In this document: in pieces, positions 1-64,000 of the stretch
Numbering within the stretch: the stretch's first letter is position 1
Layout of the letters: every line of letters begins with the position of its first letter
Assembly: GCA_016839555.1 (NCBI GenBank)
Contig: JAEOUA010000001.1
Span: 160,001-224,000, forward strand
Length of the DNA: 64,000 nt
Direction of reading: 5' to 3'
DNA from: Promethearchaeota archaeon
GTDB taxonomy: Archaea; Asgardarchaeota; Lokiarchaeia; Sigyniarchaeales; SOKP01
Translations under genes and position numbers: made by a program
The notes under the pieces: model-generated
What the model saw: the letters and a program-made list of their open reading frames with translations, nothing else
Databases searched by the model: none
What the model was told of the DNA's origin: nothing

Positions 1-10031: not shown

Positions 10032-13000
10032 TTATAATTGTTTAGCACATTTACCAATTCCTGAAACAGAATCATCCTTATATAAATTAATCACTCTCAC
10101 ACCTTTAGCTTTTCTATGAGTTATTCTTACGGATTCTACTGGTACTCTAATAACTTGACCCTTTTCAGTACCAATAATGATGTCCTTTTCCTTGGCAATT
10201 TTTACAGCGATTACAGAGTCATCATCTGCTAAATTTATGTTATAAACACCCTTCGCACCCCTGCCTGTTTTTCTATACTCTTTTACATAAGTTCTTTGAC
10301 CTATTCCATTTTTAGTAATTGTCAAAATAATATCATCATTACTCACCAAAAGAGTATCAACCACAGAGTCTCCGTCTCTTAAATCAGCACCCTTAACGCC
10401 TATAGCAGGTCTACCTAATTCTCTAAGCTCTGATTCATCAAATCTGATCGCATAACCTTTTTTAGTAGCAATAAAAATATCCTGCAATTCATTAGTAAGT
10501 CTTTTTACGCTGACTAAACTATCATCCTTCCTAATTCTTTGTGCTTTTATTCCTGTTTTTCGGACTTTTGAAAATATTTTTAATCGAATCTTTTTTACAA
10601 TTCCATTTTCGGTTACCATTATTAACCGATTATTATTATTAAAATTATTAATAGGTATCATTTCAGATATTTTTTCATTATCCCGAAGTGGAATAATATT
10701 GACAATCGGTTTTCCTTTCGCTATGCGGGTTTGTTGCGGAATTTCAAAACATTTAATTGAATAAACTCTTCCTTTTGAAGTAAAGAAGAGGATATTATCA
10801 TGCGTGGAACATACAAATAAATCATTTATAAAATCCTCCTCTCCTACTTCCATTCCTTTTTTCCCCCGTCCTCCCCGATGCTGAGCCCGATATGATTTCA
10901 CAGATATTCTTTTTACATAATGATTTTTTGTTAATATCACCATAGTGGGTTCTTTTTTAATAAAATCTTTTTTTTGCATATTTCTAATTGGTTCTGAGTC
11001 CTCGATTTGGGTTCTCCTCTCGTCTCCATATGTTTCCATTAATTCTGCCAGTTCTTGTTTAATTATGTTAAGTCTCTTTTCTTTACTTTCCAAAATTTTC
11101 TTAATTTCTTCTATTTGATTTGTTAATGCTTTTTGTTCATCAAATAATTTTTGCTGTTCTAAATTTGTTAATCGAGAGAGCGGCATTTGTAGAATTGCCT
11201 TTACTTGAATTTCTGTAAGATTATAGGCATTCATTAATTTTATTTTCGCATCATTTTTATCTTTTGCATTTTTAATCATTTGAACAATATTATCTATATT
11301 ATTTAATGCAATTATTAGTCCCTTAACTTTATGAAGACGCTTTTTAGCCTTCTTAAGTGCATATTCATTTCTTTTATAGATAATATCAAGTCGATGATTA
11401 ATGTATTCTTCAATTAATTCCTTAAGTGTAAGAATCTTCGGTAATTTTCCATTTTCAATTAACACAAGGTTTTTTATGTTAAAACTGTTAAATAATTGGG
11501 TTCTTTTATATAATTTATTTTCTATTATTTCTGGTTGAGCTTTCTCCTTTAATTCTAAAACAATTCTCATTCCTTTTCTATCGGATTCATCTCGTAAATC
11601 ACTTACATCTTCTATAACTCCTTCTTTTATGAGTTTTGCAATCTTTTTGAGCAAAGAAGATTTATTTAACAAATAGGGAATCTCTGTAATTACTAGTCTT
11701 CTTCTATTATCTTTTTCTTCTAACTCGATTTTGCCTTTAATTTTAATTTTTCCAGATCCACTGCTATATGCATTATGTATTCCTGAAGGATTGGTAATGA
11801 TCCCTCCAGTTGGAAAATCAGGTCCTTTTATAATTTCCATTAGTTCTTCCAAAGAAATATCTGGGTTATCTATTGATGCTATAATTCCTTCACAGACCTC
11901 CGTTATATTATGAGGAGGCATTGAAGTGGACATCCCAACAGCAATTCCCTTAGTTCCATTTATCAAGATATTAGGAATTTTTGATGGTAAATAAATAGGT
12001 TCTTTTAAAGTATTATCAAAATTTGGTTGAAATTCAACAGTCTCGCGATCTATGTCTTCGACTAATTCACTGGCTATTCTAGACATTCGAGCTTCAGTGT
12101 TATGATTGATGAATCCATTCGCTGTAAATGAATGACAATCCGAGTCTACCCGAATTGAATAAACATGATCCTCGGAAAGGTGATTAATTGAATCTATTTC
12201 TTGGAAGAGATAATTATTCTCTATAAGTTCTTCAAGTAATGATACTTCATATGCTTCAATAAATGTTTTGATGTGATTTATCTTCTTCTTAAGAGAATTA
12301 TATCTATCGATATTCTGTTTTTGAAAGTATTCATTAAACCGGTAGTTATATTTACCTTTAAAGTAATCCGCTAAGTAAGGAATAAAATCAGTTTTACTAA
12401 GTCTTGTACCATCTATTTCCCGAAGCTCCTCAAGTTTCTCTGATTTCCTAGATGAAAAGAATCCAATCTCGTCAGCAAACCTTAGTTTTGATTCCATTCC
12501 AAGTATAGTAATCCTATATGTATCATTTCTCGGATCTGGGATGAGATGACTAGTTATGATCCCAAAACAAAGTAATATATATTTCAACTGGTGATGTAAC
12601 TTAATACTTTCTGAAGTGTAATTTAGGTTAGATGATTTTCCTCCATGTCTTTTATCTGTGATTATTTGGATTGATCCATCTCTCTCAAACAAACCCTGTA
12701 AAAAAGAAGCTACAACGGATTTACTTGATCTTAATACCGAAAATGGAATCTCTTTCTCATCTGATTTGACTGGATCGAGCCCGATACTATAGAGAAAATC
12801 AAGAACATCCCTATAGTGTAGAGAAAATTCCTTCCATCCTTCATATTCGGGCCTTTCATACAGAAAGATCCCCGGGAATGAATTTAATAATCCATTCTTC
12901 ACTTTCTCATAATATTCATGATCCTTATTGTTGAAAGAGAGACGTTGCTGAACTGTATCTGATATACTGCCTTCTGCTACGAGAGCTCCAAGAGAAAATG

Positions 13001-13892
13001 CCAATTCTTCGGTGATCTCTGTTGGAAATTCTACCTCACGTCTTTTATCGGAACTCTCCGGGATGTGATGTACTGTACTATAATTTTTTTTTGGGAACAA
13101 TCCTTTTCGATTAAGAATCACAATATCCTCTTTAGAAATTTCTCTTAAAGTCTTCCAAACAGTCATTGGCTTACCATTGGAATCCTTACTCCAACATAGT
13201 ACAGGATGGTTTTCCGATCCCTTAATTGAATAACCTTGTTTGGTGACCACCTGGATGATATTGTGAACTCCAGAATCAAAAAATTTTGTTGCTCTGTTAA
13301 TATTCCCTTTATAAGAAAGAATCTCAATATCTATATCTCCTTCATAACCTTCGGACACGATTGATTGAAGCATATAATTATTATTCATTTCGATATTTTT
13401 AATGTCCTTTTGAATACCAATCTTTTTACTTAAAATTGAGGAGGTCTTATTTCTAACTTTCTCTGAAAGCTTTTTTATTGGGATCAAACCCTCTCCAGTG
13501 AGGATAAGAGTATCACCTGTTACGCAGTACCTCATGGCTGCTGGTGGATCGCCGTCTATAGAGCCAAAATTACCTTGAGGATTGATTAATGAGTATCTCA
13601 TGGAAAAGTCTTGTGCCATACGTACAAGGCTGTTATAAACTGCAGCATCACCGTGAGGGTGATATTTCCCTAAGGTATCTCCCACGATTCTTGCAGACTT
13701 TACATGAGGTCTATTATAAAATTGATTATTATCCGTCATAGACCAAATAATTCTTCGATGAACTGGTTTTAATCCATCTCGCACATCAGGAATAGCTCTC
13801 CCAACAACTACAGACATCGCATAGTCAATGTAGCTTTCTTTCATTTCTCTCTTTAATAAAATTTCCTTAATATTTTCGTTTTCGGTTGTCAA
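10032..13892 (-). CDS. gyrA: DNA gyrase subunit A, intein-containing (about 810 aa after splicing)
   Basis: RAIPDVRDGLKPVHRR, YHPHGD, AAMRY...TEAR, GyrA-box-like QHRGGRG, C-terminal beta-pinwheel repeats. Confidence 0.97.
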   Translation of the reverse strand: MTTENENIKEILLKREMKESYIDYAMSVVVGRAIPDVRDGLKPVHRRIIWSMTDNNQFYNRPHVKSARIVGDTLGKYHPHGDAAVYNSLVRMAQDFSMRYSLINPQGNFGSIDGDPPAAMRYCVTGDTLILTGEGLIPIKKLSEKVRNKTSSILSKKIGIQKDIKNIEMNNNYMLQSIVSEGYEGDIDIEILSYKGNINRATKFFDSGVHNIIQVVTKQGYSIKGSENHPVLCWSKDSNGKPMTVWKTLREISKEDIVILNRKGLFPKKNYSTVHHIPESSDKRREVEFPTEITEELAFSLGALVAEGSISDTVQQRLSFNNKDHEYYEKVKNGLLNSFPGIFLYERPEYEGWKEFSLHYRDVLDFLYSIGLDPVKSDEKEIPFSVLRSSKSVVASFLQGLFERDGSIQIITDKRHGGKSSNLNYTSESIKLHHQLKYILLCFGIITSHLIPDPRNDTYRITILGMESKLRFADEIGFFSSRKSEKLEELREIDGTRLSKTDFIPYLADYFKGKYNYRFNEYFQKQNIDRYNSLKKKINHIKTFIEAYEVSLLEELIENNYLFQEIDSINHLSEDHVYSIRVDSDCHSFTANGFINHNTEARMSRIASELVEDIDRETVEFQPNFDNTLKEPIYLPSKIPNILINGTKGIAVGMSTSMPPHNITEVCEGIIASIDNPDISLEELMEIIKGPDFPTGGIITNPSGIHNAYSSGSGKIKIKGKIELEEKDNRRRLVITEIPYLLNKSSLLKKIAKLIKEGVIEDVSDLRDESDRKGMRIVLELKEKAQPEIIENKLYKRTQLFNSFNIKNLVLIENGKLPKILTLKELIEEYINHRLDIIYKRNEYALKKAKKRLHKVKGLIIALNNIDNIVQMIKNAKDKNDAKIKLMNAYNLTEIQVKAILQMPLSRLTNLEQQKLFDEQKALTNQIEEIKKILESKEKRLNIIKQELAELMETYGDERRTQIEDSEPIRNMQKKDFIKKEPTMVILTKNHYVKRISVKSYRAQHRGGRGKKGMEVGEEDFINDLFVCSTHDNILFFTSKGRVYSIKCFEIPQQTRIAKGKPIVNIIPLRDNEKISEMIPINNFNNNNRLIMVTENGIVKKIRLKIFSKVRKTGIKAQRIRKDDSLVSVKRLTNELQDIFIATKKGYAIRFDESELRELGRPAIGVKGADLRDGDSVVDTLLVSNDDIILTITKNGIGQRTYVKEYRKTGRGAKGVYNINLADDDSVIAVKIAKEKDIIIGTEKGQVIRVPVESVRITHRKAKGVRVINLYKDDSVSGIGKCAKQL
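12099..13526 (-). mobile_element. GyrA intein (476 aa) with LAGLIDADG homing endonuclease domain
   Basis: Starts CVTGDTLI right after catalytic Tyr (AAMRY), block B SENHPVL, LAGLIDADG blocks LGALVAEGS and FLQGLFERDGS, block F VYSIRVD, ends INHN followed by Thr. Confidence 0.95.
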
Positions 13893-13964
13893 AAAAAGAC
13901 CCGTTCTTTTTGAATTTAAGATTTATATTAAAAATAAATATAAGATTATATAATTTCTAACTAG

Positions 13965-15974
13965 TTAAATATCAAGAACAGAGACCTCATCATAATTATC
14001 AATTATAAATTTTCGTCTAGGCTTTACTTCTTTTCCCATTAATTGCGTGAAAATTTTATCGGTTTCCAAGTAATCCTCGTAAATAACGCGCTTGAGGACC
14101 CTTGTTTCTCTGTTCATTGTTGTTTGATATAACTCATCTGGAGACATTTCTCCCAGTCCTTTGTATCTTTTAATATTTATTGCACTTGAATCTTTTAACT
14201 CATATTTTTCCATAAGTTCTTTAATATATTCATCCCTCTGTCTGTCTGAATATACATATTTACCCGTTTTTTTATAATTAAAATAATATAATGGAGGTGC
14301 TGCGACATATAAATGTCCATTATCGATTAAAGGGCGCATATATCTAAAGAAAAATGTAAGCAGAAGGGTTTCTATATGGGCTCCATCCACATCTGCATCG
14401 CAAAAGATTATGACTTTATTATATCTTAAACTATCCAAATCAAAGTCTTCATCGTTCACTCCCTGAACCCCAATCCCAAGAGCTTTTATAATAGCTAAAA
14501 TTTCATTATTTTTGAGAATTCTGTCTATTCTGGCTTTTTCTACGTTTAAAATTTTACCTCTTAACGGCAGAATCGCTTGGTAATTTCTATCTCTGCCCTG
14601 TTTAGCACTTCCTCCAGCACTATCACCCTCTACAATAAAGATTTCACATTCTTTAGGATCATTAGAAGAACAATCTGCCAATTTTCCTGGCATTCGTGCA
14701 TTATTAAGAACTGATTTTCGCCTTATTAACTGCCGAGCTTTTTTCGCCGCTTCTCTAGCTTTTTTAGCATCAATCGATTTATTTATGATTTTCTTACCAA
14801 CCACAGGATTATTTTCTAAAAATTTCATTAAATCTTCAGTAAGGACTTGGCTTATTGCTTGGCGAGCCTCTGGATTTCCTAATTTTATCTTTGTTTGACT
14901 CTCAAATTGAGGATCTGGTAATTGAATAGACACAACTGCGGAAAGCCCTTCTCTCGTATCACCCCCACTTAAAGTGAGACCTTTATACTTTTTTCCCATA
15001 TATTCTTCGATATAACTATTCAAGGTGCGAGTTAAGGCAGACTTGAATCCGGTAAGATGTGTTCCTCCCTCTATCGTATTTATAGTATTACAATAAGTTA
15101 AAATGTTTGTTTGATACCCTTGGTTATATTGCATCGCAATTTCAACTCTGATACTATTTTTTTCCCCTTTTTTCGTCTCATCAATATATTCATTTTGAAT
15201 ATAAATGATTTCGTCATGGAGTGGTTGTTTTTCTTCATTTAAATGAGCTATAAACTCTTTTAACCCTTCCTCATAATGAAATGCTTTTTGTTCTTCAGTG
15301 TTCTTGTCGTAAATTTCAAACTTTGCCTGAGGGGTAAGAAATGCTAGTTCACGCATGCGATTAGCTATCGTGGAAAACTGAAATATTGACTCTCCCTCAT
15401 TGAACTCAAAAATTTCATCATCAGGGTAAAATCTAATATTTGTTCCCTGCTTTTCTTTGGGACTGTCCATTATTATTGGATCTGAAGCTTTCTTTCCCCG
15501 AGAAAATTTCTGCTTATAACATTGACCATCTCGGTAAATTTTAAGATCTAACCATTTTGATAACGCATTTACGACTGAAAGGCCGACTCCGTGAAGCCCC
15601 CCTGAAATTTTATACATTTTATTATCAAATTTTCCTCCCGCGTGTAAATGTTCCATAATTACTTCCACTGCGGGTTTATTAAATTCTTCATGAATATCTA
15701 TTGGTATTCCTCGCCCGTTATCTCTTACTTCTACGGAGTTATCCTCATGAAATATAACTCTAATATGGTCAGCATAGCCACTAATAGCTTCATCCACGCA
15801 GTTATCAATGACTTCCATAACAAGGTGGTGAAGACCTCTTGCCCCTGTATCGCCTACATACATACTTGGCCTCTTTCTGACACCTTCCAAGCCTTTCAAC
15901 ACTTTTATGCTTTTTGCATCGTAGTGATTTTGCTCAGGTTCAGTTAGGTCCTCAATCCCCTTTTTTTCTGCCAT
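13965..15974 (-). CDS. gyrB: DNA gyrase subunit B
   Basis: YDAKSIKVLKGLEGVRKRPSMY, EVIDNCVDE, DNGRGIP, SGGLHGVG, VEGDSAGG, PLRGKILN, DADVDG, RYKGLGEM. Confidence 0.98.
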   Translation of the reverse strand: MAEKKGIEDLTEPEQNHYDAKSIKVLKGLEGVRKRPSMYVGDTGARGLHHLVMEVIDNCVDEAISGYADHIRVIFHEDNSVEVRDNGRGIPIDIHEEFNKPAVEVIMEHLHAGGKFDNKMYKISGGLHGVGLSVVNALSKWLDLKIYRDGQCYKQKFSRGKKASDPIIMDSPKEKQGTNIRFYPDDEIFEFNEGESIFQFSTIANRMRELAFLTPQAKFEIYDKNTEEQKAFHYEEGLKEFIAHLNEEKQPLHDEIIYIQNEYIDETKKGEKNSIRVEIAMQYNQGYQTNILTYCNTINTIEGGTHLTGFKSALTRTLNSYIEEYMGKKYKGLTLSGGDTREGLSAVVSIQLPDPQFESQTKIKLGNPEARQAISQVLTEDLMKFLENNPVVGKKIINKSIDAKKAREAAKKARQLIRRKSVLNNARMPGKLADCSSNDPKECEIFIVEGDSAGGSAKQGRDRNYQAILPLRGKILNVEKARIDRILKNNEILAIIKALGIGVQGVNDEDFDLDSLRYNKVIIFCDADVDGAHIETLLLTFFFRYMRPLIDNGHLYVAAPPLYYFNYKKTGKYVYSDRQRDEYIKELMEKYELKDSSAINIKRYKGLGEMSPDELYQTTMNRETRVLKRVIYEDYLETDKIFTQLMGKEVKPRRKFIIDNYDEVSVLDI

Positions 15975-16651
15975 TAATAATCGGTTTTTTTTGTTAATAG
16001 TTATTTTTCATTCTATGAAAAAAACGTCTTAATAGGAATTAGATCCTTAAATACATAGAAAAATTGAGTTATTCTTCCTTATATAATAATAGTAAGTACG
16101 ATAATTTAAATGTATATACAAATAAAATATCTTGGAAATGCTTCTAAAGTGAAATTAAATGATTTAATTGATATTTGCTTCAATAAAAAATAATATTTTT
16201 AATATTATAAATCATATATTCACTCAAATATGTTGTATGCTCTTTAAATCAAGTATTTTTTTATTTTAAAAAAAACTTTCCAAAAAGTAAATACATCAGC
16301 ACACTTCGAATAATTATCAATTCAAGCATTAATTTCAATATTTAGATATAATTTAAGGAAGTAAAACAAATTTTCCTGATTTTTGAAGGATTTAATTGAT
16401 AATTCAATAAACAAAGAATTAATAAGTCGCCTCGGATGAAAAACCAAATGACTCTAAAAGAAGATTATATTGATATGTTTTTCTAGAAGATGATAATTTA
16501 TCCTACTAACCATAATGAAGTTTATATTTTTTGCTTCAAAAATTCTGAGGCTAAATTTAGTATTTTTTCTACTATTTTATAAAATTTTATTTTTATAGAG
16601 CAAAAGCCTTTTTTTAAATGTTACTCAGAGTTCCATTCTAAGAATATATAT

Positions 16652-16930
16652 TTAATTTAATTCTTTCAGTAAAATATGTTTCATTGATTTCTTATCTCGT
16701 TTTGACAACTTTGAATTCTCTTCCTCCATAATAAGACCCTCTTGCCTAATTAATGCAAGATAAAGGATGATCATATTTTTTTGAAATGAAGTGCTATAAA
16801 TAGAGGGAAAACAGATCTTCCTGCAGAAGGCATAAGTAGCCCATTGAGCTATTTTCTCTCTAGGATAATGAGAAGGTTCAAATAAACTAACGAACCGTTC
16901 GTAACACAAGATTTCTTTTGTTCTACTCAT
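16652..16930 (-). CDS. Small hypothetical protein
   Basis: 92-aa ORF in otherwise intergenic space, no motif recognised. Confidence 0.4.
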   Translation of the reverse strand: MSRTKEILCYERFVSLFEPSHYPREKIAQWATYAFCRKICFPSIYSTSFQKNMIILYLALIRQEGLIMEEENSKLSKRDKKSMKHILLKELN

Positions 16931-17046
16931 TTTCTTTATAAGGGTGTTTAATTATGATACTTACGTGAAGCTATAAAAAGAGATATATCATCTGTATATT
17001 AGATACCTAATATCAAAAAAACAGGCAAAAAATAAAATATAAAAAA

Positions 17047-17553
17047 TTAAATTTCTATTATTTCTGCTTCCATCTTATCTGTATCTACAATTGCAAATGA
17101 CGCTTTATGGCTTAAATAACCGCAAGCTTCACCGGGATTTACTACTAACACACCATTATCATAGGTTTTATTCATAACATCATGAGTGTGTCCAAAAAGA
17201 ACAATATCAAAATTGCCCGATTTTGCGATGGAATCTACGACTTCCTCATTTGGCATGTGTGCCGCAAATACCCTTTTGCCGTCAAATTCAGATATTAATT
17301 CCATACCTACTAAATGACAGATTTGGCCGAGATTTTCTTTGAGAAACACTCGATCCCCATCATTATTACCATAGACCCCATAAAAATTAGCTTTTATCTT
17401 TTCATTCAGATTATCGAATACTCTGAAGGTAAATGGAGACACATAATCGCCACAATGGATGAGGGCATCTACATTCCTTTGGTTTAAAATAGAAACTGCT
17501 TTAGAAATATTATCCATATGGTCATGAGTATCAGAAATCACTCCAATCTTCAT
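17047..17553 (-). CDS. Metallophosphoesterase (MJ0936/YfcE family)
   Basis: SDTHD, HCGD, GNND, GHTH, NPGE. Confidence 0.92.
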   Translation of the reverse strand: MKIGVISDTHDHMDNISKAVSILNQRNVDALIHCGDYVSPFTFRVFDNLNEKIKANFYGVYGNNDGDRVFLKENLGQICHLVGMELISEFDGKRVFAAHMPNEEVVDSIAKSGNFDIVLFGHTHDVMNKTYDNGVLVVNPGEACGYLSHKASFAIVDTDKMEAEIIEI

Positions 17554-17645
17554 TATTTATTTCTCCTATTTTCGATTTTACGATAGATTATTTTTTAATA
17601 ACTTAAATTTTTAAATTAATTAAAAATTTAACTTTAATCTATTTT

Positions 17646-17843
17646 TTGATCCTATCATTAATAACCCTTTTACTAACGGCTGTTCTTTTTATTGGAGTAA
17701 TTCAAATTATTTTAGATTATTTTTTTCATGATTTTTTTTGGCTTTTGGATTTTCCTTTTTGGGAGTGGGTTTTATTTATCGCACTTACTATACAATTACT
17801 TTTTATAGGATTAATAGTCACTGAACAAATTTCTTCTTCTTAA
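17646..17843 (+). CDS. Small two-helix membrane protein
   Basis: 65 aa with two hydrophobic segments. Confidence 0.45.
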   Translation: MILSLITLLLTAVLFIGVIQIILDYFFHDFFWLLDFPFWEWVLFIALTIQLLFIGLIVTEQISSS

Positions 17844-17986
17844 TATTAAACAGTATATAACATTAATTTTTAAATATTTGAAAATAATTAAGCATTCAAT
17901 ATCCTTGATGATGTTTATATGTCTTAAAAATAATAATGAATTAATTGAACATTAATAAATATAAAAATTAAAAAATTTACAAAATC

Positions 17987-18832
17987 ATGGTCTCTAATCA
18001 AGAACCTCTTTCAGAACCGTCAAAGGAAAAAAAATTCTTTAAAAAAATTGCCCTAATATTGTTTTTCATCTTATCTTATGCATTAATAACGCTTTCTGTA
18101 ATTCTTAAATTAATATTTAAACAAGCATTTCCCGAAATACTTTATTGGATTCTTTCGGCTTGGAGCCCAACCATATCTGCGATTTTTATATCTGGATTGA
18201 GTGGTGGATGGAATCAGATAAAATCATTACTTAAAGGTTTTCTTAAATGGCGAGTTGGAATCAAATGGTACCTTGCAGCATTTTTCATAATGCTGGGACC
18301 TCTTGCTTTTGCGCTGATTTATAATTTATTTGGAGGGGAATCTCCTGGAATCGACCCAAGCCTTACTGCCCCCATACTATTATATTACTTACTTTTTACT
18401 TTCCTTTCTGGTCCTTTAAGCGAGGAGGCGGGATGGAGAGGATTTGCCTTACCAAGATTGCAGTCAAGATTCAGCGCATTAGTATCAAGTATTTTCTTGG
18501 GGTTAATATGGGCATTTTGGCATTTACCTCTATATTTTGTTGAAGATAGACTTGCATTGTATATATTTGTTCCATTAGTGCTTGTTATTTCAATTCTTAT
18601 GACTTGGGTTTACAATAATTCCCGTGGGAGCCTTATATTGACCATAATCATGCATTTCAGTTTTAACTTTGACATGGCATTTCTTGTAGGTTATTTAGGA
18701 TTAATGCCACAGATGGTCTTTTATATTAGCGCAAGTATAGGAATAGGTGTATATCTGATCGCTGTTATTCTATATGCTGGACCTAAAAAACTTTCGAGAA
18801 AACCTGAATCAGAAATCCCTCGCTTAAATTAA
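17987..18832 (+). CDS. CPBP/Abi (CAAX type II) intramembrane metalloprotease
   Basis: EEAGWRGF, WAFWHLP, H..FN motifs in a multi-TM protein. Confidence 0.92.
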   Translation: MVSNQEPLSEPSKEKKFFKKIALILFFILSYALITLSVILKLIFKQAFPEILYWILSAWSPTISAIFISGLSGGWNQIKSLLKGFLKWRVGIKWYLAAFFIMLGPLAFALIYNLFGGESPGIDPSLTAPILLYYLLFTFLSGPLSEEAGWRGFALPRLQSRFSALVSSIFLGLIWAFWHLPLYFVEDRLALYIFVPLVLVISILMTWVYNNSRGSLILTIIMHFSFNFDMAFLVGYLGLMPQMVFYISASIGIGVYLIAVILYAGPKKLSRKPESEIPRLN

Positions 18833-18954
18833 TTTTAAACTTTTTTCCTTAATTTCCCTAATAATCTATTTTTTCAGCGTCTATATACGCCTAGAATAAC
18901 CTATATCTCAAATTTGTCCTAAGGTTTATATATTATGGTGTCTGATATAGATTT

Positions 18955-19683
18955 ATGATTAATATCGTAGATTTTTATATCAATATTTTTACCCTGATAT
19001 TCGTCGTTTTTTCAATTATTATAGGATTAAAGATGTCATCGAAATACTTTGAATTTAAGAAGAAAGAGTTTATACCAGTTGGTTTAACCTATATTTTTTT
19101 AAGCTCAGCATGGTGGGGGACTCTACTCTCTTTTTTAACTGTATTAATCTTTGGTCAACCAATTAACAAATATCTTTTTGTAATTTTAAATAATGCTTTT
19201 CTTCCATTGGCACTAGTTTTTTGGATTAATGTGTATTCGCAAATGAACGTAAAAAGGAAAAAACTGGTCCAAGTTATATTTGGGATTATATGTATCTTGT
19301 GGGAGCTAGTACTCTTTCTTTTTTTAATAGTAGATATTAATATCTTGTACGGTTTCACAGATGTTCCTGAGAGTGATCTATATTATTCTAATAGAAAAAT
19401 TGTGCTTATTATTTTTCCAATTATTGGTATTTTATCAGCCTTAATAACAGGACTGCTATTTGCTCGAGTTGCTTTAAAATCAGAGGATCCTAAAACGAAT
19501 TGGAAAGGGAGGTTTTTAGCTACAGCTTTTATCTTTTTCAGTATTGGAGCATTTTTAGATGCATTACTCCCTAGAGATCTTATTCTTTTAGTAATTATTA
19601 GATTAATTTTAATTGCAAGTGTCTTTGAATATTATCTTGGCTTCTTTCTCCCAGATAAAATAGCTAATCTCTTAATAAAGTAA
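18955..19683 (+). CDS. Stand-alone 7TM membrane protein (paralog of 53862..54578)
   Basis: About seven hydrophobic helices; shares GL....WW, KG..L..A, G..LD, R.ILI, Y.GF.LP with the paralog. Confidence 0.8.
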   Translation: MINIVDFYINIFTLIFVVFSIIIGLKMSSKYFEFKKKEFIPVGLTYIFLSSAWWGTLLSFLTVLIFGQPINKYLFVILNNAFLPLALVFWINVYSQMNVKRKKLVQVIFGIICILWELVLFLFLIVDINILYGFTDVPESDLYYSNRKIVLIIFPIIGILSALITGLLFARVALKSEDPKTNWKGRFLATAFIFFSIGAFLDALLPRDLILLVIIRLILIASVFEYYLGFFLPDKIANLLIK

Positions 19684-19763
19684 AATAATAGGCTTTCATT
19701 TTTTTTTTATTATATAATATTTTTTTAGCAGATGTGTCTTAAGTTTAATATAAGAATAAAAAA

Positions 19764-20852
19764 ATGATTTATATGATTGAAAAGGTTTTAAATTCTGAAA
19801 AGGAAGCAATTAATAATGAATTAAAAAGATATTATAATCAATTAATTCAACGTAAAGAGGATATTTTATTTAAAGATTTTATTAGTGAATTTAAAGGATT
19901 TATTTTAAACAAACAAGCAAAACGTCTTCACCCTATTCTTTTAATTCAAGCATTCAAGGGGATTATTAATCCTTTATATCTGCAAGATGAAATCAAGGAA
20001 ATCAGAAAAGTTGCTATTTCTGTTGAATTTTTACATAATGCTCATTTAATACAAGATGATTTGGTAGATGATGATCAAAATCGTCGAGGTGCTTTGACAC
20101 TTCATTATCAATTTAAAAATGAATTGGAAAAAATCTTGAAAAATAATACTAACGAGCTTAATTCACAAGTCTCGAAGAGATATGGCACCAATATGGCTCT
20201 TCTTGGTGGGACTTATAGTTATTTATTAGGAATTGATATACTCAAAAGTTCTACTTTTGCAGAGAAATTGAAATTACTATCAATAAAAGAATATACAGAA
20301 GCTATAGATTACGTACTGAAAGGGCAAATAATTGAGGAATATCTAAATTCTCATAACATTACTATGACCATCGAACAATATCTAAGTATTGCTGAAATGA
20401 TTAGAGCTCGTGTTTTCGAAAGATCAGCAAAAATTGGAGCCATCTTAGCAAAAGGAAACATTCATTATCAAATAGAGCCTCTCTCAGAAGCGATGCTTAA
20501 AATAGGACAAGCTTATGCTATCATAGACGATGTATTAGATATTACAGATGATATTAAGGGAAAAAAGAAAAATAAATTTCCATATCTCTTGGCTCTCAAT
20601 AATGTAAATGAACACCAAGGGAAATTATTGAATGAAATTTATAATAAACCTCAATTAACCGAAGATGATGTTGCCCAAGTTAAAAATATTTTTTCTGAAA
20701 CTAACGCAATTCAAATAGCTATGCAATTTTCTAAAAATTTAATAAACCAAGCTCAAAAAAATCTTGAGCAAATTTATCCCGACCTTAATAAAGAGCAAAA
20801 AAGTTTTTTTAATGAATTTGCCGATTATATCTATAAAATAGGAATACAATAG
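19764..20852 (+). CDS. Trans-polyprenyl diphosphate synthase family, divergent
   Basis: KRLHP, FARM QDDLVDDDQNRRG, GQ, SARM IDDVLD. Confidence 0.85.
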   Translation: MIYMIEKVLNSEKEAINNELKRYYNQLIQRKEDILFKDFISEFKGFILNKQAKRLHPILLIQAFKGIINPLYLQDEIKEIRKVAISVEFLHNAHLIQDDLVDDDQNRRGALTLHYQFKNELEKILKNNTNELNSQVSKRYGTNMALLGGTYSYLLGIDILKSSTFAEKLKLLSIKEYTEAIDYVLKGQIIEEYLNSHNITMTIEQYLSIAEMIRARVFERSAKIGAILAKGNIHYQIEPLSEAMLKIGQAYAIIDDVLDITDDIKGKKKNKFPYLLALNNVNEHQGKLLNEIYNKPQLTEDDVAQVKNIFSETNAIQIAMQFSKNLINQAQKNLEQIYPDLNKEQKSFFNEFADYIYKIGIQ

Positions 20853-21024
20853 GTAAGAATTAAATTATCCTTTCAATTATTTCTTACTTTTATTTGAATT
20901 AGAACTTTACAATCTTAATATTTAAAGTGCTTTTACAAAATAAAGAAAAAATCTAAAAAGTTTCCTTCACTCATATAGCTAAAGCGAGCAGTTTAAAATC
21001 AAATAATATTTAGGGCTAAAAATA

Positions 21025-21936
21025 ATGATGAATAAATTACTTCCTGAACAAATCGTTATAAGACCTCCTGTCGAAGCTTATTCGGTGCTTATTGCAGTAA
21101 CAGGTGGGTGCAGCTGGAATAAATGTGCCTTCTGTGGTACATATAAGAGTGGCGTATACGGTGGAATTCAAGAATATGCCATTAGAGATATAGAAGATAT
21201 CAAAAAGAATATTGATTTCTATGCTGAAAAAAATTACCATGGATATCCCGTGTTTTTAGCGGGTGGAAATCCTACTTCAGCCCCCACAGATTTTCTCGTG
21301 GAAATTATTAAATATGTGAGACAAAAGTTACATAATGTGCCAAGAGTTAGTTGCTATGCCAAGGCATTAGATATTTTACGAAAATCTGATGATGAATTAC
21401 AACAATTAGCAGATGTGGGATTGGATATAGCATATATGGGCTTAGAGAGCGGCTCGAGTAAAGTTCTCAGAATAATGCGAAAAGGAACTAATGCAGAATC
21501 AATGATCAAAGCGGGAAAACGGATAATGGGAGCGGGTATAAAATTATCGCTATATGTTTTATTAGGATTAGGGGGTAAACAATATTCCGAGGAACATATG
21601 AAAGGTACGGCCAGAGTTTTAACAGAAATTAATCCTAATATTTTTCGCTTTAGAACAGTACACGTGATTCCTAATACTCCTTTATATGAATGGGTTAAAA
21701 AAGGCGAATTTCAATTATTAACACCTCTAGAAAATATTAAAGAGGAGCGAGATATTATTGCCAACCTTGGGGATAATGTAACTTCAGAAGTATATAATGA
21801 CCATGTAAGTAATTATGTTTCGATTGAAACAGAAAATATTCAAAAGGATAAGGAACGATTTATAACAACTTTAAATGAATTAATTGATGATCCAAGAATA
21901 ATGGCTATGCCAAGAAAAAATCTTACAATAATGTGA
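21025..21936 (+). CDS. Radical SAM protein
   Basis: IRPPVEA, CSWNKCAFC (CxxxCxxC), YMGLESG. Confidence 0.9.
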   Translation: MMNKLLPEQIVIRPPVEAYSVLIAVTGGCSWNKCAFCGTYKSGVYGGIQEYAIRDIEDIKKNIDFYAEKNYHGYPVFLAGGNPTSAPTDFLVEIIKYVRQKLHNVPRVSCYAKALDILRKSDDELQQLADVGLDIAYMGLESGSSKVLRIMRKGTNAESMIKAGKRIMGAGIKLSLYVLLGLGGKQYSEEHMKGTARVLTEINPNIFRFRTVHVIPNTPLYEWVKKGEFQLLTPLENIKEERDIIANLGDNVTSEVYNDHVSNYVSIETENIQKDKERFITTLNELIDDPRIMAMPRKNLTIM

Positions 21937-22106
21937 ATGATCCTTCGTTGTTTTATTAAAGAAATTAGTAAAGTTTATTTAAAATGGCAACAAATTATAT
22001 TAAAAAGCGATATATTCTTAGATTATTATCTTTTTGAAATAAATCTATAAATTTTTAATATTCACATTTTTTATACATTATAAAAATTTTATATTTTATT
22101 AAAAAA

Positions 22107-23570
22107 ATGTCAGACTATTTTCGTAAAAAAGTGCATTCTGAAGAAATTATTGCGACATTTAATGATATATTAATTTTGCCGGGGTATACAAGGAGTATTG
22201 ATATAGATATCTCTGCTAAATTACGTAAATATCATTTTAATATCCCTATAATGTCCGCTGCTATGGATACGGTCACAGAAGAGGAAATGGCGATAAAAAT
22301 GGCTTTATTAGGTGGCTTGGGGGTGCTACATAGAAATTGCTCTTTTGAAAAGCAATTAGAGATGTGCCAAAAAGTGAAAAGAGCAAGATCTTTTGTAATT
22401 ATGGATGTTGCAACAATTAATATTGATGCATCTGTAAAAGAGGCAAAACATCATATGGAAGAGAAAGGTATCAGCGGACTTGTAGTTACAAATTCAGAAA
22501 ACAAAGCTTCCGGAATTTTTACCAAGAGAGATATTCCTTATTCAGAAACAGACATTAGGGAAGGGAAGGTAAGAGATTATATGACTCGTGACCTTATTTC
22601 AATCCAGCCGGGTGTATCGAGAGAAGAAGCTTTAGAAGTATTATTTAAAAATAGAATTGAGAAACTCCCTATAATTGAAAATGGATATCTCAGAGGATTA
22701 ATAACCAAAAAGGACTTGAAACCTGAATTTCCTCTTGCTTCAATAGATGAGAAGGGAAGATTACTTTGTGGTCTGGCAATTAGTCCAAAAGTTCCTGAAT
22801 CCCTTCAACTCCAAAATGTATTAAAAAAGATTGATAAAAATGTAGATATCTTTTTTACAGATGTTGCTGATTTTTATAAAGAGATGGATATACAAGGAAT
22901 AAGAAAATTAATGGAGCTTGTAGAGTCTGATTTTGTTTTGGGAAATATTGGAACTTATAAAGCTGCTGAACATCTTTTAACAAAATGTGATTTTGTTGAT
23001 GAAAGAATTTTAGGTATTAAAGTTGGGATGGGTTCTGGAAGTATTTGTTCTACCTCAATTCAAACTGGAGTGGGAGCTCCAACACTTTTCGCCACCGCTC
23101 AAGTTGCCGATGCGATTCAAGATTATAATCCAAACATAGGATTAATTGCTGATGGAGGCTTCGCAAACCCCGGAGATTTACCTAAAGCCTTTTCTGTGGG
23201 AGCGGATATGATTATGTCTGGTCATTTCTTTGCCGGATGTACTGAATCTCCCGGTTATATTGATACAATACAAGGTCGCAAAGTTAAAATTTATCGCGGT
23301 ATGGGTAGTAAAGAAGCTCGTACTTCAAATTATATACTTGATAGATATGTGGAGGGTGCAAAAACACTTCCCGAAGGAGTATCTGACTATGTTCCTTATG
23401 TTGGACCACTTTCAGGCGTTATAGAAACTCTTACAGAAGGTATTACAAATGGTATGATATATGCAGGAGCGCAAAATATTGAAGAGATGAAATCAGCCGA
23501 AGTTGGACTGGTGAGTGCTGTTGGTATAAGAGAACAGAAACCCCATGATTTGATCGGACGGTATGAATAA
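22107..23570 (+). CDS. guaB: IMP dehydrogenase with CBS pair
   Basis: SAAMDTVTE, GGLGVLHRN, CBS region, KVGMGSGSICST with catalytic Cys, IADGG, YRGMGS, PEGV. Confidence 0.9.
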   Translation: MSDYFRKKVHSEEIIATFNDILILPGYTRSIDIDISAKLRKYHFNIPIMSAAMDTVTEEEMAIKMALLGGLGVLHRNCSFEKQLEMCQKVKRARSFVIMDVATINIDASVKEAKHHMEEKGISGLVVTNSENKASGIFTKRDIPYSETDIREGKVRDYMTRDLISIQPGVSREEALEVLFKNRIEKLPIIENGYLRGLITKKDLKPEFPLASIDEKGRLLCGLAISPKVPESLQLQNVLKKIDKNVDIFFTDVADFYKEMDIQGIRKLMELVESDFVLGNIGTYKAAEHLLTKCDFVDERILGIKVGMGSGSICSTSIQTGVGAPTLFATAQVADAIQDYNPNIGLIADGGFANPGDLPKAFSVGADMIMSGHFFAGCTESPGYIDTIQGRKVKIYRGMGSKEARTSNYILDRYVEGAKTLPEGVSDYVPYVGPLSGVIETLTEGITNGMIYAGAQNIEEMKSAEVGLVSAVGIREQKPHDLIGRYE

Positions 23571-23770
23571 GAAATAAAAATTAGAAACCATTAAGTTTCC
23601 AACCATTTAACAATTATTTATTTACGAATTCTACTATATATTTTAGGATAAGAGATATACATCATCAAAATATTATTTTAGTTGAAGATGAAGCAGAAAT
23701 AGAAGAAAGTGAAGAAATAAAGTATATTCATAATTCTAAAACTTATAAACATAATCATTTCCATAATTTC

Positions 23771-23798
23771 CTTCGTAACCATGAACATGGTTATGAAG
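23771..23798. terminator. Inverted repeat between convergent guaB and HEPN genes
   Basis: CTTCGTAACCATG-AA-CATGGTTATGAAG, 13-nt arms with one G-T pair. Confidence 0.45.
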
Positions 23799-23810
23799 AA
23801 TAGAAGAAAA

Positions 23811-24230
23811 TTATTGTTTTTCCTTTAAATATTTTTTAACAATATTAACTGTTTCATCTGCTAATTTATAAGCTTCTTTTGCAGAATTTTCTGTAAAAAC
23901 TTCCGCTGGAATGGAATCTGGTAAACTATTGGGATATCTAGTGGGAATATAATAAGTATCTAGGAAAGAGATTTTATTACTTAGGACATTTAATGAATCA
24001 TTAAATTCTAATACCCAATCTAGTAACTTTTTTATTGAGTGTCCAATGACCAAATCTTGCTTATTAAAATAAAGTATTGATTTTAATGCTTTTTCTACAA
24101 TTTGTTGAAAGAGAAAACAAACCAAATAATACCGTTTATTTTCTAGCAAGATTTTAGCACTTTTCAAATCTTCAATTGATTGATTTAGCCATCTTTTTGC
24201 TTCTTCCTTATATTTATTCATTTCTTTCAT
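23811..24230 (-). CDS. HEPN domain protein
   Basis: WLNQSIEDL..A, QQIVEKALK, GHSI, YIPTRYP; overlaps upstream MNT gene. Confidence 0.9.
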   Translation of the reverse strand: MKEMNKYKEEAKRWLNQSIEDLKSAKILLENKRYYLVCFLFQQIVEKALKSILYFNKQDLVIGHSIKKLLDWVLEFNDSLNVLSNKISFLDTYYIPTRYPNSLPDSIPAEVFTENSAKEAYKLADETVNIVKKYLKEKQ

Positions 24231-24561
24231 AAATTAATTTTCCTTCTTTTAAAATATGTTCGATAAATAAATTATTTTCCTTCATTTTTTCAATCTCAGA
24301 TGGCGTGTAAGCTAATATATCCACATCCGAAGGTTGAATAGTTAAATAAATTTCTTTAAGACGCTCAATAAATAATTTGTTAGAATCTATTATTACTAAA
24401 AGATCAATATCGCTCATTATATTTAATTCATTTCTTACAGCAGATCCAAATAAAATTATCTTTTTAACACCTATTTGAATTAAACGATTCTTTACTCTCT
24501 CTAATTCTTTTTCTAAATGAGCTAAGTGTTCTTCTTTTAATTTTTTAATTTTTTGGAACAT
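24214..24561 (-). CDS. Minimal nucleotidyltransferase (MNT), partner of HEPN
   Basis: ILFGSAVR, SDIDLLVI, VDILAYTP.E, ILKEG. Confidence 0.92.
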   Translation of the reverse strand: MFQKIKKLKEEHLAHLEKELERVKNRLIQIGVKKIILFGSAVRNELNIMSDIDLLVIIDSNKLFIERLKEIYLTIQPSDVDILAYTPSEIEKMKENNLFIEHILKEGKLIYERNE

Positions 24562-24648
24562 TATTTAATATAAAGAATTTGTATATTAAAATAGATTCTC
24601 TTTAACTAATTAATTAATACATAAAATAAAAGAAAGACAGACCTTAAA

Positions 24649-24825
24649 TTATTGTAGCTCTCTCGAGGGATTTAGGTCTATTTTTTTGAATAATTTCTCA
24701 ATCTCATCAAAGGTGATTAAATTATCTTTAACCATCTGTCGTATTAATTTATACGCTCCGCATTCGTATTCCCTCTCCCAATATTCTTGGTCTTTAGCAT
24801 AAAAATTACATTTATGACATACCAA
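24649..24825 (-). CDS. Small Cys-containing protein not in ORF track (start uncertain)
   Basis: Minus strand reads LVCHKCNFYAKDQEYWEREYECGAYKLIRQMVKDNLITFDEIEKLFKKIDLNPSRELQ*; frame stays open to about 24880 without an ATG. Confidence 0.45.
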   Translation of the reverse strand: MVCHKCNFYAKDQEYWEREYECGAYKLIRQMVKDNLITFDEIEKLFKKIDLNPSRELQ

Positions 24826-25143
24826 ACTAATTAGTTTTCGATTTAATGGGGTAATATATTTCCTAAATTTTTTTTTAAAATCTTATTATTATACTCCTTC
24901 TTTACTTCTATTTAAATTCTCTGATAATTAAAAATAAAGGGGTACTATTGCTACTTTTCAAGTTGAAGCCATAGTTTTAATGGTTGATAAAAGAAAAAAA
25001 ATTAAATAATATTCTCATTCAATCCTTAATATTTTTAATTTTTCTAGTAATTGGCTAGAAAGATAATTAAAAATTATACAAAATATTCATTAATATTGTT
25101 GAAATTGGAATGCAATAAATCATTTTAATAGTTATGAGTTTTT

Positions 25144-26745
25144 ATGAAAAAAATTGAAAGAGTATTAGTAAGTGTTTTTGATAAAACTGGAGTCGTTGAT
25201 TTCGTAAAAGCTTTAGTAGATGAATTTGATGTTGAAATACTCTCAACGGGCGGAACAGGCAAGCTTCTGGAAAAAAATGGTCTAAAAATTGTTAAGATTT
25301 CAGAATACACCGGTTTACCTGAGATGTTCGAAGGGAGAGTTAAAACATTACATCCTAAAATCGAAGGAGGGATTCTCTATAGAAGAGAAATTGAAAAAGA
25401 TGTGTTAGACGCCAAGAAATATAATATTCCTCCAATTGATATGGTAGTATGCAATTTATATCAATTTAAAGAGGCGATCTCTAAACCGGATATTACTCTA
25501 CAGGAAGCACTAGAAATGATAGATATTGGGGGCCCTACAATGATTCGAGCAGCGGCAAAAAATTATCCAGATGTAGTAGTTGTTCCAGATCCAAAATATT
25601 ATACACTTATTATTGATGAGTTAAAAAAAAACAATGGTATCATCGGCGATCAATTAAGGGCAACTTTAGCCCAAGATGTTTTTCTTATTATGGCGGAATA
25701 TAATGCAATTATTGCTAATTATCTCCAAGATCAAATATCTAACAAAATTCTCCCTGATAAAATTGTAAAAGTTTATGAGAAAGTCCAAGATTGTCGATAC
25801 GGGGAAAACTGGGATCAAGCAGCCGCATATTACCAAGATCTGTCTGCAACCCTTGGATTACATAATATAAGACAATTATGGGGGAAGGAAATTTCTTTTA
25901 ATAATTATTTAGATATTGATTCTTGCATGCAAATGTTATTAGATTTTGGAAAAGAGGATTATGTTACCGCTATTTTAAAGCATACCTCACCAAATGGGAT
26001 TGCATTAGACAGAAAAAATCAGTTAGAATCTGTGAAAAGAGCTTTTAGTACCGATCCTATGTCTGCCTTTGGAGGTATTTGGGGGATAAATAAACCATTA
26101 ACAGAGGAAATAGCAGATTATATTATTAACAAAGAAAATATTTTTATAGAAGTAATTATGGCACCCCAATTTGAGCCTGATGCACTTAAAATCCTAAAAC
26201 AGAAGAAAGATTTAAGAATTTTAGAATTTGGGAACTTAATTGAAATGGAAAAAGAGATATATCAAAATTTAGAATTAAGGAGTGTATTGGGAGGGGTATT
26301 AATTCAAGAATATGATCATAAACCAATTGTAAAAGAATGGAATGTGGTAAGTAATAGAAAAATATCAGAAGAAGAAAAAAATGCATTAATTTTTGCATAT
26401 AAAGTTTCTAAATGGGCAAAATCTAATTCTGCATGTTTTGCACAAATTTATAATGATGGTATGTATACAATTGGAATTGGAGCCGGCCAGCAATCCAGGG
26501 TTCATGTAGTAAAACTTGCTGCTCAAAAGGCAGTAGAATTCGGTCATAAAGAGGCATTAAAAGAATCATTCATGGGAACAGACTCCTTTTTCCCATTTGC
26601 CGATGGTTTAGAAGCTGCAGTAGAGGCGGGAGCAAAGGCAATTATTAATCCTGGAGGCTCAATAAGGGATGATCTTATAATTAAAAGAGCTAACGAATTA
26701 GGGTGCTCTCTGGTTTTTACTGGTAAAAGAGTTTTCCTTCATTAA
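25144..26745 (+). CDS. purH: Bifunctional AICAR transformylase/IMP cyclohydrolase
   Basis: SVFDKTG, STGGT, GRVKTLHP, IDIGGPTMIRAAAKN, RYGEN, KSN, DSFFPF, PGGSIRD. Confidence 0.96.
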   Translation: MKKIERVLVSVFDKTGVVDFVKALVDEFDVEILSTGGTGKLLEKNGLKIVKISEYTGLPEMFEGRVKTLHPKIEGGILYRREIEKDVLDAKKYNIPPIDMVVCNLYQFKEAISKPDITLQEALEMIDIGGPTMIRAAAKNYPDVVVVPDPKYYTLIIDELKKNNGIIGDQLRATLAQDVFLIMAEYNAIIANYLQDQISNKILPDKIVKVYEKVQDCRYGENWDQAAAYYQDLSATLGLHNIRQLWGKEISFNNYLDIDSCMQMLLDFGKEDYVTAILKHTSPNGIALDRKNQLESVKRAFSTDPMSAFGGIWGINKPLTEEIADYIINKENIFIEVIMAPQFEPDALKILKQKKDLRILEFGNLIEMEKEIYQNLELRSVLGGVLIQEYDHKPIVKEWNVVSNRKISEEEKNALIFAYKVSKWAKSNSACFAQIYNDGMYTIGIGAGQQSRVHVVKLAAQKAVEFGHKEALKESFMGTDSFFPFADGLEAAVEAGAKAIINPGGSIRDDLIIKRANELGCSLVFTGKRVFLH

Positions 26746-27088
26746 TAAAATTTTAATTTTCTTCATTCTATCAGTAAAATAAGAAAAATGCTATAATGAG
26801 CATACCTATAATAACTGAATGAATTTAAGATATGTTCTTAATCGTTCTCAAATAGGAAAATCAATAGAGTTAGAGGGAATACAAAAAAAATAAAAACTAA
26901 AAGTTTTTTTCAGGTAAAAATTAGAGATCTCGATCTTCATCCGATCGTTGCTAAAAAATATCGGTGATATCCCAAAAAAACCTTTTTAGCGCTAGAATCT
27001 CAATAAAAAGAGCATTTATTATTATCATCCTTATAAAATCTGAGGAGGATTAAGGTCTTTCCTTAAAGTTTCTCAAAAAAATAAAAAA

Positions 27089-27155
27089 GGTTAATACTTA
27101 TCTTAACTCAAGTTAAGTCCTATCTTAACATAGTTAATATTGATCTTAACTCATA
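27089..27155. repeat. Phased tandem palindromic repeats TTAAC-N3/4-GTTAA with 21-22 bp period
   Basis: TATCTTAACTCAAGTTAAGTCC (27099), TATCTTAACATAGTTAATATT (27121), GATCTTAACTCA (27142), plus a preceding GGTTAATACT half unit. Confidence 0.65.
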
Positions 27156-27751
27156 AAGAAAAAAAACTAAATGTAGAAAAAACAAAAAAATATAAGTATA
27201 AATATGAAATTTTTGGATCTTTAACCTAATTTCCCATAAAAATACGACTTTTCTTTTAAAAGAAGCTACTATAACTTTATTAATTAGTTTCGAAATTATA
27301 TTAAAAATAAAAATTAATAATTATAATTCTTATATTTCATGGAAATTCAAAAAAAAGAGAGAAGTATGATAGTTTTACCTGTTATCATAAAACAAAATTC
27401 TATAAAGATATTAAATGTGGTAATTAAAAATTAAGAAAATGGATTTATATAATTATTAATCCACTAATATTACTTTTTTTTGACAAAATATCTGTTATAA
27501 ATATTCTATTTTTTCCACAAAAGTTATGAAAATCAACGACATTTTCAACTAAATATTTACCTAAAAGAAAACATTTCCTAGAACTCATATTTAATATAAT
27601 GCTTTCGGTAAACAATATTTATATATGTATAGATTTATATAAGAAGAGATAATAAATTATTATATATACTATTAATTCTACAATTCAAACTATCACAAAA
27701 AGATCTATATTTTACAGCATGTAATTCATTAAATAGAGGCATAATATAAGC

Positions 27752-28033
27752 ATGGATTTCTTTTTAAAAAATTTAAGTGATACATTAACTGCAATCAATG
27801 AACTGATTGAAAATAATGTAAATCTAGTTAATACAAAACGTGTAAGACGATGTATTAACGTTTCCTCAAGTAATAGGAGCAAAATAAATTTTATCTGGAG
27901 ATCCTTAGCTTATCTTGAAGATCAAGGAATTTTAAAAGCCAATGGCGCTTCTAGTCCTAAAAATTATAATATACTGCCCGATGAGAAAATTGATATAGAT
28001 GAATTTATTAAAAAAGTAAAAGAAGAGAGATAA
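27752..28033 (+). CDS. Small winged-helix-like putative DNA-binding protein
   Basis: Basic helix TKRVRR, IWRSLAYLEDQGIL followed by wing-like PKNY. Confidence 0.6.
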   Translation: MDFFLKNLSDTLTAINELIENNVNLVNTKRVRRCINVSSSNRSKINFIWRSLAYLEDQGILKANGASSPKNYNILPDEKIDIDEFIKKVKEER

Positions 28034-28043
28034 TGAATAAATC

Positions 28044-30806
28044 CTAATTCTCTTTTGTTAAATTTAATTCTTCTCTCAATTCCATCAGCTTTTTTTTTGT
28101 TTTTTCATCATCCGGCTTCTTCATTAATCTTTTCTGATAAAATAGGATATTTTCATATTTATATTCTAATTTATTGAATAATTGCACCCATAGATTAAAT
28201 CCCTCCATTAAATCTATTATATCCTCATCCTCAGCGAATATTTTTATATCTTCTCTTATTGCTTCCTTTAAATAAGGAGAAGACCTGAATTTTTTCATGG
28301 ATATACCCTGTTTTTTTATTAATTCTTCATTTACTCTATTAATGAATGCTTCTAGTTCATTCTTCCAATATATATCTCTTTTATTAATTTTGTGAATCGT
28401 ATCTTCAATCCATTTTACTTCTTTAGCCGAGATGGTAGATTTTTTTATTAAAATTTTTTTAATTTTTTGAAATTCAGAATTAAATTTTTCAATATAATTA
28501 TAAACTCGTCTGTTAAACTCGTGAAAACTAGCATTATAATCATTTGCGAAAACTATTTCTTCATTCGTAAAAGTTAATGTTTTTTCATCAAATTGTCCTT
28601 TTAATTTTCCAGCTTCGTAAAGATGATAAAAAATTTCTTTAAGAAGACTAATGTCATTAGGGGATAATTCTTTTTCATAAAAAAAATCATATAAGGAAAA
28701 AATAAATATTTCAGATAACATTATATTTTTTATTCCTCGCTCTGTGTAAAACCGTATTTCATTCTCTACTTCGTAAAAAATCCCCTTTATTTTTTCAGAT
28801 TTTTGTAATTCTTCAATCAACTCTTTCATTAATTTCGAATTTACATCATAGTTGCCTAATGAAATGAAATCTTTAGCGGATGATTCCTTTTTGATAAATT
28901 GTTTTATTTTCTTTTTTGCATTCTCTATTTTTGATGGATTAAAGAGTAACACTTCTCCCTTTTTTAAATATGATACTCCTAAAGAATTAATAAACTCAAA
29001 AAAGGACTCATAATCCATACCTGTTTTTTCCATATATTTTGATATCTTTATTTTATCTTTCTTTTTAATTTCATTGGCTATAGAACTAACTTTTTCATCC
29101 AATTCATTTTTTAATGTATGCTCCTCAATATTTAGTTTAGTAGCTAATTGTTCAATTTTTTGAACTTTTTCTCGTGAGTCTCTCATCTGATCAATTTTTT
29201 CAAGCTCAGATTTTATATATTTTGAATAATAAAATTTATCTTTAGATATATTCCAAATTCCAGTTCTTTCATCTATATATGTAGAGAATATATCTTTTAA
29301 CAATAATTCACTTAGCTGTAATTTTTTTGAGATTTTTTTTATATCAAAATATCCGATAATTTTTGAGTTATGCAGCTCTTGCTCGAATTTAATTTTTCCA
29401 ATATTGGTTAACCAACTAGTACCCTTATGAAATTTCGTTAAATATTCATTTGGCAAAAGTCGTACCAATTTTAAAAAGGATGGTGTTGTTAATTTCCCCC
29501 GATATTTTTTTAAATCAATACTGGCTTCCCTAGTAGCAATCTCGGAAATTTCTTGCTTAATGTTGGGCAAATTATAAAAAATCTCCTTCTTTTTTCCAAC
29601 CAATAAGAGATTTTCTTCATTTTCTACAAGTTCTTTTATACATTTATGAATATACTTTAGGGGAAGATAATTATAATCTTTTATAGATATTGTTCCTTTT
29701 TCCTTCAGATCACCTAATAAGGTCGAATAAATAAATTTAAAAGGATAGAAATAGAAATCTGAAAAATATCCTTGAATATGTCCTAATCTTAATAAGGTTT
29801 CAATAAATAAGGCAATATCTGGAGATTCTAAAACATTCGAAAAAATTTTTAATATTTCTTCATGGGAAATCTTTCTATTTTGTTCAAAAAAATCTAATAC
29901 TTTATCCCTTTCTAACTCATAGAAATATATTTTATTAGTTTTTTGATTATTAGTATAAAAGTAAAGTTCCTTCTCTTTTAAACTTGAATTTTTAAAGTCC
30001 TTTAAATATTCTTTAAAGGTTATATTATTTTCTTTTCTAATTTCAGTAAAATCGTACCTTTTCATAATGAATACATTTTGTAATGTCTCTATTAAATTAT
30101 CCTTTTCTTGCTCCTTATTATTGGTTAAGTGTACTTTTATCTCAGGGAATAGCGTCTGGAGTAGTGAAAGTAAACCTAATTTTAGTTTATCCATTTTGTT
30201 ATTCTCTATTGATTTGAGTATTTGAACTGAATAAGCTCTTATAGAATAAAGCTGTCTAAAATTGTAATTATTGCACTGACTAAGGAAATTAATGATTGAT
30301 AAGATATTATCAGTATTTTCATCTTTAATTTCGATTCCTAGAGCATCTAATAAAGTGTTTTTATTATTACATATTGATCTAGGATTTTTCTTTACCATTC
30401 GATCTAAAAAAAAATAGCAATTGTCTCTTATATCTTTTTTATTGGTTAATAATAATTTAGCAAATATATCATAATAGTTTTGTTTTAAAAGTTTAGGGTG
30501 ATGTAAGAGATAAAATCCTAAAATTATAATTGAATTAACCTTTAATTTAATATTTTCTGAATTTATGAGTGATTCAATTTTCCCAATAAAAGAAGAATTG
30601 AGTATTTCAGGATAAATTTCAATCAATATACTTAAAATATAAGTAATTGGTACCTGCAGATTTTCATTTTTTTCCAAAAGAAGTTGAAACTCCTTTATTT
30701 TTGATGCAAGCTTTCCTTGTTTATCTTTTTCTATATACTTATTTATTTTTTTTACATAGGAAAGTAATTCTGGGAACTCTTGAAAATTTTCAACTTTAAA
30801 AGACAT
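28044..30806 (-). CDS. HEAT/ARM repeat + tandem winged-helix (PCI/UFL1-like) + coiled-coil protein
   Basis: HEAT-like LINSENIKLKVNSIIILG and LLLTNKKDIRDNCYFFL; repeated WH-like units (GHIQGYF, GYFDIKKISKKLQL, EKIKGIF, GKLKGQFDEKTLTF). Confidence 0.6.
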   Translation of the reverse strand: MSFKVENFQEFPELLSYVKKINKYIEKDKQGKLASKIKEFQLLLEKNENLQVPITYILSILIEIYPEILNSSFIGKIESLINSENIKLKVNSIIILGFYLLHHPKLLKQNYYDIFAKLLLTNKKDIRDNCYFFLDRMVKKNPRSICNNKNTLLDALGIEIKDENTDNILSIINFLSQCNNYNFRQLYSIRAYSVQILKSIENNKMDKLKLGLLSLLQTLFPEIKVHLTNNKEQEKDNLIETLQNVFIMKRYDFTEIRKENNITFKEYLKDFKNSSLKEKELYFYTNNQKTNKIYFYELERDKVLDFFEQNRKISHEEILKIFSNVLESPDIALFIETLLRLGHIQGYFSDFYFYPFKFIYSTLLGDLKEKGTISIKDYNYLPLKYIHKCIKELVENEENLLLVGKKKEIFYNLPNIKQEISEIATREASIDLKKYRGKLTTPSFLKLVRLLPNEYLTKFHKGTSWLTNIGKIKFEQELHNSKIIGYFDIKKISKKLQLSELLLKDIFSTYIDERTGIWNISKDKFYYSKYIKSELEKIDQMRDSREKVQKIEQLATKLNIEEHTLKNELDEKVSSIANEIKKKDKIKISKYMEKTGMDYESFFEFINSLGVSYLKKGEVLLFNPSKIENAKKKIKQFIKKESSAKDFISLGNYDVNSKLMKELIEELQKSEKIKGIFYEVENEIRFYTERGIKNIMLSEIFIFSLYDFFYEKELSPNDISLLKEIFYHLYEAGKLKGQFDEKTLTFTNEEIVFANDYNASFHEFNRRVYNYIEKFNSEFQKIKKILIKKSTISAKEVKWIEDTIHKINKRDIYWKNELEAFINRVNEELIKKQGISMKKFRSSPYLKEAIREDIKIFAEDEDIIDLMEGFNLWVQLFNKLEYKYENILFYQKRLMKKPDDEKTKKKLMELREELNLTKEN

Positions 30807-30997
30807 ATTATCTTTAATGATATAACCTTTCTACTATAATTCTTTCTGAGGTTTTACTCTACTTTCAATAATCCTTTTTATAATAAGTTTTTTACGATTT
30901 AATTTTGAAAATTAGAAATTTAATTTAATAAGTTGGATAAATAAGAATTGAAAAAAATAATAATAAAAAAAGAAGGTACTAAAAATTTATTTTTTAT

Positions 30998-31660
30998 TTA
31001 ATCAACTTCATCGGCTTCTACAGATACATATGATAAGAGTGCGTCAAGTTCTTCGACTCTTTTGTTTATATTAAGAACGGTAGGCAATTGGATAACTTCT
31101 TCTCTCTTTCCTGGCATGAGAACTAGCGAACCGGCTCTCAGAAAAAGAAATTCAAATACATCAGGAATAGTCTTCTTAATTCTTAAAGCACTTACGGGAT
31201 AGCGCTCTGCTGAAGCGAAAATACCGGATTTATGGTACATTTCATTTCTCTCGATTTTCCAATAATTAAAGCGAGAATTCACGAATACAAAGAAAAGAGT
31301 AAACGCAAATACAATGCTCATTATTAAGTAAAATTGCCAAGTCAAACCAAAATTAAATGCTTCTACTGTAGACACTTGAATAGTTAATCGACCACTTACC
31401 CATAAGAAAATAACAACTAAGATTGCCACCACGATAATTAAAACTAAAAGGAAAAATTTCGTGGAAGAAAAATCAAATGCGATAACAAATAAATTAATAA
31501 AGAAAACCGATATCCAGAAATAACCTAGAAAAGCATTGGGGCCGTCTGGAAATGCAAATAATTGTATAAGCCATAGAACGAAAGAAGTTAATGCTAAAGG
31601 GTAAAAGAAAATTACCTTTGGGTAGTTCCTTATGATTATTTCTTCTTTAGATTGAGACAT
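30998..31660 (-). CDS. Four-TM membrane protein with soluble C-terminal (bPH-like) domain
   Basis: Four hydrophobic helices followed by YWKIERNEMYHKSGIF..ERYP...GSLVL. Confidence 0.7.
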   Translation of the reverse strand: MSQSKEEIIIRNYPKVIFFYPLALTSFVLWLIQLFAFPDGPNAFLGYFWISVFFINLFVIAFDFSSTKFFLLVLIIVVAILVVIFLWVSGRLTIQVSTVEAFNFGLTWQFYLIMSIVFAFTLFFVFVNSRFNYWKIERNEMYHKSGIFASAERYPVSALRIKKTIPDVFEFLFLRAGSLVLMPGKREEVIQLPTVLNINKRVEELDALLSYVSVEADEVD

Positions 31661-31806
31661 TTTTATTTCACTTTTATGATTATTTTGTAAATTTATTATT
31701 AATATTGGTTAATTATTAATTAATGCTGTTTTTTATTTAAAAATTATTTTCTCTAAAATATTTAGAGGATATCGTAAATTTTTAAGGTAGTCAAAAAGCA
31801 GAATAT

Positions 31807-32553
31807 TTAAAAATAGGAACTTATTGATTTAACCATTCGAGTGGAATATTCTATTTCCCTATTTCCTTCATTACTAATCCCCATATGGCCTGGTAAAAGG
31901 TACTTCACATCTAAGGTATTAACAAATTCGATTGATTTCGTCAATTTTTTAAGAGACCCATCGGGAAAATCATATCTCCCGAAACTTCCACCAATAAAAA
32001 CTAAATCTCCTGGGATTAAAATCTTTTTGTTAGGTTCATAATAAACGATGGACCCTTCAGAATGCCCGGGGGTATGAAAAATCTGAAATTTAAAGTTTGA
32101 AGCAATGTTAACGGTGTCAGAAGGAGTTAATTCAATCACATTAAGAGGTTTAATATCCACACCAAACATTTCTGGGGTAATACCTAAATTACCCGGAAAA
32201 ATCTTATTTCTTTTTCCTTCTTGTAAAATCTTTGCCGTTACAGTATAAGCAAAAATCTCAGGAGGGTCATTTTTCAATATTTCCATTAATGGATATAACC
32301 CAAGCACATGGTCTATATGCTCATGAGTTAAATATATTTTTGTGATATTTTCATAGGAAAATCCTAATTTTTTCATCCCTTCAAATAAACTATTAAGAGA
32401 TTTACCGTTTCCTGCATCAAAGAGAATTAATTCATCATTTTGCGTATCGTGCATTAAATATTGATTACAATCTAACATTTGATTTTCTGAAAAATAATAT
32501 AAATCCTTAGTGACTTCTTTACCAGTTTTAGTTGATTGTCCAATGAAAAACAT
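31807..32553 (-). CDS. Metallo-beta-lactamase fold hydrolase (glyoxalase II-like)
   Basis: THEHIDH, HTPGHS, GDLVF..GRYD, PGH. Confidence 0.92.
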   Translation of the reverse strand: MFFIGQSTKTGKEVTKDLYYFSENQMLDCNQYLMHDTQNDELILFDAGNGKSLNSLFEGMKKLGFSYENITKIYLTHEHIDHVLGLYPLMEILKNDPPEIFAYTVTAKILQEGKRNKIFPGNLGITPEMFGVDIKPLNVIELTPSDTVNIASNFKFQIFHTPGHSEGSIVYYEPNKKILIPGDLVFIGGSFGRYDFPDGSLKKLTKSIEFVNTLDVKYLLPGHMGISNEGNREIEYSTRMVKSISSYF

Positions 32554-32623
32554 GTTTGATTTTAAGACCCATACATTTACAATAAATATTAATAATGTAA
32601 AAGTGTATTCATTTTAATTTTTT

Positions 32624-32642
32624 ATCGTTATATATTATATAA
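32624..32642. promoter_or_regulatory. Possible ModE-box-like palindrome or TATA element upstream of the ModE-like gene
   Basis: ATCGTTATATATTATATAA resembles a ModE operator half-site (CGTTATATA) and is near-palindromic. Confidence 0.3.
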
Positions 32643-32673
32643 TTATAAATAATACTACAATATTTTACATTAT

Positions 32674-33039
32674 ATGAAGAATTTTCATGAAATCGAGAAT
32701 CAGAAGAAAAAGATTGGCTATGGGGTAAAAATTTGGCTTACATTTGAAGGAAAAAGTGTTTTAGGCGCTGGATGGGCGAAATTATTGGAAATAATTGATA
32801 AAGAAGAAATAGGTTCTCTAACGCAGGCCGCTAAGGAATGTAATTATTCATATAAGTATGCATGGAATATATTGAAAAGAATTGAGGAGAGGACAAATAT
32901 TCCCCCCGCAATAACAAGTAAAGGCGGAAAAGGAGGTGGGGGATGGGTAAAACTTTCAGATTGGGGACTTTTACTATTACATAAATATAAAACACTAGCC
33001 CAAGAAATAGAAACCTTAAAAAAGCGATTATCAATTTAA
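32674..33039 (+). CDS. ModE N-terminal-type winged HTH regulator (no molybdate-binding domain)
   Basis: KIWL, LG.G..LL..I, GSLTQAAKECNYSYKYAW, KGGKGGG. Confidence 0.88.
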   Translation: MKNFHEIENQKKKIGYGVKIWLTFEGKSVLGAGWAKLLEIIDKEEIGSLTQAAKECNYSYKYAWNILKRIEERTNIPPAITSKGGKGGGGWVKLSDWGLLLLHKYKTLAQEIETLKKRLSI

Positions 33040-33229
33040 AAAACGAAAGTTAAATAGGAACAATACATAATGTTTTTTAGATCTAAAAAAGAGCAACTGC
33101 TAATAATAAATAATATAAAGCAATAATATAGTGGTTAAGGTAAAATAATATTTAATTAAAATAATTCTTATTATTATTATATTATTTAATGACTTTACTA
33201 ATAATTACAAATTATAAGGATTCATATAA

Positions 33230-34732
33230 ATGTCAAAACCTCCCCAAGGCGCTCCGATAATTCTGGATATTGGTTCAGGATATGTAAAGGCAGGATTTGC
33301 TGGTGAACCAAATCCAAGTCATATCTTTCCTTGTATCACAGGAAAGAGAAAATATAAATCGGTGATGGTCGACGCTGGAACGCAAATGCATGATATATAT
33401 GTAGGTGATGCGGCTATGAAACTAAGAGGTGTTTTAAACCTAAATCATCCAATTCAGAGAGGCATAATAACTAGTTGGGAGGATTATTATGAGATCCTTA
33501 ATCATGTATTTTATACCCTTTTAAGGATTGAGAACCCACAAAATCATCCTATTATATATGTAGAATCCGTGTCCGAACAAAAAGATATTCGAGAATATAT
33601 AGCAAGAGTTCTATTCGAAACCCATCAATTCCATAGCATAATTATGATTCCGAGTCCCCTCCTTTCTTGTTTTTCCGTGGGATTAACCACAGCTCTTGTG
33701 ATTGAGAGTGGAGTTGGGATTACATGGATAGTACCTATCATAAATGGGCAAATAATATATAGAGCGATTCAGAGGTTGGAGCTTGCGGGGATTGATATAA
33801 ATCATAATTTAGAATTACTTCTCATGCGTGAGGGAATAAGTTTAAGCTCCTCAGCATCAAGTGAAATTTTAAGACAAATAAAAGAAGAAAATTGCTATTT
33901 CGCATTGGATCCAGATAATCCTAATAAAACGATTGAAAAAGTAAAATATCCCTTACCAGATGGATCAATGATGGAAATCGCTCCACATATCTTATATCAA
34001 GCACCAGAAGTGATATTTGACCCTTCTATGATCGGTTCAAATTCACCAAATTTACCCGAAGCTATAATAAAATGTTTGAATTCGATAGATAAATCTTATT
34101 GGGGAGATTTATTAACACATATCATATTGTCAGGCGGTAATTTTCTTCAAAATGGATTTAAGGAAAGATTAGAATTGGAATTAAATTCTCAGATCTCTCA
34201 ATATGGACCTATACCTAAACCTCACAAAATTGAAACAGAAAGACAAGTGAAGACTCTTCAACCAGTGAAAAGCACTAAAAAGTTTCATGATACCTGTCCA
34301 AAATGTGGAAGGATTGTAGATCTCTCAGATGGAAAAATAGAATGTCCTGAATGCGGAGCTTCTCTGCAAATCACTCAAATCGATATTGAAATTAAAAATT
34401 TAGCCCCATTAAAGTGTCCTTTATGTAATAAGGAAATAGATGATAAAACATCACTTTTTTGCCCATATTGTGGACATAAACTAGCAAAAGATAGACCAGA
34501 AGTGCTCTCATCATCTGATAAAGTTCCAGAAATTCTTGAATATTTTGAATCCTCTTCAAAAATATTACATTTTTTCTTACCAGATAATTTACAAACAGCT
34601 ATTTTTAAGGGTGCTTCAATTTTAGGCAGTTTGCCTTCCTTCGATCAAATTTTTATTACTCACGCACAATATCAACAGAATAGAGAAATATTATCACGGG
34701 ATATCAGCGAAATATTTTCTTTACATTTTTAA
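33230..34732 (+). CDS. Actin-related protein with inserted tandem zinc ribbons
   Basis: ILDIGSGYVKAGFAG, YVGD.A, HPIQRG, LFET, IESGVG, LAG.D, IKEENCY, LPDG, PEVIF.P, IILSGG, GASILGSL; insert with CPKC/CPEC/CPLC/CPYC. Confidence 0.93.
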   Translation: MSKPPQGAPIILDIGSGYVKAGFAGEPNPSHIFPCITGKRKYKSVMVDAGTQMHDIYVGDAAMKLRGVLNLNHPIQRGIITSWEDYYEILNHVFYTLLRIENPQNHPIIYVESVSEQKDIREYIARVLFETHQFHSIIMIPSPLLSCFSVGLTTALVIESGVGITWIVPIINGQIIYRAIQRLELAGIDINHNLELLLMREGISLSSSASSEILRQIKEENCYFALDPDNPNKTIEKVKYPLPDGSMMEIAPHILYQAPEVIFDPSMIGSNSPNLPEAIIKCLNSIDKSYWGDLLTHIILSGGNFLQNGFKERLELELNSQISQYGPIPKPHKIETERQVKTLQPVKSTKKFHDTCPKCGRIVDLSDGKIECPECGASLQITQIDIEIKNLAPLKCPLCNKEIDDKTSLFCPYCGHKLAKDRPEVLSSSDKVPEILEYFESSSKILHFFLPDNLQTAIFKGASILGSLPSFDQIFITHAQYQQNREILSRDISEIFSLHF

Positions 34733-34961
34733 TATATTCTCAATAAATTTTATAAATATATGCCAATTGCAGATTTATCCCATAAACATTCTATAATATA
34801 CTTTTAAATATATAAATATAATGGGTTTAATCTTCATTCAAAGTTATCCTATAAAATTCTATTTCAATCATAATAATATATTCAAACTTTGCTTGAATAC
34901 TTTACTAAGTTTTAATTCTAATGTTTTTATATTTTTAAACTTCGAAATATAATATTATAAT

Positions 34962-36353
34962 ATGTCTCGAAAAAAATCTGATGAAATTGGTTTAGAGACT
35001 ACTTTTGGAACACGTGTTGCTTATGCGAATGGAACTTTGGCAGACAATCTTTCTTTGCAGAATTTTTTATTTCTTGGATTCACATTCTATTATACAGTTA
35101 TCGGACTTAATGTTGTTTGGTACGCTCTGGCATTCATTATTTATTCAATCTGGGATGCCATCGATGATCCTATAATTGGGGTGTTATCAGATCGAACTAA
35201 AACAAAATGGGGAAGAAGAAAACCGTGGATTTATCTTTCAGCAATCCCGCTTTGCATATTGATGGTATTAATTTGGACACCACCAACCCTGAATGAATTC
35301 TTTACATTCTTATATTTAACCATAATTCTAATAGTGTTTGATTTAATATTTACAACCTACACAGTAAATTTCAATGGTTTATGGCCTGAAATGTTTCTTA
35401 CAGTAGAAGATAGAAGTTCACTGGGGATTTGGAGAAGCATTTTCACCATTTTAGGAGTTGGACTCGCATTTTTACTCCCCGAAATTGTGATTGGAGATCT
35501 TGTAGCTGCAGATCCTGGAGGATATGTAATAAATGGAATTATTGCAGCAATAATAGTAGGTGCAACAATTGCAATCATGATAAAGTTTGGATGTTTTGAA
35601 AGGAAAGAATTTTCTAAGGATGTGGAAGGTGCTCCAAGTTGGAAAGAATCGTATAGAATAACTTTTAAAAATAAGGCATTTATGATATACTGTGTTATAG
35701 CACTTGCTATCTTTATTGTTTATGGTATCCTTCCCACCGTTCTCCCGCTCTATGCTAAACATATACTTGGTTCAGAGGATCCTGGTTTAATTCTCCTTAT
35801 TGGTTTATTGGTTTCCGCAGCCTCAACACCCTTATGGATGTATTTAAGAAAGAAATTAGGGGTAAGGATATCTTATATAATTTCAGCGTCGTTCTGGGCT
35901 GCATCGTTATTATTATACCTTTTAGCTTTTAATGAATTAACAGGTTATATCTTCATCATTTTTATCGGCATCGGTTTAGGAGGCTCTCTCTATATTTACG
36001 ATCAAGGTATAGCAGAATTAATTGATGACGATGAACTTCGTTCTGGGATTAGTGTTAGAAGAGAAGGTGCTTATTACGGGGTAGTTGCATTATTTAATAG
36101 ATTATCTGGAGCAATTAATTTGATTGTCCTTTCTATTGTGTTTGCAGGTGCAGGCTGGGGGGATTATGAGCTTGCGGATCCTGCTCAGGCGCCTATTATT
36201 CTCCCAATAGTTCAGATTTTCTGGCCAGTCTTCATATTAATAATAGCCGTGATTCTTTTATATTTCTATCCATTAACCAAAGAGAGAGTTGAAGAAAATG
36301 AAAGATTGAAGAAGCAATTACATGATAAAAAAAGAAAAGAAGTTTCTATATAA
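34962..36353 (+). CDS. MFS transporter, glycoside-pentoside-hexuronide (MelB-like) family
   Basis: WDAIDDPIIGVLSDRTKTKWGRRKPW, RREGAYYG, about 12 TM. Confidence 0.92.
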   Translation: MSRKKSDEIGLETTFGTRVAYANGTLADNLSLQNFLFLGFTFYYTVIGLNVVWYALAFIIYSIWDAIDDPIIGVLSDRTKTKWGRRKPWIYLSAIPLCILMVLIWTPPTLNEFFTFLYLTIILIVFDLIFTTYTVNFNGLWPEMFLTVEDRSSLGIWRSIFTILGVGLAFLLPEIVIGDLVAADPGGYVINGIIAAIIVGATIAIMIKFGCFERKEFSKDVEGAPSWKESYRITFKNKAFMIYCVIALAIFIVYGILPTVLPLYAKHILGSEDPGLILLIGLLVSAASTPLWMYLRKKLGVRISYIISASFWAASLLLYLLAFNELTGYIFIIFIGIGLGGSLYIYDQGIAELIDDDELRSGISVRREGAYYGVVALFNRLSGAINLIVLSIVFAGAGWGDYELADPAQAPIILPIVQIFWPVFILIIAVILLYFYPLTKERVEENERLKKQLHDKKRKEVSI

Positions 36354-36462
36354 TAATAACTAATTTTTTTTCAATTTTTATTCTATTTAATAGATTTTAT
36401 AGATTTTAGAACTAAGAAATTTAGAAAAATAAAATGAAAAATGATGATAGAGTGAGTAATGA

Positions 36463-38433
36463 ATGAGATTAAAATGTGGAGCAGCAAAAGCAAAAATCAA
36501 TCCTCCTGAAGAGGTAGGAGATACTTATATTGCGGGATATCTAACTATGATGGCTCCAAAAATAAAAGATATCCATGATTCCCTTTTTGCTCGAGTGATT
36601 GTTTTATCCGAAGGAAATAATAAAATTGCATTAGTTTCATTAGAACTCATTGGTCTGTTTGCGGATGTTATTGAAAAAGTGAAAGATAGATTATCTGCAT
36701 ATGGTTTTCCGTATAAAAATGTGTACATCTTCTCAACTCATACCCATGCTGGACCAGATACAATGGGTTTATGGGGGCCAATAATAGGAAAATCTGGAAT
36801 TAATAAGAAATATATGATATTTCTTATAGATACTATTATTCAATTAGTTCTGGAAGCAGAGAAGAAGTTGGAGGAAGTTGATGTATATTTCTCAAAATCT
36901 GAACTGCCAGAATTAATTGAGAATTATCGAATAAATGCAATGGTGAATGGAAGTCTTAAATTTGTAAAATTTCTTTCAAATGATAAATTAATTGCGAGTC
37001 TTTGGTCTTATACTGCTCAACCCGAAATTACAACACGAGAAAATCTTTCCATCTCAGGAGATTATCCAGGGTTAGTTTCAAGAATGATTGAAGAAAATTA
37101 TGGAGGAACATCATTATTTGCCCTAGGATTATGTGGTGCTCAGTCTCCAATCTATTGTGAACAAGGATATGATAAGATGGAAATTTTTGCTAAGGAAATA
37201 TTTTCTAAAATCAAATTAATTTACGATAATCATAAGAAAATCAATATATCACCTATAGAGATACGATTTAGAAAAATTAAATTAAAATTAGAAAACCCCG
37301 ACTTCCAATTATTATATACCTTAGGAATTTTCGATAGAGAGTATGAAAATGAAAAAATTGTAAGTTCTGTCAGTAAAGTTAGAATAGGCGATCTTGATTT
37401 AATTAATATCCCAGGAGAACCGTTTCCAGATCTTCTTTCAGATATCTTAAATAAGCAAAAAGATATAGAAACTATTATTTTTAGTAATTCCAATGATTCA
37501 TTAGGTTATTTTATTCCTTTAAATCGATGGTCTTTAAAACCTCAAGTGTGGGTTGATTATATAGAAAATGGCAAATTCATTGGCCATGAAACAGAGTCAA
37601 TTGGTGTAGAAGCGGGACAAATTATTAGGAAGACTATAAAAGATTTATTTATCTATAAAACTGTATTAGCTATTGGCCCTCATGCTGATGATTTAACCAT
37701 TTGGGCAGGAGGGACTTTAAAAAAATTATCATCAGAGGGAAATGAATTAATTTGTATAAGAATTACCGATGATTACGCCGATTGTGTGGGATTAACCAAG
37801 GAAAAAGGGATAAAAAGAAACAGAAAAGAAGTCGAAAAAGCATATAGGACTTTAGGAGCAAAGGAAATTATCCATCTTGACTATCCAACAGATACATTAT
37901 CAACAGCAGATTATCATGAATTAAGAGGTAAATTAGTACGCTTAATGAGAAAATACAAACCGAATCTAGTCGTGTCTTTCGATTTGAATGGAACTGATGA
38001 GGAAAATATGGATCATATAATTACCGCTCGAGCTGTTAATGAAGCTTGTTGGCAAAGTTCTTTTGATCTATTCTATACTGAACATTTTGAAGAGGGATTA
38101 GAAATTCATACAGTTGGAGAACGATATTTATTTGCCAGAAATCCAACAGTGTTAAATTTCTATGTTGATATTTCAGATTATATCGAAGACAAAATAAATG
38201 CTATCAATCATCAAAAAACTGTAATGGAGAATTGGTTTCACCAGAATAAATTATTAGCAAGAGCGAATAATTTATATGTTGAGTTATTGGAAGAAGATGT
38301 ACCAAATGCTATCAGAGTGACTTTACTTGTCAAATTAGTGTATGGAGAGATGGGAGAAAAGTATGGTGTGAAATATGCCGAAGAATTTAATAGAATTGAT
38401 GCAGGAATGCTAAAAGATTTAGCAGAGGAATAA
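36463..38433 (+). CDS. Neutral ceramidase-like amidohydrolase fused to PIG-L/LmbE deacetylase
   Basis: N-half: IHD.L.AR, STHTHAGPD, ISGDYPG, PGEPF, LGYF; C-half: AIGPHADD, DH, K..A...H. Confidence 0.8.
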   Translation: MRLKCGAAKAKINPPEEVGDTYIAGYLTMMAPKIKDIHDSLFARVIVLSEGNNKIALVSLELIGLFADVIEKVKDRLSAYGFPYKNVYIFSTHTHAGPDTMGLWGPIIGKSGINKKYMIFLIDTIIQLVLEAEKKLEEVDVYFSKSELPELIENYRINAMVNGSLKFVKFLSNDKLIASLWSYTAQPEITTRENLSISGDYPGLVSRMIEENYGGTSLFALGLCGAQSPIYCEQGYDKMEIFAKEIFSKIKLIYDNHKKINISPIEIRFRKIKLKLENPDFQLLYTLGIFDREYENEKIVSSVSKVRIGDLDLINIPGEPFPDLLSDILNKQKDIETIIFSNSNDSLGYFIPLNRWSLKPQVWVDYIENGKFIGHETESIGVEAGQIIRKTIKDLFIYKTVLAIGPHADDLTIWAGGTLKKLSSEGNELICIRITDDYADCVGLTKEKGIKRNRKEVEKAYRTLGAKEIIHLDYPTDTLSTADYHELRGKLVRLMRKYKPNLVVSFDLNGTDEENMDHIITARAVNEACWQSSFDLFYTEHFEEGLEIHTVGERYLFARNPTVLNFYVDISDYIEDKINAINHQKTVMENWFHQNKLLARANNLYVELLEEDVPNAIRVTLLVKLVYGEMGEKYGVKYAEEFNRIDAGMLKDLAEE

Positions 38434-38477
38434 TATCAGAACTATATATATAAAATTTTTATTTATTTTTTTTATTA

Positions 38478-39521
38478 TTATACTGATTTTATAAATTGAA
38501 TAATTTTTTTTATCTTATTCTGATTTAGGTTCAATCTAGGAGAGTTATAAATCGAATACATTAAATTTTCTTGCCTAACATAATCTTGGATTTTTTTAAA
38601 AGATTTTTTTAAAATTTCAGATGAAATTTCAAGAGATTTTGGAGATATATCCAAGTTAATGTCATTAAAAAATTCTAGAATTTCTTCAATAGAAAATTCA
38701 GCAATATCTTCTTGTAAATAGAGACTGATTAAAATATTCATTCCAATGATTTGGCCATGAATATAATGAGAATGTGTAATAGATTCGATACAATATGCTA
38801 GAAAATGCTCGCTCCCTTCTTCAGGCCTTGCATTTCCCCATTTATTACATAAAGTTACTTCTCGAAAAAATCCTTCAACCAACGCTTTTATTCCTTTATC
38901 ATTAACATCTCTAATATCATTTTTTGATTTCATTAGGTCTTTTGCAATAGTTTTTGCTTGATCAAAAGTATCTTTATCAAATCTTTCATGATTTTCTTTA
39001 TAGGCCAATTTCCAATCCCCCAGAGCAGAAGTTATAGATATCGTATCTGAAACACCTGCTCTATTTAAATATTTGGGGGCCTGCTTTATAAGATCATAAT
39101 CAATTATGATTTTTTTGGGAGAGCTTTCTCCAATATAATTAACGTTATTGTCATATCTCACTGCAATTGAAGAACATAAAAACGCATCCACAGAGATGAT
39201 TGAAGGAACTAATATTAAATCTAATTCAAGTCCAACTTCTTCTTTTAATTTCCATGATAAATATTTAGCGGTATCACAAGAAGTACCCCCTCCTATTCCG
39301 ACAATAGTATAAGAATCATTAAACAAATCTTTTAAGCTGAGATAGAGTTCTCTGAGATGTTTAATATCCATAGAATTATTAAAGCTAACTTTTAAGGGAA
39401 TATTACTAATTTTTGGCTTTAGGATATCCCAAGGTTCCTTCATAGTGACTATTAAACACTTATCTAATGCATTTAATGTCTCTACTGCAATCCCTTTTCC
39501 ATAAATAGGTTTGATAACCAT
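38478..39521 (-). CDS. sn-glycerol-1-phosphate dehydrogenase-like (EgsA/AraM, DHQS-like fold) dehydrogenase
   Basis: GIGGG..DTAK, PSIISVDAF, RAGVSD, EGSEH, HG. Confidence 0.8.
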   Translation of the reverse strand: MVIKPIYGKGIAVETLNALDKCLIVTMKEPWDILKPKISNIPLKVSFNNSMDIKHLRELYLSLKDLFNDSYTIVGIGGGTSCDTAKYLSWKLKEEVGLELDLILVPSIISVDAFLCSSIAVRYDNNVNYIGESSPKKIIIDYDLIKQAPKYLNRAGVSDTISITSALGDWKLAYKENHERFDKDTFDQAKTIAKDLMKSKNDIRDVNDKGIKALVEGFFREVTLCNKWGNARPEEGSEHFLAYCIESITHSHYIHGQIIGMNILISLYLQEDIAEFSIEEILEFFNDINLDISPKSLEISSEILKKSFKKIQDYVRQENLMYSIYNSPRLNLNQNKIKKIIQFIKSV

Positions 39522-39711
39522 ACTTAAATAAAATTTTAGTAATTACTAAGTTCTTTCATTCTTTAAATGTTTAAATGATTTCTTATTCAAAAAAATTAAT
39601 TTGTATTTTTTAGTTATAAATACTAATTTATAAAGAATTAAATGAGTAAATGAAGAATTAATTATTAAAAGTTCATAGCAATTTTAAAATTAAATTTTAA
39701 ATGTGATTTAA

Positions 39712-40758
39712 ATGAAAAATATTAAGGTTGGAATCATAGGCTCTGGATTCATAGCCGAACATCATTGTTATGGATATTCTCTTTTACCAAATGTTGAAAT
39801 AATTGGAGTTTCAGCCTTACATAAAGAAAATCCATTGAAATTAATAAAAAAATTTGACTTAAAATGTGAGTGGTATAAAGATTATCATGAATTATTAAAG
39901 CAGAACTGCGATGTGGTTTCGATTTGCTTACCAAATTATATACATAAAAAAGCTACTATTGACAGTTTACATTCAGGAGCCCATGTGCTTATAGAGAAGC
40001 CTTTAGCTAGAAATCCAGAAGAGGGAATTGAAATGATAGAAGCAGAAAAATCTTCTAATCGTCGAATTTTCTATTGTGAAAATAATATGTATGCCCCCTC
40101 TTTTATTAAAGCCAAAGAAATTATTTCTGAAGGAGCTCTTGGTAATATTTATATGGCAAGAGGAAAAGAACAACATTCAGGTCCGCATTCTGCCTGGTTT
40201 TACAAAAAAGAAAAAGCTGGTGGAGGTGCATTAATAGATTTAGGAATTCATGATATTGCCTGTTTGGTATGGTATTTAGATTGTGAGGTTCTTGAAGTCT
40301 TTTGTCAAACTAGAACTCTAAAGACTGAAAGAGAAAAATTCGGAAAGTGTGAAGTCGAAGATAATGCAGTAGGGATTTTATTATTTGAAAATGATGCTCA
40401 AGTTATTATTGAGGAATCATGGACTGCTCCTGGAGGATATGATATGAGATTCGAAATATTTGGCGAGCAAGGACAAATTAAAGTGTCGCCCACATTTAGT
40501 AATTTAATTAATGTCTACAGTAGGAATGGTTATGGATATGCTCTCGAAAAAGCAGAATCCACTCAAGGGTGGACATTTCCCGTTCCCGCCGAAGCTTGGA
40601 ATTTTGGATATCCACAAGAGATACAGCATTTTATGGATTGCATTATTAATGATAAAAAAACTATAACAAATGGGGAATATGGATTAAAAATTTTAAAAAT
40701 AGTTGATGCAATGTATAAAAGTTCAAGATCAGAAAAACTTGAATCTGTAATCTATTAA
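39712..40758 (+). CDS. Gfo/Idh/MocA family oxidoreductase
   Basis: GIIGSGFIA, IEKPLA, GGGALIDLGIH, VED. Confidence 0.93.
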   Translation: MKNIKVGIIGSGFIAEHHCYGYSLLPNVEIIGVSALHKENPLKLIKKFDLKCEWYKDYHELLKQNCDVVSICLPNYIHKKATIDSLHSGAHVLIEKPLARNPEEGIEMIEAEKSSNRRIFYCENNMYAPSFIKAKEIISEGALGNIYMARGKEQHSGPHSAWFYKKEKAGGGALIDLGIHDIACLVWYLDCEVLEVFCQTRTLKTEREKFGKCEVEDNAVGILLFENDAQVIIEESWTAPGGYDMRFEIFGEQGQIKVSPTFSNLINVYSRNGYGYALEKAESTQGWTFPVPAEAWNFGYPQEIQHFMDCIINDKKTITNGEYGLKILKIVDAMYKSSRSEKLESVIY

Positions 40759-40841
40759 AACAATTTTAAGAGTTTTATTTAACTTCTTTATTTCTTTTTA
40801 GAACTGTTTATATGTAGTTAAAAAAGATATTTCGATTAGCA

Positions 40842-42047
40842 TTACTTTTTTAAAGAACTTATAAAATCAAACACTTTGTCTAATGCTTTTTTCTCTGATA
40901 ATAATATTCTCTGTGGAAATTCAATGCAACGAGAATAAATATCTGACACAATAGGGAAGTTTTTATTATTGCTTTTGAGATCTCCCCAGTTAGCGTTTGA
41001 ATAATCAATACCTTTTCGAAGCTTTATTTCTTTAAAACATCTTAAACTATGAAGTGGAGGGTAACAATTGTCTGTAGGAATTCCATTCTGATTTAATAAC
41101 TTAAAGAACTTCTCTTTACTAATACCTCCAAATTTTTCGGGTCTAAATACGATAGGAAAAATATACCATCCTAATTCTGTTGTTCCAGGAGTGGGCTTCA
41201 TTGTAGTGATCCCCTCTATTTTATTCAATCTTTCTGAAAAATATGTTGCAGTTTCATTTCTTACCTTATGCTGTTTTGGAAATTTTTTCAATTGAGATCT
41301 TAATAAGGCCCCCAAAAATTCACTCATTCGATAATTTGTTCCGTAAACAAAATGTGCATAAGAAAAATGATTTTTCTTTCTCCCACAATCAATAATTGAG
41401 TAAATTTTATCAGCTAATTCGTCATCATTACATATAATTGCGCCCCCTTCTCCACTCGTTAATACTTTTGAGGCTTGAAAGCTAAAAGTGCCAGCATTTC
41501 CCCAATTTCCTGCCCTTTTCCCTTTATATCTGCTACCTTGAGCATGGGCACTATCTTCCACGATTTTAAGATTATTTTTTTGAGCAATATCCACTAATTT
41601 ATCCATCTCTACGGGATTGCCTCCAAGATGAACTGGAATTATTGCTTTAGTTCGTTTGGTAATTAAACCCTCAACTTGATCTACATCCATAACAAAAGTC
41701 TCTGGATTAATATCACAAAAAATTGGTACCGCATTAGCTGCAACTACTGCAGATGCAGAAGCTACAAACGTAAAATCTGAAACAATTACTTCATCACCTA
41801 ATCCTATTCCTAAAGCTAATAATGCGGCCTCGATAGCAACAGTACCGTTAGCTACAGCAATACAATGTTTCGCTTCTTGAAAAGAAGCAAATTCCTCTTG
41901 AAATTTCCAAATATTTTCTCCAGAATGATCTCCTGGAGATCCCGCCCACCATTTGCCAGATTTAACTACATTAGACATTGCTTCAATATCATTTTCATCA
42001 AAAATAGGCCACTCTTGAAAATTCTTCTCTCTTTCTTTTTTAACCAT
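40842..42047 (-). CDS. DegT/DnrJ/EryC1/StrS PLP sugar aminotransferase (RifK/NtdA-like)
   Basis: ANGTVA, PVHLGG, EDSAHAQG, FSFQASKVLTSGEGG, GTNYRM. Confidence 0.93.
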   Translation of the reverse strand: MVKKEREKNFQEWPIFDENDIEAMSNVVKSGKWWAGSPGDHSGENIWKFQEEFASFQEAKHCIAVANGTVAIEAALLALGIGLGDEVIVSDFTFVASASAVVAANAVPIFCDINPETFVMDVDQVEGLITKRTKAIIPVHLGGNPVEMDKLVDIAQKNNLKIVEDSAHAQGSRYKGKRAGNWGNAGTFSFQASKVLTSGEGGAIICNDDELADKIYSIIDCGRKKNHFSYAHFVYGTNYRMSEFLGALLRSQLKKFPKQHKVRNETATYFSERLNKIEGITTMKPTPGTTELGWYIFPIVFRPEKFGGISKEKFFKLLNQNGIPTDNCYPPLHSLRCFKEIKLRKGIDYSNANWGDLKSNNKNFPIVSDIYSRCIEFPQRILLSEKKALDKVFDFISSLKK

Positions 42048-42275
42048 AATAGATTCCCATCATTATCTTATTTTAAAATTTAAAATTATTTACACTATTT
42101 TTAATTTTTTATAAAATCCTAAAATAATCTCATATTCATATAGAAATGCTTCAATTTAAGCAACAAATTAAGATTAATCATATATTCCTTTTTCTTTCTA
42201 ATTAGTATAAAAATTTAAAAAGATCTTTCTGAAATTTAAAGAAATTAAACAATAATGAGAGAAAACATTCAGGAT

Positions 42276-43136
42276 CTATTTTTTAATCCATTTCTCATAT
42301 AAAAAATATGTATTATGCAGTAACATAGCGACGGTCATGGGTCCAACTCCCCCCGGAACAGGAGTGATCTTTTCAACTTTTTCTATAACATCATTGAAAT
42401 CAACATCTCCACATAATTTATCTCCTACTCTATTTATCCCAACGTCTATAATTATGGTGTTTTTCTTTATTTGCTTTTTTTTTATGAAATTTGGTTTTCC
42501 TATTCCAACAATAAGAATATCTGCTTGAAGCGTATAATTTTCAAGGTTTTTTGTATAAACATGACATACTGAAACTGTAGCATCTCTATTTAAAAACATT
42601 TGTGTTAAAGGTCTTCCCAACAGAGTTGAGTGGTTTATAATTGTAATATCTTTTCCTTTAATGGGAATATTATAATGATTTAATAAATTTATAATTCCTT
42701 TTGGGGTGCAAGGAGCCAATTCCTCATTATTATAATAGAGATTACCTAGATTAACGGGATGTAAGCCATCAACATCTTTCTGAGGAATTATATATTTAAT
42801 AATTTCATGAATGTCATTTTGTAAATCGATTGGTAATGGTAATTGCAGCAATATTCCATGAATGTCTTTATTTTGATTTAATATTTTAATTTCTTTTATT
42901 AGTTCTTGTTTAGCTGTATTTTTATCCAATTGAACGATTTTAGTGTCGATCCCAATCTTTTTACATGTCTTCTGTTTGATATTAACATAAATTTTAGATG
43001 CAGGGTCTTCTCCCACTAGAATAGTCGCTAATTTGGGTGTAATACCATATTCTTTCTTTGCCTTTTTTATTTTATTTTCAAGAATTGAATTTAATTCGTT
43101 TGCTATCTTTCTGCCATCAAGAATTTTATTTTCCAA
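42276..43136 (-). CDS. folD: Methylenetetrahydrofolate dehydrogenase/cyclohydrolase
   Basis: ILDG, VGEDPAS..YV, GILLQLPLP, KDVDG, PCTP, DVGIN, GDVD, TPVPGGVGPMT. Confidence 0.97.
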   Translation of the reverse strand: MENKILDGRKIANELNSILENKIKKAKKEYGITPKLATILVGEDPASKIYVNIKQKTCKKIGIDTKIVQLDKNTAKQELIKEIKILNQNKDIHGILLQLPLPIDLQNDIHEIIKYIIPQKDVDGLHPVNLGNLYYNNEELAPCTPKGIINLLNHYNIPIKGKDITIINHSTLLGRPLTQMFLNRDATVSVCHVYTKNLENYTLQADILIVGIGKPNFIKKKQIKKNTIIIDVGINRVGDKLCGDVDFNDVIEKVEKITPVPGGVGPMTVAMLLHNTYFLYEKWIKK

Positions 43137-43306
43137 CCTTTTCTCTTCCTCTAAAACAATCTTACGAATAAAAATATTTTTTCTTTAATGTTTTTAAGTA
43201 AATTTATTAAAAGAATAATATAAATTAATATCTAGTATTAATCATCAATTCATAATATTGAAACTTTAGATTGCGCAGAATAATAAATTATTGGAAATTC
43301 TAAAGC

Positions 43307-43774
43307 CTATTTTATGAAATGAATTCTTCTTTTATCGGTTCTAATAAATTGTTCAAACACAAGATTATTATCTGGAATATATTCCCAGAAATCTTCGTAA
43401 ATATCCTTTAAATTTTGATTCTCTTTCTCATCCTTCAAAGGCTTCGGATAAAAAGTTACTTCATTTCCATTAAGTATTAAATTCTCAAATAATAATTTGT
43501 CTTTTTCAGTTTTAGCATCTTTTCCCTTTTTACTTTCAAATTCATAATCAACTAATTGGTATCCGCGAACTTTATAATTCTTATCAACAAATGCTTGGAA
43601 GGAATGCTCACAAATTAATCCTTTTGGAATTGAAATAGTGGTTAAATTCCTTGCATTATCGACCACAGATTGTGGAAATGATAAACTGTTCGATTTTTTA
43701 CACTTTGGACAGATAAATAAAATTTTGACCGTTTTATATTGGAAGGTTTGTGCTGTGTTTTTAATATTACTCAT
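43307..43774 (-). CDS. Zinc-finger hypothetical protein
   Basis: CPKC...CEHSF metal-binding pattern followed by FVDKNYKVRGYQ..D. Confidence 0.7.
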   Translation of the reverse strand: MSNIKNTAQTFQYKTVKILFICPKCKKSNSLSFPQSVVDNARNLTTISIPKGLICEHSFQAFVDKNYKVRGYQLVDYEFESKKGKDAKTEKDKLLFENLILNGNEVTFYPKPLKDEKENQNLKDIYEDFWEYIPDNNLVFEQFIRTDKRRIHFIK

Positions 43775-44083
43775 TTTACTTTCTAACTAATGATCTTTAT
43801 TATTTTTTAAAAAAAAGGTTTAATATTTAAATATAAATAGACTTAGAATTTAGTAGAACATTAAATAATTAAAGAATAAAATAAAATTAATCAATTACAT
43901 CTATATTAAACAGAAAATTGGGGATTTAAAAAAGATATTATCTAAAAGCCCTCTTCTCAATAAAATTATAAACATAAATATAAATAAAAATATAAGTGAA
44001 AAGTTAATTTATAATTATAAAACTTATACAAATTTTATTTTCAATAAAATTATATTAAATTAAAATTAAGATATCTTTAATTA

Positions 44084-44557
44084 GTGGTGATTATACTGGC
44101 GATTTTGGAAGTTGGTATTAATTTAAGCAATCGCAACATCTTTGAGATTAAGTTTTATACTGATACAAAAAATCCACTAGATGCGGACTTAAGAGCAGGG
44201 TTTTTAACGGCTCTTGAGAGTTTTACATCAGAGATTTTCAATGATGATATAAATGTAGTGTCACTAGCGTCCTTTAAAATGGTTTGTTATACTGAGATTA
44301 TTCGCCTTCCCCTTTCCGAAGAGGAAAATAATGCACAAACCTTAATTTATTATGCTATAATTGAAAAAGAAACAGAAACAGAAATCGTAAAAAAACAGTT
44401 AAAGAAGATTAGCAATCACTTTTTAAATCGCTTTCCGCTTAATGATATTTTTACTAAAAATAAGCAATATTTCAATAAAAAATTCTCAGATAGGGTTAGT
44501 GAAGTCTTGGGCGATTTAAAATTGAAAACAGAAGATAGATTTCGCTCTATTTTTTAA
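44084..44557 (+). CDS. Longin/roadblock-like domain protein
   Basis: Beta-beta-alpha start with DLRAGFLTALESFTSEIF, followed by beta strands and LKKISNHFLNRF helix. Confidence 0.65.
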   Translation: MVIILAILEVGINLSNRNIFEIKFYTDTKNPLDADLRAGFLTALESFTSEIFNDDINVVSLASFKMVCYTEIIRLPLSEEENNAQTLIYYAIIEKETETEIVKKQLKKISNHFLNRFPLNDIFTKNKQYFNKKFSDRVSEVLGDLKLKTEDRFRSIF

Positions 44558-44696
44558 ATTTTAATAAACTAATAGAAATCTTAATTTATAGTTATATCTT
44601 ATAAATTCTAGATTAATTAAAGAGTTTAGATTATTAATACTTATTACTCTATTATAATTATAGATTAAATTTGCTTTAAGAGAGCACTTGATTTAA

Positions 44697-45875
44697 ATGT
44701 CTTCTAATATTGGTCCCGAGGCGAAAGCAGCTTATGAGAAATATTTAGAGGCAAGCTCATTAGAAGAAAAAATAGAACGCTTGGAGCGATTTATTTCTTT
44801 AGTACCTAAACATAAAGCTACAGAAAATATTGTTGCTTTAAATAAGACAAAACTTGCGAAACTTAGAAAACAACTTGAAGAGAGAAAAAAGAAATCTGCT
44901 GTCAAGGTTGTAAGTCCTTTCTCAATAAAAAAGGAGGGACTTCAAATAATCATTTTAAGTGATTATCATGTTCCAGGAGTGGGAAAAACTTCATTATTAA
45001 ATTATTTAACGGGGGCAGCCGAAGAAAAAATCGGAAGATTTAATTCTCTTCCGGAGATTGGCATTTATGATTATAAAGGGATTAGATTCCAAATAGTTGA
45101 TATGCCTTCCTTAATGGAAGGAGCATCACGGGGAAAAGGGAATGGTAAAGAGATATTAGCGCAAGTTAGAGCATGCGATTTAATTTGTATATGTATAGAT
45201 CTCTCTCGAGATATCGATATTCAAATGAATTTAATTTTAAATGAATTAGAGAATGCTGATATCACAATAAATAAATCGCCCCCTCCTATTGATATTGAAA
45301 AAACAGGTTCTAATAATATTCAAGTTCTTTTTCTAACTAAAGAATCTAGGGCTCATATTGAATTATCAGAAAAGATAAAAAAAATTGTATCCGAAACAGG
45401 GATTCAAAATTGCATAGTAAAAATATATGGAGATTTTAATCTTGCTGCTATTTATGAAACTTTAAATCCCTCTCTAGTATATAAGAAGGCAATAATAATT
45501 GCCACTAAAGGGGATCTTCCTCACACTGAACAGAATTTTGAGAGGTTAAAAAATAACTATTCCAATATGTTTCCTATTATAATCGGTAGCAGTATTGAAA
45601 AAAAGGTGTTTCCAGATAATTTTGGAAGTATAATTCTACAATTCCTTAATAAAATTAAAATCTATACTATGGATGCTGATGGAATTTCTGATAAACCATT
45701 GCTCCTAGATAAGGGAGCAAAAGTAAAAGATGCTGCGATTAAAATACATAGAACGTTTGTAGATAATTTTGAGTTTGCAACGATTATTAGAGAAGATGCG
45801 AAACAAACGAAAAAACGAGTAGGTCTGGATTATAAATTAGAAGATAATGATAAATTAGAAATTCATACCTATTAG
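44697..45875 (+). CDS. DRG/OBG-family GTPase with TGS domain, degenerate G motifs
   Basis: PKHKATE, PGVGKTSL..LT, QIVDMP.L.EGA..G.G, TKGD, IH..F...F, RVGLDY.L.D.D. Confidence 0.88.
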   Translation: MSSNIGPEAKAAYEKYLEASSLEEKIERLERFISLVPKHKATENIVALNKTKLAKLRKQLEERKKKSAVKVVSPFSIKKEGLQIIILSDYHVPGVGKTSLLNYLTGAAEEKIGRFNSLPEIGIYDYKGIRFQIVDMPSLMEGASRGKGNGKEILAQVRACDLICICIDLSRDIDIQMNLILNELENADITINKSPPPIDIEKTGSNNIQVLFLTKESRAHIELSEKIKKIVSETGIQNCIVKIYGDFNLAAIYETLNPSLVYKKAIIIATKGDLPHTEQNFERLKNNYSNMFPIIIGSSIEKKVFPDNFGSIILQFLNKIKIYTMDADGISDKPLLLDKGAKVKDAAIKIHRTFVDNFEFATIIREDAKQTKKRVGLDYKLEDNDKLEIHTY

Positions 45876-45876
45876 T

Positions 45877-48576
45877 TTATCCCTCATTCCCCGTTTTTCG
45901 TATTTTTTGTATTATGATGGGGATATTAACCAATTCAGTTTTATAAGACGCATTAAGATCTTCTATTCCATCTGCTATATTTCTCACACTTTCAAAGGAA
46001 TAAATCAAATTTTCAAGATAATCAATTAAATCCCCCTTAAATACTAAAATCTCGTAATATTCTTTCAAATATTCATGAATTTGATCCACTGAAAATCCTT
46101 GTTCGATTCTTAAATTAAGAATAAATGATTCTAAATTTAGTCTGCCACATTCACAATAGGGACTGTCCTTACAAGAACAATTAAATATGTCATTGATCCA
46201 CTTTAACACGAGATCAATAAATTCTCGTGAAAATTTTTTCCGCTTCTTAATATATTCAGCGTCCATAAGTGAAAGAACAGAAGAACTGAAAAAATTATTA
46301 GAAAAATATTTCATATTTACGTTTTTGGAAAGATCGGCAACCACAGCTCTTGATAAATAGACATTTTTTAAGGGTCTCAAATTTAAAACAATCTGTTTAA
46401 TACTTTGCTTTTGATGCCTAATTAAGTTAATAATTTCAAAACTTTGTTCTATAGTTAAAAATGATTTGGCTATAGCTCTTGCTAATCCTGTTGCCTTTAG
46501 CCTATTATTATCTTCTAAGGTGATCAAATTTTTATTTAATAAGGTCTGGATTAAGGAATTTAGTTCATAATATCCGTTGATTAAATTATTATAAAACAAA
46601 TAGAGATTTTCTTTCGCGGTTCCTTTTTTATATATTGAAATAAAAGCAAGAATTTCTGTGAGAATTCGATCTTCATTTGGCTCCAATTCAAAATCTTTAA
46701 TTTTTCCATTTAATAATCTAATTGAAATATCTTCTTCAGTTTTTTCCATCGCAGGCGAATAGACTTTCTCTGGTTGCACTAATAAATAAGCTCTTCCAAT
46801 CTCATGCTTTTTTAATCTTCCCGCTCTACCAAGCATCTGCTCAAATTCAGCAACGCTTAACCATTTAATTCCCATTGCCAGCGATTCAAAAATGACTTGA
46901 CTTGCGGGAAGATCAACACCTGCCGCTAATGCAGCCGTTGCAACAACTCCTGCTATTTTTTGTGATTGAAATTCTGATTCAATCTGCTTTCTTTCAGGAT
47001 TAGTTAATCCTGAATGATATGCTTTTATATTAATACCTATTTTCCCTAAATTTGCCGCAATCAGCTCACATCTCTTTCTTGCATTAGTGAAAATGATTGA
47101 TTGCCCCCTATATCCATATTCTGAGATCTCAGAAAAAGCGGCCCTCACTAAATTTCTTATAGTTTGCAATTTTGTTCTTTCATTTTGGCATAAAATTAGG
47201 TGTCTTTCAATCGGAACTGGCCTATTGGTGTATCGAACTAAATTGCTATCAAGCTTTTTTGCTAGGATTGCTGGCTCACCGACGGTTGCGCTTAAGTAGA
47301 GATATTGTGATTCGGGATAAACTGCTTTTAATCGTGATATTAAACCATCTAATAAGAATCCTCGTTCTGGGTCTATAAGTGTTTGTATTTCATCAATAAT
47401 GATGGTCGAAATCTCACCTAATTTCTCCTTTTTTCCACTTCTCAAAATATAATCTATTGCCTCATAAGTAGCTATAATTATATTCGCATCCTTCAAGTCT
47501 TTCATTTCATAATCATACTCTTCTGTATCCAATAATGATTCCCCCACTCGCTTTATTACTTTTAAACCTAATTGATTATATTTTTCTTGAAATTCTATAT
47601 GTCTAATATTTGCTAATGCTACTATGGGGACTAAATATAGCATTTTTTTAACTGGATCAACAAGAAGTTTTGAAACACCTGCTAATTCGCCGATTAATGT
47701 CTTCCCTCCTGATGTAGGGGCCATAATTAATTGATTAGTATTTTCCGATAATAATCCTCTATCAATAGAAAGCGCTTGAATGGGTAAGAGAGTTGAAATT
47801 TTTGCCTTTTTAAGAAGTTCCTTAAATTCATTAGGTACATTTAAGTCTCTTACTAGATAATTCAAATATTTTTTGTTTATGGGGGTACTTTTTTCTATAT
47901 CATATAACGTAATTTCTCTATTTTCCTTATTTTTTACTGGATTAAAATTTGGTTTAAACGATTTAAGCACTTTTTCAATATCTTTGAATTTTAAAATAAG
48001 ATGGCGGAAAAAATTTTTTAGTTTACCAGAAATTTTTTCGGATGAAACCAAGCCCATAGCCTGAGCACGTCTAAGAACAATTTTCTCGGCACAAGTTGGA
48101 CAAAGAATCTGATTATTGAATGAGTTTATTTGGTGTCCTTTATTCAATATTTTAAATTTTTTTTCATGTAAACAGGTATTGCAAAAAGTTAAATTAATTA
48201 TTTTTTTTGTATCAAACTGAAAACTCTTGAACATTTCCAAAAACGGTTGTTTTTCTTCAAATGAAGCTTGATTTGAAAATGCAACATATTTATTATTCGG
48301 TGAGATTAAGAATTCTTTAAACAGATTGGGATCTATTGGTCTTAATTCATCATTTTCTAATCGTTTATCAAACTTTAAAACGCGTATTTTATCTTTAAAA
48401 TCCAACCCTAAAATAACGGTTCCTTTAAAGAATGGTATAGAGACAAAAGAAAAAGAATGTTTTTTGCTGTCCGTAAGTGATTTAAGATAAAATAGATTAA
48501 TATCATATAGTAATTCTTTTTTCGCTTTCTGGTCTCTATTTATAACTATGAAATAATCTCTTGTTAAAGATTTCAT
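45877..48576 (-). CDS. Archaeal Ski2-like DExx-box helicase with Cys-rich N- and C-terminal motifs
   Basis: LLPIQ, APTSGGKTL, DEIQ, LSAT, YHSGL, TAALAAGVDLPA, QMLGRAGR; CxxC motifs and CSCKDSPYCECG. Confidence 0.92.
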   Translation of the reverse strand: MKSLTRDYFIVINRDQKAKKELLYDINLFYLKSLTDSKKHSFSFVSIPFFKGTVILGLDFKDKIRVLKFDKRLENDELRPIDPNLFKEFLISPNNKYVAFSNQASFEEKQPFLEMFKSFQFDTKKIINLTFCNTCLHEKKFKILNKGHQINSFNNQILCPTCAEKIVLRRAQAMGLVSSEKISGKLKNFFRHLILKFKDIEKVLKSFKPNFNPVKNKENREITLYDIEKSTPINKKYLNYLVRDLNVPNEFKELLKKAKISTLLPIQALSIDRGLLSENTNQLIMAPTSGGKTLIGELAGVSKLLVDPVKKMLYLVPIVALANIRHIEFQEKYNQLGLKVIKRVGESLLDTEEYDYEMKDLKDANIIIATYEAIDYILRSGKKEKLGEISTIIIDEIQTLIDPERGFLLDGLISRLKAVYPESQYLYLSATVGEPAILAKKLDSNLVRYTNRPVPIERHLILCQNERTKLQTIRNLVRAAFSEISEYGYRGQSIIFTNARKRCELIAANLGKIGINIKAYHSGLTNPERKQIESEFQSQKIAGVVATAALAAGVDLPASQVIFESLAMGIKWLSVAEFEQMLGRAGRLKKHEIGRAYLLVQPEKVYSPAMEKTEEDISIRLLNGKIKDFELEPNEDRILTEILAFISIYKKGTAKENLYLFYNNLINGYYELNSLIQTLLNKNLITLEDNNRLKATGLARAIAKSFLTIEQSFEIINLIRHQKQSIKQIVLNLRPLKNVYLSRAVVADLSKNVNMKYFSNNFFSSSVLSLMDAEYIKKRKKFSREFIDLVLKWINDIFNCSCKDSPYCECGRLNLESFILNLRIEQGFSVDQIHEYLKEYYEILVFKGDLIDYLENLIYSFESVRNIADGIEDLNASYKTELVNIPIIIQKIRKTGNEG

Positions 48577-48770
48577 GCAAGAATAATAGACGAACTTTTT
48601 ATTTCCTACTATAGTAAATCATTTCATATTAGTAAAGTTTTATGGTAAAGACTTTAAAGACGTTTTACAACGCAAAAAAAAAGTTGATTTTATTTAAATA
48701 AACAGAATCTTTTTAAAACTATATGCTTAATTGATACATATTAATTAAATAAATTAATAGTAATGAGAAA

Positions 48771-49565
48771 ATGTCTAAAAAAGAATTTAATATACAAGTA
48801 AACGATGTAAAAATTGCATGTTTAAGATGGGGGGAGAGAAATAAAACTCCTATTATGCTTGTTCATGGCTGGACTGGGTTTAAAGAGTTGTGGGATTCCT
48901 TCGCTCCTCAGTTAGAAGAAAAGGGATTTGACGTAGTGGCTCTCGATCTAAGAGGGCATGGTGATTCTTCCAGACCAGAAATGGAATATACCCATGAGGT
49001 TTTTAGTAAGGATATCCTTGAATTAAGCAAAAAGTTGGGATGGGATAAATATTCATTATTAGGGCAATCGATGGGAGGATATATAGTGCTCGATTATGCT
49101 TTACGATTCCCTGACACTCTTACACACGTTATAAGCTCGAACACCTCAGTCTATTTATCAAGAACGTTTATTTCGAAAATTGTGTGGAAATTGACCGTAT
49201 GGATGTATAAAAGAAATCCAGAAAAAATGATGCGAAAAATGTTTCCAAAATTCTTTATGAAACCTCCTCCTGAGGATATTATGGAAGATTTTGTTCAAAA
49301 CTCTTTAAAAACTTCTAAACAAGCAGGATTAAGCGCCATAAAGTACTGTCTTGAGAGAAATCTTGAACCTGAACTACATAAGATAAAAGTTCCCACATTA
49401 GTCATCTCATCGGAATATGATCAATCGACCCTAAGAAAAGCGACCCTTAACATTCATAAATTAATCCCGAATTCTGAACTTGTAGACATACCAGATACAG
49501 GTCATTTGCCCTTCATGGAGAATCCAGACGCATTTTTAAAGGCAATTGTGGATTTCATTAAATAA
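48771..49565 (+). CDS. Alpha/beta hydrolase
   Basis: VHGW, DLRGHG.S, GQSMGG nucleophile elbow, GH near C-terminus. Confidence 0.93.
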   Translation: MSKKEFNIQVNDVKIACLRWGERNKTPIMLVHGWTGFKELWDSFAPQLEEKGFDVVALDLRGHGDSSRPEMEYTHEVFSKDILELSKKLGWDKYSLLGQSMGGYIVLDYALRFPDTLTHVISSNTSVYLSRTFISKIVWKLTVWMYKRNPEKMMRKMFPKFFMKPPPEDIMEDFVQNSLKTSKQAGLSAIKYCLERNLEPELHKIKVPTLVISSEYDQSTLRKATLNIHKLIPNSELVDIPDTGHLPFMENPDAFLKAIVDFIK

Positions 49566-49726
49566 ATTAAATTACTCTTATCTTTATCATTCTTTTTTTT
49601 TCTAATGAAGCGAAATTCTTTCTGCTTATAAAAGATGATTTTTAAAACACGAGTTAAAAGTCATAAGCTAAAATTCTAAGCAAAAGGTTCTTATTAATTT
49701 TTCATAAATTTACCAAGAAAATAAGG

Positions 49727-49888
49727 TTAAAATCCAAATATTCTTTTGATTTTATCATAAACCTCTTTAATTTCTCTAAGCTTTTGTTCATTCTCTTGAT
49801 TCAAAAAGTACTCAATCCAATCTGCTAATCCCCCGTTCTCAATCCATTGGAGAAAATATTGTACATCTTGTTTTTCTTCTTCAGACAT
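49727..49888 (-). CDS. Small helical protein (53 aa, below ORF-track cutoff)
   Basis: MSEEEKQDVQYFLQWIENGGLADWIEYFLNQENEQKLREIKEVYDKIKRIFGF*, clean ATG to TAA. Confidence 0.5.
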   Translation of the reverse strand: MSEEEKQDVQYFLQWIENGGLADWIEYFLNQENEQKLREIKEVYDKIKRIFGF

Positions 49889-50184
49889 TTTTTCGATATG
49901 AGTGTTAAATTATGTTAATTCTATAAAATATGCCAGCTTTTAAAAAGGTTTATTATTACAAATATTTAAATACTTATTAATAAAGGTTATAATTAAATAG
50001 AAATCAATATTAATCAAAAAAAATCAACAATTTAAATTAGCAATATAAAAGGTACCTTCCATACAACAAATCACAACCGGTGAAAAATTAATTGCAGCTC
50101 AACAATTAATAAACCAAATCTATATAGACGAAAAATTTTAAAATAGTTAATATAGATATTAACTAACAAAATTTTATTATTGTA

Positions 50185-51046
50185 TTATTGTATTTTTTGA
50201 TATTCTTCATCTTCAATCTCTCTTAATTCTTTAATTTCGGCATCAGATATTTTCAGCAATTCTATAATTCTTAGCTTTATATCTTTCGATAATGAGTCCA
50301 ATGAAAAAAAGTCGAGTTTAAAACAATACTTCAGTAATTCGATATTATTAAAAAAATAATGACCCTTATTAATAAACATATGATAATAATCATGCCAATC
50401 CTCTTCAAAATCTTTAAAATCTTCCACCTTACAGATATAATTACCCTTCGACTTGACAGTAAAATATTCCAAGTTCTGAATTCTTTTTGCAATCTTATTA
50501 ATTTCTTCGAGAGGACGATTTTCTGGAAAATAATCAGTGACTTCAAAAAAAAAACAAAAATATACGCTTCCATTTTTTGGCATAATGACCATATCTTTAC
50601 AATGAACAGACTCCGTAAGGATAAAGTATTTTTCTAGTTGATGGAGCATGCATGGTTTTTTTAAACTTTGATACAAATAATTTACGCATTTTGTTTGAAA
50701 TTTGATTCCATCTTCTTGGCGAAATAAAAAGATTTTCACAATGATGCAGAACAATTTGAGAAAAGCAATTTTTAAGCTCAGAATTTGATAAATTGTCTAA
50801 TCTGGAAAAAATATCTTTATATTTGTCTAAATGGGTTTCAGGAAAAAAAGTATAATATTCTTTCGCAAGAATACTTATCAAATAGGTAATTTCTTTCATA
50901 TATTTTTTCATTTTGAGAAAGAGTGTGCTCAATTCTGAAAACGATTCCGAAACCTCTTTAATATTTTTTTGGGTAATGCATGAAAAAACCTTTTTACTCA
51001 CTTTTCTGAGTGATTTATTCGATTTTAAAGGAGAAATATTTTTCAT
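50185..51046 (-). pseudogene. Probably one disrupted or frameshifted hypothetical gene (two overlapping ORFs)
   Basis: ORFs 50597..51046 and 50185..50754 overlap by 158 nt in different frames; a 10-nt homopolymer lies near 50545-50554. Confidence 0.45.
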
Positions 51047-51360
51047 CTTACTATTTTTTACAATTTTTTCTATATAAAGGAAAAATAAATTCGACTAAAA
51101 AATTATGAATTGAGAGAAAAGGATAAGATCGAATAAGTTTATATTACTCCAGTGCATATATATATACGGCGAACAATCATATGCAATTAATGGGTCGTCA
51201 AAAAAAATATGGTGTCCTTACTTTAATCCCTGGATTTTTGTCTTTTGGTGATCTACTTTATATATAGAAGTATTAAGTAGAAATCTATATTCTCCCTTTC
51301 TTTATATTATGATTGTAAGCGAGGACATCTATTTTTTTTCTCTTTTTATCTTTATTTTCC

Positions 51361-51573
51361 CTAGAGAAATTTTTGGTTTAGGTACTTTTTCTCGGACTTT
51401 TTCTCGGACTCTTTAAATAGAAACACCCCCAATTTGTTTTCAATAGTTTTTATAACCATATGGATATCATCTTTATCGCTCCAATTTGATGACCTAGCAA
51501 TTGCTTTTGGAATTGTAATAAGACTTTGTGATGTATCCTTATAAAATCTATATTTCACTATCTCCCCATTCAT
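51361..51573 (-). CDS. AbrB/MazE-like swapped-hairpin DNA-binding protein
   Basis: SLITIPKAIARSSNWSDKDDI pattern. Confidence 0.65.
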   Translation of the reverse strand: MNGEIVKYRFYKDTSQSLITIPKAIARSSNWSDKDDIHMVIKTIENKLGVFLFKESEKKSEKKYLNQKFL

Positions 51574-51691
51574 TTTTATCTACATTCTATATAGAATCGA
51601 AATATTTAAATATTAAACTATCTGTCAATTATGTGAGGTTAATTAGAACTCATACAAATAGTTGGGTATAAAGTTAGGTTAAGGGAATAAA

Positions 51692-52081
51692 TTGGAAAAA
51701 ATATTTATTGTCGAAGATGACAAATCTTTAAATTCCTTTTATAAAAAAGTTTTAAGATTAAACGGTTTTGAAGTAGTAGGGATAGCAGAGGATGGAGAAG
51801 AAGCAATTTCAATGTTTAAGGCATTCAAAAGTAAACCTCAAGTGATTTTGATGGATCATCATTTACCGAAAAAGAACGGCATAGAAGCTTCAAAAGAAAT
51901 TTTGCAAATAGATCCTAATATAAAAATTATTTTTATTACAGGGGATAAATCAATAGAGGGAGAGGCTTTCGCCTGCGGAGCTTTTTCTTTTTTAGAGAAA
52001 CCATTTACAATCAAATCATTGATACAAACTATCAAGAGAGCTATGAAAAGTTATAACTTACAAAACTATATCAGTCAATAA
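51692..52081 (+). CDS. Single-domain response regulator (CheY-like receiver)
   Basis: IVEDD, ILMDHHLPKKNG (phospho-Asp), ITG, FLEKPF. Confidence 0.93.
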   Translation: MEKIFIVEDDKSLNSFYKKVLRLNGFEVVGIAEDGEEAISMFKAFKSKPQVILMDHHLPKKNGIEASKEILQIDPNIKIIFITGDKSIEGEAFACGAFSFLEKPFTIKSLIQTIKRAMKSYNLQNYISQ

Positions 52082-52794
52082 GAAAAGAATTTTTGCTCTG
52101 TTTTATGAAAGTTCCTTTAAAATAAGGAGTATAAAAGGAGATGCCTTCTCACTCATTCATTTAAAAAAATTCATTTTGCTTTAAAATTTTACATAGATTA
52201 ATAGATGATTTTTATTCATAAGTTAAAACTTTTCGAAACAGAGTTTATTTAAAAAGATAAATATCAAGATGTAAATTAAATGTTTCAATTTTTAACTGAG
52301 TCTTGTTTAAAGATATTTTTGAATTTTCAGAATCACATTTATTTCGATCCCATGGAAAAGGTATGGGTGTGCCATTTGTTGGTCTATATTTAAAAACTCT
52401 GTTAGGAAATTGAATTTTCGCGATGATATTTTTGGGACCAATATTTGTTTTTATTCTAAGATCATTATCTAATGTGTTTGCTATTTCTTTATCAAGACCC
52501 TTATAATTTTATATTTATCTTTTAGGATTTGGATGAAATTACAATTATATTGAAAAATCTGTTTTATAAAGCTTAATTCAGATAAACTAAGTTTTAAATA
52601 AAAATACCAATATATCATAAATATAAAAAGATTGAAGGATGAATTTTTATTAACTGGGAAGAAGTGGAAATATAAAGCAGAAATATGGAAACTTGATTCC
52701 GGAAAATATAATTATAAGATACTTTTAAATCATGAAATAAAAAAAGAAGAATATCAAGAATATTATAAAACCAAAAAGTGTTTAATAAAAAATT

Positions 52795-52867
52795 TATTAA
52801 TGCTAAGATTGCGATCTCTCGAGAAATAGATTTACCAAGTACAAACTATTAATGCTAAGATTGCGAT
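52795..52867 (+). repeat. 21-bp perfect direct repeat with 31-bp spacer
   Basis: TATTAATGCTAAGATTGCGAT at 52795-52815 and 52847-52867. Confidence 0.8.
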
Positions 52868-53661
52868 AATTGAAATTATAGTACCATTACTGAACATCCA
52901 AACAAAAATAGACAATACAAAGTATGGAATAAATGTATTGGTAAAAATCTTCAATTTTTGAGATGAATCTTCATAAAAGTTTTCTCATATGTGAGAAAGA
53001 TAATGATATCCTTTTAGAAATTGACAGAAAAAGATCTTTAAAAATTTGAATTGAAATTCAGATCTGAATCATTAGAACTATATTACAAATTCAAATATTA
53101 AAATTTCTGTGTTATACATTATTTTTGAGAGAAGAGAGCGGAAATTTTTTTTCGTGATATGAAAATAAAAATAGTACAAAGGGAAGGCAATTTTTCGACA
53201 ATATTGGAAGTATTAAATTTGTCTTTCTTTCATTAGAGAAAAATAGGCTAGACCGGTTATTATTTACAATCCCTCCTATAAAAGTCCTTTTCTTACGATC
53301 TTTTGAGAAATTTGAGCAAATTCCATCTTATATTCACTCCCATCCATCACCTTACTTTAGTTTATGGTTCCTTCTTAATTAAAGAAAAAAGAAGAAAAAT
53401 GAAAGATTTTTTACCATCACTTCTAAATATGGAAATGTGAAATCCTCAATTAAAATTTGTTAATTTTTTTTATTGCACACTCATGTACCATCCTTTTGTT
53501 AAGAATATTCTCTCAAATCCTTTATTTCTTAAGGAAATATTTATTCTTAATGCTTGGGTTCACCTCTTTCATTAGTTCTTTCCAATGAGCATATAAATAA
53601 GGAATATAATATTTATCTTTTGATAGTTTCTTATAATGATATATTATTTATATAATATACA

Positions 53662-53755
53662 TTCCCAACCTTCAAGAGAGTTGGATAGGGCTCGGTGCTT
53701 CTATTTCTCATTTTTTTGGAGTCGATAACTTAAGATCTATCCTAAAGGTTGAGAA
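53662..53755 (+). ncRNA. Putative structured RNA (nested hairpin)
   Basis: TTCCCAACCTT/AAGGTTGAGAA outer stem, GGATAGG/TCTATCC middle stem, TCGG..CTTC/GGAGTCGA inner stem; TA-rich promoter-like sequence just upstream. Confidence 0.35.
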
Positions 53756-53861
53756 AAACGCAAAACAAACTTAAGTTTTAATATTATAATTTTTATTAGG
53801 TATATGTAGTTAAATTTATTTTCAAAAAATTTAACAATAAATTTAATAACAGGTGATATAA

Positions 53862-54578
53862 TTGAATTTAAGTTTAATTGAATTTTTTAATGGTTTATTT
53901 AGCCTCTTAACTATATCAATCTGCTTTCTTGTTGGATTGATCATAGTGTTAAAATACTTTCAGTTTAAAAAAATAGAACTGTTATTCATCGGTTTAGCGT
54001 GGATGGGAGTATATCAACCTTGGTGGCCCTCAGCACTAGCATTTGTTCTCGCGTTGTTTAATATCGAAGTAGGACTGGTACTTTATATTTTTATTGGAAA
54101 CATATTTATTTCCCTTTCAGTGTTTTTATGGTTTATGGGTTTCACAGAGTTAATATTAAGCAAAAGGAAAAAACTCATTGTGGGAATCTATACAGCAATA
54201 ACAATATTAATGGACATTTATATTATTTACTTCTTATTTAATGATTATGCGGTAATAGGTCAATTTGAAGGGTTTGCGGATATCAAATATGAACCTCTAA
54301 TGTCGATCTATCTTATGTTTATTAATATTTCATTAGCTGTGTCCGTGAGCATAATGGGAAGAGAATCCTTAAAGTCAAATGAAAAAGATCTTAAAACAAA
54401 AGGTAAATGTTTAATCGCTGCTTCAATTTGTTATTTTTTGGGAGGCATTTTAGATGTAGGTGTGTTTTCAATGATTCCACCGGCACTAATGATATCCAGA
54501 TCGATTTTAATTTCGGGATCAATCCTATTTTATATGGGATTCTTATTACCTGAATTCATTAGAAAGAGGGTTCAATAA
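53862..54578 (+). CDS. Stand-alone 7TM membrane protein (paralog of 18955..19683)
   Basis: About seven hydrophobic helices; PWWP, KTKGKCLIAA, GILD, RSILI, YMGFLLP. Confidence 0.8.
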   Translation: MNLSLIEFFNGLFSLLTISICFLVGLIIVLKYFQFKKIELLFIGLAWMGVYQPWWPSALAFVLALFNIEVGLVLYIFIGNIFISLSVFLWFMGFTELILSKRKKLIVGIYTAITILMDIYIIYFLFNDYAVIGQFEGFADIKYEPLMSIYLMFINISLAVSVSIMGRESLKSNEKDLKTKGKCLIAASICYFLGGILDVGVFSMIPPALMISRSILISGSILFYMGFLLPEFIRKRVQ

Positions 54579-55010
54579 CAAACTCTTTATATTTAAAGTG
54601 TTTGTTTATCATATTAAATGATTATTGCTTTTAAAGGGACTTAAAGGCATATCATCTTGCAGATTGACCTCATTAAATCCTCAGGTATTACCCACAACTA
54701 TATTATTAAAAGTTTTTATAGGTAGTTTTTTATATATATTTTTTGATTTTATGAGTAAATAAAAGATTATGAGATTAATGAATAAAACTTATTTCTATCC
54801 TAAGCCCTTATCTGGCTGGGTCGTTCATAAACATATAGACAAGATTGAATGATTAAAAATTCTCATTGTTTGAATCCTATATAGATACATTTTAAAATAG
54901 GAATCGAATAAATCAATAATAAAAAGTATTATTCTTTAAGAAAGGAGTATATAAAAATAATGCTATTAAAAAAAGTAAAAAAAAAAAATATTTCCAAAAA
55001 ATATAGAATT

Positions 55011-55253
55011 TTATGAATATTTTTCTTCAAATGATTTTAATTTTTTAGTAATTTCGTCTTTAAGTGATCCAACAATTACCTCTTTTCCTTTTTCTTTCAA
55101 ACTTTGAGCGTATTTCATAAAGTTATGTAGCACTGGACCTGAAGGTAATTTGTCTCTTATTTTTTCTATATAACTCCTTAAATCAATACTTTTAATATCC
55201 TCTTCTATTTTATTATAGAGATCTTTGAAAAATTCATATATCTCTGCTTTCAT
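55011..55253 (-). CDS. Helical domain; probably the detached C-terminus of the 55305..57113 protein
   Basis: In frame with upstream ORF, separated by one TAA and a 17-codon open linker. Confidence 0.6.
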   Translation of the reverse strand: MKAEIYEFFKDLYNKIEEDIKSIDLRSYIEKIRDKLPSGPVLHNFMKYAQSLKEKGKEVIVGSLKDEITKKLKSFEEKYS

Positions 55254-55304
55254 TTTGGTTGTAATGGCAGATACAGAATTCTCTGATTCTGGAGTTGCTG
55301 AAAC

Positions 55305-57113
55305 TTATTCATTTTGGGAAATGGCATTCCTCCCCTTAACAATTACATTAGGTTCAGTCCTAGGATATTCCCCGCTTCCTGTGCACGTAAATTTTATCGC
55401 TATGGATTCATTTCCCTCCAATTCGGCAATTTGCGCTGATAATTCAGATTCACTTACTTTAAATTCGAGTTCTTCAGGATGGAGATTTATAACATCAAAC
55501 CCAGGAGGGATTTTATCTTTTACAACAATGTTTTCAAGCTCGACTTTTCCTTCATTCTGAATCCGAATAGATATATCAAATTCTCCTTCAGACGATCCGG
55601 GTCTGATGCTCTTTAGAGTCTTGAGTTTTCTTTTAACGTACTTAATTCTAATTTCTGGTTCTACTTCTGGAGTTTTAATAAATTCCTTACCCTCAATAAC
55701 AGAATTTGCTCCTATTTCAACCTGATTAATATATTTTGTTTCTGGTTTAGGATTTTTGGCTAAAAGAGGATATATCATCTTAAATTGAATATTTGGTTCA
55801 AAATCTTCTGCTAATTTTATTAATTCAATATTTATTCTGTGGGATTTATCAGGACTCATATCTTCAGGAGAAATTTCTAAGTTTTTAGCGTTTTCTTCTC
55901 GATTATGAATCTCAATGGTATCCGTTTTGCCAAATATTCTTAATTTTATATCTTTTATTTTAGGAGGAATAAAATCTTCCGGAAGTTCATCAGTAATTCT
56001 TAAAAAATCTATAGGAGCCGTGCCTTTATTAGTAATTACATTCTCTATTGTCATATCGGTATTAGCATACGCATTCACTTCTGGCGGATTTATTACTTTC
56101 TCAACCTCAGCATTAATCACTTTATAGATTGTTGACTCTTTATCAAGATTACCTTTTACTCTCCTAATTACTTCATATAATGTTGTAAATTCAAAAGAAG
56201 ATTCTAATCTTGGGACATTTTCAGATTCAACTTGAAAATCAAAATCCCATGATTCATCTGGAGCTAGAGTTAAATTAGGTTCTTCTAAGACAATATGTTC
56301 ACTCCCTGTAGGAATTTTTTGATTTACACCAACTTTTTCAAGTTTTACTTCAAATTCAGAATCATTTATAAACTCTACGTTACAATCCCATGTGCCAGGC
56401 GAGGCACTTTCATCTGTGGTAACTCCACTTAATGAATCTGTTAAACCTCTGATTTCAGGGTCCATCATTGTTAATTGATGATCTTTAACTAAGTAAGTAA
56501 CATTGGTAGGCCCAAGTTCTTTTTCTTCAATAGTATTCACAATTATTTTAAAATTCAATTCCAATAGGGCAGTTTCGTTAGCTTCAATAGAATCTATTGA
56601 CCAATTGACAATTGTTTTTTCAGCTTCTTCATTTAACTGAACACTTCCAGTTTCATTAGAGGCTATTTCAACCTTTTCTATAAAATCTGGGAGCGGTCGT
56701 TTCAAGTTAATTTCTGAAATAGGGAGATCCAAGGTATTTTTTAATTTAATAGTTAATTTGCAGAGATTTGGTTCATTATAGAGAAGAACATTATTTAACT
56801 TATCCGGAATTTTTCTATTAGTATCAAAAATTTCTTCCAATTCAAGACAAGATTGTTCCAGATTTTCTATTTTATAAGATTTTTCAAATTTCTTACCTGG
56901 ATTGATTATTCCCATCTCCATTATTTTTTCAATATTAGTGTTCACAATTTCTTTAAGGTCCAAGACTGAGTTCCATAATCTACTTGTTTTTGAAAGATTT
57001 TTAACGGCTATTGTTCCTGAGCCTTTAATTTGTTTTATATTCACAGAACCATTTAATAGAGGCTTTTCTTCATCAGTGATATCAATTTTTATCAAATTTC
57101 TAAATTCTGACAT
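55305..57113 (-). CDS. Acidic cytoplasmic multi-beta-sandwich protein; N-terminal part resembles adaptin mu-homology domain, C-terminal DUF11/Ig-like repeats
   Basis: No signal peptide or TM; IDITDEE..LL...GSGTIAVKN and LTIKLKN....I.L.RPLP...GSV......IVNWSI...A.ETALLEL; ITNKG....ITDELP and IQNEG....VKDKIPPGF repeats. Confidence 0.6.
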   Translation of the reverse strand: MSEFRNLIKIDITDEEKPLLNGSVNIKQIKGSGTIAVKNLSKTSRLWNSVLDLKEIVNTNIEKIMEMGIINPGKKFEKSYKIENLEQSCLELEEIFDTNRKIPDKLNNVLLYNEPNLCKLTIKLKNTLDLPISEINLKRPLPDFIEKVEIASNETGSVQLNEEAEKTIVNWSIDSIEANETALLELNFKIIVNTIEEKELGPTNVTYLVKDHQLTMMDPEIRGLTDSLSGVTTDESASPGTWDCNVEFINDSEFEVKLEKVGVNQKIPTGSEHIVLEEPNLTLAPDESWDFDFQVESENVPRLESSFEFTTLYEVIRRVKGNLDKESTIYKVINAEVEKVINPPEVNAYANTDMTIENVITNKGTAPIDFLRITDELPEDFIPPKIKDIKLRIFGKTDTIEIHNREENAKNLEISPEDMSPDKSHRINIELIKLAEDFEPNIQFKMIYPLLAKNPKPETKYINQVEIGANSVIEGKEFIKTPEVEPEIRIKYVKRKLKTLKSIRPGSSEGEFDISIRIQNEGKVELENIVVKDKIPPGFDVINLHPEELEFKVSESELSAQIAELEGNESIAIKFTCTGSGEYPRTEPNVIVKGRNAISQNE

Positions 57114-57204
57114 TTTAAATTCTATACCAATTTATGGTTAAGTTAAATTTTTTATATACTTGCTAATCAAAAAATATATAAAAATCTTAAATTAAAAGCT
57201 TTAG

Positions 57205-57426
57205 TATCTAAAAAATCTCTCGAAAGTTCAAGAAATTGAAAGGGAGACAGAAATGGGCTTTACGGTAGCGGGTAAAAGAGTTACCGGAATCGGACTTTAT
57301 AGTTGTGATTTGAAGATTTTCCCAAAAGCAATAACCAATCTAAAATCACTCAAGCAGCTAATTTTAGCGCGTAATAATATTTCGACTCTCCCCAAATCAA
57401 TAAGCAATCTTACATCACTCGAATAA
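57205..57426 (+). pseudogene. Leucine-rich repeat protein remnant
   Basis: ...MGFTVAGKRVTGIGLYSCDLKIFPKAITNLKSLKQLILARNNISTLPKSISNLTSLE*: LxxLxLxxNxIxxLPxxIxxL repeat cut by a stop in mid repeat. Confidence 0.75.
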
Positions 57427-58061
57427 GGCAATAAAAAATGGGAAAGATTCTCCTATTAAAGAATGGGAAATTAAAAAATTAGAAAGAAAAATTGAAGATT
57501 TAGAAAATCAAAAGCAAAAACTTAAAAAAATTTGTCAAAATAATAATATTATAATTCCAATTGATTTGTATTGAATAAAATATTACTTAGCTAAATCTAT
57601 TACCGAATTATTATTAAGAGTAGGATATATAATCGATTCCCATTTTTCTTTCGGCCAGTAATATAAATAAAGCTGAATTGAAGGCTCTTTCTTTAACTCT
57701 TCATTTAGTTCTTCAAATGCTTTTTTCTGGTTTTTAATTGTTGAGGCTTTGCTAATATTCCATCTAATAATTAGCAATTCGTAAAGTTTTTCTTTGGTTT
57801 TTTGATGTATTTTAAAAATTTTTATTTTTTCCCAAAGAATTTAATTGCTGATGAATTTTGTTAGTAAGAAAGATTTCAGAATAAAATACTCCCTTCTTGG
57901 AATAAAATCCCCTGATAATATGATTTTTTAATACATTATGTATAAATAAACACCCTCATTAATTAGCAAATAAGGACTTTTAAATAGAACAATTATAATA
58001 TTTTAATATAGAAAATGTAAGAGATAGTATTATTGAAACGCTTAAGTTTTAAAAATTATAT

Positions 58062-58481
58062 ATGTATGTTAAATGGTTAGATATAAAGCATAAAAATGAA
58101 GGAAAGAGAGAAATTTCTATAGCAGACCTTTTTCCAATATTTATTTTCAATTTTATGACATCAATACTGTTTTTTTTTATGCTAATTTTATTATACGCTT
58201 TAATTTGTACTGATCTTGGTCTAATTAATGATGGTCTTTATGAGCTAAACAAATATCTTTCATTTATTCCGCTTATACTTCCTAATAATGATAAATTTCC
58301 TAAACCAATTATCATTTTTAGATTATTAGATAAATTCAATTTTAATCCTATAATTTTAGGGGCTCTAATCATCAATCAGATATGTTCTTATCTTGTTTGT
58401 AATGTACTAATGGATTATAATAATATACAAGCATCCCATAAATATGGTATTATAACTTTAATAATAAACTCAATTTTATAG
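58062..58481 (+). CDS. Hypothetical membrane protein, possibly truncated
   Basis: Hydrophobic segments; hydrophobic codons continue in frame past the TAG stop. Confidence 0.45.
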   Translation: MYVKWLDIKHKNEGKREISIADLFPIFIFNFMTSILFFFMLILLYALICTDLGLINDGLYELNKYLSFIPLILPNNDKFPKPIIIFRLLDKFNFNPIILGALIINQICSYLVCNVLMDYNNIQASHKYGIITLIINSIL

Positions 58482-59268
58482 TTTTTAACGCCATTTAGCT
58501 TAACTATTTCACTATTTTTCTACAATTTAACTTATGTAATTGTTTTGAGAGTTTCAAGAATTGAAATAAGAATAGATAGTAACTAAAATATTAAGAATGA
58601 AAATTTTAATTAAAATTCCCTCATCTATAAGTTTATATTTTTTAAAAAATCTAAAAAATATAGAGACAAACGGAAAAGGTATTAAAGACTGCTAAATGAA
58701 TACTTATTATTGGTTTTGCATTTAAAAATCCCTATGATGAAATAATAAATTATTTATTAAGAACGAATATAAAGGAGAACAGTGAAATATTAATAACAAA
58801 TCTTTTTCCAAATGAGAAAATAATTAACGAATTATTACCCGATTGTAACATTTCTTATTACAATCCAGTAGAAAAATCCGATCTTGAATTTAATAACTGA
58901 ATTATCTCTTTCTCAAATTTTTTAACCTAATTATTTTTTATCAAATTTATCCTTTAGTTCTTTTAATGTAGCGTATATCTCGGAATTATCCAAAATTAAA
59001 TCGAACCATTTCCCCCGTCTCATATTCTTAAAAGAGTAAATAATATCGTTCCAAAAAATCGTCTCAGAGCTGAATAAGTTGATTTCTTAAGGCAGAGTTT
59101 ACTTTATATCATTGGTTTTATATATGCTATATTTTTTCATATTATTAATTTTTCGCTTCTTAAGGTAAGAACGTCCTTCTGGTTCGATAACCTTCACTTC
59201 ATGTTCTCTTAATACAGTACGAAATAAATCTTGAAAAACAAAAAATTCTTTTACGGGAATTCTCTGAT

Positions 59269-59811
59269 TTATTTTTTATCTTTCTTTTTAAACAATTTTT
59301 TCAATGAACTTATCAAGCCTTCCTCCTTTTTATGCCGCTCCTTCTTTTCAACTTTTATATCTCCCTCTCTCTCTTTTCTTTTTCGTTGGAGGATATAATA
59401 GCACCTATTTTTACCGGATGTTAATATACATTCTTTTATATCAATATTATAGGAATACTCATGGTTCATCTCATTAAGAAATCCGATTGTGTATGGTAAG
59501 CATATGGATTGTTGGATAAGATCCTTCTTTGAGGGATTTAATTCACCACCTATTGGACAAAAATCTTCTTTATATAGGATTTTAATTTCAAATTCATTTT
59601 TTTTTACTTCTCTGATTTCGGGAGAGGCAGTAAGCACTTCATAACTTCTATGAAGCCCTGATTGAATATCATTTATACCTTTTTCTTTATAGACCGTCGC
59701 TAATTTTGCCCCTAAACCGGATGAGATTGACTTTGGAAGATTTTCCCCGCCAATTTCTATCAATTCTGAGATATACGCTTGGAAAAATTTTAACGCATCT
59801 TGTGTGGGCAT
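59269..59811 (-). CDS. V4R/Bet3-like (methanogen output-type) domain protein with charged tail
   Basis: LGAKLA helix, FCPIGG, ICLPYTIGFL, ECIL..G...CYY. Confidence 0.65.
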   Translation of the reverse strand: MPTQDALKFFQAYISELIEIGGENLPKSISSGLGAKLATVYKEKGINDIQSGLHRSYEVLTASPEIREVKKNEFEIKILYKEDFCPIGGELNPSKKDLIQQSICLPYTIGFLNEMNHEYSYNIDIKECILTSGKNRCYYILQRKRKEREGDIKVEKKERHKKEEGLISSLKKLFKKKDKK

Positions 59812-60368
59812 CTAACTAACACCTTTTTAGAAATTCCTATAGGATATATGAAATTTTATATACTTAAATTTTTTTATTTTATTTATAAAAAAGGTTTCGC
59901 ATCAATCCCTCGCCATTAATTTCTTTATGCTGATTTGATTTAAAAAAGAAGATTGAATAATTCATGAATATATGAAAATTAACTTTTGATAAAAATTAAC
60001 CAAAATTTAGATCAATAAATGATTTTATATATAATACAGAAATAGAATATTTCTTGAATATAATATAATAAAGAAAAAGATTAAAATACTTATCTAGATC
60101 TCATATTAATATCCATTATATTTCCAAATTTAATATCCCCCTTATAAAGCTCTATTTCACCGATATATCTCATAAATTTCATCATCGCTTTCTTCAACCC
60201 ATTCCATACTTGGAGAGTTAAAATTTATTTTCAATCTTTCTATGGTTTAATTATTAAAATTTATTTTTAATATTGCACAGTTATTAGAATATCATACTAA
60301 GATTTTTTATCTTAGATTGCTTTATAAATAGTGGAATTCATAACAATTATCAAGGTGGATATTTTAAT

Positions 60369-61373
60369 ATGAAAGTCGGCTGGATATATAAAATCATTTT
60401 AATTGGCTCAAATGGTTCCGGAAAATCCGCCTTTATTAATTATGATAAAAATAATCAGAAACTTTTCAATAATCTCAGAGAGAACATTGGTCTGGATTTT
60501 TTTTTTAAAAGAGTGAAAGTAGACGATGATCTCCATTGTCAATTACAAATATGGGATGTTAATGTTGCCGAAAATTTTTATTTTTTAATTCCCTCTTATT
60601 TTCGGGGAACTGCTCTTTTTCTTTTATTTTTTGATCTCACAGATCCTCACTCTTTTATTAATCTTCCGATTTGGATAGACATTATTCATGCGTTTTCTGA
60701 GGAGGTTCCTATTGTATTAATAGGCACAAAATCCGATTTAAACCCAACTGTTCTCCATGAAGATATAATGAGTTTTGCTCATACTTATGACCTTATTGGT
60801 CCTTATTTCATTTCAATCGAAAGTGGATTTAATATAGATGTTATTTTTAATCATGTTGCCGAGATTTTAACCGGAGTGAATATCTTATCTAAAAGAGAAA
60901 AAAATTATTTAAGACGAAATCTCGGCAAAATCGAAGAATATTCTCAAATTGAAACTTCAGATCAAAGATATTTCAATCCAAACGAAAATGTTTCTATTTC
61001 TACTTCAAATTTAGATGATTTAACCCACACAAATGAGCTTCGTGATAATTTGCTAAGATTGAGGGATATTATGCGAGGAGAAGTGGAATTTCAAGCTTCG
61101 AAAAAAATCAAATTATCCTTAGGAAAGCGAAAAAAATTAGCTGAATTTTTAAATTTCTTTAAATTTTGCCCCATTTGTAATTCAAGAAATCATTCTAGTT
61201 ATCTTAAGCGTTTTTATTTTAGTAAAGATAAGAAAAAAATTAAAATTAAACAACAATTATTAGAACTAATGAGAAAATCAGTAGATTTTAAGAAAAGATA
61301 TTATAATCACATAACTTTAGGAATCCCGTGCTGTAAATGTTTCCAAAAATATTGCAAAACCTCTAAAAATTGA
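60369..61373 (+). CDS. Rab-like small GTPase fused to C-terminal zinc-finger domain
   Basis: KIILIGSNGSGKS, IGLDF, LQIWD, YFRG, FDLT, VLIGTKSDL; C-terminal FCPIC...GIPCCKC. Confidence 0.88.
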   Translation: MKVGWIYKIILIGSNGSGKSAFINYDKNNQKLFNNLRENIGLDFFFKRVKVDDDLHCQLQIWDVNVAENFYFLIPSYFRGTALFLLFFDLTDPHSFINLPIWIDIIHAFSEEVPIVLIGTKSDLNPTVLHEDIMSFAHTYDLIGPYFISIESGFNIDVIFNHVAEILTGVNILSKREKNYLRRNLGKIEEYSQIETSDQRYFNPNENVSISTSNLDDLTHTNELRDNLLRLRDIMRGEVEFQASKKIKLSLGKRKKLAEFLNFFKFCPICNSRNHSSYLKRFYFSKDKKKIKIKQQLLELMRKSVDFKKRYYNHITLGIPCCKCFQKYCKTSKN

Positions 61374-61490
61374 ATATAATTCTCAAAAAAATATAAATTC
61401 GATTTACTTCTCTTATTTATTTTCAAATAAAAATCTAATTTTGTATAGCCGAGAAATTTCTATATCAATTTATACTAAGAATACAATAAT

Positions 61491-61657
61491 TGTGACACGT
61501 AATTAAAAAATGTCACGAAAGTGGAATGAATTTGACAAAAACTTAATTACATTTCCGCAAACACGTAATTAAATTGATACTTAAAACTAATTGTTTTTTT
61601 CGCGTTTTTTCTTTGTCATTTTTAATTACAGATGTAATATGCATCCCAATTTTGTCA
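61491..61657. promoter_or_regulatory. Array of GTAATTAA and TGTCA/TGACA motifs upstream of HTH gene
   Basis: GTGACA..TGTCAC palindrome 61492-61516; ACACGTAATTAAA at 61495 and 61561; inverted TTAATTAC at 61543 and 61622. Confidence 0.55.
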
Positions 61658-61751
61658 TGGCAAGAATAGATAGAAATCCCTTTCTTAAGTAGAAATTTAT
61701 AGTATTATTCTCAGTTTAGTAATTTGATTTAAATTCTCTGTAGTAATTGAT

Positions 61752-61973
61752 GTGGTGAAACATCATTATATTATGAAGAAGAATCCATCCATGAATAAGA
61801 AAAGAAGAAAGAAAATCGAATTTTGTAAAAAAGTGAAAAAATTGAATTATAATAAAGGGCTTTCTATTGAAATTCTAGCAGAACAATATGGAAAATCAAA
61901 AAGAACAATATATCGTTGGCTTAAATCAGCATCAGAACCATTAGATTTTGTGACATTTTGTGATAAAAATTGA
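61752..61973 (+). CDS. Small helix-turn-helix protein (resolvase/IS-type HTH)
   Basis: GLSIEILAEQYGKSKRTIYRWLK. Confidence 0.75.
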   Translation: MVKHHYIMKKNPSMNKKRRKKIEFCKKVKKLNYNKGLSIEILAEQYGKSKRTIYRWLKSASEPLDFVTFCDKN

Positions 61974-62147
61974 TTCCATAAAATCCTGATAAAAATATAT
62001 TATATATAACATAAAAAGAAGAAAAAGATTTATTTAATGAGTCAGTTCTTTAACAAGTTAGTTAAATGAATTCAAAAGAGAAGGAGAAAAACAAGAATTT
62101 CAATCAAATTATTTGTTGAAATTTATAATTTTAAGATTTAAGTTTAG

Positions 62148-63230
62148 TTATTTATTAATAAATGGAAAGTATTGAGAGATTAATTGGGCAATTCCTTCAA
62201 AATCATCCAAAATCCCATCCCAATTTTTGATTTTTTGTTTGTACTTTTTGATTAATGCCCGGGAAAAGGAATATAAAGTATTTTGTAAAAGAAAAGATGA
62301 TTGCCTTACTATTAAGCCCACAGATATCTCTTCCATAGTTTGAAAGAGTATTACGTGATCTTTCATTTTTATTTGATTAAAACCATGGGATGATTTAAAA
62401 ATTTTCATAAAAACTACTGAAAGTGCATTTAATGCCCCCCCAACTAAAATATCATCTATATCAGTAAATTTATCTTGAAATTCTTGAGAATATAAAGTTC
62501 TACCATCCTTATTTGTAATGATAAGATATAGTAAATGACTAGGATTCAAAAATACAATGTTGGGATATTGATAAAAACTAAGTCCTAATAGAAATAAGCC
62601 AATAGAATTAAAAATAAGAATCCATTCTCTATGATTGATAATTGTTGGAATTATCAATCCTATTACAATAATACATAAACCAATAAATAATAGATGAATT
62701 GCTCGCTTTTGAATTTTATGTTCAGATAATTTTCTAATCTGCCATAATGTTATTATATAATAAATAAAAACCGAGATTAGAAATGAAAAGATGAGTATTT
62801 GAATTATATAATTATATTCAAAATTATATATCCCTAAAGTTTCATCATAATAGAAATAATAGTTAGAGGGAATAAAAGCCATGAATAAATACCCTGTAAA
62901 AAAAGTACTAAAATAAAGGAAGCGGAAGAGCGGTGGTCGATCATGATTCAATAATTCTAAGAAAAGGTAAGTAATAAAAAAGGTAGCTATTCCAGTGATC
63001 CCGAATAACTGATATGCAATATATGGAAGATAAGATAATTCATTGGTAGGGAAATCGAAAATACTTATTATAATAATAGAGATGCCATTCAAAAAAACAA
63101 TGATGAAACTGCTTCCAAGTATTAATAATATTTTATTTGTTGATTTTTGATATGATATAAATGAAATTCCTAAATTAAAACAGCAAAAACCAATTTGAAT
63201 TAACCCAAGTATAAATAAAGTAAATTCCAT
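62148..63230 (-). CDS. 7TM membrane protein fused to C-terminal longin/roadblock-like domain
   Basis: About seven TM helices then LLYLIITNKDGRTLYSQEF, DDILVGGALNALS, IKMKDHVILF, LYSFSRALIKKY. Confidence 0.75.
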   Translation of the reverse strand: MEFTLFILGLIQIGFCCFNLGISFISYQKSTNKILLILGSSFIIVFLNGISIIIISIFDFPTNELSYLPYIAYQLFGITGIATFFITYLFLELLNHDRPPLFRFLYFSTFFTGYLFMAFIPSNYYFYYDETLGIYNFEYNYIIQILIFSFLISVFIYYIITLWQIRKLSEHKIQKRAIHLLFIGLCIIVIGLIIPTIINHREWILIFNSIGLFLLGLSFYQYPNIVFLNPSHLLYLIITNKDGRTLYSQEFQDKFTDIDDILVGGALNALSVVFMKIFKSSHGFNQIKMKDHVILFQTMEEISVGLIVRQSSFLLQNTLYSFSRALIKKYKQKIKNWDGILDDFEGIAQLISQYFPFINK

Positions 63231-63454
63231 TTTTTCAATCTCTTATTATTTATTATATTATTTTATAAAATGTAATTTAAGGTTGATTTTATTTATTTTA
63301 TTTTTATAATGGTTTTGTATATTAAGGAACTTCATAAAATTAAATCATTAGGTTTTAAATAATTGGTATTCATCAAATGATTTTAAAAATTATTTAATTT
63401 TATATTCTTGCTTAAGGATAATTTTTCAACTTATGTGAAATATTTAGTTCCATC

Positions 63455-63742
63455 TTATACTATATTAGAATTTTGAGTATATAAAGGAAAAATTAATTTA
63501 ATGTAACAAAAAAATCTTTGATTACCTTGTTTTGATAAGGTTTCGTGAGATGCACTATAATGTCTATCAGGTTGATAGGGTTCTTGAGTAGAATGAGAAG
63601 AAACCATCTGCATTAAATCGCCAAGATTATAGTCTTGTTTCTGTTGAGAATTCCCACTGGGGATATCTAATTTAGTTCCACAAAACGGGCACACCTTTTG
63701 ATTAGGGGGTTCTATTTTTTCGCCACAGTATGGACAATTCAA
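63455..63742 (-). CDS. Zinc-ribbon domain protein, possibly truncated
   Basis: CPYCG...CPFCG at N-terminus then low-complexity linker. Confidence 0.65.
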   Translation of the reverse strand: MNCPYCGEKIEPPNQKVCPFCGTKLDIPSGNSQQKQDYNLGDLMQMVSSHSTQEPYQPDRHYSASHETLSKQGNQRFFCYIKLIFPLYTQNSNIV

Positions 63743-63909
63743 GTAGATTGCCTATTTCTTATAATTTTTGTATTCTATTAATATGTATATATTTGAGGTT
63801 TATAAAGATATAGCTTACTTTCATAAAGATTATTTGATATATAAAATTTTGAGAAGGAAAATAAAGAAGCATAAGATTAGCAATTAAGAAGCAGAGTAAA
63901 TTTTAATCA

Positions 63910-63999
63910 TTACAAAGATAATTCAAACTCACCTGAAGCGGTTAAGACACCAAGTTTCCCAACTTTTAACCAGAATGGAAAAGCACGACCTAATCCAGC
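63910..63999 (-). CDS. 3' end of an unidentified CDS running in from beyond the window
   Basis: AGLGRAFPFWLKVGKLGVLTASGEFELSL* with coding-like GC content. Confidence 0.4.
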   Translation of the reverse strand, partial: AGLGRAFPFWLKVGKLGVLTASGEFELSL

Positions 64000-64000
64000 G

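What the first reader, a model, noticed from the sequence alone, without database searches (positions are those of the whole stretch)
33230..34732. Actin-related protein with four CxxC motifs (two zinc ribbons) inserted in the actin fold and altered catalytic residues
Seen: an insert of roughly 115 aa (about 34207-34560) with CPKC, CPEC, CPLC and CPYC between the adenosine-motif helix and the final GASIL motif, at the actin 320s loop of subdomain 3. Phosphate-1 and a D-loop-like segment are retained, but positions matching actin Q137, D157, H161 and H73 read S, V, W and R. Inference: a non-hydrolysing, probably non-polymerising Arp with a built-in interaction or nucleic-acid-binding module, conceptually like insertion-bearing nuclear Arps.
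Basis: partly seen in the sequence, partly recalled or inferred. Interest (0 to 1): 0.75.

Follow-up and report, generated by a model that had tools for sequence, protein, structure and literature searches.

The report
Lokiarchaeal actin relative with zinc ribbons
This is a real actin-like protein, kept across one order of Asgard archaea, that lacks actin's ATP-splitting residues and carries two small zinc-binding modules spliced into one of its two filament-stacking faces; the fusion was listed in a 2020 genome table but I found no functional study, and an end-cap or adaptor role is plausible but unproven.

Summary
Real gene, real insert. Window 33230-34732 encodes a 500-aa actin fold (AF2 pLDDT 82; Z 47 to F-actin) with a 118-aa insert (34208-34561) between actin positions 325 and 326, holding two C4 zinc ribbons. 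Orthologues occur in 142 of 153 other genomes of one Lokiarchaeia order, including both cultured species, and were not found in 246 other Asgard genomes. The pointed face stays Lokiactin-like (54% identity) and the barbed face does not (28%). That suggests a non-polymerising subunit docking on an actin partner's barbed face: either a Lokiactin end-cap or a partner of a second paralogue that keeps key barbed-face residues. Against capping: the L. ossiferum orthologue is expressed but absent from the enriched rows of a published Lokiactin co-IP. DNA binding is unsupported. The fusion is listed in Imachi 2020 (Supplementary Table 9), and this scan has noted the family before in many other genomes.

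The parts
33230..34732 (+). Gene for a 500-aa actin-related protein with a zinc-ribbon insert
   Evidence: AF2 pLDDT 82.3; VIA Z 47.3, rmsd 1.8 A over 360 residues to F-actin
33266..33289 (+). Phosphate-1 loop D13-K20 (actin D11-K18); S14 is kept here but is E/Q in deep-branching members
33350..33373 (+). D-loop segment K41-D48 (pointed face); K41 and Y42 invariant, M46 nearly so, identical to Lokiactin
33425..33436 (+). R66-G-V-L (actin R62-L65), invariant pointed-face contact segment
33458..33460 (+). R77 at actin sensor H73 (R in 96 of 96)
33653..33655 (+). S142 at actin catalytic Q137 (T58, S37, A1 of 96; never Q)
33704..33727 (+). Phosphate-2 loop E159-W166: D154E family-wide, D157V only in this copy, H161W in most
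33956..33964 (+). P243-D244-G245 (subdomain 4, pointed face), invariant; also kept in ARP-B, so partly structural
34079..34114 (+). Subdomain-3 barbed-face helix (actin 283-294): D288 lost and R290 changed to W
34208..34561 (+). 118-aa insert between actin positions 325 and 326; low-confidence linkers around two ribbons
34295..34354 (+). Zinc ribbon 1 (C356, C359, C372, C375), present in all orthologues examined
34415..34471 (+). Zinc ribbon 2 (C396, C399, C411, C414), absent in 6 of 96 including L. ossiferum
34562..34732 (+). Resumed actin fold (actin 326-375): conserved hydrophobic-cleft helix and a short C-terminal helix
32674..33039 (+). Upstream winged-helix regulator (ModE-like by my reading); a conserved neighbour in 84 of 101 loci, with no evidence of a functional link

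Best explanation
A non-polymerising accessory actin of one order of Lokiarchaeia. It folds like actin and probably binds a nucleotide structurally, but hydrolyses ATP poorly or not at all. It docks with its preserved pointed face (D-loop, R62 segment, subdomain 4) onto the barbed face of a Lokiactin subunit. Its own barbed face is altered and carries the insert, so nothing can add after it. It would therefore cap barbed ends or hold monomers, while the tethered zinc ribbons recruit other proteins. Shown: gene, fold model, insert, conservation pattern, distribution, expression of orthologues. Inferred: nucleotide state, non-polymerisation, the partner, capping, and the role of the ribbons. The idea of an end-cap was reused from earlier scan notes and re-tested here.
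For: Identity to Lokiactin at pointed-face positions is 0.54, against 0.28 at barbed-face positions and 0.35 over the core (Mann-Whitney p 0.029 by identity, 0.003 by BLOSUM). The pattern holds in every subclade (pointed 0.51-0.60, barbed 0.25-0.36). The control paralogue family ARP-B shows no such bias (0.39 vs 0.34). K39, Y40, R62, V64 and D244 are invariant and M44 nearly so. Y166, Y169, H173, D288 and R290 equivalents are mostly lost. The insert sits on the altered face. Q137 is never retained. The L. ossiferum orthologue is detected in 16 of 16 proteome samples at 16.1 versus 21.7 for Lokiactin, about 1:50 if the scale is log2, which suits a regulator rather than a filament subunit (bioRxiv 10.1101/2025.11.30.690169). 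Precedent: Arp4 and Arp8 cap actin's barbed end in solution (PMC6167448).
Against: In the published Lokiactin co-IP the orthologue (GNAMCCOK_01005) is absent from all held rows (log2 ratio above -1.06), although a less abundant neighbour is present as background; 841 lower rows are cut from the held file. The paper names only profilin, gelsolins and an ARF GTPase as enriched. The interface lists come from my own knowledge of F-actin, not from coordinates. With Gly and Pro removed, the identity test is not significant (p 0.16; BLOSUM p 0.011). Cultured-clade members have a shortened D-loop and a 4-residue deletion near actin 199-202. Several barbed-side positions are conserved in their own right (F143, W290, L294, the cleft helix), so that face binds something too. 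One basal family keeps E288, K290 and R291. Gelsolin-domain proteins are present and could do the capping.
Confidence: 0.4

Rival explanations
1. It pairs with the second paralogue, ARP-B (this genome C10:130548-131663; L. ossiferum UYP44126). Its pointed face binds ARP-B's preserved barbed face, giving a closed, non-polymerising heterodimer or scaffold, conceptually like Arp7-Arp9 or Arp2-Arp3.
For: ARP-B keeps Y143 51/51, Y166 50/51, Y/F169 51/51, H173 50/51, D286 51/51, D288 48/51 and R290 51/51 but loses M44 and K62, the complement of this family. It is confined to the same order and has similar transcript levels in MK-D1 (248 vs 229). It would explain the absence from the Lokiactin co-IP.
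Against: ARP-B was not found with this query in families f2 and f4, which have the ribbon protein (few, incomplete genomes). ARP-B's overall face bias is not significant. The two genes are unlinked.
Confidence: 0.25
2. A monomeric adaptor that does not contact other actins. The conserved D-loop, cleft helix and ribbons bind non-actin partners, for example at the membrane.
For: Not enriched in the Lokiactin co-IP. The hydrophobic cleft helix is highly conserved. The ribbon type is a promiscuous module in this genome. A gene for a membrane-anchored alpha/alpha-toroid protein follows it in 89 of 101 loci.
Against: It does not explain why the surface D-loop and R62 segment stay identical to Lokiactin. 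The neighbour gene is not adjacent in this genome (only a distant match on C12), and housekeeping genes are equally syntenic.
Confidence: 0.15
3. It forms its own filament or short oligomer with a remodelled barbed face, displaying the zinc ribbons outward.
For: The fold is complete. Barbed-side positions are conserved within the family (mean top-residue frequency 0.66). The linkers are flexible (pLDDT under 50), so the insert need not block stacking.
Against: The pointed face resembles Lokiactin's rather than co-diverging with its own barbed face. The acidic partners of R62 are lost. Abundance is low.
Confidence: 0.12
4. A chromatin- or nucleic-acid-binding Arp.
For: The active-site changes resemble Arp4 (Q137T) and Arp8 (H73R) (PMC3510490). 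Acidic inserts in Arp4/8 bind histones (PMC6167448), and the cultured orthologues have acidic tails.
Against: The insert is not basic (median net charge 0). Best structural and sequence matches are conventional actins. No conserved chromatin gene in the neighbourhood.
Confidence: 0.08

Closest known systems
[quoted passage not shown] 2020, Supplementary Table 9 (PMC7015854)
   Same: Same architecture; the MK-D1 genome orthologue (L087, 552 aa from the first ATG) falls in the same clade. Transcribed.
   Different: The table gives only a domain label: no mention of internal insertion, active-site loss or face asymmetry, and no function. The MK-D1 insert is longer (167 aa) with an acidic tail.
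Ca. Lokiarchaeum ossiferum UYP44711.1 (499 aa), one of the three non-Lokiactin 'ARPs' in Rodrigues-Oliveira et al. 2023 (PMC9834061)
   Same: Orthologue, identified by the paper's qPCR primers. Same gene neighbourhood. Expressed as RNA and protein.
   Different: One ribbon only, shorter D-loop, position 14 not Ser and D157 not Asp. The paper's main text does not mention zinc.
Lokiactin (this genome C1:435578-436723; HC1 actin, PDB 9wc4)
   Same: Same fold, nucleotide loops and pointed-face residues.
   Different: 36-38% identity. Lokiactin keeps Q137, H161, H73, D154 and both faces, and has no insert.
Nuclear Arp4 and Arp8
   Same: Insertions in the actin fold, non-polymerising, Q137T (Arp4) and H73R (Arp8); they cap actin's barbed end in solution.
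   Different: Arp8's large inserts lie at the D-loop and hydrophobic plug and cover the pointed end, whereas here the pointed end is free. No zinc ribbons in those inserts, to my knowledge. No evidence of common descent was tested.
Dynactin Arp11 (own knowledge)
   Same: An ARP that keeps one stacking face and thereby terminates a filament.
   Different: Arp11 caps the pointed end and has lost subdomain-2 contacts; this protein would be its mirror image.

Membership tests
Actin family (PF00022) | Sequence match above the curated cut-off and a complete actin fold | tested here: met
   245.7 bits vs cut-off 27; Z 47.3, rmsd 1.8 A, 360 residues
Lokiactin | Member of the highly conserved pan-Asgard clade | tested here: not met
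   About 38% identity; separate clade with 100/100 support
Lokiactin | Q137, H161 and H73 retained | tested here: not met
   S, W, R here; Q in 0 of 96
Lokiactin | Forms filaments and hydrolyses ATP | not testable with these tools
   needs biochemistry
Lokiarchaeial zinc-ribbon ARP (MK-D1 DSAG12_03244, UYP44711) | Actin fold with CxxC ribbon insert at actin 325/326, one clade | tested here: met
C4 zinc ribbon (PF13240, PF12773) | Two CxxC knuckles with ribbon spacing, above cut-off | tested here: met
   DZR 33.6 vs 27.3; Zn_Ribbon_1 30.5 vs 25
C4 zinc ribbon (PF13240, PF12773) | Binds zinc | not testable with these tools
   invariant Cys only
Nuclear Arps (Arp4, Arp8) | Substituted catalytic or sensor residues with nucleotide loops kept | tested here: met
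   one search compared with PMC3510490; also true of ARP-B, so not diagnostic
Nuclear Arps (Arp4, Arp8) | Subunit of an HSA-domain chromatin complex | tested here: inconclusive
   no PF07529 match in the genome, but the search had no positive control
Nuclear Arps (Arp4, Arp8) | Phylogenetic grouping with eukaryotic nuclear Arps | not tested
   no named eukaryotic sequences were available for the tree
Arp2/3 complex | ARPC2 and ARPC4 subunits in the genome | tested here: inconclusive
   no match, no positive control
Filament end-capping ARP (Arp11-like behaviour) | One stacking face conserved, the other lost | tested here: met
   0.54 vs 0.28 identity; p 0.03 and 0.003, narrow-set identity p 0.16
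Filament end-capping ARP (Arp11-like behaviour) | Physically associates with the filament | tested here: inconclusive
   absent from the held, enriched rows of a published co-IP; table truncated

The most novel reading that the evidence does not exclude
One order of Lokiarchaeia evolved its own pair of filament-terminating ARPs. The zinc-ribbon protein caps and tethers barbed ends, and ARP-B, which keeps barbed-face contacts, caps or nucleates at pointed ends. That would be a prokaryotic, ARP-based system for filament length and anchoring, parallel to CapZ/Arp11 and Arp2/3.
Probability: 0.15. Interest if true: 0.85.

Novelty: new variant of a known kind. Interest (0 to 1): 0.5.

Why it matters
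[quoted passage not shown] This family gives a sharp prediction (one-faced docking) that can be tested on two cultured species with existing antibodies and proteomics. It is limited to one Lokiarchaeia order, so it would show parallel invention, not a direct ancestor of eukaryotic Arps. The domain fusion itself is already on record, which caps the surprise.

Tried and rejected
Assembly artefact: rejected (142 of 153 order genomes; insert GC 0.34 vs 0.35 for the 5' core). D157V as a family trait: rejected. 'Q137 is kept' (note e1-5585159): rejected; the Gln seen in 10 sequences aligns to actin 136. ESM Atlas gave no usable hit for the insert. PDB sequence search of the insert gave only generic Cys-knuckle matches. 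Among the best 150 representatives at 50% identity, none outside this family showed a CxxC insert at this site. Sister grouping with the order's own Lokiactin was rejected (p-AU 0.010) but the branch is long, so the origin is unresolved. The sigma-70 promoter scan was uninformative for an archaeon. ARPC2, ARPC4, HSA and capping-protein searches found nothing, without positive controls. Papers with F-actin interface lists and the Arp4 structure paper were not held. ARP-B's identifier in the co-IP table could not be pinned. The first AF2 model (25 sequences, pLDDT 67) was superseded.

Full report
Verdict. Its domain make-up was already listed in 2020. The most likely role is a non-polymerising partner of another actin-family subunit; which partner is open.

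Observation. The ORF runs 33230-34732 (+), 500 aa. Pfam finds Actin at 9-324 and zinc ribbons at 355-418. PDB actins align to residues 9-320 and again at 451-484. Against this genome's Lokiactin, the insert is residues 327-444 (nt 34208-34561), between actin 325 and 326. An AF2 model from 84 sequences has pLDDT 82.3, about 90 on both sides of the insert, 63-74 in the ribbons and under 50 in the linkers. It matches F-actin chains at Z 47.3, rmsd 1.8 A over 360 residues.

Source and distribution. Named homologues are almost all Promethearchaeota (Lokiarchaeia). A profile search of 400 genomes of the phylum gave orthologue-level matches (E below 1e-100) in 142 of the 153 other genomes of this order. 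None of the 246 genomes outside it reached that level; their best hits cover only the actin core. The family is one clade (100/100) whose branching broadly follows the family-level taxonomy. Ninety of 96 members have two ribbons. The basal family f4 and the L. ossiferum lineage have one; insert length is 100-173 aa. No other CxxC insert at this site appeared among the top 150 representatives. This genome encodes six actin-fold proteins, including Lokiactin and an 83% identical second copy.

Active site. In 96 orthologues D11, G13, K18, G156, G158, E214, G301 and G302 are invariant. Q137 is T, S or A, never Q. H73 is always R. H161 is W in 77. D154 is E in 93. D157 is D in 71, so this copy's Val is private. 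Deep members replace S14 by E or Q, which makes ATP binding less certain in the cultured species. Yeast Arp4 has Thr at Q137 with a structural ATP, while human Arp8 has H73R and low ATPase activity (PMC3510490). So 'hydrolysis-poor' is a reasonable inference and 'non-hydrolysing' is not shown. The paralogue ARP-B has also lost these residues, so the loss is a general ARP trait here.

Stacking faces. In F-actin, subdomains 2 and 4 of one subunit receive subdomains 1 and 3 of the next (PMC9379983); the residue lists I used are from my own knowledge. Identity to Lokiactin is 0.54 at 25 pointed-face positions, 0.28 at 33 barbed-face positions and 0.35 over the core (p 0.029 by identity, 0.003 by BLOSUM; narrow sets 0.16 and 0.011). 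The bias holds in every subclade. ARP-B shows no overall bias (0.39 vs 0.34) but keeps Y143, Y166, Y/F169, H173, D286, D288 and R290 and loses M44 and K62, the complement at those positions. The insert lies on the altered face. A subunit with only a pointed face can add to a barbed end and stop it, or bind ARP-B's barbed face.

Insert. Beyond the cysteines, conserved positions are few: the residues around each knuckle, L343, I384, I386 and an E-F motif at 434-435. Net charge has median 0, range -18 to +7. Forty-two ORFs of this genome match the ribbon pattern, among them a small GTPase-like protein and many with hydrophobic segments. This points to a mobile protein-interaction module (inference), not a DNA-binding one.

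Published data on orthologues. MK-D1 DSAG12_03244 is listed as fused to a double zinc ribbon, expression 229 versus 501 for Lokiactin (PMC7015854). In L. ossiferum the orthologue is UYP44711.1, by primer match. Flanking molecular weights identify it as GNAMCCOK_01005. It is detected in all 16 proteome samples at 16.1 against 21.7 for Lokiactin. It is absent from the held rows of the Lokiactin co-IP, which cover log2 ratios above -1.06; 841 rows are missing. It was therefore not reported as enriched, and this is the main evidence against capping. It is moderate evidence: caps are rare relative to subunits, and the pull-down may favour monomer complexes.

Neighbourhood. A conserved block surrounds the gene in relatives: winged-helix regulator, often a CBS protein, the ARP, a membrane-anchored alpha/alpha-toroid protein, FolD, a small unannotated protein, a DRG-type GTPase. 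In this window the downstream part is rearranged and the toroid gene is not adjacent. I read this as ordinary synteny.

Origin. The clade attaches in an unresolved position among pan-Asgard Lokiactins. Grouping with the order's own Lokiactin is rejected (p-AU 0.010), but the stem is long. A relationship to nuclear Arps was not tested.

Weights. Lokiactin cap or monomer partner 0.40; ARP-B heterodimer 0.25; free adaptor 0.15; own polymer 0.12; nucleic-acid or chromatin role 0.08. This scan reported the same family, and the cap idea, on other genomes. I took the idea from those notes and tested it; the co-IP check and the ARP-B complement were not in the notes I saw. Interest 0.5.

Noticed in passing
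L212:1-3159 (-) (G128:C2, same class, other order): An alpha-2-macroglobulin-like protein (A2M_BRD, A2M and TED domains) carries a 53-aa piece 72% identical to Lokiactin residues 18-70 and a 12-aa copy of Lokiactin's C-terminus between its BRD and A2M domains. Possibly an actin-derived bait or decoy; the contig was not checked for misassembly. No A2M match in this genome.
   Followed up: partly
L003:5549-6664 (+) (G000 C10): ARP-B, a second order-restricted actin paralogue (L. ossiferum UYP44126), keeps barbed-face contact residues, loses M44 and K62, and has S14Q, Q137D and H161R.
   Followed up: partly
L002:5273-6412 (-) (G000 C7): A second Lokiactin copy, 83% identical, with intact catalytic residues; changes are concentrated in the pointed face (0.76 vs 0.91 barbed).
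   Followed up: partly
L004:3380-7217 and window 1-2866: A divergent actin-fold gene ends at window position 216. Upstream lie a roadblock/LC7 gene and a 265-aa protein that looks gelsolin-like by eye (no Pfam hit); downstream an 857-aa CHAT-domain protein.
   Followed up: partly
L086:6556-7704 (-) and relatives: The gene after the ARP in 89 of 101 loci encodes a prenyltransferase-type alpha/alpha-toroid protein with hydrophobic N- and C-termini. It is about as abundant as Lokiactin in the L. ossiferum proteome (21.5) and not enriched in the co-IP.
   Followed up: partly
window 34962-43136: A block (sugar-transporter-like, hydrolase, dehydrogenases, aminotransferase by my reading) separates the ARP from an inverted folD, unlike most relatives.
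   Followed up: no
window 7500-8105 (+): Arf/MglA-like small GTPase, next to gyrase-like genes at 10032-15974.
   Followed up: no
window 28044-30806 (-): 920-aa protein with a weak HEAT-like Cnd1 match, conserved near the ARP in 54 of 101 loci.
   Followed up: no
L210:199-2631 (-) and L211:922-2634 (-): Divergent actin-fold proteins with long C-terminal extensions (810 and 570 aa) in other orders of the class.
   Followed up: no
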